Of a DNA stretch of 64,000 nt, positions 1 to 64,000 are shown in pieces. The DNA lies in contig JANNOZ010000010.1 in NCBI GenBank assembly GCA_031399525.1, positions 295,132 through 359,131 of the forward strand, given 5' to 3'. The number at the start of each line of letters is the position of its first letter. Within the stretch, counting starts at the first letter, position 1. The position numbers and the translations under genes were made by a program. Below the pieces are notes generated by a model, which saw only the letters and a program-made list of their open reading frames with translations, was not told the DNA's origin and made no database searches. This DNA comes from Actinomycetes bacterium (GTDB lineage: Bacteria; Actinomycetota; Acidimicrobiia; Acidimicrobiales; CADCSY01).

Positions 1-4
1 CACG

Positions 5-991
5 ATGACCGATTGGGACGGGACCCGGGTCTTGGTCACAGGCGGCGAGGGCTTCATCGGCAGCCACCTCAGCGAGCTGCTCGTCCGCCAAGGCGCCCGG
101 GTCCGGGTGCTGGCCCACTACAACCCCTTTGGCCGCCTCGGCTGGCTCGACCCGGCGATCCACGGCGAGATCGAGGTGGTCACCGGCGACGTCCGAGACG
201 GCGAACGGGTGTACTCGGCCATGGAGGGAAGCGAGGTCGTGTTCCATCTGGCCGCGCTCATCGGCATCCCCTACAGCTACGTGGCCCCCGAGAGCTACGT
301 GCAGGTCAACATCAACGGCACCTACCAGGTCGCCAACGCGGCCCGGCGTCTCGGGGTCGAACGCCTGGTCGTGACGTCGACATCGGAGACCTACGGCACC
401 GCCCGGACCGTCCCCATCACCGAGGACCACCCGATGCAGCCCCAGTCGCCCTATTCAGCATCGAAGATCGGCGCCGACATGTTGGCTCTGTCGTTCTTCC
501 ACTCCTTCGAACTGCCCGTGACCATCGCCCGCCCGTTCAACGTCTACGGACCACGACAGTCGACCCGGGCGGTCATCCCGACGATCCTGAGCCAACTCCA
601 CCGGGGCGCCACCGAGATACGCCTGGGCGCCACCACGCCAACCCGCGACTTCACGTACGTGAGCGACACGGCTGCCGGATTCCTCGCCGTGGCCCGGTGC
701 GAACAGGCGTTGGGTCACGCCGTGAACCTGGGATCGGGCCAGGAGATCTCCATCGGTGAACTGGCCGACCTGCTCATCGAACTCACCGGTTCGTCCGCGG
801 TGGTGACCACCGACGACACCCGGCTGCGCCCTTCGGGCAGCGAGGTCGAACGGCTGCTCTCGGACAGCTCCCGAGCTCTGCAGTGGACTGGATGGAAGCC
901 CGAGGTGTCGCTGCGCGACGGCCTGGCTCGCACCTCTGACTGGGTCGCCGCCCACCTCGAGCGCATCGACACCGGTTCGTACGCGGTGTGA
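5..991 (+). CDS. SDR-family NAD-dependent sugar-nucleotide epimerase/dehydratase
   Basis: 328-aa ORF. N-terminal Rossmann GxxGxxG (TGGEGFIGSH) and catalytic YSASK (YxxxK). Convergent with ftsW. Confidence 0.85.
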   Translation: MTDWDGTRVLVTGGEGFIGSHLSELLVRQGARVRVLAHYNPFGRLGWLDPAIHGEIEVVTGDVRDGERVYSAMEGSEVVFHLAALIGIPYSYVAPESYVQVNINGTYQVANAARRLGVERLVVTSTSETYGTARTVPITEDHPMQPQSPYSASKIGADMLALSFFHSFELPVTIARPFNVYGPRQSTRAVIPTILSQLHRGATEIRLGATTPTRDFTYVSDTAAGFLAVARCEQALGHAVNLGSGQEISIGELADLLIELTGSSAVVTTDDTRLRPSGSEVERLLSDSSRALQWTGWKPEVSLRDGLARTSDWVAAHLERIDTGSYAV

Positions 992-1022
992 CCGACCGGC
1001 CCGCCCCCGGGGGTGGAGAGCG

Positions 1023-2267
1023 CTAGCTGACCGCCGCTCGGCGCGGCTGGCGACCGTGGCGGGCGATGTTGGTGAGGATGCCCGCCGCAGCCATGGTGAT
1101 GACCAACGACGTGCCCCCGTAGCTGATGAACGGGAGGGTCAGCCCGGTGATGGGCATCAGGCCGATCACCCCACCGATGTTGACCAACGCTTGCGCCAAG
1201 ATCCACGCGGTGATGCCGGCCGCGACCAACGTGCCGAAGCGATCCGGGGCCCGCAGAGAGGCCCGGACGCCGAACACGCCGAACGCCACGAACAGTCCGA
1301 TCACGACCAAGGCGCCGATCAGACCGAGCTCCTCGGCGATCACGGCGAAGATGAAGTCGGTGTGGGCGTTGGGCAGGAACCCCCACTTGGCTCGGCTGGC
1401 CCCGAGACCGACACCAGTGAGGCCCCCACTGGCGATCCCGGTGAAGGACTGGTTGAGCTGATAGCCGATGCCGTTCGGATCCCGCGACGGATCGAGGAAG
1501 GCGAGCACCCGGTCGCGGCGGTACGGCGTCGAGAGGGTGACCACCGTCGCCGCCAACGCACCGACCAGCGAGACCGATCCGAGCTCGAACAACGGGGCGC
1601 CAGCCAGGAACAACACCACGAAGATGACGACGCCGATGACGATGGCCGAACCGAGATCGGGCTCGGCCATCACCAAGAGCAGTACGACCACCGCCACGAT
1701 GACGACCGGACGCAGCGTCAGACGAGTGTCACGCATCTGGCGGGCTCGTCGGGTCAGGAGGTCGGCGCTGAACAGCAACACGGCCAGCTTGGCCAACTCC
1801 GACGGCTGGAACGTCAACGGCCCGACGCCGATCCAGCTCCGGGCGCCGTTGACCTGGGTACCCACCCCCGGGACCACGACGAGGGCAAGAAGCGCCATCG
1901 AGCCGGCGAGCATCGGGACCGCCAGCCGGCGCCAGACCCGGTAGTCGACCCGGAGCATGGCGACGAACACCCCGACGGCCACCAGGGCGTAGAGGAGCTC
2001 GCGAGAGAAGTAGGTGAATGGCGAGCCGTTGTCCGACTCGGACTGGACCGACGATGCCGACAGCACCATGACCAGGCCGACGACCACCAGCACTGCCACC
2101 ACGGCCAGGAGTCCGACGTGATCACGCCGGAGCCGGTCGCGACGCCGGACCCGGGCCTGGCCAGGATCGGGTGACCCCGCGACCCGGAGTCGAGGGGGAG
2201 CCGAGGATGCGACCTGGAGAGGAGAAGCATCGCCGCGACCGACGGCCCGCAGGGCCCGCTCGATCAT
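1023..2267 (-). CDS. ftsW: SEDS-family peptidoglycan polymerase / cell division protein FtsW
   Basis: Track ORF 1023..2354 trimmed to ATG 2267, which forms an ATGA overlap with the murD stop. Polytopic membrane protein with SEDS motifs PNAHTDFIFAVIAEELG and LPFISYGGTS. Sits after murD. Confidence 0.9.
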   Translation of the reverse strand: MIERALRAVGRGDASPLQVASSAPPRLRVAGSPDPGQARVRRRDRLRRDHVGLLAVVAVLVVVGLVMVLSASSVQSESDNGSPFTYFSRELLYALVAVGVFVAMLRVDYRVWRRLAVPMLAGSMALLALVVVPGVGTQVNGARSWIGVGPLTFQPSELAKLAVLLFSADLLTRRARQMRDTRLTLRPVVIVAVVVLLLVMAEPDLGSAIVIGVVIFVVLFLAGAPLFELGSVSLVGALAATVVTLSTPYRRDRVLAFLDPSRDPNGIGYQLNQSFTGIASGGLTGVGLGASRAKWGFLPNAHTDFIFAVIAEELGLIGALVVIGLFVAFGVFGVRASLRAPDRFGTLVAAGITAWILAQALVNIGGVIGLMPITGLTLPFISYGGTSLVITMAAAGILTNIARHGRQPRRAAVS

Positions 2268-3610
2268 CGGTCGCCCCCGACGATCTGATGCACGGCCCGT
2301 ATGAAGTCGTCGCCCCGCTCGGCATAGGAGCCGTACCAGTCGAAGCTGGCGCACCCCGGTGAGAGCAAGACGACATCGCCAGGCTGGGCTGCGGCCTGCG
2401 CGGCGGCCACGGCATCGTCCATCGACCGGGCCACGACCACCGGCCGTCGACCGGCGAACACGTCGACGACCTCGTCGGCGGCCTCACCGACGGCAACCAC
2501 GGCGCGGAGCCGATCGGTCGTCGAAGCGAGAGCCGAGAGGTCGAGACCCTTGTTGCGACCACCGGCGATGAGGACCACCGAGTCGAACGAGGAGATGGCG
2601 GCGATCGACGCGTGCGGGTCGGTCGCCTTCGAGTCATCGACGTAGCGCACGCCTCCATGCTCGCCGACCATGCGCACTCGATGAGGGAGCCCGTCGAAGG
2701 TGGCCAGCACATCGATGACTGCGGCGCGGTCGGCACCGGCCTCGTGGGCAGTCGCCGCCGCCGCCAACGCGTCGACCACGTCGTGGGGATAACGACGCCA
2801 CAGATCGGCGATGTCGAGCACGACCGCCCCGGACGGATCGGTGAGGGCGTTCTCGACCACCCTCCAATCGCCGGCATCGATGCCGAAGGTGCCGACCCGC
2901 CCTGGTGCCGAGCGAGCCGCCTCGCTCACTATGGGGTCCTCGGCATTGGCCAACGCGACATCGGACGGCTCCTGGGCCGCCCACAGCCGCGTCTTGGCCG
3001 CAATGTAGTGCGCCATGGTCGGATGCCAGTCGAGGTGGTCCTCGGCGACGTTGAGCCAGGTGCCGACCGACGGGCGCCAGGTCTCGGTGAACTGCAGCCG
3101 GAACGACGAGGCCTCGACGACCACGACGTCGAGATCGACTTCGCCCCCGGCGCTCGGCGCGACCGCGTCGACCAACGGCAACTCGGTGTTGCCGGCGGCG
3201 ACCGTCCGCATGCCGCTGGCTCGCAGCATGCGGGTGACCAACTCGGTGACGGTGGTCTTTCCGTTCGTACCGGTCACCCCCACCATGGGCAGGTCGCTCC
3301 ACTGGGCGGCGAGCTCGAACTCGCTCCAACAGAGGACGCCCAGCCTCCTGGCCTCGACCAGGGCCGGATGACTCCACGGCACACCGGGGCTGGGCACGAC
3401 GAGGGTGGCGTCCTCGACGAAGTGAGCGGCGTCATTGGCGCCCACCTCGTCGACGACGCGCACCCCCCGCGACCGCAACAGCTCGGCCCGGGCCGGAGCC
3501 ACGGGAGCTTCGTCGAGCGCGGTCACGGTCCAGTCGTGCTCAGCCAGCCGCCGGGCGGCCGCCTCACCGGCCACCCCGACGCCGACCACCAGCACGGTGT
3601 CGGTCGCCAT
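2264..3610 (-). CDS. murD: UDP-N-acetylmuramoylalanine--D-glutamate ligase
   Basis: Track ORF 2264..4252 trimmed to ATG 3610 (MATDTVLVVGVGVAG; TGATG overlap with the mraY stop). Mur-ligase P-loop GVTGTNGKTT. Lies between mraY and ftsW. Confidence 0.9.
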   Translation of the reverse strand: MATDTVLVVGVGVAGEAAARRLAEHDWTVTALDEAPVAPARAELLRSRGVRVVDEVGANDAAHFVEDATLVVPSPGVPWSHPALVEARRLGVLCWSEFELAAQWSDLPMVGVTGTNGKTTVTELVTRMLRASGMRTVAAGNTELPLVDAVAPSAGGEVDLDVVVVEASSFRLQFTETWRPSVGTWLNVAEDHLDWHPTMAHYIAAKTRLWAAQEPSDVALANAEDPIVSEAARSAPGRVGTFGIDAGDWRVVENALTDPSGAVVLDIADLWRRYPHDVVDALAAAATAHEAGADRAAVIDVLATFDGLPHRVRMVGEHGGVRYVDDSKATDPHASIAAISSFDSVVLIAGGRNKGLDLSALASTTDRLRAVVAVGEAADEVVDVFAGRRPVVVARSMDDAVAAAQAAAQPGDVVLLSPGCASFDWYGSYAERGDDFIRAVHQIVGGDR

Positions 3611-4647
3611 CAGTTGAGAATCCCCGGAATCGACAAGTAGTCGGCGTAGAAGATCCCGACGCCTACGGCCGTGGCCATACCGGCCAGAATCCAGAAGCGG
3701 ATGATCACCGTCGTCTCGGGCCATCCACCGAGCTCGAAGTGGTGGTGGATGGGCGCCATGCGGAACACCCGGCGGCGGGCCAGGCGGAAGCTCGCCACCT
3801 GGATGATCACCGACATGGTCTCGACCACGTACACCGCCCCGAGGACGGGCAGCAAGAGATCGGTCTTGGTGACCAGCGCCAGCGCGGCCAGGCCCGCGCC
3901 GATGGCCAACGCTCCGGTGTCGCCCATGAAGATCTGGGCCGGAGCGGCGTTCCACCACAGGAACCCGAGGCAGGCGCCGGTCATCGCCGCGCCCATGACG
4001 GCCAGGTCGAGCGCCTCGGGGACCTGGTAGACGTCGACGTGTCGGAAGATCCAGAACGCGATGACCACGTAGGACGCGTAGGAGAAGACGGCCGAGCCGC
4101 CGGCCAGACCATCGAGCCCGTCGGTCAGGTTGACGGCGTTGGCGAAGCCGATGATCAACACCACCGACCACACCACGAACAAAACGGGTCCGAGATCGAC
4201 GTGGAGGGAGTCCCAGCGGGTGAAGGACAACGTGGTGCGGATGTTCGCCCACTCGACGGCGAGAACACCGAATGCGATGGCCACGGCCAGGAGCCCGGCC
4301 ATCTTGGTCTTCTTGTTCAGGCCGAGGTTCCGGGCGTTGCGAACCTTGATGACGTCGTCGAGGAAGCCCACGAACCCGGCCCCGGCCATGGCCAGCACGA
4401 CGAGGATCCCGCCCCGGGTGAAGACGATCCGGCCACTTACATGGGGAATGGCGTAGCCCAACAGCCCTCCACCCACGATGGCCAAGCCACCCATCGTGGG
4501 GGTCCCGGCCTTGACTCGGTGGCCGGCCGGGCCGTCCTCACGAATGGGCTGGCCGATCCCGTGGTCCCGCAGCCACCCGATGAGCACGGGCGTGCCGAAG
4601 ATGGCGACGACGAAGGCGACGGCAGCCGCGGCCAGGAGAGCGATCAC
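3610..4647 (-). CDS. mraY: phospho-N-acetylmuramoyl-pentapeptide transferase
   Basis: 345-aa polytopic membrane protein with TPTMGG, LDDVIKV, NAVNLTDGLDGLA and APIHHHFE motifs. Its start overlaps the murE stop by 4 nt. Confidence 0.95.
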   Translation of the reverse strand: MIALLAAAAVAFVVAIFGTPVLIGWLRDHGIGQPIREDGPAGHRVKAGTPTMGGLAIVGGGLLGYAIPHVSGRIVFTRGGILVVLAMAGAGFVGFLDDVIKVRNARNLGLNKKTKMAGLLAVAIAFGVLAVEWANIRTTLSFTRWDSLHVDLGPVLFVVWSVVLIIGFANAVNLTDGLDGLAGGSAVFSYASYVVIAFWIFRHVDVYQVPEALDLAVMGAAMTGACLGFLWWNAAPAQIFMGDTGALAIGAGLAALALVTKTDLLLPVLGAVYVVETMSVIIQVASFRLARRRVFRMAPIHHHFELGGWPETTVIIRFWILAGMATAVGVGIFYADYLSIPGILN

Positions 4648-6059
4648 GCCGAGGGAGCCTTGCCGAGCCGAGCCAGCTCCTCGCGGACCACCACCCGATC
4701 GTCGAACTCGCGCTCCTCGGCTCCGATGACCTGCGTCGTCTCGTGACCCTTGCCGGCCACCACCACGACGTCGCCAGGACGGGCCAGCTCGAGGCCGATG
4801 GCGATGGCGGCTCGACGATCCAACTCGACGACAACCGGCGTCGGGCCAACCAATCCCCGGCGCACATCGGCGGCGATGGCTGCCGGATCCTCGTGACGGG
4901 GGTTGTCCGAGGTCAGCACGACGTGATCGGCGAGACGTCCCGCCACCTCACCCATCGCCGGGCGCTTGCCCTGGTCTCGGTCGCCTCCGGCCCCGAACAC
5001 GACGATGACCTTTCCGGCCGGGGCGATCTCCCTCGTGGCCCGCAGGAGCTGCTCGAGGGCCTCGGGCGAGTGGGCGTAATCGACGACCACGGCGACGGGT
5101 TCTCGGGCCACCACCTCGAACCGGCCGACGACCAGCGGCACCGATGCCAGGCCCCGGGCGATCTGTTCCTCGTCGAGGCCGAGCTCGAGCGCTGCAGTGG
5201 CCGCCCCGAGCGCATTGGAGACGTTGTGGCGGCCCCCCAACGGCAGCTCGACCAGGTGACCCCGCCAGTTGAACCTGCTTCGACCAAGGGCCAGATCGAT
5301 ATCGGCGGCGTCGGCCAACGACCACGTGGTGGTCGGGATGCGGGCCGCCTGAGCGAGCAGCCGACCGTGCAGATCGTCGACGTTGACGACCGCCCGGTCG
5401 GCCAGATCCGGTTGGAACAACCGAGCCTTGGCCTGGAAGTAGGCCTCCTCGGTCTCGTGGTAGTCGAGGTGATCACGCCCCAGGTTGGTGAAGATCGCGA
5501 CTCGGAACCGGGTGGCGTCGACCCGATGCTGAACCAGGGCATGGGACGAGACCTCCACGGCCACGGCCACCATGGCGTCATCCCGGAAGCCCGCCAGGCG
5601 GGCCTGCAGCTCGGGTGCCTCCGGTGTGGTGCGAACTCCGCTGAGTGTCCCGATGATCCCGGTCGGTCGACCGGCGGACTCGAGGATGGCCTGGAGCAGC
5701 AGGGTGGTGGTGGTCTTCCCGTTCGTCCCGGTGACGCCGACTACGTCGAGCGATCGAGACGGATGACCCCAGAACGCGGCGGCCACGGGCCCCATGGCCG
5801 AGCGCACGTCGGCCACCTCTATCTGGACGACCGGGATGTCGACGTCGACGTAGCGCTCGACCAACAGGGCTCGGGCGCCGGATCGTGCCGCCTCACCGGC
5901 CAGGTCGTGGCCGTCGACGCGGGCACCGGGGACACAACAGAAGAGCGAACCGTCGACGACCCGCCCGGTCTCGTGAACCACCGCCGAAATCTCCACCGAC
6001 TCGGCCGCGCCGTGCAGGGCCACGACATCGACGCCGGCCAGCATCCGGTCAAGACGCAC
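4644..6059 (-). CDS. murE: UDP-N-acetylmuramoyl-L-alanyl-D-glutamate--2,6-diaminopimelate ligase
   Basis: 471 aa. P-loop VTGTNGKTTTT. MurE-type DYAHSPEAL and the DAP-specifying DNPR motif (SDNPRHEDP). No MurF-type YNANP motif. Confidence 0.9.
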   Translation of the reverse strand: MRLDRMLAGVDVVALHGAAESVEISAVVHETGRVVDGSLFCCVPGARVDGHDLAGEAARSGARALLVERYVDVDIPVVQIEVADVRSAMGPVAAAFWGHPSRSLDVVGVTGTNGKTTTTLLLQAILESAGRPTGIIGTLSGVRTTPEAPELQARLAGFRDDAMVAVAVEVSSHALVQHRVDATRFRVAIFTNLGRDHLDYHETEEAYFQAKARLFQPDLADRAVVNVDDLHGRLLAQAARIPTTTWSLADAADIDLALGRSRFNWRGHLVELPLGGRHNVSNALGAATAALELGLDEEQIARGLASVPLVVGRFEVVAREPVAVVVDYAHSPEALEQLLRATREIAPAGKVIVVFGAGGDRDQGKRPAMGEVAGRLADHVVLTSDNPRHEDPAAIAADVRRGLVGPTPVVVELDRRAAIAIGLELARPGDVVVVAGKGHETTQVIGAEEREFDDRVVVREELARLGKAPSA

Positions 6060-6062
6060 GGC

Positions 6063-8171
6063 CTAGTCCCCGGCGCGGGATGCACCCGCAGACGTGAGCG
6101 AACCAGCGCCCACGGAGGTCAACGGCTCGGTGCCGGCGACTCCGGTCGGCGGGATGTCGAATCGGCGCAGGGCATACTCGGCCACTTCGGCGAACAGCGG
6201 CGCGGCGGTCTGGCTGGCGTAGTAGCCGGCCTCGCCCCGAGGTTCGTCGAGGATGACCACCACCGACAGCCGGGGATTTTCCGCAGGGAGATAGCCGGCG
6301 AAGGTGGCGACGTACGCGCCCGGCTCGTAACCCCGGCACGTGCCGTCGTCACAAGGCTTGCGGGCGGTGCCGGTCTTGCCGGCAACCGAGTAGCCATCGA
6401 TCGCTGCTCGGCCACCGGTGCCATCGGGCGAGGAAACGGCGCTCTCGAGCATGCGGGTGAGCGTCGTCGCCGTCTCGGAGGACACGACGCGCCGGGCCGA
6501 CTCACGCTCCACTGGATGACGAGTGCCGTCGGCGTCGACCGTCGCACTCACGAGGGTCGACGGGACGTAGACGCCGTCGTTGGCGATGGTGTTGTACACC
6601 TCCAGCAGCTGCACCGCGTTGACCGCGAACCCCTGGCCGATCGGAATCGACCCCATCGACGAGTCGGTCCATTCCGACGTATCGGCCACGATGCCCGACG
6701 ACTCGTCGGGGAATCCCAGCCCGGTGTCCTGGCCGAGACCGAACGCCACCAGGTACTGATGCATCGTGTCCTGGCCGAGCGACCGAGCGACCTCGATCGT
6801 CCCGACGTTGGACGACTGCGTGATGATGTCGTTGAGCGTCATGTCGACCGGGTCGTGGGCGTGGTCGTCGGTGAAGGTGTAGGTCCCCATCTCGACCGAG
6901 TCGGGCACGTTCAGCACCGAGCTCTCGCCGTAGGTCCCCTTTTCGAGGGCCCCGGCCATCGTGATCACCTTGGACACCGATCCCGGCTCGAACGCCATCG
7001 TGAGCGCCATGTTGTCCGACGCCACCTCCGGGCCGTTCGTACCGGCCCGGGCGTTGGCCATGGCCAGGATCTCTCCGGTTGCCGGGTCGCTCACGACGAC
7101 GATCCCACCTTGGGATCCGGTCGAGCCGACCGCCTCGATGAGGGCCTGTTCGACCGAGTACTGCAACGACCGGTCGATGGTGAGCTCCAGGTCGTCGCCC
7201 CGCGTCGCCGGGGACCGTTGCTGCTTACCGCTGGCGATGGTCTCGCCGTCCTTGCCGCGCTCGACGAGCAGCGACCCGGCGGTACCCGCCAGCTGGCCCT
7301 GGTACTGACGCTCGAGACCGGACACGCCGTTGCTGTCGAGGTCGGTACGCCCGATCACCCCAGCCGCCACCGATCCGGCGGGGGTCACCCGAGCGGACTC
7401 TTCGGTCACCTGAATACCGGCCAGGTTGAGGTCCTCGACAGCTGCGGCCACCGAGTCGTCGACCTTGCGGGCCAGATAGACGAATCGACCCTCGCCCCGA
7501 AGGTCGGCCGCCAACGAGCGGACGTCGCGACCGAGGATCGGCGCCAGGGCGGCAGCTTCGGCGTCGGGATCGTCGACCAGCGCCGGGTCGGCCACGATCG
7601 TGTGCATCGGAACGGAAAGGGCCAGGGCCTCGCCGTTGCGGCCGACGATGCTTCCTCGGGGCGCGGCCAGCGAAACGGCCTGCGTGCGCTGGGCGATACC
7701 CCGAGCCGCGTAGCCATCGGCATCGAGCACCTGAAGTTGGCCCAGGCGAACCGCCACGGCCCCGAACCCGACGCCGAGTACGACGAAGAGGCCGATGCAG
7801 CGCCGCCGGGACATCCCCCGCACGGTCTTCGGTGCCGGCGGTCGAGCCGGCGACGAGGACCGTCGAGCCTCCACCCGGCGGGCCCAGGGCAGGGCAGTCC
7901 AGAGCCGAGCCGCGCCCTTCAAGGCGATCGCGGCCACCGCCAGGGCCACTCGAACAATGAGCGACACGACCACCACGACGGCCCGCAGAACCCGCTGAGT
8001 GGATGTCGGTGGACGCCCCTTCGGGAGCCCCGGCCCGGATGGCCCCGGGCGGTAACGGGGGGTCGGTGGCGAACCCGACCGGCGCGGCGGTACGGGGCGG
8101 ACCGGGCCCCACTCACTCCGGTCGTCCTGGCGCTGACGCCGAGCGGTGCCCGGTGTGCGGGTTGCCGTCAC
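6063..8171 (-). CDS. ftsI: class B penicillin-binding protein (division transpeptidase FtsI)
   Basis: Transpeptidase motifs SVSK (SxxK), SSN (SxN) and KTGT. GTG 8171 forms a GTGA overlap with the ftsL stop. An alternative ATG at 7814 (MSRRRCIGLFVVLG...) gives a classical single-TM N-terminus, so the start is uncertain. Confidence 0.85.
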   Translation of the reverse strand: MTATRTPGTARRQRQDDRSEWGPVRPVPPRRSGSPPTPRYRPGPSGPGLPKGRPPTSTQRVLRAVVVVVSLIVRVALAVAAIALKGAARLWTALPWARRVEARRSSSPARPPAPKTVRGMSRRRCIGLFVVLGVGFGAVAVRLGQLQVLDADGYAARGIAQRTQAVSLAAPRGSIVGRNGEALALSVPMHTIVADPALVDDPDAEAAALAPILGRDVRSLAADLRGEGRFVYLARKVDDSVAAAVEDLNLAGIQVTEESARVTPAGSVAAGVIGRTDLDSNGVSGLERQYQGQLAGTAGSLLVERGKDGETIASGKQQRSPATRGDDLELTIDRSLQYSVEQALIEAVGSTGSQGGIVVVSDPATGEILAMANARAGTNGPEVASDNMALTMAFEPGSVSKVITMAGALEKGTYGESSVLNVPDSVEMGTYTFTDDHAHDPVDMTLNDIITQSSNVGTIEVARSLGQDTMHQYLVAFGLGQDTGLGFPDESSGIVADTSEWTDSSMGSIPIGQGFAVNAVQLLEVYNTIANDGVYVPSTLVSATVDADGTRHPVERESARRVVSSETATTLTRMLESAVSSPDGTGGRAAIDGYSVAGKTGTARKPCDDGTCRGYEPGAYVATFAGYLPAENPRLSVVVILDEPRGEAGYYASQTAAPLFAEVAEYALRRFDIPPTGVAGTEPLTSVGAGSLTSAGASRAGD

Positions 8172-8596
8172 CGAGGTGACCCAGCCGCCGCCGCGGCCAC
8201 CGATTCGGCGGTGGTGCTCGGCGCGACCAGGTAGGTCACGCGTTCGGGCTCCACCATGCCCAGCTCCTTGGCCGTCGTGACAATCCGCTCGGGAGCCGAG
8301 AGCTCTTCGGCCCGGGCCCGGAGCTGCTCGTTACGAGTCCGCTTCTCGGCGACCTGGGCGTCGAGTCGGTCCAGCTGCTTCTGGCCCGAGACGAGTTGCG
8401 CCTGGACACCGGCCAGGGAGAAGAGGGAGACCACTGCGACCACGACGGCCAGGATCCGACCCCGGGGACTGAGCGACAGGACGCGGCGGGCCGGAGCCGT
8501 CGTGGTCTCGCGGCGCGGTGGCCTCGAGATGGCGGGGCGAGCACGGACATCACGACGGACGACCGCCCCGGAGGCCCGCTGGGCGACTGGGCTCAT
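8168..8596 (-). CDS. ftsL: FtsL-like bitopic division protein
   Basis: Track ORF trimmed to ATG 8596 (MSPVAQ; ATGA overlap with the rsmH stop). Basic N-terminus, one TM (ILAVVVAVVSLFSLAGV), then a coiled-coil-like segment. Canonical slot between rsmH and ftsI. Confidence 0.7.
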   Translation of the reverse strand: MSPVAQRASGAVVRRDVRARPAISRPPRRETTTAPARRVLSLSPRGRILAVVVAVVSLFSLAGVQAQLVSGQKQLDRLDAQVAEKRTRNEQLRARAEELSAPERIVTTAKELGMVEPERVTYLVAPSTTAESVAAAAAGSPR

Positions 8597-9528
8597 GACG
8601 CCAACCGCTCGGCAACCCGGAGGCGAGCGCTCTCCGCCCGTGGGTTGCGGGCCACCTCGCCGGTCGATGGCCGACGAGCCCGACGACTCGGGAGGCGGAC
8701 GGTGGCCACTGCGCCGCACACGCACGGCAGCTGCGGCGGGCAGGTACAGCCCCCGGTTGCGGCCCGGTCGAATCTCTCCTTGACGATCCTGTCCTCGCCC
8801 GAGTGGTAGGCCAGTACGGCGCAGCGGCCACCTGGGGCCAGCCGGGCCAGGCCCGAGTCGATGGCCGGCGCCAAGATCGCCAGCTCGCCGTTCACCTCGA
8901 TGCGTAAGGCCTGGAACGTCCGGCGGGCCGGATGGCGCTGCCGGCGGGCTGCCGCCGGGACCGCGTCGGCGACGACCTGGGCCAGTCGACCCGTGGTGGT
9001 GATGGGCCGTTCGGCCACGATCGCCTGGGCGATCCGCCAGGCGAAGCGTTCGTCGCCGTACCGCTGGAGCAGGTCACGCAGCTCCTCGACCGAGGCGGTG
9101 TTGACGATGTCGGCCGCGGTCCGGGTATCGGTCGAGTCCATGCGCATGTCGAGGGGCCCATCGCCCCTGTAGCTGAACCCGCGGTCGGGCCGATCGAGCT
9201 GGGGCGAGCTGACCCCGAGGTCGAAGAGGACCCCACTGATCCGGTCCAGTTCGAGTTGGTCGAGGATCTCGTCCATGCGGTCGAAGCGGGCGTGGTGGAC
9301 GCTGGCCCGGCGACCGAAAGGCGCGAGACGTCGTCGGGCCGCGACAACTGCATCGGGGTCCCGATCGAGGGCCACCACCGAGAGCTGCGGATGGCGAGCC
9401 AGGATGGCCTGGCTGTGGCCGGCGCCGCCGGCTGTGGCGTCCAGGACGGTGCCGGGTGGAACCGACGCGAAGACGTCGACGACCTCGGCCAGCATCACCG
9501 ACTCGTGGACGAAGGAATCGCTGGGCAT
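8593..9528 (-). CDS. rsmH: 16S rRNA (cytosine1402-N4)-methyltransferase
   Basis: Track ORF 8593..10224 trimmed to ATG 9528 (MPSDSFVHESVML). Motifs DATAGGAGHS and DLGVSSPQLD. 311 aa. Confidence 0.92.
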   Translation of the reverse strand: MPSDSFVHESVMLAEVVDVFASVPPGTVLDATAGGAGHSQAILARHPQLSVVALDRDPDAVVAARRRLAPFGRRASVHHARFDRMDEILDQLELDRISGVLFDLGVSSPQLDRPDRGFSYRGDGPLDMRMDSTDTRTAADIVNTASVEELRDLLQRYGDERFAWRIAQAIVAERPITTTGRLAQVVADAVPAAARRQRHPARRTFQALRIEVNGELAILAPAIDSGLARLAPGGRCAVLAYHSGEDRIVKERFDRAATGGCTCPPQLPCVCGAVATVRLPSRRARRPSTGEVARNPRAESARLRVAERLAS

Positions 9529-9758
9529 GGTCACGTCCGGTCCTGGTCGGTGACCTCGAGGCGTTCGCTCATCAGCAGCCCCCCGATCGACTGTTGCCGC
9601 CGGGATGTCTCCCCGGTCGGCTGAGACGGATGCGGGCGGAGTAGGGGCATTCCATCCGTCGATCGGGAGGCTGCGGGTGAGCGACGAGCCAAGGCTCGGT
9701 CGTCCGGTTCGGAGGTGGGCGGGGGCGACTCCTTGCACGTGGTCTGGGTTGGTGACGG

Positions 9759-10190
9759 CTAGATGCCGAGGTCGTCTAGGCCGGGCTGAGCGCCAGCGAG
9801 CAGCGCTTCGCCGCGGGTGTTGATGTCGCGCCATCGGGTGGCGTCCCAGAGCTCGATCCGGTTGATGGCTCCGGTCACCACGACGTCGCGCTCGATCTCG
9901 GCGAAGGAGCGGAGGTTGGCCGGCAAGGCGATGCGGCCTTGGCGATCGGGAACCACCTCGGCGGTGCCGGCCGCCAGAGAGCGCACCAGGGTCCGCTCGT
10001 CGCCACCTCGGCGGGCCTTCTCCTGCATCTCCTGGGCCACGGTGGCGAACTCCTCTCGGGTGTAAACGGCCAAGCAGCCGTCGAGGACCTTGGTGATGAA
10101 GCCGCCCGCCAGGAAGGCGTCTCGGAACTTGGCCGGGAGGATCACCCGGCCCTTGGTGTCCACGGAGTGCTCGAACTCTCCGAAGAACAC
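9759..10190 (-). CDS. mraZ: transcriptional regulator MraZ
   Basis: 143 aa with two SpoVT/AbrB-like repeats (DTKGRVILPAKFR and DRQGRIALPANLR). GTG start preceded by GGAAGGAG 6 nt upstream. Confidence 0.95.
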   Translation of the reverse strand: MFFGEFEHSVDTKGRVILPAKFRDAFLAGGFITKVLDGCLAVYTREEFATVAQEMQEKARRGGDERTLVRSLAAGTAEVVPDRQGRIALPANLRSFAEIERDVVVTGAINRIELWDATRWRDINTRGEALLAGAQPGLDDLGI

Positions 10191-10282
10191 CTCCCGCTCC
10201 TTCCAGGTCGTTGGCGACCACCACTCGATCGTTTCGATGAGCCCGGATCTCCCCTTTGTCCCCCTCGGGGAACCCGGTTCAA

Positions 10283-10308
10283 CCCCTTCTCACCACTTCG
10301 CTCCACTT
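10283..10308 (-). promoter_or_regulatory. candidate MraZ operator: three direct hexamer repeats at exact 10-bp spacing
   Basis: Minus strand reads AAGTGGAGCG AAGTGGTGAG AAGGGG. On the plus strand these are CCCCTT 10283-88, CCACTT 10293-98 and CCACTT 10303-08. The array lies 93-118 nt upstream of the mraZ GTG. Confidence 0.55.
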
Positions 10309-10405
10309 TAAGCCCCCATAACCCACCCGTCAAGGCCCCGATCCCCCACTTCCCTCCACCGGGGCGCGCCGGTCCACCGGCTGAGCCCCCTCGGCAACCG
10401 GCCGA

Positions 10406-11062
10406 TCAGCGCCGGTCGGTCGGCTCGACCGATGCCGAGTCGGCCACGGCCAACTCAAAGGCCGCCACCACTGCACCCAACGCCGGCTCGCCCACCCCGC
10501 CGGCAACGCCGGCCAGCTCACGCTCGGCCCGGCCCCTGGCGTCGTCATCGAGCGCCAACACGGCCAGCAGCCGATCGGGCTCCCACCGGGCGTAGAGGAG
10601 GCACCCGAACGTGGCCCCGTCCCGCGTGCGACGTTGGGCCATCCCGAGCACCTTGACCCCCCCGATGGACACCTCGCCCGATCCAAGCCCGGCAAAGCAA
10701 ACCAACCGCGACCAGTTGGACGAGATCGGCCGGCCGTCGTGCACCGCCACGTCCGCGCCGACGCCGACCTCGACGGCGGCCAGCGCCTCGGCCCAGGCCC
10801 GGCCCAGCCACAGGAAGGACCGACCGACATCGGCGTCCCACTGGCGGTTGAGTCTGGGCACCTCGACGTCGACCCAGAGCGAACCGGCGGGCTCGAGCAA
10901 GACCGCTCCCCCACCGCTGCGACGCCGGGTTACCTCTACGCCGAGGCGGGCCGCAGCCTCGGCGTCGACCACGGCGGCGTCCTGGGTGCTGCCCAGCACG
11001 AGGGTGGCGTGCTCGATGGGGCGCTCGGTGATGGTCACCACGTCTGCCGGTCTGTCGGCCAC
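10406..11062 (-). CDS. biotin/lipoate A/B protein ligase family protein (LplA/LipB-like)
   Basis: 218 aa. RRRSGGGAVLLEPG motif typical of the lipoate-protein ligase catalytic domain. GTG start. Confidence 0.75.
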   Translation of the reverse strand: MADRPADVVTITERPIEHATLVLGSTQDAAVVDAEAAARLGVEVTRRRSGGGAVLLEPAGSLWVDVEVPRLNRQWDADVGRSFLWLGRAWAEALAAVEVGVGADVAVHDGRPISSNWSRLVCFAGLGSGEVSIGGVKVLGMAQRRTRDGATFGCLLYARWEPDRLLAVLALDDDARGRAERELAGVAGGVGEPALGAVVAAFELAVADSASVEPTDRR

Positions 11063-11115
11063 GGCCCCGGAGTCTGCCCGACCCGTCGGTCGCCGAGGGC
11101 ACGAGGCCCGCTACC

Positions 11116-11628
11116 GTGACCGCCGTGACCAGGTCGCTGGTCCTGAACGCCACCTACGAACCACTGGCCGTCGTGTCCTCGCGGCGCGCCGTGGTGCTCG
11201 TCATCGACGGCAAAGCCGAGGTCGTCCACGACACCGGCCACCGGCTGCACGCCGAGCACATCGAGGTGCCCGAACCATCGGTCGTCCGGCTCCACTACTT
11301 GGTCCGGGTGCCCTACCAGCACCACCGTGCGCTCAACCGGCGATCGGTGTTCGCCCGAGACGGGAACCGCTGCCAGTACTGCCTCGGTCCGGCGGAAGGG
11401 ATCGACCACGTCGTACCCCGCAGCCGGGGCGGAACCCATAGCTGGGACAACGTCGTGGCCGCCTGTCGGCGCTGCAACAGCGCCAAGCGCGACCGCCTCC
11501 TACACGAGACCTCGATGCACCTCTACAACCGGCCCAGCGCCCCCCGGGAGTTGTCGTGGGTGCACGTGATGGTGGGCTCGGTCCCGAGCCTCTGGGAGCC
11601 CTACCTCGCCACGCCGGTCAACGCGTGA
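11116..11628 (+). CDS. HNH endonuclease
   Basis: 170 aa. HNH/Zn-finger core CQYC...DHVVPRSRGGTHSWDNVVAACRRCNSAK. Confidence 0.85.
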   Translation: MTAVTRSLVLNATYEPLAVVSSRRAVVLVIDGKAEVVHDTGHRLHAEHIEVPEPSVVRLHYLVRVPYQHHRALNRRSVFARDGNRCQYCLGPAEGIDHVVPRSRGGTHSWDNVVAACRRCNSAKRDRLLHETSMHLYNRPSAPRELSWVHVMVGSVPSLWEPYLATPVNA

Positions 11629-12698
11629 AGCACCAGGACGTCCAGCCCCGATCACCCCTACCGACGCCGGAGATCCTCGATGCCCGGCTCCACCGGGTGA
11701 CGCTCCCGCTCGTCGCTCCGTTCGTCACGACCCACGGCGTCCTTCACCAGCGCGACGTCCTGCTCGTCGAGCTGGTCGGCGCGGAGGGCGTCGGCTGGGG
11801 CGAATGCGCTGCCCTTCCCGCTCCGACCTACACCGGCGAGTGGGTCGACGGAGCCGAGGCCGTGCTCCGTCGCCACCTCCTCCCTGCCGTGCTCGCCGGG
11901 CACACCTCAGCGGGAGTGGCCGGCAATCCGATGGCCTCCGCCGCGGTCGACGCAGCCCTGCTCGACCTGGCCCTGGGCCCCGCCGGGTGCTCACTGGCGG
12001 ATTGGGTGGGTGGCGAACGCGACCGCGTGGCCTGTGCGGTCGCCGTTGGACTCGAGCGCTCGATCGACGCTCTGCTCGCCGAGGTCGCCCGCCACGTCGG
12101 CGCCGGCTACCACCGGGTCAAGTTGAAGGTCGGGCCGAGCTCTGGCCTCGATCCGGTCCGGGCCGTCCGCCAGGCCTGGCCCACTCTCGCGGTGGCCATC
12201 GACGCCAACGGCAGCCTCGATCCGTCGACGATGAGCGACTGGGACGACCTGGGCCTGGTCGAGATCGAACAACCCCTTCCCCCCGACGACCTGGTGGGGC
12301 TGACCGAGGTATCCCGTCGGCTCCAAACGCCGGTCTGTCTCGACGAGTCGGTCGGGTCGGTCGACCACCTACGCAGCGCGTTGGCCCTCGGATGGCGCGG
12401 TCACGTCAACCTCAAGCCCGGTCGGGTCGGCGGCATCCACGCCGCGCTTGCCATCTACGACCTCGCGGTGGCCGAGGGCATCCCGTTGTGGATCGGCGGC
12501 ATGCTGTCCACGGGTATCGGCAAGGCGGTCGACGTGGCCCTTGCGTCGCTGGCCGGCGTCGCCCTGCCCAGCGAGATCTACCCGTCGAGTCGGTGGTTCG
12601 ACACCGATGTCACCGAGCCGTGGGGCATGGCCACCGACGGAACCATGGCGGTGCGACCGGCGGGGCCCGTGCACCTCCCTACCGAGGAAGACTCGTGA
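11625..12698 (+). CDS. enolase-superfamily enzyme, o-succinylbenzoate synthase / N-acylamino-acid racemase subgroup
   Basis: Track ORF trimmed to GTG 11625 (GTGA overlap with the HNH stop). Motifs KLKVG (KxK), DANGS, EQP, LDES and NLKPGRVGG. Confidence 0.8.
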   Translation: MKHQDVQPRSPLPTPEILDARLHRVTLPLVAPFVTTHGVLHQRDVLLVELVGAEGVGWGECAALPAPTYTGEWVDGAEAVLRRHLLPAVLAGHTSAGVAGNPMASAAVDAALLDLALGPAGCSLADWVGGERDRVACAVAVGLERSIDALLAEVARHVGAGYHRVKLKVGPSSGLDPVRAVRQAWPTLAVAIDANGSLDPSTMSDWDDLGLVEIEQPLPPDDLVGLTEVSRRLQTPVCLDESVGSVDHLRSALALGWRGHVNLKPGRVGGIHAALAIYDLAVAEGIPLWIGGMLSTGIGKAVDVALASLAGVALPSEIYPSSRWFDTDVTEPWGMATDGTMAVRPAGPVHLPTEEDS

Positions 12699-13093
12699 GG
12701 TTCCCGTGGACGAAGCGGGGTCCCCGCCGCCCGTCGTGGCGGTCCCGGCAGTTGGATTTTGCCAAGCGGGTCGGCCGCGACGGCCTCGACGACATCGCGT
12801 CGAGGCCGGTGCGCTACGAGTGGTGGGCGCCGCTGCCGATGCCCAGCCACTCCTATCGGGCCGGCGCGCTGCGCATGCCCGAGACGTCGGTCGTCGTACG
12901 CGAGCTCCATGTCGAGCAACCCAGGAGCCTGGCGTTCCCGGTATCGAGGATGACGTTCGGCACCCTCGACGTGGGCCACGGCCGGGGCCAGATCATCGGC
13001 GAGTTCGAGGCCGGCGGCACGCTGATCCTGGCCCTTTCGGACGGGGTCTACATCTACCCGATCGGCGAGCCGCGATGGGTCCAGCCGTTGTGA
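12695..13093 (+). CDS. hypothetical protein
   Basis: The tail of track ORF 11804..13093 only becomes protein-like after GTG 12695, which forms a GTGA overlap with the upstream stop. GC3-rich frame. No family recognised. Confidence 0.4.
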   Translation: MRFPWTKRGPRRPSWRSRQLDFAKRVGRDGLDDIASRPVRYEWWAPLPMPSHSYRAGALRMPETSVVVRELHVEQPRSLAFPVSRMTFGTLDVGHGRGQIIGEFEAGGTLILALSDGVYIYPIGEPRWVQPL

Positions 13094-13120
13094 CCGATGC
13101 CGAGCCGAGGGTCCGGCCAG

Positions 13121-13372
13121 TCAGCGGGAGCGGCACCACTGCAGCCAGGTGACCACGTCGTCGGGATCGAGTGGGTGGTCGGCGTCGCCGTACATGGTCT
13201 CAGCCCGGAACCGGAGGTAGTCCTGGGCCGGGAGCGGCAACGGCGGCCAGTGCCGCCACCACCCCGAAGGCGCCAACCGTCGGAGCTGGCGCAGCGCCAC
13301 CGCCCACAACTGGGGGCGAACCAACACGGCCAGGCTGGCTGCTGCCCACCACGGCCCTCCTCGTTCACCCAT
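13121..13372 (-). CDS. hypothetical small Trp-rich protein
   Basis: Track ORF 13121..13519 trimmed to ATG 13372, which overlaps the end of the ROK gene by 8 nt. Sequence MGERGGPWWAAASLAVLV...DYLRFRAETMYGD. No family recognised. Confidence 0.45.
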   Translation of the reverse strand: MGERGGPWWAAASLAVLVRPQLWAVALRQLRRLAPSGWWRHWPPLPLPAQDYLRFRAETMYGDADHPLDPDDVVTWLQWCRSR

Positions 13373-14234
13373 CGGAGCGCACCGTTCGCCCCAGTCCTCG
13401 CCAGCCCACGGCCGCCGCTCCGACCAGCGGGCCCGCGTCGCCGAGCCCCGCGGGCACGATCCGGCTGCCGGATGAGAAGTCCAGACGCGCATCGTCGTCC
13501 AGCGCAGCCTGGGCCGCATCGAAGAACGGTGGCCCGAAGCCCAATGCCACCGATCCGGCGACGACCGCGAGACGCAGGTCGCACACGTTGGCCACTGCGG
13601 CCACCGCTTGGCCCACCAACTGCCCGGTCCGGGCCACCACGGCCGGTGACGCCTCTTCGGGGGGCCTACCGGTCATCGCGGCGATGGCGGACCCGGATGC
13701 CTCGGCCTCGAGACAGCCGCGGGCGCCACACGCGCAGACCCGGCCGCCTGGCACCACGATCACGTGGCCGACGTGGCCAGCGTTACCCGAGGCCCCGTCG
13801 AGCAGGACGCCGCCACTGACCACACCGCCGCCCACCCCCGTCGACACCACCATGGCCAGATAGTCCTCGACGCCTACCGCGGCGCCGCGCCAACCCTCGG
13901 CCAGGGCCAACGCCTTGGCGTCGTTGTCGATCGAGACGTCCAGTCCCGTGGTCGCTGCCAGCCGGGCCCGAAGCGGGAACCGGCGCCAGCCGCCGATGTT
14001 GAGCGGCGACACGAACTCGCCCCCGGACGTCATCGGGCCACCGCAGCCCACCCCGAGGGCCAGTTCGTCGCCCCGGGCCACCGACGCCAGCACCGAGCAG
14101 CAGGCGTCGAAGGCGGCGGCGCCATCGGCGACCGGTGTGGGCATCTCGGCCCGAGCCAGTAGCGACCCGTTCTCGTCGACCACCCCGGCGGCCACCTTGG
14201 TCCCGCCGACGTCGAGGGCGAGAACCGTGGCCAC
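13365..14234 (-). CDS. ROK-family sugar kinase (glucokinase-like)
   Basis: LALDVGGTKVAAGVV N-terminus and ROK zinc motif CACGARGCLE. Start set at GTG 14234, because ATG 14297 would overlap the moxR ATG head-to-head. Confidence 0.8.
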   Translation of the reverse strand: MATVLALDVGGTKVAAGVVDENGSLLARAEMPTPVADGAAAFDACCSVLASVARGDELALGVGCGGPMTSGGEFVSPLNIGGWRRFPLRARLAATTGLDVSIDNDAKALALAEGWRGAAVGVEDYLAMVVSTGVGGGVVSGGVLLDGASGNAGHVGHVIVVPGGRVCACGARGCLEAEASGSAIAAMTGRPPEEASPAVVARTGQLVGQAVAAVANVCDLRLAVVAGSVALGFGPPFFDAAQAALDDDARLDFSSGSRIVPAGLGDAGPLVGAAAVGWRGLGRTVRSDG

Positions 14235-14295
14235 AGCGGGACGGTATAGCCCGCAGGTGCCGTAGCGGGGCGGGCCACATACGATTCTCGGTCTC

Positions 14296-15282
14296 ATGGC
14301 TCCGACCACGTCTGCCGCCATCGACCTCGAAGGCTTCGCCGAGCGGTTCGCGGCGATCGGCGAGAACATCGCCGTCGCCGTGCAGGGCAAGCCCGAGGTC
14401 ATCGAACTGGTGCTGCTCTGTCTGATCGCCGAGGGCCACCTCCTCATCGAGGACGTTCCCGGCGTGGGCAAGACCAACCTGGCCAAGGCCCTCGCCGTGT
14501 CCATCGACGGGCGATGGGGTCGGGTGCAGTTCACGCCCGATCTCTTGCCCTCCGACATCGTCGGTGTGTCGGTGTGGAACCGCGACACGAACACCTTCGA
14601 GTTCAAACACGGGGCCGTTTTCTGCAACGTCCTCGTCGGCGACGAGATCAACCGGGCATCACCCAAGACCCAGTCGGCTCTGCTCGAAGCCATGCAAGAA
14701 CACCAGGTGACCGTCGACGGCGTGACTCATCCGCTGCCGACGCCGTTCATGGTGGTCGCCACCCAGAACCCGATCGAGCACGAGGGCACCTACCTGTTGC
14801 CCAAGAGCCAGCTGGACCGCTTCCTCATGCGGGTGTCGGTGGGCTACCCGGCCCGGGATGCCGAGCTGGAGATTCTCGACACCCAGGCCGCCGATCCCGT
14901 GATCGACAAGTTGGGCCCAGTGGCCACCGTCAACGACGTGCTGGCCATGGCCGCCCTGGCCCGCGACATCCATGTCGCCCCGAGCCTCAAGGGATACCTC
15001 GTCGAGCTGGCCACCACCTCTCGCGTCCACCCCAGCCTCACCCTGGGCATGTCTCCTCGGGCCACCCTCGCTCTACAGCGTGCGGCCCGGGCCCGGGCGG
15101 CAGCCAGCGGTCGGACCTTCGTCATTCCCGACGACATCAAGGCGTTGGCGGCCCCGGTGCTCGCCCATCGCCTGGTGCTCACCCCGGAGGCGACCATGCA
15201 GGGCATCAGTGCGGCCCGCGTCGTCGACGACCTGCTTCGTCACGTACCTGTGCCAGCAGCCGCCGCCACCGACGCGGGCTGA
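14296..15282 (+). CDS. moxR: MoxR-family AAA+ ATPase
   Basis: 328 aa. Walker A GVPGVGKT, Walker B-like LVGDEINRASP, VVATQNPIEHEGTY. Confidence 0.93.
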   Translation: MAPTTSAAIDLEGFAERFAAIGENIAVAVQGKPEVIELVLLCLIAEGHLLIEDVPGVGKTNLAKALAVSIDGRWGRVQFTPDLLPSDIVGVSVWNRDTNTFEFKHGAVFCNVLVGDEINRASPKTQSALLEAMQEHQVTVDGVTHPLPTPFMVVATQNPIEHEGTYLLPKSQLDRFLMRVSVGYPARDAELEILDTQAADPVIDKLGPVATVNDVLAMAALARDIHVAPSLKGYLVELATTSRVHPSLTLGMSPRATLALQRAARARAAASGRTFVIPDDIKALAAPVLAHRLVLTPEATMQGISAARVVDDLLRHVPVPAAAATDAG

Positions 15283-15288
15283 GCCGCC

Positions 15289-16461
15289 GTGCTGACCCGC
15301 CAGGGTTGGGGTGCAGTGCTGTCGGCTGTCGCGCTGGTGGTGGCCGGACGGCTCTTCGGCATCGTCGAGCTGTATGTCGTCGCCGTCGGGGTCACTGCAG
15401 TGCTGATCGCCGGCGCCATCGCCGTCGAACTGGCCAAGGTCCGTCTCGACGTCGCCCGGTCGCTGCATCCCCGTCGGGTCCACGCCGGGACACCCAGTCG
15501 AGTCGACCTGCAGGTCCGCAATCCAACCAGTCGCCCGTCGCCCCTGGTGTCGTTGGCCGACCCGATCGACCACGACCACGTGGCTCGGGTGGTGTTGGCC
15601 CCGCTCGACGCCGGCAAAGTCGTGACCGCGGCGTACCAACTCCCGACCGAGCGCCGGGGCATACGCCGGATCGGGCCGCTCTCGTTGGTCGTCTCCGACC
15701 CGTTCGGGCTGGTGCGCCTGGAGACCGAGGTGGCCTCGGCTACCGAACTGACCGTCTGGCCTCGAATCGACGACGTCCTGCCCCTCCCGCCGGCACCCGG
15801 CGACGCCCTGCTCACCGGCACCGGCCACGTCGACCTGCACACCAGCGTCGGTGACGAGTTCTCCACCCTGAGGACCTACGTTCCGGGCGACGACCTGCGT
15901 CGGGTCCATTGGCCGACCAGCGCCCGCCGGGGCGAGCTGATGATCCGCCAGGACGAGATGCCCTGGGAACGCCAGGCCACCATCGTGCTCGACGTCCGCC
16001 GTGACGCGTACTCGGCTGCGTCGTTCGAACGAGCAGTGTCCGCCGCGGCCAGCGTGGTGAGCGCCTGTGCCGCCCATCGGGCCCAGATCAGGGTGGTCAC
16101 CACTGCCCGGTTCGACTCGGGCTCGGCGACGAGCGCGGCCCACGTCGAGGCCATCCTCGAACACCTGGCGACCGTGCCCTTGGCCAACACCGCCGACCTG
16201 CCCAGCACCCTCGCCCTCTTGGGCACTACGGGTCATGGCGGCGCGGTCGCCGTCATGTTGGGCGGCACGGCGCCGGCCGACATTGACGCCGCCGCCCGGC
16301 TGCGCCTGACCTTCCCGACCGTGCTCACCGTGGCCTTCACCGACGACCCGTCCGACCCGCCAGCGGCCGCCCGCATGGTCACGGTGGGACCCGACGTCGG
16401 ATTCGGCGAGGTCTGGGATCGTCTCGTGCAGGGTGGCCCAGTGCCGGTCGCTCGGGTGTGA
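15289..16461 (+). CDS. DUF58 domain protein (vWA-like partner of MoxR)
   Basis: 390 aa with two N-terminal TM segments. Contains the 'LRTYVPGDDLRRVHW' motif characteristic of DUF58. Immediately follows moxR. Confidence 0.85.
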   Translation: MLTRQGWGAVLSAVALVVAGRLFGIVELYVVAVGVTAVLIAGAIAVELAKVRLDVARSLHPRRVHAGTPSRVDLQVRNPTSRPSPLVSLADPIDHDHVARVVLAPLDAGKVVTAAYQLPTERRGIRRIGPLSLVVSDPFGLVRLETEVASATELTVWPRIDDVLPLPPAPGDALLTGTGHVDLHTSVGDEFSTLRTYVPGDDLRRVHWPTSARRGELMIRQDEMPWERQATIVLDVRRDAYSAASFERAVSAAASVVSACAAHRAQIRVVTTARFDSGSATSAAHVEAILEHLATVPLANTADLPSTLALLGTTGHGGAVAVMLGGTAPADIDAAARLRLTFPTVLTVAFTDDPSDPPAAARMVTVGPDVGFGEVWDRLVQGGPVPVARV

Positions 16462-16471
16462 CACACCGACG

Positions 16472-18808
16472 ATGAGCGCCCGGAGCCGCGATCTGCGCCA
16501 GACCATGGCGGTCGCCGATCACCCTCGTCCGCCTGGCCAGCTGGCTCGCGTGCTGACCGAACTGGCCCTGGGCGGTGTCACGGTGGCCGCAGTGTTCGGC
16601 CTGATCCGCATCTTCGAAGACGCATCGTTCCTGCCTGCATTGGTGGCCACCGCGATCATCGCCCACGTGGTCGCTGCAGTCGTCCGGCGCGACGGGCGGC
16701 CGGTGATGATTGCCGTAGGAGCCCTCGGGCTTCTCCTCGTGCTCCTACTGACCTGGCTCAAGTGGCCCGAGTCGTCCTGGTACGGCCTGCCGACGTTGGC
16801 CACCTGGCAGGCCGCGGCCGACGAGCTGTCCCGAGCCTGGTCGGTCTTCCGCGACGCGAGTGCGCCGGCGCCGGTCGACGCCGGCTTCGTGCTGATCGGG
16901 GTGCTCACGGTGGCCTTGGTCGCGGTCACTGCCGATACAGCGGCGTTCCGGGCTGGGGCCGCCGTCGAAGCGGCGATACCAGCCGCCAGCATCTTCTTGT
17001 TCGGCGCCGCCCTCGGCGCCGGCCAGCACCGACTGGTCACCACCGCGGTGTTCCTGATCGCCGTCATGGCCTATTGGCTGGCCCAGAGGGGATTGGCCCA
17101 GTCGGTGACCCCGGGCCAGATGGCCACCGATCCAATGGGTGCGGGCACCAGCTTGGCCCGCCGAGGGGCCGGCATCATCGGCCTCGGCGTGGTCGCTGCC
17201 CTCGTAGTTGGCCCCATACTCCCGGGAGCCGACGCTCGGGCCGTCATCCCGTGGCGGGCTTCGGACCGACCGGGTTCGGACACCCGGGTCACGGTGAGCC
17301 CCCTCGTCGACATCCGCACCCGACTCGTCGACCAGGGCGACACCGAGGTCTTCAGCGTGGCGGCCAGCGACCCGAGCTACTGGCGGCTCACCTCGCTCGA
17401 CCAATTCGACGGGAGGATCTGGTCGTCCAACCGCCGCTACGAGGCAGCCGACGATGCTCTCAGCGGACCGGCGCCGGGCCGCAGTGTGGTCATCGAACAG
17501 GACGTCGAGATCGCGGCGCTGTCATCGGTTTGGCTCCCGGCGGCCTACCGCCCGGTGCAGATCGACGGCATCGATGCCGGCTACGACGCGGATTCGGGCA
17601 GCCTCATCGCCTCCGGCGCCGAACCGGTGCCCGAGGGCACCCGCTACGAGCTGCGTTCGGTGCAGCCGACGATCACCCAGGACATCCTGTCGGAGGCCGC
17701 GGCGACGGCCCCGGCCTCCATCGCCACGACCTACACCGCCCTCCCCGAGGGGTTCAGCACCGCGATCCAGACGCTCGCGGGAGAGATCGTGGCTGGCGCC
17801 ACTACCCAATACGAAAAGGCCCGACGGCTCCAGGACTGGTTCCAGTCGGGTCAGTTCACCTACGACCTCACCGTCATGTCCGGCCACAGCGCCAACGATC
17901 TCGAGCGGTTCTTGTTCGAGACCAAGACCGGCTACTGCGAGCAGTTCGCCGGCGCGTACGCGGCCCTGGCTCGCTCGGCGGGGCTCCCCGCCCGAGTTGC
18001 CGTCGGCTTCACCCCCGGCGAGCTCGGCGACGACGACCGCTACCACGTCTTCGGGTACAACGCCCACGCCTGGCCCGAGGTCTACTTCGACCAGATCGGG
18101 TGGGTTGCCTTCGAGCCCACGCCGGGTCGAGGCGCACCCCGGGCCAACAGCTACACCGGGCTCTCCCCTCAGCAAGCGACCGCGCCCGAGCTGTCCACCT
18201 CGACCACATCACAGAGCTCACCCACCACCGTCGGCGGCGGTGAGACGGCCACCACCCTCCCCGACTTCGGCAGCGACCTGAGCGCCACCGGGGCGGCCAC
18301 CTCGACCGAGCCCAGGTCGTGGACGGGACGGTTCCGCGCCGCGGCGGTCGTGCTGGTCGCCGCAGCCGCGCTCTGGCCACTCGGCCTCCTCGGCCTACGC
18401 GGCGCGCTCAGGCGGCGAAAGCGAGCCCGCGCCGTCGACGCCAGCCGCCGGGTGGTCGTGGCCTGGGACGACGCCGTGGCTGCCATCGACCTGGTCGGTC
18501 TGCACAGCCACCCGTGGGAGACGCCAGCGGAGCTGGCTCGGCGTGCCGCCCGGGCCCCGGGAGTCGAGGCCCGGGTCATCAACGGGTTGGCCGGTATGGT
18601 CACCTATGCCCGCTACGCGCCGGAGGTGGTCGACGACACCACCGCGGAACAGGCCGAGGACGCGGCCCGGACCATTGCCGACGGCGTGCGGGCCACTTTC
18701 GACCGATCTCAGCGGATCCGCTCGTGGTACGACCCTCGCCCTCTGTGGCCCACGCCCCGGACCCGGATCGACATCCGCGAGCAGGTAGGGACTCCCAGCG
18801 ACGACTGA
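16472..18808 (+). CDS. transglutaminase-domain membrane protein
   Basis: Start moved to ATG 16472, 11 nt after the DUF58 stop. Multi-TM N-terminal half. Transglutaminase core GYCEQFAGAYAALARSAGLPARVAVGF...H...D. Confidence 0.88.
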   Translation: MSARSRDLRQTMAVADHPRPPGQLARVLTELALGGVTVAAVFGLIRIFEDASFLPALVATAIIAHVVAAVVRRDGRPVMIAVGALGLLLVLLLTWLKWPESSWYGLPTLATWQAAADELSRAWSVFRDASAPAPVDAGFVLIGVLTVALVAVTADTAAFRAGAAVEAAIPAASIFLFGAALGAGQHRLVTTAVFLIAVMAYWLAQRGLAQSVTPGQMATDPMGAGTSLARRGAGIIGLGVVAALVVGPILPGADARAVIPWRASDRPGSDTRVTVSPLVDIRTRLVDQGDTEVFSVAASDPSYWRLTSLDQFDGRIWSSNRRYEAADDALSGPAPGRSVVIEQDVEIAALSSVWLPAAYRPVQIDGIDAGYDADSGSLIASGAEPVPEGTRYELRSVQPTITQDILSEAAATAPASIATTYTALPEGFSTAIQTLAGEIVAGATTQYEKARRLQDWFQSGQFTYDLTVMSGHSANDLERFLFETKTGYCEQFAGAYAALARSAGLPARVAVGFTPGELGDDDRYHVFGYNAHAWPEVYFDQIGWVAFEPTPGRGAPRANSYTGLSPQQATAPELSTSTTSQSSPTTVGGGETATTLPDFGSDLSATGAATSTEPRSWTGRFRAAAVVLVAAAALWPLGLLGLRGALRRRKRARAVDASRRVVVAWDDAVAAIDLVGLHSHPWETPAELARRAARAPGVEARVINGLAGMVTYARYAPEVVDDTTAEQAEDAARTIADGVRATFDRSQRIRSWYDPRPLWPTPRTRIDIREQVGTPSDD

Positions 18809-18821
18809 CCGGCCTTGGGGC

Positions 18822-19193
18822 TCAGTCGCGCTCGAAACGGTCTCGCATGCGCCGACGGGCTGATCCGACGGCCCCGCCCACGCTCCCGCCCCGCATGGTG
18901 GAGGTCCATTCCTGCCAACCAGCTCGACCCATCTTGCGCAGGTTGCGTTCGAACCAGATCGCGGCGGCGAGCATGCCCAGGAAGCCCACGAACGACAGCA
19001 GGGCCGACACGGCCAGGGTCACGATCATGAACACGACGCTGACCACGAACACGCCCGTGGCCCACTTGAGGTTTCGGCCTGCGTGCCGGTAGATCGTCGT
19101 CGAGCCGACCTCGTGGGCCAACTCAGGATCGGACGCGTACAGCTGCTGTTCGATCTCACGCAGTATGCGTTGTTCGTTCTCGGAAAGCGGCAC
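18822..19193 (-). CDS. DUF3040 domain membrane protein
   Basis: 123 aa. N-terminal MPLSENEQRILREIEQQLYASDP signature followed by two TM helices. Confidence 0.85.
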   Translation of the reverse strand: MPLSENEQRILREIEQQLYASDPELAHEVGSTTIYRHAGRNLKWATGVFVVSVVFMIVTLAVSALLSFVGFLGMLAAAIWFERNLRKMGRAGWQEWTSTMRGGSVGGAVGSARRRMRDRFERD

Positions 19194-19310
19194 GCCGAGC
19201 CTCCGTGCGCTCCATCGCAGCCCAGTTGGCGGACTTGACGGACTGGATAGGAATGCTAGCCGTGATCATCGCACGCGACTCCCCGACCGACAACGCGCCG
19301 GACGACCTCA

Positions 19311-20579
19311 TCAGTGGGCCGTGGGGCCCGAATCCTCCGGCCCCCATGCTTGGGCCCCTCGACGAACGGGCCGCGGGCCACCCGGCCCGAACGCCGTTCC
19401 GGCCACGATGGCATCGTCGCCGAACCGGTCACGGATGGCGTCGAGCGCGCCCGTGACCTCCTCGGCTCCAACTCGGGACTCCTCGCCGAGTCGGAGCTGG
19501 CGGGCCCGAGTCTCACTCAGCTGAAAGGCGCTCACGCCGAGCAGACGGACACCAGGCGATAGGTCGACCTGGGCGAGGAGCCGACGGGCGGCGGCGACCA
19601 GGTCCGGACCGGTGTCGACGGCAGCGGGCAGGGTGACCGACCGGGTCAAGGTCCGGAAGTCGCCGTAGCGGACCTTGAGCTGCACTCCCCGTGCCGTGCG
19701 CCGAGCTCGACGTAACCGCTGGGCCACGGCATCGGCCAACCGGGCCACTTCCCGGAGGATCTCTCGGGAATCGTGGAGATCGACAGGGAACGTCTCTTCG
19801 TGGCCGATCGATTTCGCCTCCCGCTCCGGCTCGACGGCCCGCTCATCTCGAGCCCAGGCCAGGTCGTGGAGGTGCCGACCGGCGTGTTCACCGACCGCCC
19901 GCACGAGTCGGTCGACCTCCAGACCGGCCACGTCGCCGACCGTCTGGACCCCGAGTGGCTCGAGACGGGCTCGGGTGGCCGGCCCCACTCCCCAAAGGGC
20001 GGCGACCGGGTGGGCGTGCAGAAACTCCAGCTCGTCGGCCTCCTCGATCACCACGATGCCGAGTCCCGGGGTCGGGCCTCTTCGAGATGCCCGGGGCTTG
20101 GCCGCTTCGGAGGCCAACTTGGCCGTGAGCTTGCGGGGCGCCACACCGATCGAACACGACAGGGCCAGTTCACCGGCCACCTCGGTGCGCAGGCGGGCGG
20201 CGATCGCGGCAGGGTCACCGAGCAGGCGGGTGGCCCCTCGCACGTCGAGGAAGGCCTCGTCCAACGCGATGCCCTCCACGAGGGGGGTCACCCGCTGGAG
20301 TATCTGGTGGAACGCGTGGCTGGCCTCGCGGTAGCGCTCGAAGCGCCCGGGCAACACAACGGCATGGGGACACAGCCGACGAGCCGTGACGATCGGCATG
20401 GCCGAGTGCACCCCGTAGGCCCGGGCCTCGTAGGACGCGGCCGCGACCACGCCACGACGACCGGTCCCGCCAACCACCACCGGGTGCCCGGCCAGGCTGG
20501 GGTTGTCTCGAACCTCGACAGCGACGAAGAAGGCGTCGAGGTCGACGTGGAGGATTCCCGGCCGCGACGAGCCAGCCAT
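19311..20579 (-). CDS. dinB: DNA polymerase IV (Y-family)
   Basis: 422 aa. ILHVDLDAFFVAVE N-terminus and SIGVAPRKLTAKLAS. Confidence 0.93.
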   Translation of the reverse strand: MAGSSRPGILHVDLDAFFVAVEVRDNPSLAGHPVVVGGTGRRGVVAAASYEARAYGVHSAMPIVTARRLCPHAVVLPGRFERYREASHAFHQILQRVTPLVEGIALDEAFLDVRGATRLLGDPAAIAARLRTEVAGELALSCSIGVAPRKLTAKLASEAAKPRASRRGPTPGLGIVVIEEADELEFLHAHPVAALWGVGPATRARLEPLGVQTVGDVAGLEVDRLVRAVGEHAGRHLHDLAWARDERAVEPEREAKSIGHEETFPVDLHDSREILREVARLADAVAQRLRRARRTARGVQLKVRYGDFRTLTRSVTLPAAVDTGPDLVAAARRLLAQVDLSPGVRLLGVSAFQLSETRARQLRLGEESRVGAEEVTGALDAIRDRFGDDAIVAGTAFGPGGPRPVRRGAQAWGPEDSGPTAH

Positions 20580-20588
20580 GGCCCGATG

Positions 20589-21338
20589 TCAGCCGGTGGG
20601 CGTGGGCCGACGGATCCGACCTCGGGCCCGGTCGAGGCGGTCTCGCACACCCCAACCCGTCACCAGCAAGAGCGCCTCGACCACGATCCGGCTGGACATC
20701 TTGGACGTCCCCTGGGTGCGATCGACGAAGGTGATGGGTACCTCCACCACCTGGCCCCCAGCCCGGATGAGGCGGTAGACCATCTCGATCTGGAAGCCGT
20801 ACCCGTCGGCTCGCACCGCGTCGAGGTCGACCCGCCGCAGCGTCGCGGTGCGAAAGGCTCGGAAGCCGGAGGTGGCATCACGGACGGGGATGCTCAGGAG
20901 CGCGGCGGCGTATCGGTTGCCCCAGCGTGACAACGCGGCCCGGTACCAGGACCACGCCGGGATGGCCCCACCGGGCACATAGCGGGACCCGACCACCACG
21001 TCGGCCCCGTCATCGAGGGCGGCAAGGAGGCGGGGCACGACGGCCGGATCATGGGACAAGTCGGCGTCCATCTCGACCACAGCCTCGTAGCCCTCCTCGA
21101 GGGCGACGGCGAAGCCAGCCTTGTAGGCCTGGCCCAACCCGGCCTTGCCCGGGCGCCGCAGGACCTGCACCTGCCCGAGGCGGCGACCGGCGCCTTCGGC
21201 CAGATCGGCGGTGCCGTCGGGGCTGTTGTCGTCGACCACGAGAACGTCGACATCGGGTGCGTCGGCGCGGAGCCGCTCGATCACCCTGACGACATTGGGG
21301 GCCTCCTCGAACGTGGGGAGGACCACCAGGGCGCGCAC
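20589..21338 (-). CDS. ppm1: polyprenol-phosphate mannose synthase (GT2)
   Basis: 249 aa. VDDNSPDGT and EMDADLSHDP (DxD) motifs. GTG start. Confidence 0.85.
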   Translation of the reverse strand: MRALVVLPTFEEAPNVVRVIERLRADAPDVDVLVVDDNSPDGTADLAEGAGRRLGQVQVLRRPGKAGLGQAYKAGFAVALEEGYEAVVEMDADLSHDPAVVPRLLAALDDGADVVVGSRYVPGGAIPAWSWYRAALSRWGNRYAAALLSIPVRDATSGFRAFRTATLRRVDLDAVRADGYGFQIEMVYRLIRAGGQVVEVPITFVDRTQGTSKMSSRIVVEALLLVTGWGVRDRLDRARGRIRRPTPTG

Positions 21339-21391
21339 AGCAGCACTCTAGGCACGGCCATGGTCGAGACCCGCCCATAGGCTGACCCGCG

Positions 21392-21670
21392 ATGGCCCCC
21401 GATTCGGACCCCCGCCCGGCCCGGCCCTACGCGCCCTCGGCGCTGCCGCCGGTGTGGGCCCGGGCCCTGGCCTTCGGCGCGATCGTCGTGGGCGGGTGCT
21501 GCGGAGCCCTGATCGGCTGGGCCCTGGTCGACCTGCAATGTTCGGGTGAGTGCACCGGTCCGAGTGCGCTGGCCACGGTGCTCGGCGGGCTGGTCGGGGC
21601 CGGCGGCGTGGCCATCATCGCCGTGCTGGTGTTACGAGCGATGGCCGAATGGCGCCGCCCGATCGAGTGA
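21392..21670 (+). CDS. hypothetical small membrane protein
   Basis: 92 aa with two predicted TM helices and four cysteines (CC...C..C). GC3-rich frame. Confidence 0.55.
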   Translation: MAPDSDPRPARPYAPSALPPVWARALAFGAIVVGGCCGALIGWALVDLQCSGECTGPSALATVLGGLVGAGGVAIIAVLVLRAMAEWRRPIE

Positions 21671-21695
21671 CTCACCGGGGCGGTCGGCCCGACGG

Positions 21696-22418
21696 TTACG
21701 CCAGGCGGACTCGCCGGAAGCCCTCGGCGTGGGTCACCCCTAGTCGGCGGGCCTCCTCGGCGGCTCGGCCCCGGACGAAGTCGCCCAGCCACTCCTCGTC
21801 GCCATCGCCGAACCGGGATCGGTGACGCGACAACGCCTCGACCTTGCGATCGATGGTGGCCGACACGTCGACCCACACGTCGGCTTCCAGCGATCCCGAC
21901 AGCAACATGGTGGCCACCCCGTGGGCTGGGCCGGCCTCGGGAAAGTAGCCCGGCGATGCGGCCGCCGGGGCCACCGCATCGAGCGCGGCCCAGCCGATGG
22001 CCCGGTGATCGACGTGGTTGATGTAGCGGTCGCCGAAGAACACCGCCGTGGGGTCGGGACACACCACCACCTCGGGCCGGTGTCGACGGATCACAGCCAC
22101 CAACTCGGCTCTCAGCCCTCGGGGATCGACGTCGAGGTCGCCGTCGGCGTGGCCCAGCAACTCGACGCCGGCCAAACCGAGAACCGTGGCGGCAGCCCGG
22201 ACCTCCTCGGCCCGCTGGTCAGCCAGGGCCGTGGGGTCCACGCCCGGCGCGGCCGATCCCTTCTCGCCTCTGGTAGCCACCACCACGTGGACCTCACAGC
22301 CACCGACCGCCCAGGCGGCCAGGGTCCCGCCGCAGGACACCTCGACGTCGTCAGGGTGGGCGTACACGGCCAGGGCTCGCTCCGGGCACCCGCGATACAG
22401 GCTGGTGGAGGGGCTCAC
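21696..22418 (-). CDS. PIG-L/LmbE-family deacetylase
   Basis: Track ORF trimmed to GTG 22418, 10 nt after the upstream stop. AHPDDVE metal-binding motif. Confidence 0.8.
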   Translation of the reverse strand: MSPSTSLYRGCPERALAVYAHPDDVEVSCGGTLAAWAVGGCEVHVVVATRGEKGSAAPGVDPTALADQRAEEVRAAATVLGLAGVELLGHADGDLDVDPRGLRAELVAVIRRHRPEVVVCPDPTAVFFGDRYINHVDHRAIGWAALDAVAPAAASPGYFPEAGPAHGVATMLLSGSLEADVWVDVSATIDRKVEALSRHRSRFGDGDEEWLGDFVRGRAAEEARRLGVTHAEGFRRVRLA

Positions 22419-22428
22419 CGGCGGCTGC

Positions 22429-23436
22429 TCATGGCGCGGTCGCCAACGCGGCCCGGGCCACCTCGACCCCGGCATCGTCGACGTCGTGATGGGTGACCAG
22501 ACGGATCGTTCCTGGGCCGATCGTGCCGGCCAGGACACCGGATGCCGCCAAATGCCGTAGCACCGAAGCCGGGGCGGGATGGGCGAAGACCACGATGTTG
22601 GTCTGGACCCGCTCTGGGTCGATCGATCCAGGCCATCGGTCGGCCACCGCGTCGGCCAGGCGGCGGGCCCGGCTGTGGTCTTCGGCTAGACGGTCGACCA
22701 TGGAGGACAGCCCGATGAGTCCCGCGGCGGCCACGATGCCGGCCTGCCGCAGCTGCCCGCCCAGACGGCGGCGCCACACCCTCGCCTCATCGATCGCATC
22801 TGCTGGTCCGGCCAGGACCGAGCCCACCGGGGCACAGAGTCCCTTGGTCAAGGCGGTCCACACCGTTCGAGCCGGCGCAGCCAGCTCAGCCGCCGGACGG
22901 CCTGACGCCACGGACGCGTTCAGCAGCCTGGCCCCGTCCATGTGCATGGGTAGACCGCAGGCGCCCAGCGCCTCGATGATCGCGGGGACGACGACCGTTC
23001 CACCACTGGCCATGTGGGTCTGCTCGACGCAGACCACCGACGGGCGGGTCCAGTGGTGGGCCGCGGCGGAGACATGGAAGGCCACGTCGTCGGGGTCGAG
23101 GCATCCGCCGACATCGTCGAGGGTCACCAGCTGGAACGGCGCCAGGCCGCTGGCGCCGTCCTCGAAGCTGGCGATGTGGGACGAGCGCCCGGCCAACACC
23201 ACGCTCGACGGTGGCGCGGCGACCCGGAGGGCGACCTGGTTGGCCATCGTGCCCGAAGGGAGGAAGAGCGCAGCCTCCTTACCCACCAACGCGGCGTAGT
23301 GGTCCTGGAGGGCGAGGACCGTGGGGTCCTCGCCATAGCCGTCGTCACCGACCTCGGCATCGGCCATGGCCCGGCGCATCTCGGGCGTCGGGCGAGTCAA
23401 CGTGTCAGAGCGCAGCTCGACTCGACGGTCAGGCAC
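22429..23436 (-). CDS. ltaE: low-specificity L-threonine aldolase
   Basis: 335 aa. VELRSDTLTRPTPEM, GDDGYGEDPT, LPSGTMANQ and a PLP-lysine context (LTKGL). Confidence 0.88.
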   Translation of the reverse strand: MPDRRVELRSDTLTRPTPEMRRAMADAEVGDDGYGEDPTVLALQDHYAALVGKEAALFLPSGTMANQVALRVAAPPSSVVLAGRSSHIASFEDGASGLAPFQLVTLDDVGGCLDPDDVAFHVSAAAHHWTRPSVVCVEQTHMASGGTVVVPAIIEALGACGLPMHMDGARLLNASVASGRPAAELAAPARTVWTALTKGLCAPVGSVLAGPADAIDEARVWRRRLGGQLRQAGIVAAAGLIGLSSMVDRLAEDHSRARRLADAVADRWPGSIDPERVQTNIVVFAHPAPASVLRHLAASGVLAGTIGPGTIRLVTHHDVDDAGVEVARAALATAP

Positions 23437-23497
23437 GCGGCGAGCGTAGGCGCGGCTCGGTCAGGGCCCTCCCGAAGACGCCGGTACCGTCGTCGAG

Positions 23498-24310
23498 ATG
23501 TCCAATGGCCCTGATCTCGTGGAGCTGCTCGATCTGGCCACCGATCTGGTGGTCGAAGCCGGGGCGCTCCTGGCTGGTGGGGTGAGCTCCGTGCGCACCG
23601 ACATCGCCACCAAGTCCTCGGCCACCGACATGGTGACCGAGATGGACCGGGCGTCCGAGCGCCTTCTCGTGGAAGGCATCCGAAGCGCTCGACCCGACGA
23701 CGGCGTTCTTGCCGAAGAGGGCACGTCAGCCCCGAACCGCTCCGGGGTCCGCTGGATCATCGATCCGCTCGACGGGACCACCAACTATCTCTACGGGGTC
23801 CCCGCCTACGCCGTGTCCGTTGCCGTCGAAGTGGACGGCATCGTGGAGGTCGGCGTCGTCCTCGACGCGGCCCACGGCGAACTGTTCAGCGCCGTGCGGG
23901 GGCGAGGCGCCCGCCTCGACGGACGGCTCATCCACACCAGCCCTACCACCGATCTCGGTAAGGCGCTGGTTGGCACCGGCTTCGGCTACGAGGCTGTCCA
24001 TCGCCGAGCCCAAGTGGACGTGTTGAGCGGGGTCATCGGCGACGTGCGCGACATTCGGCGGGCCGGCGCCGCTGCGGTCGACCTCTGCTGGGTGGCGTGC
24101 GGACGCCTCGACGCCTACTACGAGGAGGGCATCGAGCCCTGGGACGGGGCTGCCGGGTTGCTCGTCGCCGCCGAAGCCGGCGGGCGCACGTGGGTGGGAG
24201 CCAGCCCCCGCATCGGGCGCACCATCACCGTGGCGGCCAACCCAGAGCTGTTCGACCCGTTGCTCGGGTTGTTGGTCCGCGCTGGAGCCGTGTCCCAGAG
24301 GAGCGGATGA
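23498..24310 (+). CDS. inositol monophosphatase family protein
   Basis: 270 aa. EEG...WIIDPLDGTTNY and WDGAAG motifs. Confidence 0.9.
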   Translation: MSNGPDLVELLDLATDLVVEAGALLAGGVSSVRTDIATKSSATDMVTEMDRASERLLVEGIRSARPDDGVLAEEGTSAPNRSGVRWIIDPLDGTTNYLYGVPAYAVSVAVEVDGIVEVGVVLDAAHGELFSAVRGRGARLDGRLIHTSPTTDLGKALVGTGFGYEAVHRRAQVDVLSGVIGDVRDIRRAGAAAVDLCWVACGRLDAYYEEGIEPWDGAAGLLVAAEAGGRTWVGASPRIGRTITVAANPELFDPLLGLLVRAGAVSQRSG

Positions 24311-24326
24311 GGCATCCTGGCTGGCC

Positions 24327-25007
24327 ATGACGACGCGCATCTTGACCGTCGAGGACGACGAACGCATCCGTACCGCGGTGCGCATGGCGCTCGAGGACGA
24401 GGGATGGCAGGTCGCCGAAGCGGCGACCGGCGAACTCGCCCTGGCTGAGTTCGAAGCCCACCCGGCCGACGTCGTGCTCATCGATCTCATGCTGCCGGGA
24501 ATGGACGGTTTCGAGCTGTGCCGAGCCGTTCGTCGCACCAGTGACGTGCCCATCGTGATGGTGACCGCCCGCACCGACACCCACGACGTGGTGGCTGGGC
24601 TCGAGGCTGGCGCCGACGACTACCTCACCAAACCGTTCCAGCCCAAGGAGCTGTCGGCTCGGATCCGGGCGCTGCTCCGACGGGTCCGACCCGCCGCGCC
24701 GGGACACACCCACTTGCGCTTCGCCGACCTCGAGATCGTTCCGGACGAGGGATCTGTCCGCTCGTCGGGCCGCGACGTTCACCTCACCCGGACCGAGTTC
24801 AAGCTGCTGTGCGAGCTGGCTCTGAACGTGGGCAAGGTGTTCTCCCGCGAGGAGTTGCTCGAGCGGGTTTGGGGCTACGACTACTTCGGCGACGGTCGTC
24901 TGGTCGACGTCCACGTGCGCCGACTCCGGACCAAGGTCGAGCCCGACCCTGCCAACCCTCGCTATGTCCTGACCGTGCGGGGTCTCGGCTACAAGCTCCA
25001 AGCCTGA
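24327..25007 (+). CDS. mtrA: OmpR-family response regulator, MtrA-like
   Basis: 226 aa. Receiver domain (DLMLPGMDG, KPF) plus a winged-helix C-terminus. Strong resemblance to actinobacterial MtrA, and followed by the kinase gene. Confidence 0.85.
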   Translation: MTTRILTVEDDERIRTAVRMALEDEGWQVAEAATGELALAEFEAHPADVVLIDLMLPGMDGFELCRAVRRTSDVPIVMVTARTDTHDVVAGLEAGADDYLTKPFQPKELSARIRALLRRVRPAAPGHTHLRFADLEIVPDEGSVRSSGRDVHLTRTEFKLLCELALNVGKVFSREELLERVWGYDYFGDGRLVDVHVRRLRTKVEPDPANPRYVLTVRGLGYKLQA

Positions 25008-25008
25008 C

Positions 25009-26493
25009 GTGGCGACCCGGGCGACCGGCACCCGGCGTCGGGTCCGGGCCACGATCCCTCACGCCCGGCGTCTCGGTCTGCGCGCCCGGCTCATCACCGC
25101 GTTCGCCCTGGGTGGGCTCGCCCTCTCGGCCCTGATGGCCCTGATCTCCTTCAGCCTCGTGCGCCAGAACCTCGTCGAACAGCACGAGCGCACCGCCACG
25201 GCGGAGGCCTACGTGAACGCCCGGGTGGTTCGCGACACCCTCCGGGGCGACAGCACCGATGTGGCCGGGGCGCTCGATGCGGTGCAGGCCCAACCCGGCT
25301 CGACGCCGGTGCTGTATCGCGACGGTGAGTGGTACGCGGCGACCGGCGCCACCATTCCGATCTTGCTGCGCGACGAGGTGCTGGCCGGCCAGCCGGCCAG
25401 CCTGCGGTACACCTCCGGGGACGACACCCTGCTGGTCGTCGGCCTGCCCCTCCCGGCCGTCGGTGCTGCGTACTTCGAGATCTCGTCGTTCGCCGAGCTC
25501 GAGGGCACCCTGCGCTCCTTGGCGCTGTCACTGGTGGTCGCTGGTCTGGTCACCACCGTTGCCGGGGCCGCCCTGGGCGCCTACGCCAGCCGCCACGTCT
25601 TGCGTCCGCTGGCCGAGGTGCGCCAGGCCGCGGCCGCCATCGCCGGAGGGCGCCTCGACACCCGAGTGGCCCGGGTCGACGACGCCGACTTGGGCGCCCT
25701 GGTGGGCTCGTTCAACGACATGGCCAGCGCCCTGCAGGAGCGCATCGAGAGCGACAACCGCTTCGCCTCCGATGTCTCCCACGAGTTGCGTTCGCCGCTG
25801 ACCACCTTGGCCGCGGCGGTCGAGGTGCTCGAAGGCCAGCGCGACGAGCTGCCCGAGCGGGCCCGGGCCGCCCTCGACCTGCTCCGCGACGACATCGGGC
25901 GGTTCACCGCGATGGTCGACGGCTTGCTGGAGATCTCCCGCTTCGACGCCGGAGCCGCCCATCTGGCCCTGGACGAGGTCGACATCGCCGAACTGGTCCG
26001 TCAGTCGGTAACGGCCAACTCCGACGAACCCGTCCCGGTGATCTTGGGTCCGGGCGCCAGCGGCTGCATCGTCGACGTCGACAAGCGCCGCTTCGTGCAG
26101 GTCATGGCCAACCTGCTCGACAACGCCCGCAAGTACGCCGGCGGGGCGACCCGAGTCACCGTGGAGGTGAACGGGGTCATGGTTCGCATCGGCGTCGAAG
26201 ACAGCGGCCCCGGGATCAGCCCCGACGAGCGTGAACGGGTCTTCGAACGCTTCTCCCGGGCCCACAGGGAGGCCCGGAGCCGCGGGATGAGCGACGGAGT
26301 CGGCCTGGGCCTGTCCCTGGTGCGAGGCCATGTCGAGCTCCACGGCGGGCGGGTCTGGGTCGAGGACCGCCCCGATGGCGAGCCGGGCGCCCGCTTCGTC
26401 ATCGAGCTGGCCAGCGTGCTGCGGGGCCTACCCGACGAGCCCGAGCCCGACCTCGGACCCGCGGCAGTGCCGGCGTCGGAGGTCGAGTCGTGA
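25009..26493 (+). CDS. mtrB: sensor histidine kinase, MtrB-like
   Basis: 494 aa with two TM segments and a HAMP domain. H-box SHELRSPL, N-box DNARKY, G-boxes. Starts 1 nt after the mtrA stop. Confidence 0.85.
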   Translation: MATRATGTRRRVRATIPHARRLGLRARLITAFALGGLALSALMALISFSLVRQNLVEQHERTATAEAYVNARVVRDTLRGDSTDVAGALDAVQAQPGSTPVLYRDGEWYAATGATIPILLRDEVLAGQPASLRYTSGDDTLLVVGLPLPAVGAAYFEISSFAELEGTLRSLALSLVVAGLVTTVAGAALGAYASRHVLRPLAEVRQAAAAIAGGRLDTRVARVDDADLGALVGSFNDMASALQERIESDNRFASDVSHELRSPLTTLAAAVEVLEGQRDELPERARAALDLLRDDIGRFTAMVDGLLEISRFDAGAAHLALDEVDIAELVRQSVTANSDEPVPVILGPGASGCIVDVDKRRFVQVMANLLDNARKYAGGATRVTVEVNGVMVRIGVEDSGPGISPDERERVFERFSRAHREARSRGMSDGVGLGLSLVRGHVELHGGRVWVEDRPDGEPGARFVIELASVLRGLPDEPEPDLGPAAVPASEVES

Positions 26494-26642
26494 CCCGCCG
26501 CAGACTGCGCAAGGCGTTGGTAGGCGCCGCCCTGGTAGTCGCCCTGGCCAACTGCGGGGTACCCACCGACTCCGAGCCCCGCCGCATCGACTCCGAACAA
26601 GTCCCCTTCGGCCTACTAGAAGACCCCAACAACCAGAACTAA
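26490..26642 (+). CDS. 50-codon putative lipoprotein stub in the lpqB position
   Basis: Not in the ORF track (under 60 aa). GTG 26490 forms a GTGA overlap with the mtrB stop. Translation: VTRRRLRKALVGAALVVALANCGVPTDSEPRRIDSEQVPFGLLEDPNNQN*. It has a basic n-region, a hydrophobic core and a lipobox-like LANC. Confidence 0.4.
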   Translation: MTRRRLRKALVGAALVVALANCGVPTDSEPRRIDSEQVPFGLLEDPNNQN

Positions 26643-26676
26643 CCACCCCCAGCCCAAGCGGACGAGGAGCAGGGGA

Positions 26677-26747
26677 GGGGTGTCGGCCCCCCGCTGGGCG
26701 CCGACCGGACAAAGTGAAAGGCAAGCCCAGCGGGGGGCCGACACCCC
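26677..26747. terminator. 23-bp perfect inverted repeat (bidirectional terminator-like hairpin)
   Basis: GGGGTGTCGGCCCCCCGCTGGGC (26677-26699) pairs with GCCCAGCGGGGGGCCGACACCCC (26725-26747). 25-nt loop. Lies between the convergent mtrB-stub and pfkA. Confidence 0.6.
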
Positions 26748-26768
26748 GTGCAGGGAACCCTTAGAACT

Positions 26769-27800
26769 TCAGCCGAAAAACACCTCAGCCACATCGTGAT
26801 AAAGCTGCGGATCAACCAGCTTCAACTCCCGCACAGCATCACCGAGCGGCACCAACGTGATCGCGTCGGCCCGCAACGCCACCATCTGCCCGAACAAGCC
26901 GGCATGCACGGCGTCGATGGCGGCGATGCCGAAGCGGGTCGAAAGCACCCGGTCGAAGGCCGTCGGCGTCCCACCCCTTTGCACATGACCGAGGATGGTG
27001 ACCCGGGTTTCGAAGCCGGTGCGGGCTTCGATCTCGGTCGCCAGCACGTTGCCGATACCGCCGAGGCGGGCGTGGCCGAACTGGTCGACGTCACCCTCTT
27101 GCACGCTGATCGTGCCCTCGATGGGGACGGCGCCCTCGGCCACCACCACGATCGACGCGTACCGGCCCCGGGCGTGACGTTGACGGAGCGACTCGCACAC
27201 GACGTCGATGTCGAAGGGTTCTTCGGGTATGAGTATCTCGCTGGCCCCACCGGCAATCCCGGCGTAGAGAGCAATGTGTCCAGCGTGGCGGCCCATGACC
27301 TCGCACACCATCACCCGGTCGTGGGACTCCGCGGTGGTGTGGAGCCGGTCGATGGCGTCAGTGGCGATCTGGACCGCAGTGTGGAACCCGAAGGTGACCT
27401 CGGTCGCCGACAGGTCGTTGTCGATGGTCTTGGGCACCCCGACCACCTGGACCCCTTCGTCGGACAACCGGGCGGCCACGCCGAGGGTGTCCTCGCCGCC
27501 GATGGCGATCAGCGCGTCGATGTCGAGAGCCCCGAGGGTTTCATGGCAGCGCTCGGGTCCGCCGTCGAGCTTGTAGGGGTTGGTCCGCGACGTTCCGAGC
27601 AGCGTGCCACCCCGGGGCAGGGTGCCGCGCATGGTCTCGACGTCCACGAGACGCCACTTACGCTCGACCACACCCTTCCAGCCGTCGAGGAAGCCCACGA
27701 ACGTGTCGTCGTGGAGCCGCTCGCCCTTGCGCACCACGGCCCGGATCACTGCGTTCAGCCCAGGGCAGTCGCCACCGCCGGTGAGGATTCCGATCTTCAC
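26769..27800 (-). CDS. pfkA: 6-phosphofructokinase
   Basis: Track ORF trimmed to GTG 27800 (VKIGILTGGGDCPGLN), preceded by GAGGAGG 6 nt upstream. Motifs IGGEDT, PKTIDND and MGRHAG. Confidence 0.92.
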   Translation of the reverse strand: MKIGILTGGGDCPGLNAVIRAVVRKGERLHDDTFVGFLDGWKGVVERKWRLVDVETMRGTLPRGGTLLGTSRTNPYKLDGGPERCHETLGALDIDALIAIGGEDTLGVAARLSDEGVQVVGVPKTIDNDLSATEVTFGFHTAVQIATDAIDRLHTTAESHDRVMVCEVMGRHAGHIALYAGIAGGASEILIPEEPFDIDVVCESLRQRHARGRYASIVVVAEGAVPIEGTISVQEGDVDQFGHARLGGIGNVLATEIEARTGFETRVTILGHVQRGGTPTAFDRVLSTRFGIAAIDAVHAGLFGQMVALRADAITLVPLGDAVRELKLVDPQLYHDVAEVFFG

Positions 27801-27860
27801 GTCTCGACCTCCTCGGGCTCGCGTCGGCGAGCGGGTCAACGCTAGCGACCGCTGGTCCGA

Positions 27861-28538
27861 CTAACGGAAGACGCTGGGGTGGATGAGCAACGAGTCGCGC
27901 ACGGCCAGCTCGGCGACACGGGCCCCGGCGATGCGAGCCAGCGCACCGACCTCTCGGCGCTCGCGCCAGCGAAGCGGTCGACCCGGGCGACCGGCCAGGA
28001 CAGCCAGGTCGGTGCCTTCGAGGAGGGCACAGGTCACGTCGCCCGTGCCTCCGAGCCCAGGGCCCACCCCGGCGCTGACGCTGCCCTGGGCGAAGGCCAC
28101 CAGCCACTCCTCGCTCGGCGTGTCGCCGACGGCCCGCACCAAGGCCGACTCGATCAGATCGACCACCGCAGTCCAACTGGCGCCGACCTCACGACCGAGG
28201 GCCCACATCAGCGCATCGAGCACCTCAAGGCTCGTCCCCGCCTCGACGACCGTGGTCGCCGCGTCGAGGGCCTGGATTCGGGGGTCGCGGGCCGGGCCAA
28301 CCGCGAGGATGGCGTCTTCCACGTCGACCCCTTCGACAGCCGCCAACGACGCGACGAGCGCGTCGAGCCGACCGGGGTCGTCGAGCTCCACGGTGAGGTC
28401 GTCGACCGCCCGGCCGGCGCCCCGTTCGATGATCTCGATACCGACCACGTCGCCGCCCGCCTCACCGATGGCCGACGCCACGCTGCCCAGCGCGCCGGGC
28501 CGGTCAGGGACCCAGAGGCGCAGCACGTAGGTGGGCAC
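27861..28538 (-). CDS. ACT domain-containing protein
   Basis: Only the C-terminal ~225 codons of track ORF 27861..29051 look like protein. N-terminal ACT-like YVLRLWVPDRPGALGSVASAIGEAGGDVVGIEI. Start GTG 28538 is tentative. Confidence 0.6.
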   Translation of the reverse strand: MPTYVLRLWVPDRPGALGSVASAIGEAGGDVVGIEIIERGAGRAVDDLTVELDDPGRLDALVASLAAVEGVDVEDAILAVGPARDPRIQALDAATTVVEAGTSLEVLDALMWALGREVGASWTAVVDLIESALVRAVGDTPSEEWLVAFAQGSVSAGVGPGLGGTGDVTCALLEGTDLAVLAGRPGRPLRWRERREVGALARIAGARVAELAVRDSLLIHPSVFR

Positions 28539-28606
28539 GGCCGAGACCGTACCGGGGGTGTGTAAACGGGCTGTTACCGGCAGGAGAACGTCAGGAAAGG
28601 CACCCG

Positions 28607-29785
28607 TCAGAGCTTGGTGAGGGTGCGCCGCAAGTTGCGTACCGCCTGGGCGATTCGCTGCTCGTTCTCGATCAGCGCGAACCGGATGTAGCCCTCGCCT
28701 CCGGGCCCGAATCCGATCCCCGGCGAGACAGCCACGGCCGCGTCGGTGACGAGGGAGCTGGCGAACTCGACCGACCCCATCTCCTGGTAGGGCTCGGGGA
28801 TTCGGCACCAGACGAACATGGTCCCCCGGGGTTTGGGGACGTCCCAGCCGATGCGGGCCAGGCCATCGCACAGGGCGTCGCGGCGGCTCTGGTAGATCTG
28901 GCGGAGCTCGTCGGGATAGCCGCTGGCCTCGTTCATGGTAACCGTGGCGGCGATCTGGATGGGCTGGAACACCCCGTAGTCGAGGTAGCTCTTGAGCTTG
29001 CCCAACGCGGCCACGACTTCGGGATTGCCGACCATGAAGGCCACCCGCCACCCGGCCATGGAGAACGACTTGGTCATCGAGTACAGCTCGACGGCCACTT
29101 CCTTGGCCCCTTCGGCTTGGAGGATGGACGGCGGCTGATAGCCGTCGAAACCCAGGTCGGCATAGGCAAAGTCATGGACGACCACGACCTCGCGTTCCCG
29201 GGCGAAGTCGACCACCTTCTGGAAGAAGTCGAGTTCGACGCACGTGCCGGTGGGGTTGTGGGGAAAGCTCAGCACGATCACCCGCGGCTTGGGCCAGGAC
29301 CATTCGTAGCGCTCGACGAGGGTGTCGAAGAAGTCGGCGCCGGCGTCGCCCATGGGCATCTCGCGCACCTCGGCCCCGGCGAACAGGGGGCCATAGATGT
29401 GGATCGGGTAGGTCGGCGACGGCACCAGGGCGGCGTCGCCCGGCCCGAGCAAGGTCCACATGAGGTGGCTGAACCCCTCTTTGGCCCCGATGGTGTTGAT
29501 GACCTCGGTCTCGGGGTCGAGGGTCACCCCCCACTTGCGCTGGTAGAGGTCAGCCACCGCTTCCCGCAGCTTGGGTATCCCTTTGCTGGCCGAGTACCGG
29601 TGGTTGCGGGAGTTGTGGGCTGCTTCGGTCAGCTTCTCGACCGCGATGGCCGGTGACGGCAGGTCGGGGTTGCCGAAGGCGAAGTCGATGACGTCGACCC
29701 CTGACCACCTGGCCTGCTTTTTCAACCCGTCGATGACTCCGAGCGCGTACGGGGGCAGCGAGTTGATCCGGCGGAACTCCACCAC
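28607..29785 (-). CDS. class I/II PLP-dependent aminotransferase (alanine/aspartate aminotransferase-like)
   Basis: Trimmed to GTG 29785 (VVEFRRINSLPPYALG). Motifs GNPDLP, HRYSASKGI, NPTG and a PLP-lysine context (SMTKSFSMAGWR). Confidence 0.85.
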   Translation of the reverse strand: MVEFRRINSLPPYALGVIDGLKKQARWSGVDVIDFAFGNPDLPSPAIAVEKLTEAAHNSRNHRYSASKGIPKLREAVADLYQRKWGVTLDPETEVINTIGAKEGFSHLMWTLLGPGDAALVPSPTYPIHIYGPLFAGAEVREMPMGDAGADFFDTLVERYEWSWPKPRVIVLSFPHNPTGTCVELDFFQKVVDFAREREVVVVHDFAYADLGFDGYQPPSILQAEGAKEVAVELYSMTKSFSMAGWRVAFMVGNPEVVAALGKLKSYLDYGVFQPIQIAATVTMNEASGYPDELRQIYQSRRDALCDGLARIGWDVPKPRGTMFVWCRIPEPYQEMGSVEFASSLVTDAAVAVSPGIGFGPGGEGYIRFALIENEQRIAQAVRNLRRTLTKL

Positions 29786-29840
29786 GGCGAGGGTAGTCGC
29801 CGGCCTGCGATGCCCTGGGGCGAGTTCCTCTGATCGACAG

Positions 29841-30779
29841 CTACTCGCGGGCCAACAGGGCAGCGCCGATGGCCCCCGCTCGCTCCCCCAGTTCGGCGGC
29901 CACGACGGGCACCTCCGGACGCCAGGCGTGACCGACGACGAGCCCGGCCAGCGCGGCACGAGTCGGCCCGAAGAGGTGCTCACCGGCGTCCACCAGCCCC
30001 CCGCCGACCACCACCCGCTCGGGATCGAAGACGTCGATCAGGCCGGCCAGACCGAGGGCCAGCCATGTCCCGTGGTCGGCCAGGAGCGCGACGGCGTCGG
30101 GGTCGCCGTCGGCCGCAGCGGCGGTGACGTGCTCTCCGGATACTGCGGTCGGGACCCCACCGGCCCGGGCCAGCAGGGCCGGGGCCTGACCGGCGGCCAC
30201 CCGCTCGCGGGCCGCGATGCCCAGTGCAGTCCCCGACGCGTAGCGCTCCCAACAGCCGAGGGCGCCGCAGGGGCACGCTCGGCCTCCGACCACCACCGGT
30301 AGGTGACCGACCTCCCCGGCGTAGCCATGGGCGCCCCGCAGAAGCCGACCGTCGATCACGACGCCGCCACCGATCCCGGTCCCGAGGGTGACCACCACGA
30401 GGTTGGCCGCGCCCCGGCCGGCGCCGAGGACCAGTTCTCCCCAGGCGGCGACGTTGGCGTCGTTGTCGACCCGCACCGGCAGCCCGAGCCGCTCCCCCAG
30501 CACCTCACGGGCCGGCCACGCTTCGATGCCGGGGAGGTTCGGCCCGCTGTGCAGCATGCCGTCGGCGTCGACCAGGCCGGCCAGACCCAGCCCGACAGCG
30601 ATGACCGGACCGACCACCTGGCCCCGAAGGACCGTGGTCAGCCCGACCAGCGCGACAGTGAGCTGGTCGGCTCCTTCAGGGGTGGGGACGCGGTGCTCGG
30701 CCTGGATGACGCCGCGCTCGTCGACGGCCACGCCGAGGACCTTGGTCCCCCCGACGTCGAGCCCGATGGTGAGTCCCAC
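29841..30779 (-). CDS. glk: ROK-family glucokinase
   Basis: Trimmed to GTG 30779, 9 nt after the upstream stop. GLDVGGTKVLGVAV, DNDANVAAWGE and zinc motif CPCGALGCWE. Confidence 0.85.
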   Translation of the reverse strand: MGLTIGLDVGGTKVLGVAVDERGVIQAEHRVPTPEGADQLTVALVGLTTVLRGQVVGPVIAVGLGLAGLVDADGMLHSGPNLPGIEAWPAREVLGERLGLPVRVDNDANVAAWGELVLGAGRGAANLVVVTLGTGIGGGVVIDGRLLRGAHGYAGEVGHLPVVVGGRACPCGALGCWERYASGTALGIAARERVAAGQAPALLARAGGVPTAVSGEHVTAAAADGDPDAVALLADHGTWLALGLAGLIDVFDPERVVVGGGLVDAGEHLFGPTRAALAGLVVGHAWRPEVPVVAAELGERAGAIGAALLARE

Positions 30780-30787
30780 AGGCCCGG

Positions 30788-31903
30788 TCAGTACCGGAGC
30801 AGCGCGCCGATGCGCCCCAGCACGTCGAGATCGGCGTTCTGAGCACAGAACTCCACGTCGCAGGACTGGGCCAGGGCCTCCTCGACGGCCTCTTCGATCA
30901 CATCGTCGACCTGGTCCATTTCGGCCTCGCACATGGGGCAGGCCCGGCCCACCCGGGCGACGTGGTGACAGGCCGGGCAACGCCACCCGGGCTCGGCGAA
31001 GTCGTGGGAGACCAACAGCAGCTCGACCCGGCGCTGGTTGAGGGCGTCGAGGGTGTCCTCGAGGCCGGCCACCCCGCCCCGGCGGGCCCCCAACGCCGAG
31101 CGCAGGCGACCCACCGCCTCTTCCTCTCCTCGCCGCTCGACCTCGGCCTCCACCTCCAGCGCTGCCTGGCGGATCACGTCGGCGCTCGCCCCCACCGGTA
31201 CCGACAATCGGGCTTCGAGGCGTTCCCGCAGATAGGGATGCAGTGCGGCCTCGAGCTCGTTGGCGATTTCGTCGGGGGCCCCTACGAGGAGGCGCTCGAA
31301 ACCCTCCCGTTGGAACACGTCGAAGGCCACCCGCGCCGCGTGGCGCAAGTGCTGGTGAGCCAGGGCGGCGGTGTGGTCCTGGACCTGATCCTTGAGATAG
31401 CTCTGGTCGTCGTCGTCGTGGCGGGGCAGCTGTTCGAACAGCTCGCTCGACTCGACCAGCTCGCCCAGCTCGAAAACGAACATGCGGGCTCGCTGGCGGT
31501 CGGCCAGCAGCACACCGAACCGTTCACCCTCGTCGAGCGCCCATTCGAGCTGGCGCACGTAGGGGGAGTGGTTCAGGACCAACTGGTCCCGCACGGCCAT
31601 GGGCAGCTCGACGACCTGCCAGAAACGCTGCGCCGAACACGAAAAGACGGCGACTCCACGGACGTGGGACCGGTCGAATCCGCCCCGGACCAACGCTTCG
31701 ATCTTCTCCAGATCGGCGATGACCGATCGGTTGTCGCCTGCCCGGGCCCGCCCGGCGTGGACCATCCGCTCGGCCCGGTGTACCACCTCGGCGAACCTCG
31801 GGTGCCGGCGGCCGTCGACATCGAGGTAGCAGGTGGTGACCGGTGCATCGACGCCCTGAAAGGAAGCCAGCCGGCGGATCTCGTCCTGGGTGATGACGGG
31901 CAC
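30788..31903 (-). CDS. bacterial eRF1/Pelota/Vms1-superfamily ('baeRF') protein with zinc ribbon
   Basis: 371 aa. The segment LPRHDDDDQSYLKD aligns by eye with the eRF1 LPKKHGRGGQSALRF loop. C-terminal CPAC...CPMC ribbon. Terminal GRIGALLRY resembles the GGIGAILRY end of eRF1/Pelota domain 3. Confidence 0.6.
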   Translation of the reverse strand: MPVITQDEIRRLASFQGVDAPVTTCYLDVDGRRHPRFAEVVHRAERMVHAGRARAGDNRSVIADLEKIEALVRGGFDRSHVRGVAVFSCSAQRFWQVVELPMAVRDQLVLNHSPYVRQLEWALDEGERFGVLLADRQRARMFVFELGELVESSELFEQLPRHDDDDQSYLKDQVQDHTAALAHQHLRHAARVAFDVFQREGFERLLVGAPDEIANELEAALHPYLRERLEARLSVPVGASADVIRQAALEVEAEVERRGEEEAVGRLRSALGARRGGVAGLEDTLDALNQRRVELLLVSHDFAEPGWRCPACHHVARVGRACPMCEAEMDQVDDVIEEAVEEALAQSCDVEFCAQNADLDVLGRIGALLRY

Positions 31904-31971
31904 GGGACCTCCCTGGCCACGGTGGGGACAGGGATCGTAGGCGGGTGCACGGTCCGCCGCCCGGGGCCGGT

Positions 31972-32430
31972 TCAGCTGGCGGGCAGGCGCTCGCTGCGGC
32001 GCTTGAGCTCGTCCAACGCGGTGGCCATGATCCGACCCTCTGCTCGGCGCTTCACGAATCCTGGCAAGGGCACGGCCAGCTCGACCAGCAGGTGGTAGCG
32101 CACGTCGGTCGAGCCTGGGTCGTCCTCGGCCACGGCGAACACGTACTCGCCGTCGAGACGCTTGACCAGGTCGCCCTCCACCAGCGTCCAGCTCAGGCGA
32201 TCAGGGATCTCGGCGTAGTCGTAACGCAACACGTAGCGAATGGAGTGACCCATCGCCGCGGCCCGAAACGCCACCAGAACAGCCCGATTCTCACTGTCGC
32301 GCTCGATGACCTCGGCTTCGCGCACGTCGAGCGCCCACTCCGGGTAGCGCTCGACGTCGAGCGCCACCTCGAGACACTGGGCCCGGGGCGCGGCAATCGT
32401 CGTGAACTCGGTCACCTCGTCGAGGGCCAC
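31972..32430 (-). CDS. SRPBCC (START/cyclase-dehydrase) family protein
   Basis: Trimmed to GTG 32430, preceded by AGGAGG 7 nt upstream. 152 aa. Polyketide-cyclase/CoxG-like pattern (ERYPEW...). Confidence 0.7.
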   Translation of the reverse strand: MALDEVTEFTTIAAPRAQCLEVALDVERYPEWALDVREAEVIERDSENRAVLVAFRAAAMGHSIRYVLRYDYAEIPDRLSWTLVEGDLVKRLDGEYVFAVAEDDPGSTDVRYHLLVELAVPLPGFVKRRAEGRIMATALDELKRRSERLPAS

Positions 32431-32503
32431 CGGGGCACCTCCTGTCGACGCGTCGTTGCTCGGCACGGTCCCATTCTGCCGTCGGACCCGGTGCTTCGCG
32501 CGC

Positions 32504-32965
32504 TCAACGGGCGCGGCGAGGAAATCGCCCATGGCGGGCGGCCCACATCCCGACCAGGGCGAGGCCGTAGGTCGGGACCAGCACACCGAAGGCCAGGCCG
32601 CTGAACGGTCGGACCGAAGCAGTCGCCACACCGACGACGACCTGCACGCCCAGGGCGCCCAGGAGGAGCCGGCGCACCCGGGTCGGCGCGACGTCGCCAG
32701 CCAGGAACCACAGGCCGGCTACCGACATCTCGTCATGACGGCTGCGGGAGGCGGCGAGAACGAAGGAGAGGCCGAAGAGGACCAACCCGACGAAGAACAG
32801 CACGAGGTCGACGGCGACTGCGACCACGGCCAGCTCATCGGGCCAGGCGGCCCCGAGCACGGCGGCGACCACGAACACCACCGTTCCCGCCACCGATGCG
32901 GTGACCTCGGCCATCGGGACGGCATCGGGGGCGATGCCGTCTTGACTCGTGTCGTCTTCACTCAT
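32504..32965 (-). CDS. hypothetical integral membrane protein
   Basis: 153 aa with about 4 TM helices. Its ATG forms an ATGA overlap with the upstream GT4 stop. Confidence 0.6.
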   Translation of the reverse strand: MSEDDTSQDGIAPDAVPMAEVTASVAGTVVFVVAAVLGAAWPDELAVVAVAVDLVLFFVGLVLFGLSFVLAASRSRHDEMSVAGLWFLAGDVAPTRVRRLLLGALGVQVVVGVATASVRPFSGLAFGVLVPTYGLALVGMWAARHGRFPRRAR

Positions 32966-34077
32966 TGGTTCAAGTGGTGGGCGAGGACCTGGGCCAGATG
33001 GTCGTAGGAGAGCTCGGTGGCGGTCCGGCGGCGGGCAGCGGTACCCATGGCCCGGCGCAGCTCGGCATCGTCGAGCAGTCGGGCGAGGGCGTCTGCGACA
33101 TGTCCGGGATGCCCCGGGCGGTCGACGACGAAGCCGGTGAGGCCGTCGACCACCGCCTCGCCCGCCCCACCACTGGCGCCGGCCACCGACGGAATCCCGG
33201 CTGCGGCCGCCTCGATGATCACGATGCCGAAGCCTTCCTGTTCGAGCCCACCCCAGCGCGATCGACAGGCCAGGCAGAACACGTCGGCCGCACCCAGAAG
33301 GGCCGCCTTGTCGTCCTCGGAGATCCGGCCGAGCAGGCGGACCGGCGCCCCCGACTCGTCGACCAACCGTTGGAGGCGCCCCCGGTCGCGTCCATCGCCG
33401 GCGATCATCACGACTAGGTCGGGCCGGGCCGGGGCCAGCCGCGCCGCCGCCCGGACCAGGGTGTCCATCCCCTTGCGGGGGACCAGCCGGCTGACCGAGA
33501 CGACCAGGCGGGCGTCGTCAGCAACGCCCAGACGGGCTCTGGTGGCCGCCGCCTCCTCGGCGGCGGCCGGTCGGAAACGGTCGACGTCGACACCTGGTGG
33601 CACCACGACGAGGGGCAGGGCCCGGCCGGCGGCCAGCTCGGCCTCGTCAGCGACGTAGGAACCGGCGGCGACCACGGAGGTGGCCCCGCGCAGGACCGAA
33701 CCCAGGACTGCTCGGCTCACCGGGAGTCGACCCGGGATAGCGGCCTCGGCCCCGTGCACTACCACCGAGTACGGCACCGCCAGGCGAGGGCCAAGCACGC
33801 CGAGCGGGACCGCGGGGTCGAGAATCACCGAGGTGGCGCCCACCTCGGTGGCCAATTCGTCGATCTGTCGGGCCAGCATCGGGGTCGGCAACAGCCACCG
33901 TTGGCGGGTGCGGACCACCCGGAAGGCCTGGGCCGCGTCGAACGCAGCGGCCTCCGGATGAGGAGTCGTGAGCACGGTCACCTCGCTGGGCGGGAGGCGA
34001 CGCCACAGCTCCCACAGGTACTGCTGGATGCCGCCGACCTTGGGCGGGAAATCGTTGGTGACCAACAGCGATCCCAT
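32962..34077 (-). CDS. GT4-family glycosyltransferase (phosphatidylinositol mannosyltransferase-like)
   Basis: 371 aa. LVTNDFPPKVGGIQ N-terminus and an EQEGFGIVIIEAAAAG (E-x7-E region) C-terminal motif. Confidence 0.85.
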   Translation of the reverse strand: MGSLLVTNDFPPKVGGIQQYLWELWRRLPPSEVTVLTTPHPEAAAFDAAQAFRVVRTRQRWLLPTPMLARQIDELATEVGATSVILDPAVPLGVLGPRLAVPYSVVVHGAEAAIPGRLPVSRAVLGSVLRGATSVVAAGSYVADEAELAAGRALPLVVVPPGVDVDRFRPAAAEEAAATRARLGVADDARLVVSVSRLVPRKGMDTLVRAAARLAPARPDLVVMIAGDGRDRGRLQRLVDESGAPVRLLGRISEDDKAALLGAADVFCLACRSRWGGLEQEGFGIVIIEAAAAGIPSVAGASGGAGEAVVDGLTGFVVDRPGHPGHVADALARLLDDAELRRAMGTAARRRTATELSYDHLAQVLAHHLNQ

Positions 34078-35264
34078 CAGCGGGGACCGACCGTCCGGGC
34101 TCGGGCCAGCTCGTCGAGCACCTCCGGATCACGCTCGTCGACCAGGGCCCGCTCGGCCTCGGCCAGATACCCGAGTCGGGCCGCAGCCCAGGCGGCGTGG
34201 CCCCGCACCAGCTCGTGGGGATGGGCGAGCGCCTCGACGAGGGCTTCGCGCACCCCAGGCCATCTCGGATCGGCCACATTGCCCAACACCACCAACGCGT
34301 TGCGGCGTAGCACAGCCGGGTCGCGACCAGGGATGTACCACCGACCGAATCGATCGAGCAGCTCGGCGTCGCCGGCGGCCAGGAGGTCGAGGAGATCGAC
34401 CCACTGGCCAGGCTGGGCGTCGGTGTCGATGGCGATCTCGGGGTCGACCCCGGTGCGGGTGGGCGGGCACACCTCCTGGCATTCGTCACAGCCGTAGAGG
34501 CGGTCACCCAACGCTTCCCGGTAGGCAATCGGGAACCGGCCCGGAGCCTGCACCAGCCAGGCCAGACAACGTCGGGCATCGACCACGCCGGGCCCGACGA
34601 TGGCGCCCGTCGGGCAAGAATCCACGCAGCGGTGGCAGCTCCCGCACCCGTCGTCGACCACCCTCGGTGACGGATCGAGCGGCGCGTCGGTCAGCACCGA
34701 GCCCAGCACGAACCATGACCCCTTGCCCGGGAGCAAGAGGTTGGCGTTCTTCCCGAACCAACCCAGTCCGGCCCGATGGGCGGCGGCTCGATCGACCAAG
34801 GCGTTGTCGTCGCAGAGCACCACGGTCCGCCAACCGTCGGCCTCGATTCGGTCGGCCACGGCGCCCAGGCCTCGGCGTAGCCGCAGGTAGTGGTCGGCCT
34901 GGGCGTAGCGGGCCACCCGCCCAGAGGCTCGGCCCGGCTCGGGCCGTGGCCCTGACGGCGCCCGGGCCGCGTCTCGACCACCCGTCGCGTACCGACGGGC
35001 TGCGACCACCAGCGACCGGGCACCGGCGAGGTGGTCGGCCGGGGTGGTCGATCGTGTGGGGTTGCGATAGGTGAAAGCCATACCCCCGTGAAGTCCTGCC
35101 GCCCGCCGGTTCTCGAGATCGCGCCGCGTGTCGAGGAACGGGGCGGCGGAGGTCACCCCCACCGCGTCGATGCCCACCGCTCCCGCGATGGCCCGAACGT
35201 CGCGATACAGCGCTGCGGAGTCCTCGACCGAGCGTGACCCGGCCACGCTCGTGGTCACCGCCAC
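34077..35264 (-). CDS. queG: tRNA epoxyqueuosine(34) reductase
   Basis: Trimmed to GTG 35264, just after the upstream stop. GWFGKNANLL, 4Fe-4S motifs CGSCHRCVDSCP and GCDECQEVCP, and a HEAT-like C-terminus. Confidence 0.85.
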   Translation of the reverse strand: MAVTTSVAGSRSVEDSAALYRDVRAIAGAVGIDAVGVTSAAPFLDTRRDLENRRAAGLHGGMAFTYRNPTRSTTPADHLAGARSLVVAARRYATGGRDAARAPSGPRPEPGRASGRVARYAQADHYLRLRRGLGAVADRIEADGWRTVVLCDDNALVDRAAAHRAGLGWFGKNANLLLPGKGSWFVLGSVLTDAPLDPSPRVVDDGCGSCHRCVDSCPTGAIVGPGVVDARRCLAWLVQAPGRFPIAYREALGDRLYGCDECQEVCPPTRTGVDPEIAIDTDAQPGQWVDLLDLLAAGDAELLDRFGRWYIPGRDPAVLRRNALVVLGNVADPRWPGVREALVEALAHPHELVRGHAAWAAARLGYLAEAERALVDERDPEVLDELARARTVGPR

Positions 35265-35269
35265 GGCCC

Positions 35270-36040
35270 TCAGCGACCGGTGCCGCGCGCCGAACCGGCC
35301 GAACTGGTCAGCTCCTTGGGCACCAACGCGCACACGAACCACCGGGCACCGTCCCGCCAGGCGTCTTGGGACGGCGAGAGCGCGGTGAACCCGTAGATCG
35401 AGTCGTCATAGGGCGAGGCGACGTAGTCCTCGAAGCCGGCTGAGCACTGGGCCGCCACCTGCTGGCCGAGCGGACCCGAACCCGGGAAGGGGGTCGACGG
35501 CTCGTCCGGCAGCTCACCGGTCAGAAACACCTCACCCTCGTGGCTCGTGGTGCACTCGACCACGAAGACGTCGGTGACCTGCGTGCTGTTGCCGATGGTG
35601 GCGTCGTTGAAGCAATCGCCGGTCGTGAGCTCGGCCACCGGACGGCGGTCGGTCAGCTCGTTGAACCAGTCGTTGAGATCCGATCGGAACACGACCAACG
35701 ACAGCACGGCGAGCATGACCAGAACGAGGTGGACCACACCGAGGATGACCGCGGCGAGGGCCATGCCGGAACCCGTTCGAGTGCCGTTGGACCGGGCGAT
35801 CGTCCGCCGAGCCGAGAGGCCGAGAATGATGGCCACGACGGCGCTGACCACCGGACAGATGACATAGGCGGCCAAAGAGAGCACGAGGGCCCAGATGGCC
35901 TTGGGTTCGGTCTTCGGCCAGTTGGGCGGTGGTCCCTGGGGGACGGGTTGGCCCCAGCCTGGCGGCGGCGCCGAAGGGGGCGGGCCCCAACCCGGCGTAT
36001 TGGGGGGTGGGGAGGGAGTCGGGTCGCTGGGCTGGTCCAC
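35270..36040 (-). CDS. Pro-rich membrane protein (DUF4190-like TM region plus Cys-containing extracytoplasmic domain)
   Basis: 256 aa. PPPxW-rich N-terminus, two TM helices, and a C-terminal domain with 4 Cys resembling septum-formation-type domains. Confidence 0.6.
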   Translation of the reverse strand: MDQPSDPTPSPPPNTPGWGPPPSAPPPGWGQPVPQGPPPNWPKTEPKAIWALVLSLAAYVICPVVSAVVAIILGLSARRTIARSNGTRTGSGMALAAVILGVVHLVLVMLAVLSLVVFRSDLNDWFNELTDRRPVAELTTGDCFNDATIGNSTQVTDVFVVECTTSHEGEVFLTGELPDEPSTPFPGSGPLGQQVAAQCSAGFEDYVASPYDDSIYGFTALSPSQDAWRDGARWFVCALVPKELTSSAGSARGTGR

Positions 36041-36061
36041 GTCGGCTCGCGTGCTCGTCGG

Positions 36062-36289
36062 CTATCGGGCTGCGTCGGCCGGAGGGGCGACCCGTTCGAC
36101 GGATCGACCCGAACCGCACCACCGGCAAGTGACCTCTTCCACGACCTCTTCGAGGATCTGCTCGTCCTCGACGGTCAGCTCACCACCCACCGTGTAGTGG
36201 TGGAACGCCCGGGTCCGGCGAGTGCTGACCACGTCGAACCGGGTCAGGTTGCCGCACGCAGCGCAGCGGAAGCGGGGGGCGTCGGGCAC
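36062..36289 (-). CDS. small zinc-ribbon protein
   Basis: 75 aa with two CxxC pairs (CAAC ... CRWC). Confidence 0.55.
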   Translation of the reverse strand: MPDAPRFRCAACGNLTRFDVVSTRRTRAFHHYTVGGELTVEDEQILEEVVEEVTCRWCGSGRSVERVAPPADAAR

Positions 36290-36300
36290 GGCCGCCGATG

Positions 36301-37377
36301 TTAGTTGTGAGTATCGGTTGGCCCGAGACCGCCGCCGGACACGGCGACCAGCTGTTCGAGCACCCGTGACGCCGAGCCGTCGTCGATGGCGGCCCCGGCC
36401 ATCTCGACACCAGCGGCGAGGTCGGCGACCTGGTTGCCGACCAGCAGGCCGGCGGCGGCGTTGAGCACCACCACGTCACGGTGAGCGCCGGCCTCTCCGT
36501 CGAGAATCCGGCGCAAGATGGCCACGTTGGCCTGGGCATCGCCACCCCGGAGGTCGTCGTCGGTCGCCCGAGCCAGTCCCAGCTCGGTGGCATCGACCAG
36601 GTACTGGCGGACCTCGCCCCCCACCAACTCGTGGACCGACGACAACCCGGTCGTCGTCAACTCGTCGTGACCGGCCCCGTGCACGACCATGGCCCGCTCG
36701 GCCCCCGTGGCCTCCAGGGTCTGAATCATGCGGTCGGCCATCGTGGGGTCGCCCACACCGACGATCTGGCGTCGGACCCGGGCCGGGTTGGCCAACGGGC
36801 CCAGCACGTTGAACACGGTCGGAACACCCAGCTCGCGCCGGGTGGGCCCGGCATGGCGCATCGACGGGTGGTAGCGAGGAGCGAAGCAAAAACCCATGCC
36901 CACCTCGGTCACGCAACGGGTCACACCGTCGGGTCCGAGGTCGATGACCACGCCGAGCGCCTCGAGTAGGTCGGCCGAGCCACTCGTCGAGGTGGCCCCC
37001 CGGTTGCCGTGCTTGCACACCGGCTGTCCGGCCCCGGCGATCACGAAGCTGGCCATGGTCGACACGTTGAACGCGCCCCGGCGCCGGTGTACCGACCCAC
37101 CGGTGCCGCACGTGTCGACCGCGTCGATGCTGCTCGGCAGGCTCACCCGCTCGGCCGCGTCGAGCATGGCCAACACGGCGCCGGTCAGCTCGGCGACGGT
37201 CTCGCCCTTCATGCGCAAGGCCACCAGGAACCCGGCGAGCTGGGCCGGTGTGGCTTCACCCTCCAGGATCCCGGCGATCACGGCCCGGGCTTCGTCGGCA
37301 TCGAGGTCGTCGCCGGCCATGAGCCCACCGATGACGGCCGGCCAACCGCCGAGCGCGGCGAGAGTCACATCGGGCAC
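36301..37377 (-). CDS. trpD: anthranilate phosphoribosyltransferase
   Basis: Motifs MKGET, DTCGTGGS and KHGNRGATS. Start set at GTG 37377 (37368 is also possible), because ATG 37482 would sit 3 nt from the divergent gene's ATG. Confidence 0.88.
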   Translation of the reverse strand: MPDVTLAALGGWPAVIGGLMAGDDLDADEARAVIAGILEGEATPAQLAGFLVALRMKGETVAELTGAVLAMLDAAERVSLPSSIDAVDTCGTGGSVHRRRGAFNVSTMASFVIAGAGQPVCKHGNRGATSTSGSADLLEALGVVIDLGPDGVTRCVTEVGMGFCFAPRYHPSMRHAGPTRRELGVPTVFNVLGPLANPARVRRQIVGVGDPTMADRMIQTLEATGAERAMVVHGAGHDELTTTGLSSVHELVGGEVRQYLVDATELGLARATDDDLRGGDAQANVAILRRILDGEAGAHRDVVVLNAAAGLLVGNQVADLAAGVEMAGAAIDDGSASRVLEQLVAVSGGGLGPTDTHN

Positions 37378-37485
37378 GACGGCACGGTAGCGGCCAGCCC
37401 GGCCCCGAACTCGGGTGATCGGGGCCACCTTCGGTGGGCGAGGTGCAGCGCTGAGCGGTGCCTGGCGCGCGAAGCTGACCATCTC

Positions 37486-37887
37486 ATGCAGCTCCTCGAC
37501 CGCCGAGCGATCCTCGTGGGCGCCATCGTCGCCGCGGTCATCGCCGTGCCCGCGTCGCTCATCGGCCAAGCCCTCATCGACGAGCCGGCCAGGGGCAACG
37601 CGGTGTTCGCCGCTCTCGTCCCCGTCGTCGCCGGATTCGCCTTGGGCGGTGCGGTCGCCGCCCGGCTAGCGCCGGGCGCCCCGCTGGCCAACGGCGCCAT
37701 CGCCGCGTTGGCCGCATACCTCGCGGTCGAGCTGGTCGCGGTGCCGCTGAACCTCATCCAGGGCGACGATGTGGCGCCGGCGGCCATCGCCTTCGCCGCC
37801 ATCCTCGCCTACTCCGCCGGGTTGCTCGGCGCCCTCGTCACCGACCGCGTCGCCCGCCGGCGATCCGACGTCGGGTCGGCGCCCTGA
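37486..37887 (+). CDS. hypothetical membrane protein
   Basis: 133-aa tail of track ORF 37009..37887, starting at ATG 37486. Ala/Leu-rich with about 4 TM helices. Divergent from trpD. Confidence 0.55.
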   Translation: MQLLDRRAILVGAIVAAVIAVPASLIGQALIDEPARGNAVFAALVPVVAGFALGGAVAARLAPGAPLANGAIAALAAYLAVELVAVPLNLIQGDDVAPAAIAFAAILAYSAGLLGALVTDRVARRRSDVGSAP

Positions 37888-37906
37888 GCGGCCGGTTCTG
37901 CCGGCG

Positions 37907-39346
37907 GTGAGCATTCTGGTCATCGACGTCGGCTCGAGCGGCGTCCGGTCGTCAGTGGTCCGACCCGACGCCACGCTCACCGGCTACCACCATCAAGTGG
38001 TGCGACCCTCGACCCCGGGGGCGGGAGTGGTCGAGCTCGACGGCATCGCCCTGGCCGACGCCGTGCTGGCCACGGCCCGGGCCGCCCTGGCCGAGGCGGG
38101 TCCGGTCGCCGCCGTGGGCATCACCGCCCAGCGAGCCAGCACGATCGTGTGGGACCGGGCCACCGGCGTACCCGTCGGGCCGGGCATCGGCTGGCAGGAC
38201 CTGCGCACCGTGGGACCGTGCCTGGTGGCCCAGGGCAAGGGGGTGCGGGTCGGCCCCAACCAATCGGCCACCAAAGTCGTCTTCCTCCTCGACGCCGCCG
38301 ACCCGAGACGAACACGAGATCTGTGCGCCGGCACGATCGACACCTGGGTGGCCTGGGTGCTCTCCGAAGGCGCGCTCCACGTCACCGACCCGTCCAATGC
38401 CGGAGTCACCGGGCTGGTCGACGCCCAAGCCGACGATTGGGACCCGGCGGTACTCGACGTGATCGGAGTACCCCGCTCGGTCCTGGGCGACATCGTGGAC
38501 TCGAGCGGTGTCGTCGGGGTGGCCTCGGCCCTCGACGGGGCGCCGCCCATCGCCGGAATCGTCGGCGACCAGCAGGGCTCGCTGATCGGCCAGCGCTGTG
38601 TGCTCCCGGGCATGGCCAAGATCACCTTCGGGACCGGCGCCATGCTCGACGTGTGCGTCGGCGAGGACCGCCCACCGTGGGAGCGGCGGGGACCGCACGG
38701 GACCTTCCCGATCGTGGCCTGGCGGGACCGCCACCGCCAGGTCTGGGGCGTCGAAGCGATCGCGTTGGCCGCCGGCACAGCGGTCGACTGGCTGGTCGAC
38801 CTCGGCGTCCTCGCCGACGCCGCCGAGTCGGGCCCGGTGGCCGAGGGCTGCGACGACAGCGACGGCGCCTACTTCGTGCCGGCCTTGGCCGGCCTCGGCA
38901 CTCCCGAGTGGGACTACGGGGCCCGAGGCACCCTGGTCGGGGTGTCGGCCGGCACCAGTCGAGCCCGCCTGGTCCGAGCGGTGCTCGAGGGCATCGCCCA
39001 CCAGGGCGCCGACCTGGTCGACGCGGCCGAGGCCGACACCGGATCCACTTTCGAGTCGCTGCGAGTAGACGGTGGGATGACCGCCAACACCACGTTTCTC
39101 CAGGCCCTGGCCAATGCCACCCACCGGCCGGTCGAGGTGTCGCCCGAGCGCGAAGCCACCACGCTCGGCGCGGCGTTCTTGGCCGGACTGGCCGTGGGCA
39201 CCTGGAGCGACTGGGACGACGTGGCCTCGACGTGGGCGCCGGCGACGGTGGTCGAGCCGACCGGTCGCCTCGACCGGGCCCGGTGGCGGACCGCGGTCGA
39301 ACGGTCTCGGCGCTGGGTGCCGACGCTGTCCGCCCTCGATCTCTGA
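37907..39346 (+). CDS. glpK: FGGY-family carbohydrate kinase (glycerol kinase-like)
   Basis: Trimmed to GTG 37907 (VSILVIDVGSSGVR). Motifs GDQQGSLIGQ and VDGGMTAN. Confidence 0.8.
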   Translation: MSILVIDVGSSGVRSSVVRPDATLTGYHHQVVRPSTPGAGVVELDGIALADAVLATARAALAEAGPVAAVGITAQRASTIVWDRATGVPVGPGIGWQDLRTVGPCLVAQGKGVRVGPNQSATKVVFLLDAADPRRTRDLCAGTIDTWVAWVLSEGALHVTDPSNAGVTGLVDAQADDWDPAVLDVIGVPRSVLGDIVDSSGVVGVASALDGAPPIAGIVGDQQGSLIGQRCVLPGMAKITFGTGAMLDVCVGEDRPPWERRGPHGTFPIVAWRDRHRQVWGVEAIALAAGTAVDWLVDLGVLADAAESGPVAEGCDDSDGAYFVPALAGLGTPEWDYGARGTLVGVSAGTSRARLVRAVLEGIAHQGADLVDAAEADTGSTFESLRVDGGMTANTTFLQALANATHRPVEVSPEREATTLGAAFLAGLAVGTWSDWDDVASTWAPATVVEPTGRLDRARWRTAVERSRRWVPTLSALDL

Positions 39347-39435
39347 GTTCTTGCGTCCCCGCCCTTCCGATTCGGATTTGGGGCGACAGGCATCGATACG
39401 AGATCACGTGCGCGCCGCGGTGGGAGGATGCGCCG

Positions 39436-40176
39436 GTGGGATCGGTATCTGACCACCTCTTCGCCGTCATCGACGCGATGGGGTCGGCCGACGCCGACGT
39501 GCTCAGCCTGGCCGAGCTGACCCGGCGCACCGGCCTGGCCAAGCCGACCGTCCATCGCATCTGCGCCGACCTGGTCGAGCGTCGGGTACTCGACCGCGTC
39601 GACGGTGGCTTCCGCCTGGGCATCCACCTCTTCGAGCTGGGCAGCCGGGTCCCCGCGCAGCGCAGTCTTCGCGAGCTGGCACTCCCCTTCCTCGAAGACC
39701 TCTACGAGGCCGCCCACGAGCTGGTGCACATCGCCGTTCTCGACGGGACCGACGTGGTGTGCATCGAGAAGATCGCCAGCCACCGGGCCGCGGTCTCTCC
39801 GGCTCGGGTCGGCGGCCGCGATCCGGCGTACTGCACCGGCGTGGGCAAAGCCATGCTCGCCTACTCGCCCGACGAGTCCCTCGACGCCGTGCTGGCCCGG
39901 GGTCTGGCCCCGCGGACGCCGTATACGATCGTGGTGCCCCAGTTGCTGCGATCCCAGCTCGGCGAGGTGCGCCGAGCCGGCGTGGCCTACGACCGCGAGG
40001 AGCTCGCGCTGGGCATGACTTGTGTGGCCGCGCCGGTGCTCGACTCCCGGGGCCGGGCCGTCGCGGCGCTGTCGATCTCGGGCCCTCCGTCTCGCTTCGA
40101 GCCCGAGAGGGTGGCGGTGGCCGTGCGGACCGCGGCGCTCGGCCTCAGCCGCTCGCTCCGATCGGGGTTCCACTGA
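39436..40176 (+). CDS. IclR-family transcriptional regulator
   Basis: Only the last 246 codons of track ORF 38149..40176. GTG 39436 is preceded by GGGAGGA 7 nt upstream. wHTH LSLAELTRRTGLAKPTVHRI plus an IclR effector domain. Confidence 0.85.
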   Translation: MGSVSDHLFAVIDAMGSADADVLSLAELTRRTGLAKPTVHRICADLVERRVLDRVDGGFRLGIHLFELGSRVPAQRSLRELALPFLEDLYEAAHELVHIAVLDGTDVVCIEKIASHRAAVSPARVGGRDPAYCTGVGKAMLAYSPDESLDAVLARGLAPRTPYTIVVPQLLRSQLGEVRRAGVAYDREELALGMTCVAAPVLDSRGRAVAALSISGPPSRFEPERVAVAVRTAALGLSRSLRSGFH

Positions 40177-40226
40177 TCGGAACGACGGCGTCGGTGGCCG
40201 GGACGTCGGCGGGACAACCTGCCGCC

Positions 40227-40955
40227 ATGACCGACTACGTCTACCCGCCGCCAGAGGTCGAAGCCGTCTACCCGTTCGTGGCCCTGCCGTTCAGTCGCAA
40301 GCCCGACGACGAGGCGCGGGCTGCGGGCACCGCGTTCTACGAAGCGATGGAGCGGCGGCGCTCGTGTCGGATGTTCAGCGCCGACCCGGTGCCCCGCGAG
40401 CTGATCGACCTGGCCATCCGCACGGCCAACACGGCACCGTCAGGAGCACACCACCAACCCTGGAAGTTCGTGGTCATCGGCGACGCCGAGACCCGCCACG
40501 CCATCCGTGTGGCGGCCGAAGAGGAGGAGCGGGTCAACTACGAGGGGGGCCGGCTACCGGCCGAGTGGCGTGACGCCCTCGCCCCTCTGGGCACGACCTC
40601 GGACAAGTCCTACCTCGACGTGGTGCCCTGGATCGTGGTCGTCTTCGAAGAACGCTTCGCCGTGCTTCCGGACGGGTCCCAACGCAAGCACTACTACGTC
40701 AAGGAGAGCGTCGGGATCGCCTGCGGGCTGTTCCTGGCCGCACTCCACGAGATGGGGTTGTCGACCTTGACCCACACGCCTTCCCCCATGGCGTTCCTGT
40801 CCAAGATCCTCGAGCGGCCCGACAACGAACGGCCCTACATCCTGTTCCCGATCGGCTACCCGGCCGACGAGGCCAAGGTGCCCGACCTGGCCCGCAAGCC
40901 GCTGTCGCAGATCGTCGTAGAGTCGCCCGCCGTGCAGCGTGAGCGCCGATCGTGA
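40227..40955 (+). CDS. nitroreductase-family protein (iodotyrosine-deiodinase/BluB-like subgroup)
   Basis: ATG 40227 (MTDYVYPP). Motifs RRSCRMF, PSGAHHQPW and a conserved C-terminal pattern. Confidence 0.8.
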   Translation: MTDYVYPPPEVEAVYPFVALPFSRKPDDEARAAGTAFYEAMERRRSCRMFSADPVPRELIDLAIRTANTAPSGAHHQPWKFVVIGDAETRHAIRVAAEEEERVNYEGGRLPAEWRDALAPLGTTSDKSYLDVVPWIVVVFEERFAVLPDGSQRKHYYVKESVGIACGLFLAALHEMGLSTLTHTPSPMAFLSKILERPDNERPYILFPIGYPADEAKVPDLARKPLSQIVVESPAVQRERRS

Positions 40956-42072
40956 CCCGATCGTGATCCGTCTCCGGGAGGTGGCCCGCACCATCTCCGT
41001 GTCGACGCCCGGCGCCCCGGTCACCGACCCCGGGGTGGCCCAGCTCGGCGCCAACGAATGCCCCTTCGGACCGTTGCCGTCGGTCGAGGCTGCGGTGGTG
41101 GCCGCGCTGCGCGGCCGGGCCAACCGCTATCCCGACGTCGAGATGGTCGAGCTGCGGTCGGCCATCGCCGACTTCCACGGCGTCCACCTCGACCAGGTCT
41201 GGGTCGGAGCTGGCTCGCTCGATCTGCTGCGGATGGCCTGCGCGGCCACCAGTGGTCCGGGCGACGAGATCGTCGTCGGCCTTCCCGCCTTCTCCGAGTA
41301 CCCGCTCAACGTCGGCTTGACCGGCGCCCGGCTCTGCGGCGTCGAATCGGTCGATCACACCTTCGACCTCGACGCCATGGCCGACGCCGTGAGCGAGGCG
41401 ACCTCACTGGTCACGCTGTGCAACCCCAACAACCCGACGGGCACGGCCCTCGGCGCGTCGGCCGTGGTGCCGTTCCTGGCGTCGGTCCCTTCGGACCGCC
41501 TGGTGCTGTTCGACGAGGCCTACCGCGAGTTCGTCGATGACGACGCCCTCGACGGCGGCTACCCCGACGGCTTCGGGTTGTTGGCCGGCCACCCCAACCT
41601 CATCGTGCTGCGGACGTTTTCCAAGGCCTACGGGCTGGCCAATCTGCGGGTGGGCTACGGCGTGGGCGACCCCGAGGTGATCGGCGCCCTGCGGCGCCTG
41701 CGGGTGACCTGCGTCGTCAGCGATGTGGCTCAGGCCGCGGCGCTAGCCGCGCTGAGCGCCCAAGAGGAGCTGGCCGCCCGAGTGGCCGAGGTCACCGCCG
41801 AACGCCACCGGCTGCGGGCCGAGCTGGATGCCCTCGGGTGGTCCACGCCGGTGTCCCACACCAACTTCGTGTGGATGCCGACCAACGGTGACGCGGTGGC
41901 GATCGTCGCCGCCTGCCGGGCTGCCGACGTGCTCGTGCAGGCGTTCGGCCCCGACGGCGTTCGCATCACCGTCGGCCTGCCGGCCGAAAACGACCGCTTC
42001 CTCGCCGCCATGGCCACCTACGCAGCGAGTCGCCCCACCCCCGCCGACCCCGCTCGAATCTCGGATCGATAG
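40939..42072 (+). CDS. histidinol-phosphate/aromatic aminotransferase family (class II)
   Basis: 377 aa. NECPFGP, YPD, NPNNPTG and FSKAYGLANLRVGY. GTG start overlaps the upstream gene by 17 nt. Confidence 0.85.
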   Translation: MSADRDPIVIRLREVARTISVSTPGAPVTDPGVAQLGANECPFGPLPSVEAAVVAALRGRANRYPDVEMVELRSAIADFHGVHLDQVWVGAGSLDLLRMACAATSGPGDEIVVGLPAFSEYPLNVGLTGARLCGVESVDHTFDLDAMADAVSEATSLVTLCNPNNPTGTALGASAVVPFLASVPSDRLVLFDEAYREFVDDDALDGGYPDGFGLLAGHPNLIVLRTFSKAYGLANLRVGYGVGDPEVIGALRRLRVTCVVSDVAQAAALAALSAQEELAARVAEVTAERHRLRAELDALGWSTPVSHTNFVWMPTNGDAVAIVAACRAADVLVQAFGPDGVRITVGLPAENDRFLAAMATYAASRPTPADPARISDR

Positions 42073-42083
42073 CTGTCGCCCAT

Positions 42084-42134
42084 CGAACTCGGATCAATAG
42101 CGATTGGGACCCGCACGCTATTGATCCGAGTTCG
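42084..42134. terminator. 19-bp perfect inverted repeat hairpin between convergent genes
   Basis: CGAACTCGGATCAATAGCG (42084-42102) pairs with CGCTATTGATCCGAGTTCG (42116-42134). 13-nt loop. Confidence 0.6.
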
Positions 42135-42156
42135 GGGGTCGTCGGCGGCCGCGCCG

Positions 42157-42711
42157 CTACGGATGGCGGCCGATGAAGGCCAGCAGCTGGGTCTGGACCT
42201 CGGCGTCGTCAGCGACCTCGACCCGGGGCCCGTAGTGGCCGCTCTGGCGCAGCACGTCGTCCATCGGCTTCATGCCCTCGAGCATCTCGGCGCACTTGGC
42301 CGGGTCGAGGGTTTCGTCCTGGCCCGTGGCCCGGGCCAAGTCCCAGCGGTGGAGGAACACATCGCCGGTGTAGATCGTGGCAACCGCCTGACCGAGGGTC
42401 ATGGTGCCGATGTGGGGAAGGTCGTAGATACGCTCGGCGCTGACCGGGTCGTCGAGCAGGGCCTGCACCGCGTCGGTCTGGGTAGTCCACGCGCCCAAGG
42501 GGTCGATGTCGACCGATGGGCCCGAGGGCAGGCTGATGCCGGTCGACCCTTCGAGGAACGCCGGGAACCACTCAACGAGGTGGCGCACGACGTCTCGGGC
42601 CACCCAGCCCTCGGGCGGCGCCGGGTTGTCCCAGGCAGTGGGAGCCACCCCTTCGACGGTCTCGGTGAACTGCCCGGCCACGCGCCGATGCTCGTCGGCC
42701 GGGTTGCCCAT
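42157..42711 (-). CDS. DinB/mycothiol-maleylpyruvate-isomerase N-terminal-like family protein
   Basis: Trimmed to ATG 42711 (1-nt overlap with the upstream stop). 184 aa. N-terminal pattern MGNPADEHRRVAGQFTETVEGV...W is typical of TIGR03086-type proteins. Confidence 0.65.
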   Translation of the reverse strand: MGNPADEHRRVAGQFTETVEGVAPTAWDNPAPPEGWVARDVVRHLVEWFPAFLEGSTGISLPSGPSVDIDPLGAWTTQTDAVQALLDDPVSAERIYDLPHIGTMTLGQAVATIYTGDVFLHRWDLARATGQDETLDPAKCAEMLEGMKPMDDVLRQSGHYGPRVEVADDAEVQTQLLAFIGRHP

Positions 42712-43193
42712 CAGATCTCGCCGATGAGGGCGTCGAGCTTGGCGTATCCCTCGTTGACGCCGGTCTCCATGCCGCTGGCCAGCCACTGATCGCGGCCCTC
42801 GAAGCTGTCGACCAGCGACTGGGCGTGCAGTCGGGTGCGGCCGTCGCCCAGGTCTTCGAACCACAGCGTTTCGAGGGCGACACCCTCGGGCTGACCTTCG
42901 TAGGTGAAGGTCTGGACGATGCGGGCCTCGCCCACGTCGTGGAAGCAGCCGCGGAAGGCGTAGTCCTCGCCGTCACGTCGGGCGACGTAGCGCCAGCGGC
43001 CGCCAGTGGTGGCATCCCAGTCGATGATCTCGGTGGCCATCCCGTCGGGTCCGACCCAGCGGGCGAACAGCTCGGGATCGGTATGGGCTCGCATCAACTG
43101 AGCCGGGGTGGCGTCGAATTCTCGGGTCATCCGGATGATCGGCACGACGGGGTCGGCCTCGATGGAGACCTGGTACGGGTGGGTGGCGCTCAT
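42711..43193 (-). CDS. SRPBCC/AHSA1 (Aha1-like) domain protein
   Basis: Trimmed to ATG 43193 (ATGA overlap with the arsR stop). 160 aa. This is the usual partner of ArsR-type regulators. Confidence 0.75.
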   Translation of the reverse strand: MSATHPYQVSIEADPVVPIIRMTREFDATPAQLMRAHTDPELFARWVGPDGMATEIIDWDATTGGRWRYVARRDGEDYAFRGCFHDVGEARIVQTFTYEGQPEGVALETLWFEDLGDGRTRLHAQSLVDSFEGRDQWLASGMETGVNEGYAKLDALIGEI

Positions 43194-43573
43194 GACGCGG
43201 CTCCTTGTTGTGGCTGAGGGTTTGGGTGCTCGGTGCCGTGGTCGGCGGCCTGCATTTCGGCCAGCACGGCGTCGAGGCGTTCGTAGCGGGCTTGGGCCTG
43301 TTGGCGGTAGCGCTCGATCCACTTGGTCATCAGGTCGAAGACCTCGGCTTCGAGGTGACAGGGCCGCCGTTGGGCGACCTTGGTCTGGGTCACCAGGCCG
43401 GCCTGGGCCAACACCTTGATGTGCTTGGACACCGCTTGGATCGAGACGTCGTAGGGGTCGGCCAGCTCCCCCACCGTGGCGTCACCCACCGCCAGACGGG
43501 CGACCATGTCCCGCCGGGTCGGATCAGCCAGGGCAGCGAAGACTCGGGACAGCTCGTCGTCAGCGACGGCCAC
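43190..43573 (-). CDS. ArsR/SmtB-family transcriptional regulator
   Basis: 127 aa. wHTH LADPTRRDMVARLAVGDATVGELADPYDVSIQAVSKHIKVL. GTG start preceded by AAGGAGGA. Confidence 0.9.
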   Translation of the reverse strand: MAVADDELSRVFAALADPTRRDMVARLAVGDATVGELADPYDVSIQAVSKHIKVLAQAGLVTQTKVAQRRPCHLEAEVFDLMTKWIERYRQQAQARYERLDAVLAEMQAADHGTEHPNPQPQQGAAS

Positions 43574-43588
43574 GGTGGCTCCTCCTTA

Positions 43589-43649
43589 TCAACCGGTTGG
43601 TTGAGAGCACGGTACGGACCCGGGCTGGAGTTGTCAACCTGATGGTTGA
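43589..43649. promoter_or_regulatory. two copies of a 16-bp palindromic operator candidate upstream of arsR
   Basis: TCAACCGGTTGGTTGA (43589-43604) and TCAACCTGATGGTTGA (43634-43649). 14/16 positions are identical. Each has TCAACC/GGTTGA arms. Confidence 0.55.
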
Positions 43650-43728
43650 TCAGAGCCACCTCGCTTGTTGATTCCCCGGGCGTTGCCGCCGGGACGTTCG
43701 GCTCTACTGCAACCCCCGGCATCATCGG

Positions 43729-44673
43729 ATGATCACGCCCGTGAGCACGCCAAGACGTCCGGGGACGGCTCCGCTGCGCCACGGATGGGCACCAGCCGAA
43801 CCGCTGCGACACCCAGTGCTGTTCGTGAACCCGAGGTCGGGTGGCGGCAAAGCGGCGCGCGCTGGCCTCGCCGACGAGGCGCGAACACGGGGCATCGAGG
43901 TCGTTGGCCTCGATCCCGATGACGACCTCTCGGCCTTGGCGGCCGCGGCTGTGGCCGCTGGCGCCGACGCTCTAGGCGTCGCCGGTGGCGATGGCTCGCT
44001 GGGGGTCGTCGCCGACGTGGCTCTGACCCACGGGGTCCCCTTCGTGTGCATTCCCGCCGGCACCCGCAATCACTTCGCGCTCGACTTGGGGGTGAACCGG
44101 CGAGACCTGGTCGGCGCGCTCGATGCGTTCACCGATGGGGTGGAGCGCTCGATCGACGTGGCCCTCGTGAACGGGAGGTTGTTCCTGAACAACGTCTCGC
44201 TCGGCATCTACGGCGACGCCGTCCGACAGCCCGAGTACCGCCAAGCGAAGGCGCGCACCCTGCTGGCGACCATGCAATCGGTGCTCGGCCCCAGCCGGTC
44301 CGCCACCGGGCTACGACTGATGGACGACCGCGGCCTCGAGCACCGTGACCTCGCGGTCGTGCTGATCTCCAACAACCCGTATGCGTTGCGCCGGCCGTTG
44401 GTGACCGGAACACGGCCGTCTCTCACCAGTGGTCAGCTGGGTGTCCTCGTCATCGATCAACCCGACGGCGACGCGCTGGGCCACCTTGAGCCCGGTCGGG
44501 CTTGGACGGCGGCCACCCTCGAGATCGACGCGCCGGGACCAGTGTCGGCTGGCGTCGACGGCGAGTCCGTCGAGTTGCAGCCGCCGATCGAGCTGTCGAT
44601 CCAGCCCGCCGCGCTGCGCGTCAGGATCTCGTCGCGCCACCCCGGAGTGTCGCCGTCGGGACTAGCGCCGTGA
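43729..44673 (+). CDS. diacylglycerol/lipid kinase family protein
   Basis: 314 aa. VLFVNPRSGGG, VAGGDGSLGVV and IPAGTRNHFA. Confidence 0.85.
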   Translation: MITPVSTPRRPGTAPLRHGWAPAEPLRHPVLFVNPRSGGGKAARAGLADEARTRGIEVVGLDPDDDLSALAAAAVAAGADALGVAGGDGSLGVVADVALTHGVPFVCIPAGTRNHFALDLGVNRRDLVGALDAFTDGVERSIDVALVNGRLFLNNVSLGIYGDAVRQPEYRQAKARTLLATMQSVLGPSRSATGLRLMDDRGLEHRDLAVVLISNNPYALRRPLVTGTRPSLTSGQLGVLVIDQPDGDALGHLEPGRAWTAATLEIDAPGPVSAGVDGESVELQPPIELSIQPAALRVRISSRHPGVSPSGLAP

Positions 44674-44736
44674 TCGCGCCGCCGCGTCCCTCCCGGCCCA
44701 CGCGCCGGCTTCCGCCGCGCCACTACGGTCGGGGCC

Positions 44737-45159
44737 ATGCCTGATCCAGTGCACGTCGACCTCATGCAGCGGTTCCTCGATGCCACCTCGACCAACCAGC
44801 TCGATGCGTTCGACGAGCTGATGACCGACGACTACGAGGCCGAGGGCCGCCCGGGCCGGGGACCCGAGTCGCAAAAGGCTCACTTTGGCGCCGAGGCTGA
44901 CGGGCTCAGCGACAAGCGGGCCGAATTGGTGTGGCTCATCAGCGAGGACGACGCCTTCGCCGCCCACTACCGCCTCACCGGTCGCCACACCGGCACGTTC
45001 ATGGGTGTGCCCGCGTCGGGCGCCGAGGTCTCACTCGGATCGTTCGGCTTCTTCTGGGTCCGCGACGGCAAGCTTTGTCGCCACGCCGGCACCTCCAACC
45101 TCCTGCCCGCCCTGGTCGCCATGGGCGTGACGCCTCCGGGCTTCCCTGCCCAACGGTGA
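44737..45159 (+). CDS. SnoaL-like (NTF2-fold) ester cyclase family protein
   Basis: 140 aa. C-terminal HTGTFMGVPASG...FFWVRDGK pattern typical of ester cyclases. Confidence 0.7.
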   Translation: MPDPVHVDLMQRFLDATSTNQLDAFDELMTDDYEAEGRPGRGPESQKAHFGAEADGLSDKRAELVWLISEDDAFAAHYRLTGRHTGTFMGVPASGAEVSLGSFGFFWVRDGKLCRHAGTSNLLPALVAMGVTPPGFPAQR

Positions 45160-46289
45160 CGCCGACGCTCGACGCCACCACCGCCCGGCGCCTCCGCCTG
45201 ACCAGCCTGCTGCTCGCCGACAAGCCCGGCGATCCCGGCCGCCCTACGGGGCCGGTCGATGTCGCCGGCGTGGTCGAGTGGTTCGGCGCCATGCAGGCCC
45301 AAGACCTGGGCAGCGGCCTCTGGTCACTCGGCACCCGACTCCCCCACCTCGACAAGGCAGGCGTCGAAGCCGCCCTCGAACGCCGCGAAGCGCTGCGCAC
45401 CTGGCCCATGCGGGGCACCGTTCACCTCGTACCACCCCGCGACGCTCGCTGGATGCTGGACCTGATGGGCGCCAGACCTCTGGCTGGAGCAGCCAAGCGT
45501 CGGGCCTTCCTGGGCCTGCCCGACGACACCGCCGAGCGGGCCGTCGACGTGCTCGGGACGACGCTGGCCGGAGGTAAACGTTTGACCCGGGCCGAGTGCC
45601 TGGCCGCCTTGGCCGACGCCGGTATCGGCGGCAACGAGAATTGGGGCTACCACCTTCTCTGGTACGCCAGCCAGCGGGGCGTGACCTGCATCGCCCCCAA
45701 CGTCGGCAAGGAGCAGACCTTCGTCCTGCTCGACGACTGGGTTCCGAACCCCAACCAGCCCAGTCGCGACGAGGCCTTGGCGACCATCGCCACCCGCTAC
45801 GTGCGCAGTCACGGGCCCGCCACCCGACAGGACTTCGCCGGCTGGACTGGGTTCGGCGCGGCCGAAGCCAGGGCGGCGCTTGCCCTGGCCACCGACGCAG
45901 TCGGCGTGGCGACGCTCGACGGACAAGAGGTGCTGGTGGCCCCCGAGTTGCTCGACCTCCTGCCCTCGACCGACGACCTCGCCGACACCGACGTCTGGGC
46001 CCTGGCCGGATTCGACGAGTTCCTCCTCGGCTACAAGGACCGCTCGCTGGTATTGGGCGAGGGCCACCTCAAGGCGGTCATCCCGGGAAGCAACGGCGTG
46101 TTCCGACCCACGATCGTGCGTGGCGGCCAGGTCGTGGCCACCTGGACCCGCACGACGACCAAGACCAAAGTCACCGTCAGCGTCGCCCCGCTCGTGACGC
46201 TGAAGGCCGCCGACCGTCGCCGGGTTGAGTCAGCGTTGGCGCCCTACGCCCGCTTCCTCGGACTCGACCTCGTGGTGCGCTGGCCCTGA
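45156..46289 (+). CDS. YcaQ/AlkZ-family winged-helix protein (DUF1006; interstrand-crosslink DNA glycosylase family)
   Basis: Trimmed to GTG 45156 (GTGA overlap). Motifs AMQAQD, TWPMRGTVHLV and FDEFLLGY. Confidence 0.75.
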   Translation: MTPTLDATTARRLRLTSLLLADKPGDPGRPTGPVDVAGVVEWFGAMQAQDLGSGLWSLGTRLPHLDKAGVEAALERREALRTWPMRGTVHLVPPRDARWMLDLMGARPLAGAAKRRAFLGLPDDTAERAVDVLGTTLAGGKRLTRAECLAALADAGIGGNENWGYHLLWYASQRGVTCIAPNVGKEQTFVLLDDWVPNPNQPSRDEALATIATRYVRSHGPATRQDFAGWTGFGAAEARAALALATDAVGVATLDGQEVLVAPELLDLLPSTDDLADTDVWALAGFDEFLLGYKDRSLVLGEGHLKAVIPGSNGVFRPTIVRGGQVVATWTRTTTKTKVTVSVAPLVTLKAADRRRVESALAPYARFLGLDLVVRWP

Positions 46290-46407
46290 CCGACGCGGTC
46301 CCATCGGCCCGTCGCGTGACCTTTGGCCCTGTCCTCTCCGGCCGGACACGGGCAGGGTCGAGCGGTCCTTGGCCATGCCCGGTCGGGCAACCCGAAGGAG
46401 ACCCAGG

Positions 46408-46935
46408 ATGAAGACAGTGATCGTCTACGAATCGATGTATGGCAACACCCGCGCCCTGGCTGAGCACATCGCCGCCGCGGTACGCCGCACCGGCGAAGTC
46501 GACGTCGCCGCCGTGGCCGTAGCCGACGCCACGCCCGAGCTGATCACCGGCGCCGATCTGGTGATCGTCGGGGGCCCGACCCACGTGCATGGCATGTCCT
46601 GGTCGACCACCCGCCGCAGCGCGGTCGAGGAAGCCGATACGCCCGACTCCCTCGACCCCGACGCCGAGGGACCAGGGCTGCGCGACTGGTTCCATCAGGT
46701 CGACCGGGTCCACGACACTCCGGCCGCCGCCTTCGACACCCGCATCGACGCCAACCCGGCCTTCACCGGGCGGGCTTCGGTGGGGATCAGCCGCCGGCTC
46801 CGCCACCACGGCTTCCGGGAGATCGCTGAGCCCGAGAGCTTCCTGGTCGACAAGGAGAGCCACCTTCTTGCGGGCGAGGAGGACCGGGCCGAACAATGGG
46901 CCAGGAGCCTGCTCGACCGGCTCCGGCAAGCCTGA
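46408..46935 (+). CDS. flavodoxin-domain protein
   Basis: ATG 46408 preceded by GAAGGAG 7 nt upstream. MKTVIVYESMYGNTRALAE. Confidence 0.8.
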   Translation: MKTVIVYESMYGNTRALAEHIAAAVRRTGEVDVAAVAVADATPELITGADLVIVGGPTHVHGMSWSTTRRSAVEEADTPDSLDPDAEGPGLRDWFHQVDRVHDTPAAAFDTRIDANPAFTGRASVGISRRLRHHGFREIAEPESFLVDKESHLLAGEEDRAEQWARSLLDRLRQA

Positions 46936-46936
46936 C

Positions 46937-47392
46937 GTGGCGGCCCAGAAAGCACGGCTCCCTCCCCGATGGTTCATCCGGCTGGCCTGGTTCGCTCACC
47001 GCCGCCTCTACCGCTGGACCGGTGGACGCCTCGGCCTCTGGCGACCCAAGCCCGACGGATGGGGGGCCATGCACCTCGTCACCCGAGGCCGGCGGACAGG
47101 CCAGGACCGCGCCGTGATCATCGGCTACTTCGAGGACGGCCCCAACCTCGTCACCCTGGCCATGAACGGATGGGGTGACGCCGAACCAGCCTGGTGGCTC
47201 AATCTCCAAGACCATCCGGACGTGACCGTCGACCTGGTCGACGGATCTCGCCAGGTCACCGGCCGAGCTGCACAAGGCGACGAGCGCGATCGTCTGTGGG
47301 CCCGATGGTGCGAGATCGACAAGAACCTCGATGCCTATGCCTCCCGGCGCTCGATGGAGACCGCAGTGGTCGTCTTCGAACCGCGCCCCTAG
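46937..47392 (+). CDS. deazaflavin(F420)-dependent nitroreductase family (DUF385/Ddn-like)
   Basis: GTG 46937, 1 nt after the flavodoxin stop. Motifs LVTRGRRTGQDR and GDAEPAWWLNLQDHP. Confidence 0.8.
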   Translation: MAAQKARLPPRWFIRLAWFAHRRLYRWTGGRLGLWRPKPDGWGAMHLVTRGRRTGQDRAVIIGYFEDGPNLVTLAMNGWGDAEPAWWLNLQDHPDVTVDLVDGSRQVTGRAAQGDERDRLWARWCEIDKNLDAYASRRSMETAVVVFEPRP

Positions 47393-47407
47393 CCCTCCTC
47401 GTTCTTC

Positions 47408-47442
47408 GGCGGATCCACCACCGAGGAGGTGGCGGATCCGCC
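47408..47442 (+). terminator. stem-loop after the Ddn-like gene
   Basis: GGCGGATCCACCACC-GAGGA-GGTGGCGGATCCGCC. 15-bp stem with one mismatch, starting 16 nt after the stop codon. Confidence 0.55.
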
Positions 47443-47486
47443 AGAGAACGCCCTCCGGCCCGTTGTTGTCACACCCTCGTGCGACG

Positions 47487-48434
47487 ATGGGGTCCATGGC
47501 GGAGACCAGCTCGCTCGCGGCGGTGGCTACCCAGGTGGCGGCGCTGTTGGCCGGCGCGGACGTGTCGCTGTCCGATCCCGAGGGCTCCGACCTGGTCTTC
47601 GACGGTGACGCCGTCACCCGCCCGCTCGTTCGGGTCGATCCACCGGTCGAATGTTGGGCGGTCGACGGGGGCCAAGCCCTGCTGGCCGACGCCCGCTGCC
47701 TGCAGATCGCGGTCACCCGAGCAGCGACGGTCCGGTTCCAGCACGGAGCCTGCGCCATAGAAGACCCGGGCCAGATCGACGCCCACCTGCTCGGCCTCGA
47801 CCCCGGCATCGACCTCAACTTCCTCCGCGACCAGGCTGAGTGGGTCGCCGTGGCCCGAGCCGTCGACTCAGCCGAACCCGGTGGTCTGGTCCTGGTCGAC
47901 GGCGACTTGGTCCCCGACTGGCGAGCGCCGTCGGGCCTGGTCCCCGAGCTCATCGACCGGGCCGTCGATCGCCACGTCACGCTGGTCGCCATCACCAAGC
48001 ACTCATCGCTGGCCCGGGGCCGAGCGCCACTGGTCGGCATGCTCGAACGCGACGCCGAAGCCACGCTCGGGCCCCGAACCACCTGGTGGGCGCCGATCGC
48101 CCATCTGGAGGTTGGCGCCATCGCCGTGGTGATCGCCCGGCTCGACCCCGACGCCCGCTTCGCCTTCCGCATCGACCTGGCCGGACACCTGGCCACCGAC
48201 CCGGCCGCCGTGCTGGGCCAGCTCAGCGCGCTCAGCGACGACGCCGCCTTCCCCGGATATCCCTACCCGCTGTCGGTGGCCGACCGGCTGGCGGCCTGTC
48301 CGAGCTGGCTGCGCCATGAGCTACGAAGTCAGCTCGACGAGTTGCTCGACCTTGCCGGGGTCGACGAGGACGCCCGCGAGCGGGCCTTCGCCGACCGTCA
48401 CCGCTTCCTCGAACGCGGCGGGGCCTTCGCATGA
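47487..48434 (+). CDS. nurA: NurA-domain 5'-3' nuclease
   Basis: ATG 47487. Motifs WAVDGG, LVLVDGDL, ITKHSS and GYPYPLSVADRLA, matching the NurA catalytic Asp / K / YPY..A pattern. Confidence 0.8.
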   Translation: MGSMAETSSLAAVATQVAALLAGADVSLSDPEGSDLVFDGDAVTRPLVRVDPPVECWAVDGGQALLADARCLQIAVTRAATVRFQHGACAIEDPGQIDAHLLGLDPGIDLNFLRDQAEWVAVARAVDSAEPGGLVLVDGDLVPDWRAPSGLVPELIDRAVDRHVTLVAITKHSSLARGRAPLVGMLERDAEATLGPRTTWWAPIAHLEVGAIAVVIARLDPDARFAFRIDLAGHLATDPAAVLGQLSALSDDAAFPGYPYPLSVADRLAACPSWLRHELRSQLDELLDLAGVDEDARERAFADRHRFLERGGAFA

Positions 48435-48501
48435 ACGAGTTCATGCCCAGAGGCAACCGCATGAACGAGGTCATGCCAGGGGGAACAGCATGAGCGAGCT
48501 C
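48429..48501 (+). repeat. 2.5 tandem copies (period 30/29 nt) of GCATGA(A/G)CGAG(T/G/C)TC spanning the nurA stop, a 20-codon ORF and the herA start
   Basis: Copy 1 is 48429-48447 (GCATGAACGAGTTCATGCC). Copy 2 is 48459-48477 (GCATGAACGAGGTCATGCC). A partial copy 3 is 48488-48501 (GCATGAGCGAGCTC). The mini-ORF 48431..48493 encodes MNEFMPRGNRMNEVMPGGTA. Confidence 0.8.
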
Positions 48502-50085
48502 TCCCCTACCCGGGGCCGGCTGTTCGGGAAAAACGTGCTCGAGGCCACGTTCCGGGCTGCTCCCGACGAAGACCTGTTCCTGGGCGAGTTGTTGGTGGGC
48601 ATCGACGGCGCCACCGGCCGGCGCTACCTGTTCCGGGTGGTCGACGTCTCCTACGGCTCCGAGCACCGAGAGCCGGGCTGGGCCGAGCGAGTCGCCGGCA
48701 CCCTGCTGGCCGACGACACCCGAGACGAGGCCGGCGCCCATCGCCTCTACGAGTCCGATCAACGCACCTATCGAGTCGCCTCCTGTCGATGCCTGGGCTA
48801 CCTGACCCCACCCGACGACGGCGGCACCCAGACCTTCCGTAAGCCCAAGAGCCTGCCCACCCAGTTCTCCCGAGTGGTCTCGCCCGAGCCGGCCGACTTC
48901 GACTTCCTGCGCAGCCGCATGGGCGACCTGCCCATCGGCTGGTTGCGCAGCGGCGAGACGGTGGTCGACTTCGAGGTGGGCATCCCGGGCGAGGCGCTGG
49001 CCAGCCACGTGGGCATCTTCGCCACCACCGGGATGGGCAAGTCCAACCTGATGATGGTGCTGGCCGGCGGCGCCATGCGGGCCAACGGCCGCTACGGCCT
49101 CCTGTTGGTCGACCCCCACGGCGAGTACCGCACGGCCCTGCCCCGCCACCCTTGGGCCGCCGACCGGCTGCGCACCTATGCCGCCCGGCGTCTGCCCAAC
49201 ACGTCGGCCCTGCGCCTCTCGTTGGGTGAGCTGGCGGTCGACGACCTGCGTACCGCCTATGACTGGACCCGCCCCCAGGAGGAGGCGCTGTTCGAGCTCG
49301 AGCGCTTCTACAACGGCCCGTCCCGCCCTGGGCTGACCTGGCTCCTCGACTTCGCCCAACTCGACGACCTCCCCGGCTTCCGAGAGGTCGACCTGGGTGG
49401 TCGCATCGCCCTCAACACCTTGCAGGTGGTCCATCGACGGGCCCGACGGATCGTCGAGCTCCCCTGCGTCGCCACCGACGCCCACGTCTCGGTCGGGGGC
49501 GCCATCGTGGCCGACCTCGAAGCCGGACGAGTGGTGCTGGTCGACGTCAGTGGGCTGGGTTCGACCGAAGAGCTGCTGGTGGCCAGCTTCCTCACCCGCA
49601 CGGTGCTCGACCGGTGGTCCGGCGCCTACCTCGACGACCCCGACCTGCACGAACGTCTGCCGGTGGTCTCGATCGTGCTCGAAGAAGCCCAACGGGTGCT
49701 GTCCTCGGCCGCCGACCGGGACGCCAACGTCTTTCCCCGCCTGGCCCGCGAGGGGCGCAAGTTCAAGGTAGGGCTGACCGCCATCACCCAGCAGCCCAAG
49801 CTCCTCGACGACGAGTTGCTCAGTCAGTTCAACACCTTCTTCGTGCTCGGTTTGGCCGACGAGAAGGACCGCAACATCCTGCGCAGCTCGGCCAAGCAAG
49901 ACCTCTCAGCCCTCGGGCCGGAGATCCAGACCCTCATGCCCGGCGAATGCCTGGTGGCCTCGTTGGCTGCGCCCTTCGCCATTCCGGCCCGGGTGCACCT
50001 CTTCGATGCCCTGTGCCGGGCCACCCCGCCCGCCCCGCAACCCCGACCGACGATGGCTCCGGCCACCTCGTCGATCTTCGACTGA
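48490..50085 (+). CDS. herA: HerA-type (FtsK/HerA superfamily, DUF87) ATPase/helicase
   Basis: ATG 48490 (MSELSPTRGRLFG). Walker A ATTGMGKSN, Walker B VSIVLEEAQ, and RKFKVGLTAITQQP. Confidence 0.85.
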   Translation: MSELSPTRGRLFGKNVLEATFRAAPDEDLFLGELLVGIDGATGRRYLFRVVDVSYGSEHREPGWAERVAGTLLADDTRDEAGAHRLYESDQRTYRVASCRCLGYLTPPDDGGTQTFRKPKSLPTQFSRVVSPEPADFDFLRSRMGDLPIGWLRSGETVVDFEVGIPGEALASHVGIFATTGMGKSNLMMVLAGGAMRANGRYGLLLVDPHGEYRTALPRHPWAADRLRTYAARRLPNTSALRLSLGELAVDDLRTAYDWTRPQEEALFELERFYNGPSRPGLTWLLDFAQLDDLPGFREVDLGGRIALNTLQVVHRRARRIVELPCVATDAHVSVGGAIVADLEAGRVVLVDVSGLGSTEELLVASFLTRTVLDRWSGAYLDDPDLHERLPVVSIVLEEAQRVLSSAADRDANVFPRLAREGRKFKVGLTAITQQPKLLDDELLSQFNTFFVLGLADEKDRNILRSSAKQDLSALGPEIQTLMPGECLVASLAAPFAIPARVHLFDALCRATPPAPQPRPTMAPATSSIFD

Positions 50086-50099
50086 GTCCGGCGCCGGCT

Positions 50100-51233
50100 A
50101 TGCGTATCGCAGCCCTCGGCGACGCCCATCTGGGACGCAGCTACCTGCCGGTGGCCGTGCCCGACTTGCCCGGGGTCAACCAACGTGAGCACGACTTCGA
50201 ACGCAGCTTCGAGGCCGCCATCGCCTTGGCCCTGGCCCAAGAGCCCGACGTGCTCATCTGGCTGGGCGACATCTTCGACCGGCCCAATCCCACCTACCGC
50301 AGCTTCCGGGTGGCCCAACGGGCGCTGCTCGAGATTCGCGAGCACGGGGTGCCAGTCGTGGTCATCAGCGGCAACCACGACACGCCCCGCCTCCCTGGCA
50401 CGGGCAGTCCGTATTCGCCGCTGGCCGATGCGTTCGGGGTCGACCACGGGGGCAACGTCCACTTCGCCACCCGGGCCACCTACGAGCGCGTCGACCTGGG
50501 CGACCTGGTCGTGCATGCCGTCCCCCAGATGCTCACGGTCGACGCCACCCTCGAGGCCCTCGACCAGGCCGATCAGCACCGCAGCCTCGACGCCACCAAC
50601 CTCCTGCTCACCCACCCCCGCCTCCCCCAGGTCGAGCCCCGCTACGCCGACATCAACGAGATCGAGGTCGATGCCGGCCGCCTACGGGCCGATCTGGTCC
50701 TGCTGGGCCACTACCACACCCACCAACGGGTCCAACCCGGCATGTGGTACGCCGGCTCGACCGACACGTTCACCTTCGCGGATGAGCCCGAGGCCCCCAA
50801 AGGCATCGTGGTGCTCGACACCACCACCGGCGAGTGCCACCACGTGCCCCTGACCGGCCAGCGCCCACTGCTGACCCTGCCCACCGTCAACGCCCTGGGC
50901 CTCTCCCACACCGAGCTGCGCGCCGCGGTCCTCGACCGTATGGTCGACCTACCCGAGGGGGGTGTGGCTCGCCTCTACCTCGACGGCGTCGATCCCGAGG
51001 CCTACCGCCTCCTCGACCTCGACGAGGTCCGGGAGGCCAGCTCGGCGTTGCTGCACCTCAAGGTCGAGCCCCAGTTCGTCGGGGTGGCCGTAGGCGTTGA
51101 GCTACCCGACCTCAACTCGATCGTCGCCGGCTGGGAACGCTTCGTCGACGGCCAAGACCTCACCGGCTTCGAGCGACCCCGCATCGTCGAGGCCGGGCGG
51201 GGCTACCTCGACCGCGCCGTCCACGACGCCTGA
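50100..51233 (+). CDS. mre11: Mre11/SbcD-family DNA repair exonuclease
   Basis: ATG 50100. Phosphoesterase motifs GDAHLG, GDIFDR, GNHD and GHYH. Confidence 0.88.
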   Translation: MRIAALGDAHLGRSYLPVAVPDLPGVNQREHDFERSFEAAIALALAQEPDVLIWLGDIFDRPNPTYRSFRVAQRALLEIREHGVPVVVISGNHDTPRLPGTGSPYSPLADAFGVDHGGNVHFATRATYERVDLGDLVVHAVPQMLTVDATLEALDQADQHRSLDATNLLLTHPRLPQVEPRYADINEIEVDAGRLRADLVLLGHYHTHQRVQPGMWYAGSTDTFTFADEPEAPKGIVVLDTTTGECHHVPLTGQRPLLTLPTVNALGLSHTELRAAVLDRMVDLPEGGVARLYLDGVDPEAYRLLDLDEVREASSALLHLKVEPQFVGVAVGVELPDLNSIVAGWERFVDGQDLTGFERPRIVEAGRGYLDRAVHDA

Positions 51234-51248
51234 TCGCCGGTCCGGCCC

Positions 51249-53525
51249 GTGCAGCTCACCCGCATCTACCTGCGCAACTATCGGGTCTTCGAGGACGAGC
51301 TGACCCTCGAGCTTCCCGGCGGGCTGGTCGGTGTCTACGGGCCCAATGGGGCCGGCAAGTCCTACCTCATCGAGTCGATCCGCTGGACGCTCTTCGGACA
51401 GTCCCGCACGGCCAAAGAGCAGGTCCGCACGTCGGGGGTCAACGGCGACTGCGTCACCGAGATCGAGTTCGAGCACGAGGGCCATCTCTACGAGGTCCGC
51501 CGAACCCTGTCGGGCATCAATGCCACGGTGCGAGCCGAGGCCAGCGCCGACCGCCTCCAGGTGGCCGAAGGCGCCACCGACGTCAGCCGCTACGTCCATT
51601 CGGTGTTGGGCATGGACGACACCGCCTTTCGAGCATCGGTCTTTGCCGAACAGAGCCAGCTGGCCGCGTTCACCAGCCAGACGGCGGCCAAGCGCCGGGA
51701 GCTGGTGCTGCGCCTGCTCGGCATCACCCCGCTCGACGGCGCCCGCGCCCAGGCCAACAAGGACGCCACCCAAGCCGGCAGTGACCACAACCGTCTGCGC
51801 GACCTGCTGCCCGACCTGGCTGCGCTCGACGTCGAGATCGCCGAGCTCGCCGGAATCGTGGTCCACACCGAATCCGCTCGGACCTCCGCTGTCGCGGCGC
51901 GAGACGCGGCCGCGGCCACTCGATCCGACGCCGAAGCGGCCCTCGAGCTCCTCGATGCGCAGGCCCGCCGCCACGACACGCTGGTCGCCGACGGGCGGGC
52001 CGTGCGGGCCGAGCTCGACGCGGCCACCGAGACCGTGACTCGCCTGACCGCCGAACTGGCCACCCTCGACGACGCAACCATCCGGCTCGACTCGCTGCGA
52101 AGCGCGGCGGCCTCCCTGCCCGCCCTCGAAGCCGAGGTGGCACTGGCCCGGGCCGTGGCCGAGGCCGAGGCACGCCTCGAGGACACGCCAACGCCGGTCG
52201 AGCCGCCGGCCCTCGACGAACCACGGGTACTGGCCCGCCGAGCCGACGTCGAGCAGCTCCAAGCTGCGGTTGCCACCCTCGACGGCCAGCGTCAGGCCGC
52301 CAACGCTGAGCTGGCCCGAGCTCGGGCCGCGGTCGAGCGAGCCGCGGAGCTGTCCGACGACGCCGACTGCCCGGTGTGCGGCCAAGCCCTGGGCGAGTCC
52401 TTCGCCCAGGTCCAGCAGCATCGGGCCGCCGAGGTCACCGACGCCGAGGCACGCCTGGCCACCCTCGACGCCAACCGATCGACGGCCGGCGCCGACCTGG
52501 TCGCGGCCGAGACCGAACTGGCCGAGGCCGAGGGGGTTCTCGCCGCTGGACGAAAGGTGTGGGCCGAGTTCGAGGCCGCCCGAGCCCGGCGGCTCGACGC
52601 CGAGGCCACGCTGACCCGGGCCAATGCTGCCCTCGGCCGGCACCTGGCTCAGGGCGAACTCGACCAGCTACTCGCCGCGCTGGCCGAAGGTCGAGCGGCT
52701 ACAGCCGAGGCCAGCCGCTTGGAAGGTCGCCTCGAGCGAAGGGCCGGAGCCGAGGCCGAGTTGGCCCACGCCCGCCAGCTGATCGATCTGGCCAGCCAAC
52801 GCCGGGCGGCCCTGTTGGCCGAGGTCGAGGCTTTGGCGTTCGACCCAAAGGCCCACGCCGCGGCCGGTGCCGCCCGTGAGGCGGCTCGGGCGGCGGCCGA
52901 CGACGCCGCCAAGGCCGCCCACCGCTGCGAGTTGACCCACACCGAGGCTGTCACCCGACTCGAGGGTGCCCGGGCCCGCCAGGCGGTGGCCCACGAGCAG
53001 CACCAGGCCATTGCCGAGGTGGCCGAACGAGCTCGGCACCTGTCCCGCACCGCCGAGTTGCTCGGCGCGTTCCGGACGTCGGTGGTCGAGACCGTCGGCC
53101 CTCGCTTGGCCGCCCAAGCGGCCGAGTTGTTCGCCGAGCTGACCGACCACGAGTACGACCGGCTCGACGTCGACGCCGAGCACTTCGGCCTCCAGATCCA
53201 CGACGGTGGTGTGGCCTACGACCTCGGTCGCTTCTCGGGCTCCGAGAAGGACCTGGCCAATCTGGCCCTGCGAGTGGCCATATCCGAGCAGGTCCGGTTC
53301 CAGTCGGGCGGGGCCGTCGGGCTGCTCGTGCTCGACGAGGTCTTCGGCCCGCTCGACGACGAACGCCGAGCCCGGGCCCTGCTGGCCCTCGAGCGTCTCC
53401 GCAGCCGGTTTCGCCAGGTACTGGTCGTGACCCACGCCACCGATGTCAAAGAGCAGCTCCCAGCGGCCATCGAGGTGGTGAAACTTCCCGGCCGAAGGGC
53501 TACTGCCCACCTGGTCGGCACCTGA
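51249..53525 (+). CDS. rad50: Rad50/SbcC-family SMC-like ATPase
   Basis: 758 aa. Walker A GPNGAGKS. CPVC zinc hook at mid-protein (DNA 52368-52379). Signature SGSEKD, Walker B LLVLDE, H-loop VVTHA. Long Ala/Glu coiled coils. Confidence 0.9.
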   Translation: MQLTRIYLRNYRVFEDELTLELPGGLVGVYGPNGAGKSYLIESIRWTLFGQSRTAKEQVRTSGVNGDCVTEIEFEHEGHLYEVRRTLSGINATVRAEASADRLQVAEGATDVSRYVHSVLGMDDTAFRASVFAEQSQLAAFTSQTAAKRRELVLRLLGITPLDGARAQANKDATQAGSDHNRLRDLLPDLAALDVEIAELAGIVVHTESARTSAVAARDAAAATRSDAEAALELLDAQARRHDTLVADGRAVRAELDAATETVTRLTAELATLDDATIRLDSLRSAAASLPALEAEVALARAVAEAEARLEDTPTPVEPPALDEPRVLARRADVEQLQAAVATLDGQRQAANAELARARAAVERAAELSDDADCPVCGQALGESFAQVQQHRAAEVTDAEARLATLDANRSTAGADLVAAETELAEAEGVLAAGRKVWAEFEAARARRLDAEATLTRANAALGRHLAQGELDQLLAALAEGRAATAEASRLEGRLERRAGAEAELAHARQLIDLASQRRAALLAEVEALAFDPKAHAAAGAAREAARAAADDAAKAAHRCELTHTEAVTRLEGARARQAVAHEQHQAIAEVAERARHLSRTAELLGAFRTSVVETVGPRLAAQAAELFAELTDHEYDRLDVDAEHFGLQIHDGGVAYDLGRFSGSEKDLANLALRVAISEQVRFQSGGAVGLLVLDEVFGPLDDERRARALLALERLRSRFRQVLVVTHATDVKEQLPAAIEVVKLPGRRATAHLVGT

Positions 53526-53538
53526 CAAGCTGACGGCC

Positions 53539-54438
53539 ATGCACGAGTTCTGGCAAGGCGAGCGGGTCGTGGTCCTCGACGGCAGCATGAACCTGCGGGA
53601 TGTGGGCGGCTACCCGACCGCCGACGGCGGCGTGGTCCGAACCCTGTCGTTGTTCCGCTCGGCCACGTTGAGCGATCTCTCCGTCGACAGCTTGGGTGTG
53701 TTGGCCAACGACCTGGGCGTGCGCACGGTGGTCGACCTGCGCTCCGAGCAAGAGCTCTCCCATGGCCTGCCCGAGTTCGACGCCGTGGGCATCCGCCACG
53801 TCAACGTTCCCATCGGCGACGTCGGCCAGGGCCGCGAGGCACCCCCAGAGGGCGAGGCGCCACCAGAGCCCACCGAAGAGGAGAAGGCTCGGCGCCAGGC
53901 TTTCCTCGACGGCACCCACGACTGGGCCGAGACCTACGTCGAGTTCTTCGACAAGCACGGCACCGACCTGGCCGCCGCCGTGCGAGCCCTGGCCGAGCCC
54001 GGGGCGTTGCCGGCCATCGTCCATTGCACCGCCGGCCGCGACCGCACCGGGGTGACCATCGCGTTGGTGCTGGCTGCGGTCGGGGCGTCGCCCGCCGACA
54101 TCGCCGCGGACTACGCCCTCACCGGCGACCTGCTGCAATTGCACGGCGAGCGTTTCCTCAAGAACCTGACCGAGCGGGGACCTCGGATGGATCGCGGGCG
54201 GCCACCGTCCGACGACGGCACCCCGGCAGCACCGCCAACTCCCCCGCCCGGGATGGAACCCCCCGACCCCCAGAAGTTGCTGGCCGCCTTCACTGCCACC
54301 CCTCCGGCGTTCATGTCTCGCTTCCTCGACACCCTGGTCGAGCGCCATGGCAGCCTCGACGCCGCCCTCGACTCCGTCGGCATCACCGCCGACACCCGGG
54401 CTGCCCTACGCGTCGAGCTCGTCGTCCCCGCGCCCTGA
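53539..54438 (+). CDS. protein-tyrosine phosphatase family protein (Y_phosphatase3-like)
   Basis: 299 aa. NLRDVGG and the P-loop HCTAGRDRTG (CX5R). Starts 13 nt after the rad50 stop. Confidence 0.85.
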   Translation: MHEFWQGERVVVLDGSMNLRDVGGYPTADGGVVRTLSLFRSATLSDLSVDSLGVLANDLGVRTVVDLRSEQELSHGLPEFDAVGIRHVNVPIGDVGQGREAPPEGEAPPEPTEEEKARRQAFLDGTHDWAETYVEFFDKHGTDLAAAVRALAEPGALPAIVHCTAGRDRTGVTIALVLAAVGASPADIAADYALTGDLLQLHGERFLKNLTERGPRMDRGRPPSDDGTPAAPPTPPPGMEPPDPQKLLAAFTATPPAFMSRFLDTLVERHGSLDAALDSVGITADTRAALRVELVVPAP

Positions 54439-54456
54439 GCTGCGATACTGCCTGGC

Positions 54457-54826
<370 letters not shown>

Positions 54827-54834
54827 CCACCTCG

Positions 54835-54906
54835 TCTAGATGTGGGCAAATCAAGAATACATAGCTTCTAGATAGACCTTCCAACTAGAAGCTTTCCATT
54901 CTAGAA
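54835..54906. promoter_or_regulatory. CTAG-rich operator candidate upstream of the HTH gene
   Basis: TCTAGA at 54835-40. 9-bp inverted repeat AGCTTCTAG (54863-71) / CTAGAAGCT (54885-93). Palindrome TTCTAGAA at 54899-906, ending 8 nt before ATG 54914. Confidence 0.5.
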
Positions 54907-54913
54907 TGTTCCC

Positions 54914-55372
54914 ATGGCCCTCCGGAACACAGGCGCTCGCCGCCAGCTCGACGCTCGCCTCGAAACCCTTCGCCCCCTCGCTGGGGAACCGCGACCTCCC
55001 CGCGGCTGGATCAGAGCGATACGCGACGCACTGGGCATGTCGACAACCGAGCTTGCGAAGCGAATGCGTGTCGCTCAGACGAGGGTCTCCAGCATCGAGC
55101 GGGCGGAGGCTGACGGCACGATCAAGCTCGACACCTTGCGGAGGGCCGCTGACGCCCTCGACTGTGACCTCGTCTATTTCCTCGTACCTCGAACGAGCCT
55201 CGACAGCGCCGTCCAGACCCAGGCTCGCCGCAAGGCAGCAGCGTCTCTCCGGCACGTGGCCCACAACATGCGGCTCGAGGATCAAGCCGTCGACGTCAAG
55301 GACCAGATCGATGACCTAGCGGCCGAGCTCGTTGACCGACGCGGCCTCTGGACCGACGCGCCCACGACGTGA
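54914..55372 (+). CDS. 'mobile mystery protein A' (XRE-type HTH protein)
   Basis: 152 aa. RGWIRAIRDALGMSTTELAKRMRVAQTRVSSIERAE...LDTLRRAADALDCDLVYFLVP matches my recollection of the TIGR02612 family pattern. Confidence 0.75.
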   Translation: MALRNTGARRQLDARLETLRPLAGEPRPPRGWIRAIRDALGMSTTELAKRMRVAQTRVSSIERAEADGTIKLDTLRRAADALDCDLVYFLVPRTSLDSAVQTQARRKAAASLRHVAHNMRLEDQAVDVKDQIDDLAAELVDRRGLWTDAPTT

Positions 55373-55959
55373 GCGACCCGCTCGTTCCCATCGGTGATGG
55401 TCACACACCACTCGATGACGACGACCAAGAAGGCCTCCTGCTCACCTACATCACCACCCGCGGTGAACTGAACGACGCTGAGCAGCGGAACATCACATCG
55501 GCCGTCACCCGGCGCCGGCAGCCGACGCCGGCTCAACTGCTCGACGACCGGTACCTCCGGAACCTCCACAAGGCGATGTTCAGCGAGGTGTGGTCATGGG
55601 CGGGGACCTATCGGCAGCGCGAGACCACCATCGGGGTCGACCCGCAGATGATCAGCGTGCGCGTACGGGATCTCACCAACGACGTGCTCGCTTGGATCGA
55701 GCACGAGACCTACCCGCCGGACGAGATCGCTGTCCGCTTTCACCACCAGCTCGTCTTCATCCATCCGTACCCGAATGGCAACGGGCGACACACTCGCCTT
55801 GCCGCGGACTACCTGATCCAGGCCCTTGGTGGCTCGCGGTTCACGTGGGGAGCCAACCTCGGCGTCACCACCGACGAGTTGCGAGCGGCGTACCTCTCGG
55901 CCCTCAAGGCCGCCGATCGCGGGTCGTTCCGCCAGCTACTTGCGTTCAGCCGTTCGTGA
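55369..55959 (+). CDS. 'mobile mystery protein B' (Fic/DOC-family protein)
   Basis: 196 aa. Fic motif HPYPNGNGRHTR (HxFx[D/E/N]GNGR). 4-nt overlap with the upstream HTH gene. Confidence 0.8.
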   Translation: MSDPLVPIGDGHTPLDDDDQEGLLLTYITTRGELNDAEQRNITSAVTRRRQPTPAQLLDDRYLRNLHKAMFSEVWSWAGTYRQRETTIGVDPQMISVRVRDLTNDVLAWIEHETYPPDEIAVRFHHQLVFIHPYPNGNGRHTRLAADYLIQALGGSRFTWGANLGVTTDELRAAYLSALKAADRGSFRQLLAFSRS

Positions 55960-56104
55960 CCGTCGGGACCGTGCGACTGCATCCCTGCCCTCCGCCAAGG
56001 TCCCGGCTGCGCTCTGAACCACGAGCTGCACCGTCGGCCGGCCGGTCACCGTCCCCCACTCGGCCCCACTCAGCGGCGGTGTAGCTGAGCTCCGTCCGGT
56101 CCGG

Positions 56105-56497
56105 CTACGGCTCGATCCGATCGACCGTCGTCACCCGGTCGATCGATCGGTCGAACGACGCGATCACCCCGACACCGGTGCTCTCGGCGCATGCCACGAG
56201 GTAGGCCTCGGCGAAGTCGATGTGGACGGTCTCGTAGACCTCGATGGCCCGCAGGAGTAGTGCCGAATCGACGCACACCATCGAAGGGAACGCGATCAGC
56301 GACCGCATTGCCTCCGCCACCGTCGGGCGCGGTGCCCGATAGAACGACTCCAACACGTAGACCGTCTCGGACACGACGAGGTCCGTGAGCAACAGCTCAG
56401 TCGCCTCACGAAGGTAGGCCGTGGCCCGAACGGCAAGCTCCGGCGGATCGCCGGTGAGGTGGCGGATCAGAACGTTGGTGTCGACGAAGGCGCTCAC
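56105..56497 (-). CDS. vapC: PIN-domain toxin VapC
   Basis: Track ORF 56105..56848 trimmed to GTG 56497 (GTGA overlap with the vapB stop). VSAFVDTNVLIRHL with the acidic residues of a PIN domain. 130 aa. Confidence 0.85.
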   Translation of the reverse strand: MSAFVDTNVLIRHLTGDPPELAVRATAYLREATELLLTDLVVSETVYVLESFYRAPRPTVAEAMRSLIAFPSMVCVDSALLLRAIEVYETVHIDFAEAYLVACAESTGVGVIASFDRSIDRVTTVDRIEP

Positions 56498-56742
56498 CTT
56501 GGTGGCGCCGCCCGGGACTTCCTCGTTCGGCGGATCACCTCGTCCCACGCCACGTTCCTCCGGTCCGCCGGCACCGGCACCGACCCGGCCAGGTCCAAGA
56601 AATTCGATGTCCTGGCCAGCACCGCACGTGTTCCCTCGACTCGGAACACAACCTGGTCGCCCTCGGCGATGCCCAGAGCGTCGCGAACGGCCTTGGGCAC
56701 GGTGATCTGACCCTTCGATGTGACTCGCGCAGCAGCATCCAC
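56494..56742 (-). CDS. vapB: AbrB/MazE/SpoVT-family antitoxin VapB
   Basis: 82 aa. VTSKGQITVPKAVRDALGIAEGDQVVF swapped-hairpin motif. GTG start preceded by AAGGAG. Confidence 0.85.
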   Translation of the reverse strand: MDAAARVTSKGQITVPKAVRDALGIAEGDQVVFRVEGTRAVLARTSNFLDLAGSVPVPADRRNVAWDEVIRRTRKSRAAPPR

Positions 56743-56748
56743 GATTAC

Positions 56749-56774
56749 TCCTTACTTTCCATCCTACGTAAGGA
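56749..56774. promoter_or_regulatory. inverted repeat overlapping the vapB ribosome-binding region
   Basis: TCCTTAC (56749-55) pairs with GTAAGGA (56768-74). 12-nt spacer, in an AT-richer leader. Confidence 0.4.
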
Positions 56775-56871
56775 TAGGGTTGGGACACACTCCCGGTGCA
56801 GGGACGCAGCCCGGTGTGCTCGACTATCGGGCCGGAGTCAGTGCACATCAGTCACCAGGGGAGGCCCGACC

Positions 56872-57546
56872 ATGGGCGAGTTCGTCACCATCACAGCCAG
56901 CGACGGCCACCAGCTCGGCGCCTACCGAGCCGATCCGACCGGTTCACCCAAGGGCGGGGTCGTGATCATCCAGGAGATCTTCGGGGTCACCAGCCACATC
57001 CGCTCGGTCGTCGACGGCTACGCGGAGCACGGCTATGTCGCCATCGCCCCTGCGCTCTTCGACCGGGTCGAGCCGGGCGTCGAGCTGGCCTATGAGCCCG
57101 AGAGCATGCAGAAGGGCTTCGGGATCATGCAGCAGCTCGACCTCGACAACGTCATGGTCGACGCCCGGGCCGCGGCCGAGGCGATCAGCGACGCCGGCAG
57201 TCTCGCCCTGATCGGCTACTGCTTCGGCGGGTCGATCGCCGCTCGCTCGTCGCTGGAGATGGGCGACGTTCTCTCGGCCGCCGTCGGCTACTACGGCGGG
57301 ATGATCGAGGCCGACCCAGCCCGGCCGCCCCAGGCACCCCTCATGCTCCACTTCGGCGCCGAGGACCACGCCATCCCGCTCGAGACCGTCGATGCCATCA
57401 AGGCCGCATGGCCCGCGGTCCCGGTGTTCGTCTACGACGGCGCCGGCCACGCCTTCAACCGCCAGGGCGGTGCCAGCTACCACGAAGCGTCGGCCACCCT
57501 CGCACTCGAACGCACCCTCGGCTTCCTCGACGAGCACTTGAGCTGA
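56872..57546 (+). CDS. dienelactone hydrolase family protein
   Basis: 224 aa. GVVIIQEIFGV and GYCFGG nucleophile-elbow-like motif. SD GGGGAGG upstream. Confidence 0.88.
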   Translation: MGEFVTITASDGHQLGAYRADPTGSPKGGVVIIQEIFGVTSHIRSVVDGYAEHGYVAIAPALFDRVEPGVELAYEPESMQKGFGIMQQLDLDNVMVDARAAAEAISDAGSLALIGYCFGGSIAARSSLEMGDVLSAAVGYYGGMIEADPARPPQAPLMLHFGAEDHAIPLETVDAIKAAWPAVPVFVYDGAGHAFNRQGGASYHEASATLALERTLGFLDEHLS

Positions 57547-57562
57547 CCACAGCCGACGGACG

Positions 57563-58333
57563 TCAGCCGGAGGACGACACCGCTTCGGGCACTTCAACGC
57601 GTACCGGCGAGCCGAAGTCCCAGAGTTCGAGCTGCACCTTGTCGTAGACCTCGGTCTGCACGCGACCGTCGACCTGGGTCACGACCAGAGCCGGGTTCTC
57701 CGTGCCGATCCGACGCAGCTGTCCGCCACCATCGACCCACAGCCACAGGGTCGCCGTGGTGGCGCCGTCGAGGACAGACGTGTCGACGCCGGCGGCGGCC
57801 AGCGTCGAGAGGTCGACGGTGAGGCGGTAGCGAGTCGTCGGTATCTCTCGCACCGAGGTCGTGCCCACCTCGGTGAGTGAGTCGGTGACCTGGTCGAGCA
57901 GACCGGTCAACTCGACCAGGTCGTACTGCCAGGTCCAGAGGCGCTGAGCCGCGGTGAGCCCGGCGACAGGAACGTTCGGGCTGGTAGCCACCCAGCCTTC
58001 ACCGGTGCCGATCACCCGCTCGTAGCTCGACCCATCCACCGTCCGGAGCCGGGTCACCGGCCCGACTCGACGGCCGCCAACGCGCTCCTCGATGCTGGCC
58101 ACCAAGGAACTCTCAGCCAAGTCGACGTTGCCTCGCTCGACCAGGCGCTGGCGTTCAGACGCCGGGCCATCGCTGCCCCGCACCGCCATCAGCTGGTACG
58201 CGGCAGTGAGCCGACCGGTGAGCCGACCGATCGCGGCTGGGGTCGATTCGTCGGGTGTGCGAGCCATGGCCATGGCCGTGGTGGTCACCGCGAGGAGAAC
58301 GATCACCCCGAGGACCACACCCCAGCGAGCCAC
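57563..58333 (-). CDS. hypothetical secreted/membrane-anchored protein
   Basis: 256 aa with an N-terminal hydrophobic anchor (WGVVLGVIVLLAVTTTAMAMA). No family recognised with confidence. Confidence 0.55.
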   Translation of the reverse strand: MARWGVVLGVIVLLAVTTTAMAMARTPDESTPAAIGRLTGRLTAAYQLMAVRGSDGPASERQRLVERGNVDLAESSLVASIEERVGGRRVGPVTRLRTVDGSSYERVIGTGEGWVATSPNVPVAGLTAAQRLWTWQYDLVELTGLLDQVTDSLTEVGTTSVREIPTTRYRLTVDLSTLAAAGVDTSVLDGATTATLWLWVDGGGQLRRIGTENPALVVTQVDGRVQTEVYDKVQLELWDFGSPVRVEVPEAVSSSG

Positions 58334-58344
58334 CCCAGTCGGTT

Positions 58345-58728
58345 TCAGCGCTGCTCCCGCAGCTGATCGCGGATCTCGGTCAGCAGCTGCACCTCGGCCG
58401 ATGCTGCCTCTTCGGCCGGGGTAGCGCCCCGGCGAGCTTGAAGCGCGGTGACCAGTCGGACAACGAGGAAGACGACGAACGCCACGATCAGGAAGTTCAC
58501 GACGGCCGTGATGAACGATCCGTAGTAAATCCGCCCGTCGCCGATGTCGATGGTCAGCGCAGTGAAAGCAGGCTGACCGCCGATGGCCGCCACGATCTGC
58601 ATGACGACGTCTTTGACGAAGCTGTTGACCACAGAGATGAACGCCGCGCCGAGAACCACGGCCACGGCCAGGTCGAGGACGTTGCCTCGCATCACAAACG
58701 CTTTGAAGTCGTCGACGAAGTCCTGCAC
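58345..58728 (-). CDS. mscL: large-conductance mechanosensitive channel
   Basis: 127 aa. FKAFVMRGNVLDLAVAVVLGAAF signature. GTG start preceded by GGAGG. Confidence 0.95.
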   Translation of the reverse strand: MQDFVDDFKAFVMRGNVLDLAVAVVLGAAFISVVNSFVKDVVMQIVAAIGGQPAFTALTIDIGDGRIYYGSFITAVVNFLIVAFVVFLVVRLVTALQARRGATPAEEAASAEVQLLTEIRDQLREQR

Positions 58729-58792
58729 GGTGAACCTCCGATGTCGACAGCGGGCGCCTCGACCGCCCGCACGCTAGGGGTCGGCGCCGAAC

Positions 58793-59278
58793 TCAGTCGA
58801 CCAGGTCGGGGCCGACCTGCCCGGTCCGCCAGAACTGCGAGCGGCGAACGGGTTCGGCCAGGCCGAAACGACGCCACGCCCACACCAACATGGCTGCTCC
58901 GGCCAGTTCCAGGGCCAGGTTCCACCATCCACGGGCCACCACCGGCAGTTGGCCATCGGCCAACCCGACGCCCGACGCCGGCCACCAGAACACCTCGGTG
59001 TCAGCCCACGCTGCATCGAACACCAGGTGGAGGAAGAGCCCGAAGCACAACGCAAGCAGCGACCGGCGCAGCTGGCGTCGGCCCTGAGAGGCCGCCATGG
59101 CCACGACGAGCACGGCCGCACATCCGGCGACGCTGTGAAGCACTCCGGGGCCCCCGATCAGCCCGTCGACCAGGTCGGCCAGCAGCGCCCCGACGATCAG
59201 GAATCGATAGTCGAAGCTCGGATCGCGCAGCACCAACCAAATAGCGACGACCGCGGTCCCGGCGAACCAGAGCACCAC
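58793..59278 (-). CDS. membrane-bound metal-dependent hydrolase family (YdjM/DUF457-like)
   Basis: Trimmed to GTG 59278, directly after the upstream stop. Multi-TM with conserved His/Asp (LADLVD, HS, FLHLVFD). Confidence 0.55.
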   Translation of the reverse strand: MVLWFAGTAVVAIWLVLRDPSFDYRFLIVGALLADLVDGLIGGPGVLHSVAGCAAVLVVAMAASQGRRQLRRSLLALCFGLFLHLVFDAAWADTEVFWWPASGVGLADGQLPVVARGWWNLALELAGAAMLVWAWRRFGLAEPVRRSQFWRTGQVGPDLVD

Positions 59279-59279
59279 G

Positions 59280-60032
59280 TCAGCGAACCAAAATGCGACC
59301 GCACTCCTCGTGGTGCACGACGGCATCGACGGGGGCGCGACGGGCTCGGCTCAGCTCACTGGCCGGCAGGCTCAGGTGGCAACCGAGACAGCGGTCGCCC
59401 TCGAGTCGGGCCACGGCCACACCATCGAGGCGGGGACGCAGGCGGTCGTACTGAGCCAGTAGCTCGGTGGGCACGGCGTCGACCACCTCGGCCCGCCGGG
59501 CCATCACCGCCCCCAACTCGTCATCGATGATCACCTCGGCTTCAGCAATGGCCGCGTCGAGAGCGCCGGCGTCGGCCTCCAAGGCCGCTCGGTCACCGGC
59601 CAGGCGAGCTTCCTCGGCGGCCAGCGGTTCGACCTGCTCCATCACCTCCAGGACCCGGTCCTCGATCTCGACCACGTGACGGCGCAACGACGCCAGCTCG
59701 CCTTGAATGGCTTCGAGCTCGCGGGGCGAGGTGACGGTGCCCGAGTAGAGGCGACGGTCCTCGGCCTCGACTTTCACGACCAGCGACGCAGCTTCGTCCT
59801 CGAGGCGCCCCTGAGTTCTGCGCAGCTCGGCCAGGGCCGCTCGACACACCCCGAGCGCCTCGTCAACCTGGGCCATGGACACGCCGACCTGACGACGCGA
59901 GGCCCGCGCTGGTAAGTCGGCTCGCCGTCGGACCAGTTGGTCGGCCTGGATGTCCAACTGCTGGACCTCGAGGAGTCGCTCCTGGTTCGGGTCGCCCATC
60001 GGCTCAGTCTGGCGGACATCCGCGTATGGCAC
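59280..60032 (-). CDS. DUF164-type coiled-coil protein with C4 zinc ribbon
   Basis: 250 aa. Long coiled coil followed by CLGCHLSL...HHEECGRIL. The start is either GTG 60032 or ATG 59999. Confidence 0.75.
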   Translation of the reverse strand: MPYADVRQTEPMGDPNQERLLEVQQLDIQADQLVRRRADLPARASRRQVGVSMAQVDEALGVCRAALAELRRTQGRLEDEAASLVVKVEAEDRRLYSGTVTSPRELEAIQGELASLRRHVVEIEDRVLEVMEQVEPLAAEEARLAGDRAALEADAGALDAAIAEAEVIIDDELGAVMARRAEVVDAVPTELLAQYDRLRPRLDGVAVARLEGDRCLGCHLSLPASELSRARRAPVDAVVHHEECGRILVR

Positions 60033-60080
60033 TCGATCACTCGTTACGGTGTCCCGCCGCGGGTGGGGGGAGGTCAGACG

Positions 60081-60272
60081 GTGTACGCCGTAGTCGGATC
60101 ATTTCTCGCGCTGAACGTGGGCTTCGTGCTCGGCTGCTGGTGGGCCACACGACGACACCACACCCACGCCGCCGCCGCCGAGCGGTCCGCCATCGATCTG
60201 CGTGATGGCGAGTCGGCCCCGGTGCTCCACTTGAGCCCGAGGGCCCGCATCGCCCACCGGGGCGGCCGCTAG
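60081..60272 (+). CDS. hypothetical small membrane protein
   Basis: GTG 60081 preceded by GGGAGG 7 nt upstream. 63 aa with one TM (VYAVVGSFLALNVGFVLGCWW). Weak call. Confidence 0.3.
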   Translation: MYAVVGSFLALNVGFVLGCWWATRRHHTHAAAAERSAIDLRDGESAPVLHLSPRARIAHRGGR

Positions 60273-60310
60273 TCCCGAGGCCGCCCGAGGCCGGTGGGCC
60301 GGCCTCGGGT

Positions 60311-62479
60311 TCAGACCTTCGAGCTCTCCTCGGCCAGCATGGCCTTGAGCTCGGCCTCGACGGCATCGGCGCCCTCGATGTGGACCTCAGGCAGGATGCG
60401 CCCGAGCCACGACGGCATCCACCAGTTGGCGTCGCCCAGCAGCTCCATGGTCGAGGGCACCAGGATCATGCGCACGATCGTGGCGTCGACGAAGACCGCG
60501 GTGGCCAGACCCAAGCCGATCTGTTTGATGAACACGTTCGGGTCGAAGATGAACACGCCGAACACGAAGACCATGATCGCCGCGGCGGCGGTGATGACCC
60601 GAGCGGTCGAGGCCAGGCCGTCGGCCACGGACTGACTGTTGTCACCGGTACGCAGGTACTCCTCGCGGATGCGGGAGAGCAGGAACACCTCGTAGTCCAT
60701 CGACAGCCCGAAGAGGATGGCGAACATGATCATCGGGATGAACGCCGGCACCGGAGTCTCGGGGATGTCGAGCAGTTCACCCAACCACGATCCGTTGACG
60801 GCGTAGGACATCACGCCGTACGCGGCGGCGATCGACAGCAGGTTCATGATCGCTGCCTTGAGCGCCACCAGCGGCGAGCGGAACACCGTCATCAACAGCA
60901 GGAACGACAGCAGCACGACCGAGCCGATGAAGATCGGCAGGCGGTTGGAGATGTAGTTGCTCTGGTCGATCGAGACGGCGGTGAACCCGCCGACCTTGAC
61001 CACCACTCCCGAGTCGGCCACCGCAGTGGGGATGACGTCGTTGCGAAGGGTCTGTACCAGTTCCTCGGTCTCGACCGACTGGGGGCTCGTCTTCGGGTTC
61101 ACCGTGATGATCGCCGCGTCGCCACTGTCGTTGAGCGAGGCCGGCGACACGGAGGCCACATCGGCGTCGGCCACCGCCGACTCGAGCGTGCTCAGCGTGG
61201 CCTCGGGATCGCTGGCCTCGGACAGATCGGCGACCAGCAGCAACGGCCCGTTGTAGCCGGGACCGAAGCCCTCGGTGAGCAGGTCATAGGCCTGGCGGGC
61301 GGTCTGGTCGGTGGGGCTGTTGCCGTCGTCGGGGAAGCCGAAACGCAGGTCGAAGAGAGGAATGGTGAGGACCAGCAGCACGGCGGCACCACCGATGAAA
61401 GCCCACCAGGGACGACGCTGGACGACGCGGCTCCACCGGTACCAGAAGGAGTGCTCACCCTGGCGCTCGGGGCGTCCGGTGAACGGCACCCGAAGGCGGT
61501 CGATGGTCTGGCCCACGAACCCGAACATGGCCGGCAACAAGGTCAGCGAGGCGGCCAGCATCACCAGCACGGCGATCACCGCCGAGGCGGCCACCCCGTG
61601 GAGGTAGGACAACCCCATGGTGAGCATCCCGAGCAGGGAGATGATCACCGTCCCGCCGGCAAAGAGCACGGCCCGGCCGGCGGTACCCATGGCCGTCGCG
61701 GTGGCCTCCCGGGGGTCCAGCCCCGAGTGGAGGCTGGTGCGGTAGCGGGTCACGATGAACAGCGCGTAGTCGATGCCCACCCCGAGGCCGATCATGACGG
61801 CGACCGTGCTGGCCCACTCCGGGGTCTCCACGACGTTGCTGGCCACCACACCGAGCGTGGCGCCCATGCCCAAGCCGAACAGCGCGGTGAGCAGGGGCAA
61901 TCCCATGGCCAGCACCGACCCGAAAGCCAGCAGGAGGATGAAGGCGGCGAAGATCAGGCCCAGGGCCTCCGAACCAATCTCGCCTTCCACCACCAGACTC
62001 GACACCTCGACCTGGAGAGTGTCGGTGTTGGCCGCCTCGACCAGGTCGACGATCGCTTCGTTGTCCTCCACCGGCACGTTCTCGAACGTGGTGTCGAAGT
62101 TGAGCTGGGCGTAGGCGATGTCGCCGCCCTCGGATACCTGGCGGGCTCCCTCAGCGCTGTATGGGCTGACGACGCTGGCCACATGAGGCTCGGCTTCGAG
62201 CTCGGCGATCAGCGACTCGATGGCCGCCTCCACCTCGGGCTGGTCGACCCCGCCGTCGGCCTTGAACACGACCTTGACCGAGTCGCCGCCCTGGGTCTCG
62301 AAGCGCTCTCCGAGCAAGGCATACGCGGCCGACGACTCGGCCCCGGGGGTCTGGTAGTTGGCCCGGTACTCCGCCGGGAAGGCGCCCCCGAGGGCGAATA
62401 CGCCGAAGAGAGAGATGATCCAACCCAGTAGGACCAACCGTCGGCGGCGATAGCACAAGTCGGCCAACTTGATCAGCAT
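60311..62479 (-). CDS. MMPL-family RND transporter
   Basis: 722 aa with two 6-TM bundles and two periplasmic domains. Typical MMPL N-terminus LADLCYRRRRLVLLGW. Confidence 0.92.
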   Translation of the reverse strand: MLIKLADLCYRRRRLVLLGWIISLFGVFALGGAFPAEYRANYQTPGAESSAAYALLGERFETQGGDSVKVVFKADGGVDQPEVEAAIESLIAELEAEPHVASVVSPYSAEGARQVSEGGDIAYAQLNFDTTFENVPVEDNEAIVDLVEAANTDTLQVEVSSLVVEGEIGSEALGLIFAAFILLLAFGSVLAMGLPLLTALFGLGMGATLGVVASNVVETPEWASTVAVMIGLGVGIDYALFIVTRYRTSLHSGLDPREATATAMGTAGRAVLFAGGTVIISLLGMLTMGLSYLHGVAASAVIAVLVMLAASLTLLPAMFGFVGQTIDRLRVPFTGRPERQGEHSFWYRWSRVVQRRPWWAFIGGAAVLLVLTIPLFDLRFGFPDDGNSPTDQTARQAYDLLTEGFGPGYNGPLLLVADLSEASDPEATLSTLESAVADADVASVSPASLNDSGDAAIITVNPKTSPQSVETEELVQTLRNDVIPTAVADSGVVVKVGGFTAVSIDQSNYISNRLPIFIGSVVLLSFLLLMTVFRSPLVALKAAIMNLLSIAAAYGVMSYAVNGSWLGELLDIPETPVPAFIPMIMFAILFGLSMDYEVFLLSRIREEYLRTGDNSQSVADGLASTARVITAAAAIMVFVFGVFIFDPNVFIKQIGLGLATAVFVDATIVRMILVPSTMELLGDANWWMPSWLGRILPEVHIEGADAVEAELKAMLAEESSKV

Positions 62480-62597
62480 GAGAACCCTCGAATCGGGGTA
62501 GGGACGGTCGTGACCACCGAAGCCGTTCGAGGCCCAGAGGCAGCCGCTAACGTCTTACGCGCTAAGATTCTTGGCACTCTAAGCAGGAGCCAGAACC

Positions 62598-63104
62598 GTG
62601 TCAACCACGCCGACGCCGTCCGATACCGCAGCCCGCGCCCTCGATCGAACGACGCTCTTGGCGTCGCTCAGTCAGGACATGGGCCGTGACCTCAGCACGG
62701 CCATGGTCATGTACGTCGACGCGGTCGCTGACCAGATCGGCATCAACGTGACCGACCTCAACTGCCTCGACCTACTCGGGCGCGAGGGGCGTCTCACCGC
62801 CGGCCGGATGGCCGAGCTGACCGGTCTCACCACCGGGGCCATCACCGCCGTGATCGACCGGCTCGAGGCTGCCGGGTACGCCACTCGCTCTCGGGACGAC
62901 GACGATCGTCGCCGGGTCTATGTCGAGCCCACAACCAAGGAGGGGGCCGGCATCCTCTACGCCGACCTCTGTCAGGCGTGGACCAGCCTGCTCGACCGCT
63001 ATGACGACCGAGAGCTGGTCGTTCTCCACGAGTTCCTGGCGTCGAGCATCACCATGCTCGAGCTCGAGACGACCAAGCTCCGAGCGCTCAACGCAGCAGG
63101 GTGA
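62598..63104 (+). CDS. MarR-family transcriptional regulator
   Basis: 168 aa. wHTH LTAGRMAELTGLTTGAITAVIDRLEAAGYATRSRDDDDRRRVYV. Divergent from the MMPL gene. Confidence 0.88.
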   Translation: MSTTPTPSDTAARALDRTTLLASLSQDMGRDLSTAMVMYVDAVADQIGINVTDLNCLDLLGREGRLTAGRMAELTGLTTGAITAVIDRLEAAGYATRSRDDDDRRRVYVEPTTKEGAGILYADLCQAWTSLLDRYDDRELVVLHEFLASSITMLELETTKLRALNAAG

Positions 63105-63984
63105 TCAACACGGTCAGGGTCACCGTGCTCAACAACGTGGAGAGCACCACGGCGCGAACGGCGAGATCGGGTCGGGCGCCGAGCTGACTGGTCAACACGG
63201 TCGCCATGACGGCGGTGGGCATCCCGGCCATCATCACCGACGTGCGGCCAGTCACGCCGTCGAGACCGAGGAGCATCACCGCCGGCCACGCGACCAGGGG
63301 TCCGATCAGCAGCCGGTTCACGCTGGCGGCCAACGGTTCGGCCAGATCGTCGAGGCGAGGGCGGCGGTACTGGAGACCGAGCACGACCAACATGCACGGG
63401 ATGGAGGCCGCCGCCAGCGTGGTGATCGACTCGTCCAGCAACGTCGGCAGGTCGATGTTCGCCACGTTCACCAACGCCCCGAGCAGCGCGGCGTACATCG
63501 ACGGATACCGGAAGGGGGCGGTCAGCGCCGCTCGGCGGTTGCCGGTCGCCATCGAGCCGATGGCGATTCCGGCCGAGGACCACAGGAAGGTCCCGAACAC
63601 GAAGATGACCGTGGCGATGCTCAGGCCGACCTCGCCGAAAGCCAGACGAGCCATGGGCAAACCCATGTTTCCCTGATTGACGACACAGGCGTTGATGGCT
63701 GCCGCCGCAGTGGTGGGACGATCCGATCCCCGTGCTCGTGACCATGCGTAGGCCACGACGACGTTCACCACGAACACGACGATGGCGACCAGGCACAGCC
63801 GGGCGATGTCACCCCCGGCCAGCTGGACCGTGGCCACGTTGGCAAAGATCAGCGCCGGGCTGAACAGGTAGAAGACCGCGGCCGAGAAGGTCTCGACCGA
63901 GAAGTCGAGGCGCCGGCCCACGACCCCTCCCACCACGGCCACGAGCAGCACGGGCAGGACCACGGAGACCAGGACGTCGAGCAC
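63088..63984 (-). CDS. AEC (auxin efflux carrier) family transporter
   Basis: 298 aa with about 10 TM helices. N-terminal pattern MLDVLVSVVLPVLLVAVVG...FYLFSPALIF. The 3' end overlaps the marR end by 17 nt. Confidence 0.85.
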   Translation of the reverse strand: MLDVLVSVVLPVLLVAVVGGVVGRRLDFSVETFSAAVFYLFSPALIFANVATVQLAGGDIARLCLVAIVVFVVNVVVAYAWSRARGSDRPTTAAAAINACVVNQGNMGLPMARLAFGEVGLSIATVIFVFGTFLWSSAGIAIGSMATGNRRAALTAPFRYPSMYAALLGALVNVANIDLPTLLDESITTLAAASIPCMLVVLGLQYRRPRLDDLAEPLAASVNRLLIGPLVAWPAVMLLGLDGVTGRTSVMMAGMPTAVMATVLTSQLGARPDLAVRAVVLSTLLSTVTLTVLITLLR

Positions 63985-64000
63985 GGGCCGCCCATGGTGA

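Follow-up and report, generated by a model that had tools for sequence, protein, structure and literature searches.

The locus analysed here raised the question of which cellular role is fulfilled by a row of five genes adjoining rnpB in the chromosome of a member of the Acidimicrobiia. A sequence-only reading of the window (the whole stretch of 64,000 nt) had assigned four of them to nurA, herA, mre11 and rad50, had counted a tyrosine phosphatase gene as the fifth cistron, and had left open whether a repair machine or an acquired or defence-type module was present. The evidence gathered here speaks for a chromosomal repair module passed on by vertical inheritance, and the four genes are, with good confidence, best explained as a module of the archaeal type, with HerA-NurA plus Mre11-Rad50, that processes double-strand break ends.

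The five open reading frames are located between a strong hairpin and rnpB (Table 1), and re-measurement of the intergenic gaps returned the values given before, namely 55, 14, 15 and 13 nt. The hairpin, with a folding energy of -41.9 kcal/mol (z = -5.05; 0 of 200 shuffled sequences equally stable) and without a U-tract, probably terminates the F420H2-quinone-reductase-like gene that precedes it. The gene of the AlkZ-like glycosylase lies ahead of nurA by about 1.2 kb, and the sister genome has it as well (synteny with L001/L002).

Table 1. Features of the nurA-herA-mre11-rad50 locus, in positions of the window.
Feature	Position	Strand	Description
AlkZ-like DNA glycosylase	44931..46289	+	Context gene; Pfam 3.8e-66
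Hairpin, G+C-rich	47401..47449	+	Between upstream stop (47392) and nurA promoter
Conserved promoter	47467..47488	+	TGTCACAC at 47467-47474, 8-nt spacer, -10-like hexamer GACGAT at 47483-47488
nurA	47496..48434	+	RNase-H-like 5'-3' nuclease, 312 aa
herA	48490..50085	+	FtsK/HerA-type hexameric dsDNA translocase, 531 aa
mre11/sbcD	50100..51233	+	Mn-dependent phosphoesterase nuclease, 377 aa
rad50/sbcC	51249..53525	+	SMC-like ABC ATPase, 758 aa, central CPVC zinc hook
PtpB-like CX5R phosphatase (Y_phosphatase3)	53539..54438	+	Pfam 7.4e-53
rnpB (RNase P RNA, class A)	54462..54823	+	227 bits

Profile, profile-profile and structure-prediction tests identified the four proteins as NurA, HerA, Mre11 and Rad50, which upheld the earlier assignments and placed the proteins nearer to the archaeal than to the characterised bacterial versions. 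All catalytic motifs quoted before were found at sensible positions, i.e. AVDGG at 58, LVLVDGDL at 134, ITKHSS at 169 and GYPYPLSVADRLA at 257 in NurA, TTGMGKSN at 179 and IVLEEAQ at 395 in HerA, GDAHLG at 7, GDIFDR at 56, GNHD at 91 and GHYH at 203 in Mre11, and GPNGAGKS at 31, CPVC at 374 of 758, SGSEKD at 663 and LLVLDE at 692 in Rad50. These motifs are kept, with few or no exceptions, in the 35 to 70 relatives considered per protein, with a minimum of 57/70 for KHS of NurA; the four motifs checked in Mre11 are present in 50/50 relatives and the CPxC hook in 35/35 relatives of Rad50.

The profile check of NurA gave a divided result, since the window protein reached 16 bits on Pfam NurA and thus remained under the cutoff of 21 (gathering threshold), but 19 of 23 members of its family matched this profile, and hhalign against a Pfam-positive NurA yielded a probability of 99.1 (E 3.9e-19). 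When solved sequences were searched with the NurA profile, no solved NurA was found (best match TdpB, E 0.16); the best Foldseek match of the AF2 model (pLDDT 84.5) was S. solfataricus NurA 2ygk with an E value of 4.7e-11. The corresponding check of HerA was passed with Pfam DUF87 (1.1e-18), and S. solfataricus HerA 4d2i was both the nearest solved sequence (2.9e-18) and the best Foldseek match of the AF2 model (pLDDT 88.9; 1.9e-27), with Deinococcus HerA in 35th place. Mre11 matched Pfam Metallophos (1.1e-12) and was nearer to M. jannaschii Mre11 (2e-11) than to SbcD (2e-5), while Rad50 exceeded the cutoffs of Pfam SMC_N, AAA_23 and SbcC_Walker_B and was nearer to M. jannaschii Rad50 (7e-19) than to E. 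coli SbcC (7e-12). All four proteins fell far short of the NCBIfam equivalog cutoffs (archaeal HerA, Mre11 and Rad50) and are therefore not orthologue-level matches.

The archaeal herA-mre11-rad50-nurA operon of Sulfolobus, Pyrococcus and Thermococcus comprises the same four components, and the nearest solved structures and sequences for each of the four proteins came from one of these archaea or from Methanocaldococcus. Catalytic motifs and the zinc hook of Rad50 are retained in the window, and the linkage of the four genes implies that they act together in end resection. In contrast to the archaeal operon, however, nurA is located first instead of last, the promoter is of an actinobacterial, leaderless type, identity to the solved archaeal proteins amounts to only about 10-20%, and the downstream recombinase would be RecA instead of RadA. 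The host, a bacterium of high G+C content, belongs to a lineage so far represented only by environmental metagenome-assembled genomes. The NurA-HerA pair of D. radiodurans and T. thermophilus (PMC9960219) is likewise a bacterial nurA-then-herA pair, but D. radiodurans HerA was undetectable by sequence even at E <= 10 and D. radiodurans NurA was not among the top 50 structural matches. Together with the low rank of Deinococcus HerA in the structural comparison, this marks the HerA/NurA subfamily of the window, which is shared with Zixibacteria and Thermoplasmatota, as distinct from that of Deinococcus.

The order of the genes had been regarded as an unusual nurA-first fusion of four genes into one operon, a view which was not supported. 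The NurA type of the window was found in at least 212 species-level genomes, and 80 loci, all from metagenome-assembled genomes of Acidimicrobiia/Actinomycetota, were fetched for the analysis of synteny. The order nurA-herA-mre11-rad50 is kept in nearly all of those whose contigs reach far enough (the long loci L042 and L070 contain no mre11 or rad50 within reach), and it recurs in another Actinomycetota genome (L084) and in Zixibacteria (L083). Moreover, a bacterial nurA-herA-sbcD-sbcC cluster has already been described in Oceanithermus profundus, whose nurA-hepA-sbcD-sbcC order is identical to that of the window (PMC5448004). The cluster has been passed down throughout the bacterial class Acidimicrobiia, and the kind of system is already known.

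A recent horizontal acquisition from archaea, in a genomic island beside rnpB, would account for the archaeal origin of the nearest solved relatives of all four proteins, for a star-like HerA tree in which Thermoplasmatota (42-45% identity) are mixed with bacteria (44-46%), and for integrase genes adjoining rnpB in about nine related loci. It is nevertheless highly improbable, given that the cluster has the G+C content of its flanks (0.70), that this NurA type is so widespread and that the fetched loci share both gene order and a native-type promoter. The sister genome is collinear with the window from about 38 kb through rnpB, and synteny is lost only after this gene. The window also holds dcw cell-division genes and genes of central metabolism. 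The adjacency to rnpB, noted before together with that to a toxin-antitoxin/cassette hotspot, is real. In 20 related loci rnpB is likewise a neighbour of the cluster, located either past rad50 in the same direction or divergently before nurA, and mobile-looking material begins only past rnpB. Due to its conservation in the lineage the adjacency does not point to a mobile island. An ancient transfer between the domains is likely, whereas a recent one is not supported.

A subclade in which herA and mre11 are separated bears on another explanation, according to which NurA-HerA and SbcCD are two independent two-gene modules that lie side by side and are functionally uncoupled, NurA-HerA acting, for example, in one of the ways suggested for Deinococcus and Thermus (resection with RecJ, or DNA transfer) and SbcCD in the cleavage of hairpins and palindromes. 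In this subclade herA and mre11 are parted by genes of the opposite strand, either MarR and NERD genes or unrelated ones that take up to 4 kb, so that NERD-nuclease genes are found within the cluster; mre11 carries its own promoter copy in L023 and L031, and in L086, a Thermoplasmata locus, a PD-(D/E)XK nuclease gene and not mre11-rad50 comes after nurA-herA. The split and the separate promoter copy of mre11 imply that the four genes are not an obligate single operon. Still, uncoupled modules appear unlikely, as the two pairs stay together, with order and strand unchanged, in nearly all loci whose contigs are long enough, adjoin each other also in two other bacterial lineages, and keep a common promoter motif where they are split. 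Mre11 and Rad50 share the nuclease-ATPase family and the domain set with E. coli-type SbcCD, but this Rad50 is short (SbcC comprises 1048 aa), the pair is linked to nurA-herA, and the scores favour the archaeal proteins that partner HerA-NurA.

A new finding is the conserved, putatively leaderless promoter preceding nurA. Its consensus, TGTC(A/G)CAC-N8-nAnnnT-N6-7-ATG, was derived from relatives, with the core motif present upstream of nurA in 44/78 loci (shuffle mean 0.1) and a distance of 6-7 nt between the -10 and the start codon in 39 of these 44. The ATG at 47487, taken before as the start of nurA, overlaps the -10 hexamer and lies 9 nt too far upstream; judged by the promoter conserved across relatives, the start is the ATG at 47496, which yields the 312-aa protein of public record P0001. 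The open reading frames themselves stand as given earlier. As this ATG follows the -10-like hexamer by 7 nt, a leaderless transcript is implied, and the single promoter TGTCACAC-N8-GACGAT-N7-ATG probably drives all four genes.

The motif recurs before mre11 or herA in split clusters and also before NERD and DUF222 genes. It resembles the mycobacterial DNA-damage motif RecA-NDp of the PafBC regulon (tTGTCRgtg-8nt-TannnT; PMC5656591, PMC6789036), with which it has in common the TGTCR core, the 8-nt spacer, an A at position 2 and a T at position 6 of the -10, and the position before genes for DNA repair and for nucleases, DUF222 genes among them. In contrast, TGTCR is followed by CAC here and by gtg there, the -10 reads nAnnnT, and many relatives add an upstream palindrome, nACA-N4-TGTAA, which the window does not contain. 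Since the architecture matches that of the RecA-independent actinobacterial RecA-NDp, damage-inducible expression through a putative PafBC-like activator is likely.

By analogy, a dimer of Mre11 with a Rad50 dimer linked by its zinc hooks would recognise broken DNA ends and, in a reaction that depends on ATP, clip them, after which a HerA hexamer would feed the duplex by way of its pore to a docked NurA dimer. NurA would split the strands and degrade the 5' one, so that 3' single-stranded DNA is left to RecA. This scheme is modelled on work on archaeal and Deinococcus HerA-NurA (PMC3326311, PMC9960219). In Deinococcus and Thermus, however, deleting nurA or herA had only a modest effect on DNA-damage resistance or even improved it (PMC9960219), which counts against the scheme.

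The same enzymes could alternatively serve an anti-phage or anti-plasmid module, built around the HerA ATPase and the SMC-like ATPase, which would destroy invading linear DNA and not repair the chromosome. Destruction of dsDNA has been proposed as a mode of archaeal HerA-NurA (PMC3326311), the defence-type HerAs TdpA, Sir2-HerA and DUF4297-HerA are close structural neighbours, toxin-antitoxin-like genes occur past rnpB, and PADLOC returned partial model matches (HerA 1.4e-24 and mad8 1.4e-16; on Rad50 mad3 2.3e-27 and LmuB 1e-18). However, NurA and Mre11 matched no PADLOC model, archaeal repair proteins precede every defence HerA among the solved relatives, and none of the adjoining genes encodes a defence effector such as Sir2, DUF4297 or a methyltransferase. 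While Sir2-HerA/Nezha, DUF4297-HerA and TdpAB share the HerA fold, the TdpB match to the NurA profile is non-significant, phosphorothioation genes are absent here, and the partners are Mre11-Rad50. Furthermore, defence islands differ among close relatives, whereas this cluster of native G+C is conserved in the core chromosome and fixed in place across the class beside rnpB, AlkZ and Ku/LigD (Ku and LigD-PrimPol are divergent beside nurA in about 20 loci), with unbroken synteny to the sister genome through rnpB. A defence role is decidedly unlikely on these grounds.

The phosphatase (motif HCTAGRDRT at 162; 3.4e-12 against M. tuberculosis PtpB 1ywf) was not confirmed as the fifth cistron of the system, being linked among the 80 loci only in L001/L002; apart from the window, only the sister genome (81% identical), the closest relative, has this linkage. 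A functional fifth subunit or regulator, for example dephosphorylating HerA, Rad50 or SSB, would fit the position of the gene on the same strand 13 nt past rad50, with no terminator-like site in between, and the same arrangement with a 57-nt gap in the sister genome. Very little probability is given to such a role, as the gene is absent from the cluster in all 79 other fetched loci, about 35 of them with a complete rad50 and sequence beyond, and belongs to a widespread PtpB-like family (Y_phosphatase3). It is a lineage-specific passenger between rad50 and rnpB and no conserved member of the cluster, probably co-transcribed here yet a recent local insertion outside the machine. In relatives rad50 directly abuts rnpB with gaps of about 40-130 nt, or unrelated genes fill the space, such as an M24 peptidase gene in L046.

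The cluster belongs to a known repair system, of which it represents a new and widespread bacterial lineage, with an unexceptional gene order and a non-conserved phosphatase gene behind it. From the sequence-only reading, which had described an exceptional operon of five cistrons, the four repair proteins were retained, and both the special status of the order and the membership of the PtpB-like tyrosine phosphatase were given up. All five open reading frames were recovered (see table), the intergenic gaps of 55, 14, 15 and 13 nt agreed exactly with their coordinates, and the catalytic motifs quoted earlier were all found at sensible positions in the proteins. The hairpin upstream of nurA (-41.9 kcal/mol, z = -5.05) and the RNase P RNA gene rnpB on the 3' side (227 bits) were likewise confirmed. 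For nurA the gene stood and its proposed start at 47487 did not, as the promoter and a public record of 312 aa place the start 9 nt downstream.

Features discussed in the text, with positions in the window or in the homologous locus (L numbers) named in the first column
Sequence	Feature	Position	Strand	Further loci
Window	dcw cluster (MraZ, PBP transpeptidase, Mur ligases, MraY-type transferase, FtsW)	1-36000		
Window	other core genes (phosphofructokinase, MoxR-type AAA_3 ATPase with transglutaminase-like TgpA protein, two-component regulators)	1-36000		
Window	AlkZ-like DNA glycosylase gene	44931-46289		
Window	flavodoxin-like and F420H2-quinone-reductase-like ORFs	46225-47392		
Window	hairpin	47401-47449		
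Window	nurA promoter, TGTCACAC	47467-47474	+	
Window	nurA promoter, GACGAT	47483-47488	+	
Window	nurA start codon ATG	47496	+	
Window	nurA	47496-48434	+	
Window	herA	48490-50085	+	
Window	mre11	50100-51233	+	
Window	rad50	51249-53525	+	
Window	PtpB-like tyrosine phosphatase gene	53539-54438	+	
Window	rnpB	54462-54823		
Window	direct repeat TCACCGTCCCCCAC, first copy	54817-54830		
Window	repeat-bracketed segment	54831-56045		
Window	HTH_3 and Fic/Doc pair	54914-55372, 55369-55959		
Window	direct repeat, second copy	56046-56059		
Window	ORF with PIN domain	56105-56848	-	
L002	rnpB-adjacent integrase-like gene	17514-18332		L016, L051, L056, L059, L064, L072, L079
L003	Cys-rich ORF	900-1151	-	
L068	Cys-rich ORF	16-267	-	
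L017	Ku and LigD genes beside nurA	7974-9741		e.g. L013, L027, L041, L042, L048
L017	herA-mre11 spacer with opposite-strand MarR (or NUDIX) and NERD genes	12638-13971		L039, L041
L030	same type of spacer	12622-13951		
L048	same type of spacer	13092-14616		
L081	tandem repeats of caggatcgccgggaga	~4560-4640		
L082	Na+/H+ exchanger gene	9591-11372		
L085	Na+/H+ exchanger gene	2850-4619		

Against the Pfam NurA model (PF09376) the window protein scored 16 bits, below the cutoff of 21. The same model was matched by 19 of 23 close relatives at E <= 0.01 (best 1.4e-6), and the family profile was aligned by hhalign to the Pfam-positive NurA of a homologous cluster in an Actinomycetota MAG (L084) with a probability of 99.1 and an E-value of 3.9e-19, the alignment spanning the AVDGG, EW, VDGD, GYPYPL and RH positions. 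Comparison of the profile with PDB sequences yielded no solved NurA and no significant match. Since no solved NurA was reachable by sequence, structure prediction was needed. The best Foldseek match to the AF2 model (pLDDT 84.5, pTM 0.82) was S. solfataricus NurA 2ygk (E 4.7e-11, TM 0.58), followed by the NurA proteins of T. kodakarensis, P. furiosus and T. maritima (1zup), and the modelled protein has the RNase-H-like NurA fold. Despite the sub-cutoff score of the window protein, the Pfam matches of its relatives, hhalign and the structural model settle its identity as NurA. The residues D57, E115, D135/D137 and H302, invariant in the NurA alignment (A1), are predicted to be the metal-binding catalytic residues after published archaeal NurA structures. 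D57, E115 and H302 are shared with L084 (AVDGG/AIDGG, EW/EW, RH/fH); in the VDGD/mDGs pair only D135 and G136 match, D137 being replaced by S in L084. More than 1,200 relatives of NurA were present in the protein collection, mainly as unnamed metagenomic sequences, and a few of them are already labelled as NurA by NCBI.

The other three identities were confirmed by scores above the Pfam thresholds, with 68.6 bits for HerA against DUF87 (cutoff 23.2), 49.2 bits for Mre11 against the calcineurin-like phosphoesterase model Metallophos (cutoff 21.5), and Rad50 above the cutoffs for SMC_N, AAA_23 and SbcC_Walker_B. The Walker A (TTGMGKSN at 179) and Walker B (IVLEEAQ at 395) motifs of HerA are kept in 59-60 of 60 relatives (Walker A in 60/60), and the Mre11 His/Asp motifs GDAHLG, GDIFDR, GNHD and GHYH in 50/50. 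Rad50 carries the motifs of a split ABC-ATPase head (Walker A, Q-loop, signature, Walker B and H-loop at 31, 132, 663, 692 and 726) as well as a central zinc hook (CPVC at 374 of 758 aa), with CPxC found in 35/35 relatives. The AF2 model of HerA (pLDDT 88.9) was best matched by S. solfataricus HerA 4d2i (E 1.9e-27, 520 columns), and the prediction shows the complete HerA fold, with its N-terminal barrel and RecA-like core. The same 4d2i was the nearest solved sequence; Deinococcus HerA was placed only at rank 35 by Foldseek, and D. radiodurans HerA was undetected by sequence search even at E <= 10. For Mre11 and Rad50 the nearest solved sequences were those of M. jannaschii (2e-11 versus 2e-5 for SbcD, and 7e-19 versus 7e-12 for E. 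coli SbcC, respectively). Scores stayed below the NCBIfam cutoffs for archaeal equivalogs (NF040937, NF041031, NF002244 and others; HerA 77/800, Mre11 51/500, Rad50 135/847). Judged from these profiles, HerA, Mre11 and Rad50 are homologues of the archaeal families and not members of their orthologue groups.

When single genomes of each species were scanned with a pattern, at least 212 NurA relatives were confirmed, and the best 80 loci, all from Acidimicrobiia or Actinomycetota MAGs, were examined. In nearly all 80, nurA adjoins herA, and in the exceptions the contig stops about 160 nt or less from nurA. The same-strand order nurA-herA-mre11-rad50 was found in nearly every long-enough locus (exceptions L042 and L070) and also in L084, so that the earlier view of this order as unusual in bacteria could not be upheld. 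Distant HerA relatives with 42-47% identity were found in Zixibacteria, other Actinomycetota and Thermoplasmata/Methanomassiliicoccales archaea. Their gene contexts are nurA-herA-x-mre11-rad50 in Zixibacteria (L083), nurA-herA-mre11-rad50 in the Actinomycetota MAG L084, herA-x-mre11-rad50 without an upstream nurA in Methanomassiliicoccales (L082, L085, L087), and nurA-herA followed by a PD-(D/E)XK nuclease gene on a Thermoplasmata contig (L086). By these contexts, nurA-first is the usual order in bacteria. Oceanithermus profundus had earlier been noted to carry a nurA-hepA-sbcD-sbcC cluster (PMC5448004). A quick neighbour-joining tree of HerA was star-like and unsupported, with archaea and bacteria interleaved. 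An ancient exchange between the domains, in one direction or the other, is likely. The Methanomassiliicoccales are the nearest relatives among the archaea, and in L082 and L085 they keep a Na+/H+ exchanger gene in the interval from herA to mre11. The 3' end of rad50 in L085 is overlapped by an ORF of 428 aa that might encode a divergent NurA.

In one subclade, MarR and NERD-nuclease genes on the opposite strand, or longer insertions, split herA from mre11. Because of this subclade, the cluster is best described, on gene order, as two conserved gene pairs, usually joined in one operon, and not as an obligate single unit. The phosphatase is a clear member of its family (180 bits against Y_phosphatase3; CX5R at 163, within HCTAGRDRT). 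Among the 80 loci, its linkage to the cluster was confined to L001/L002; apart from the window it was found only in the closest relative, the sister genome GCA_031398745.1 (NurA identity 81%). In the other loci rad50 lies directly against rnpB, or different genes occupy the space between. The phosphatase gene is for these reasons regarded as a lineage-specific insertion, and its proposed role as the fifth cistron was dropped, since its linkage to the repair genes is not conserved.

Whether the cluster serves housekeeping repair or defence had been left undecided by the earlier reading. HerA-type ATPases are paired with effector or modification genes in Sir2-HerA, DUF4297-HerA, TdpAB and MADS; such pairing is absent here, as the search for a defence effector beside the cluster found none and the neighbours are NurA, Mre11, Rad50, the phosphatase and rnpB. 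PADLOC gave nothing for NurA or Mre11, its best HerA matches were confined mainly to the C-terminal ATPase region, and defence-type HerA proteins matched the HerA model less well than 4d2i; the PADLOC matches are generic ATPase similarity. The G+C content at the cluster (0.70) is at the level of its flanks, the rest of the window (1-36000) is core chromosome, and the sister genome is collinear from about 38 kb through rnpB. Native G+C, core location, synteny and the absence of an effector favour housekeeping repair over defence. In 20 related loci rnpB adjoins the cluster, either on the same strand 3' of rad50 or divergently 5' of nurA, which are the two placements that a simple in-place inversion would give. 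Moreover, in about 20 loci the genes for Ku and the LigD primase-polymerase lie directly upstream of nurA in divergent orientation, so that in a large subclade a single locus houses both end-joining and resection genes. An AlkZ-like DNA glycosylase gene lies upstream of the cluster in both the window and the sister genome. The flavodoxin-like and F420H2-quinone-reductase-like ORFs between this gene and nurA were seen in the window and not in the sister genome.

A core motif TGTC(A/G)CAC-N8-nAnnnT, with the start codon 6-7 nt further on, was found in 44 of 78 nurA upstream regions (shuffle mean 0.1). It is preceded by the palindrome nACA-N4-TGTAA in 29 loci (shuffle mean 0), the window and the sister genome being without it. 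The position of the window promoter elements implies a transcript that would begin at the start codon, at 47496, and be leaderless. The consensus of the mycobacterial RecA-independent damage promoter (RecA-NDp) is tTGTCRgtg-8nt-TannnT (PMC5656591), and promoters of this type are targets of PafBC (PMC6789036). The nurA promoter has the TGTCR core, a spacer of 8 nt and an nAnnnT hexamer, with CAC in place of gtg. By this resemblance, expression of the nurA cluster may be damage-inducible. Neither the exact RecA-NDp core TGTCRGTG nor the LexA box GAAC-N4-GTTC was present upstream of nurA in any of the 78 loci. Consensus scans of 46.5-55.5 kb gave no promoter-like sites for sigma-70, and terminator-like sites were no commoner than in shuffled sequences.

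The core motif was also found before mre11 (L023, L031), before a herA split from nurA by an insertion (L050), before intervening NERD genes (L030, L039, L041; TGTCAC-type, leaderless) and before a DUF222 gene (L033). A conserved Cys-rich ORF of 83 aa (CxxC...CxxC), without a Pfam match, stands directly behind it in L003 and L068 and may also belong to the putative regulon. A metagenome scan with the composite motif gave mostly chance matches, 105 of 120 lying in low-G+C contigs. Of the 15 high-G+C matches, three were nurA promoters, four belonged to leadered or leaderless genes (an IS1595 transposase, ARPP-1, a sigma-like protein and a possible RecB-like nuclease) and eight had no recognisable gene context, too few for a regulon to be defined. 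The Ku-linked subclade is without TGTCRCAC and has instead a conserved gggCAT(A/G)GCATgcttggcc-GTG about 30 nt upstream of nurA (L013, L017, L029, L030, L032, L041, L060), a different, predicted leaderless promoter with a TAGCAT-type -10 element. In one MAG (L081), caggatcgccgggaga is repeated four times in tandem immediately 5' of nurA.

The Acidimicrobiia are an abundant, little-cultured class of soil and aquatic bacteria. To our knowledge, work on HerA-NurA/Mre11-Rad50 has been almost confined to hyperthermophilic archaea and Deinococcus-Thermus, with puzzling phenotypes in the latter. The present loci add a third lineage, one widespread in mesophilic high-G+C bacteria, with the four genes together, Ku/LigD adjacent and a damage-type promoter in front. 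The annotation itself is ordinary; what is added is synteny across the class with rnpB and Ku/LigD, and the RecA-NDp-like leaderless promoter. The presence of the four proteins and their conservation are established. By analogy with archaeal and Deinococcus studies (PMC3326311, PMC9960219), Mre11-Rad50 would recognise and trim DNA ends, a HerA hexamer would translocate the duplex into a NurA dimer, and the latter would degrade the 5' strand to leave 3' single-stranded DNA for RecA. Complex assembly, nuclease activity and physiological weight would likewise be carried over from these homologues; bacterial nurA/herA mutants have so far had mild or paradoxical phenotypes (PMC9960219). The joint proposal that in Acidimicrobiia this system is a main route of double-strand break resection, under a LexA-independent variant of RecA-NDp control (TGTCRCAC-N8-nAnnnT, leaderless) with the palindrome nACA-N4-TGTAA as a second layer in many species, and forms a break-repair hub with Ku/LigD, is tentative and, with all its parts taken together, rather doubtful. 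The lineage offers a cleaner bacterial setting for asking if HerA-NurA and Mre11-Rad50 act as a single resection machine and how this machine relates to RecBCD/AdnAB, and with the promoter motif the DNA-damage regulon of Acidimicrobiia could be delimited by sequence analysis.

Collinearity with the sister genome is lost exactly past rnpB. There, two copies of a 14-nt direct repeat, the first overlapping the 3' end of rnpB, lie 1.2 kb apart and bracket a segment of lower G+C (0.65) with an HTH_3 and Fic/Doc pair; the segment has the appearance of a small cassette that entered at the rnpB end. An integrase or an rnpB-derived att duplication was considered for the window and rejected, as only the 14-nt repeat was seen and no integrase homologue was found there. 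In about nine Acidimicrobiia loci, the far side of rnpB is occupied by a related integrase-like gene with weak Phage_integrase matches, which suggests that integration at rnpB has recurred within the class. Further into the variable region, a minus-strand ORF of 247 aa has its PIN domain confined to the C-terminal half (121-239) and probably represents a mis-joined pair of antitoxin and PIN toxin.
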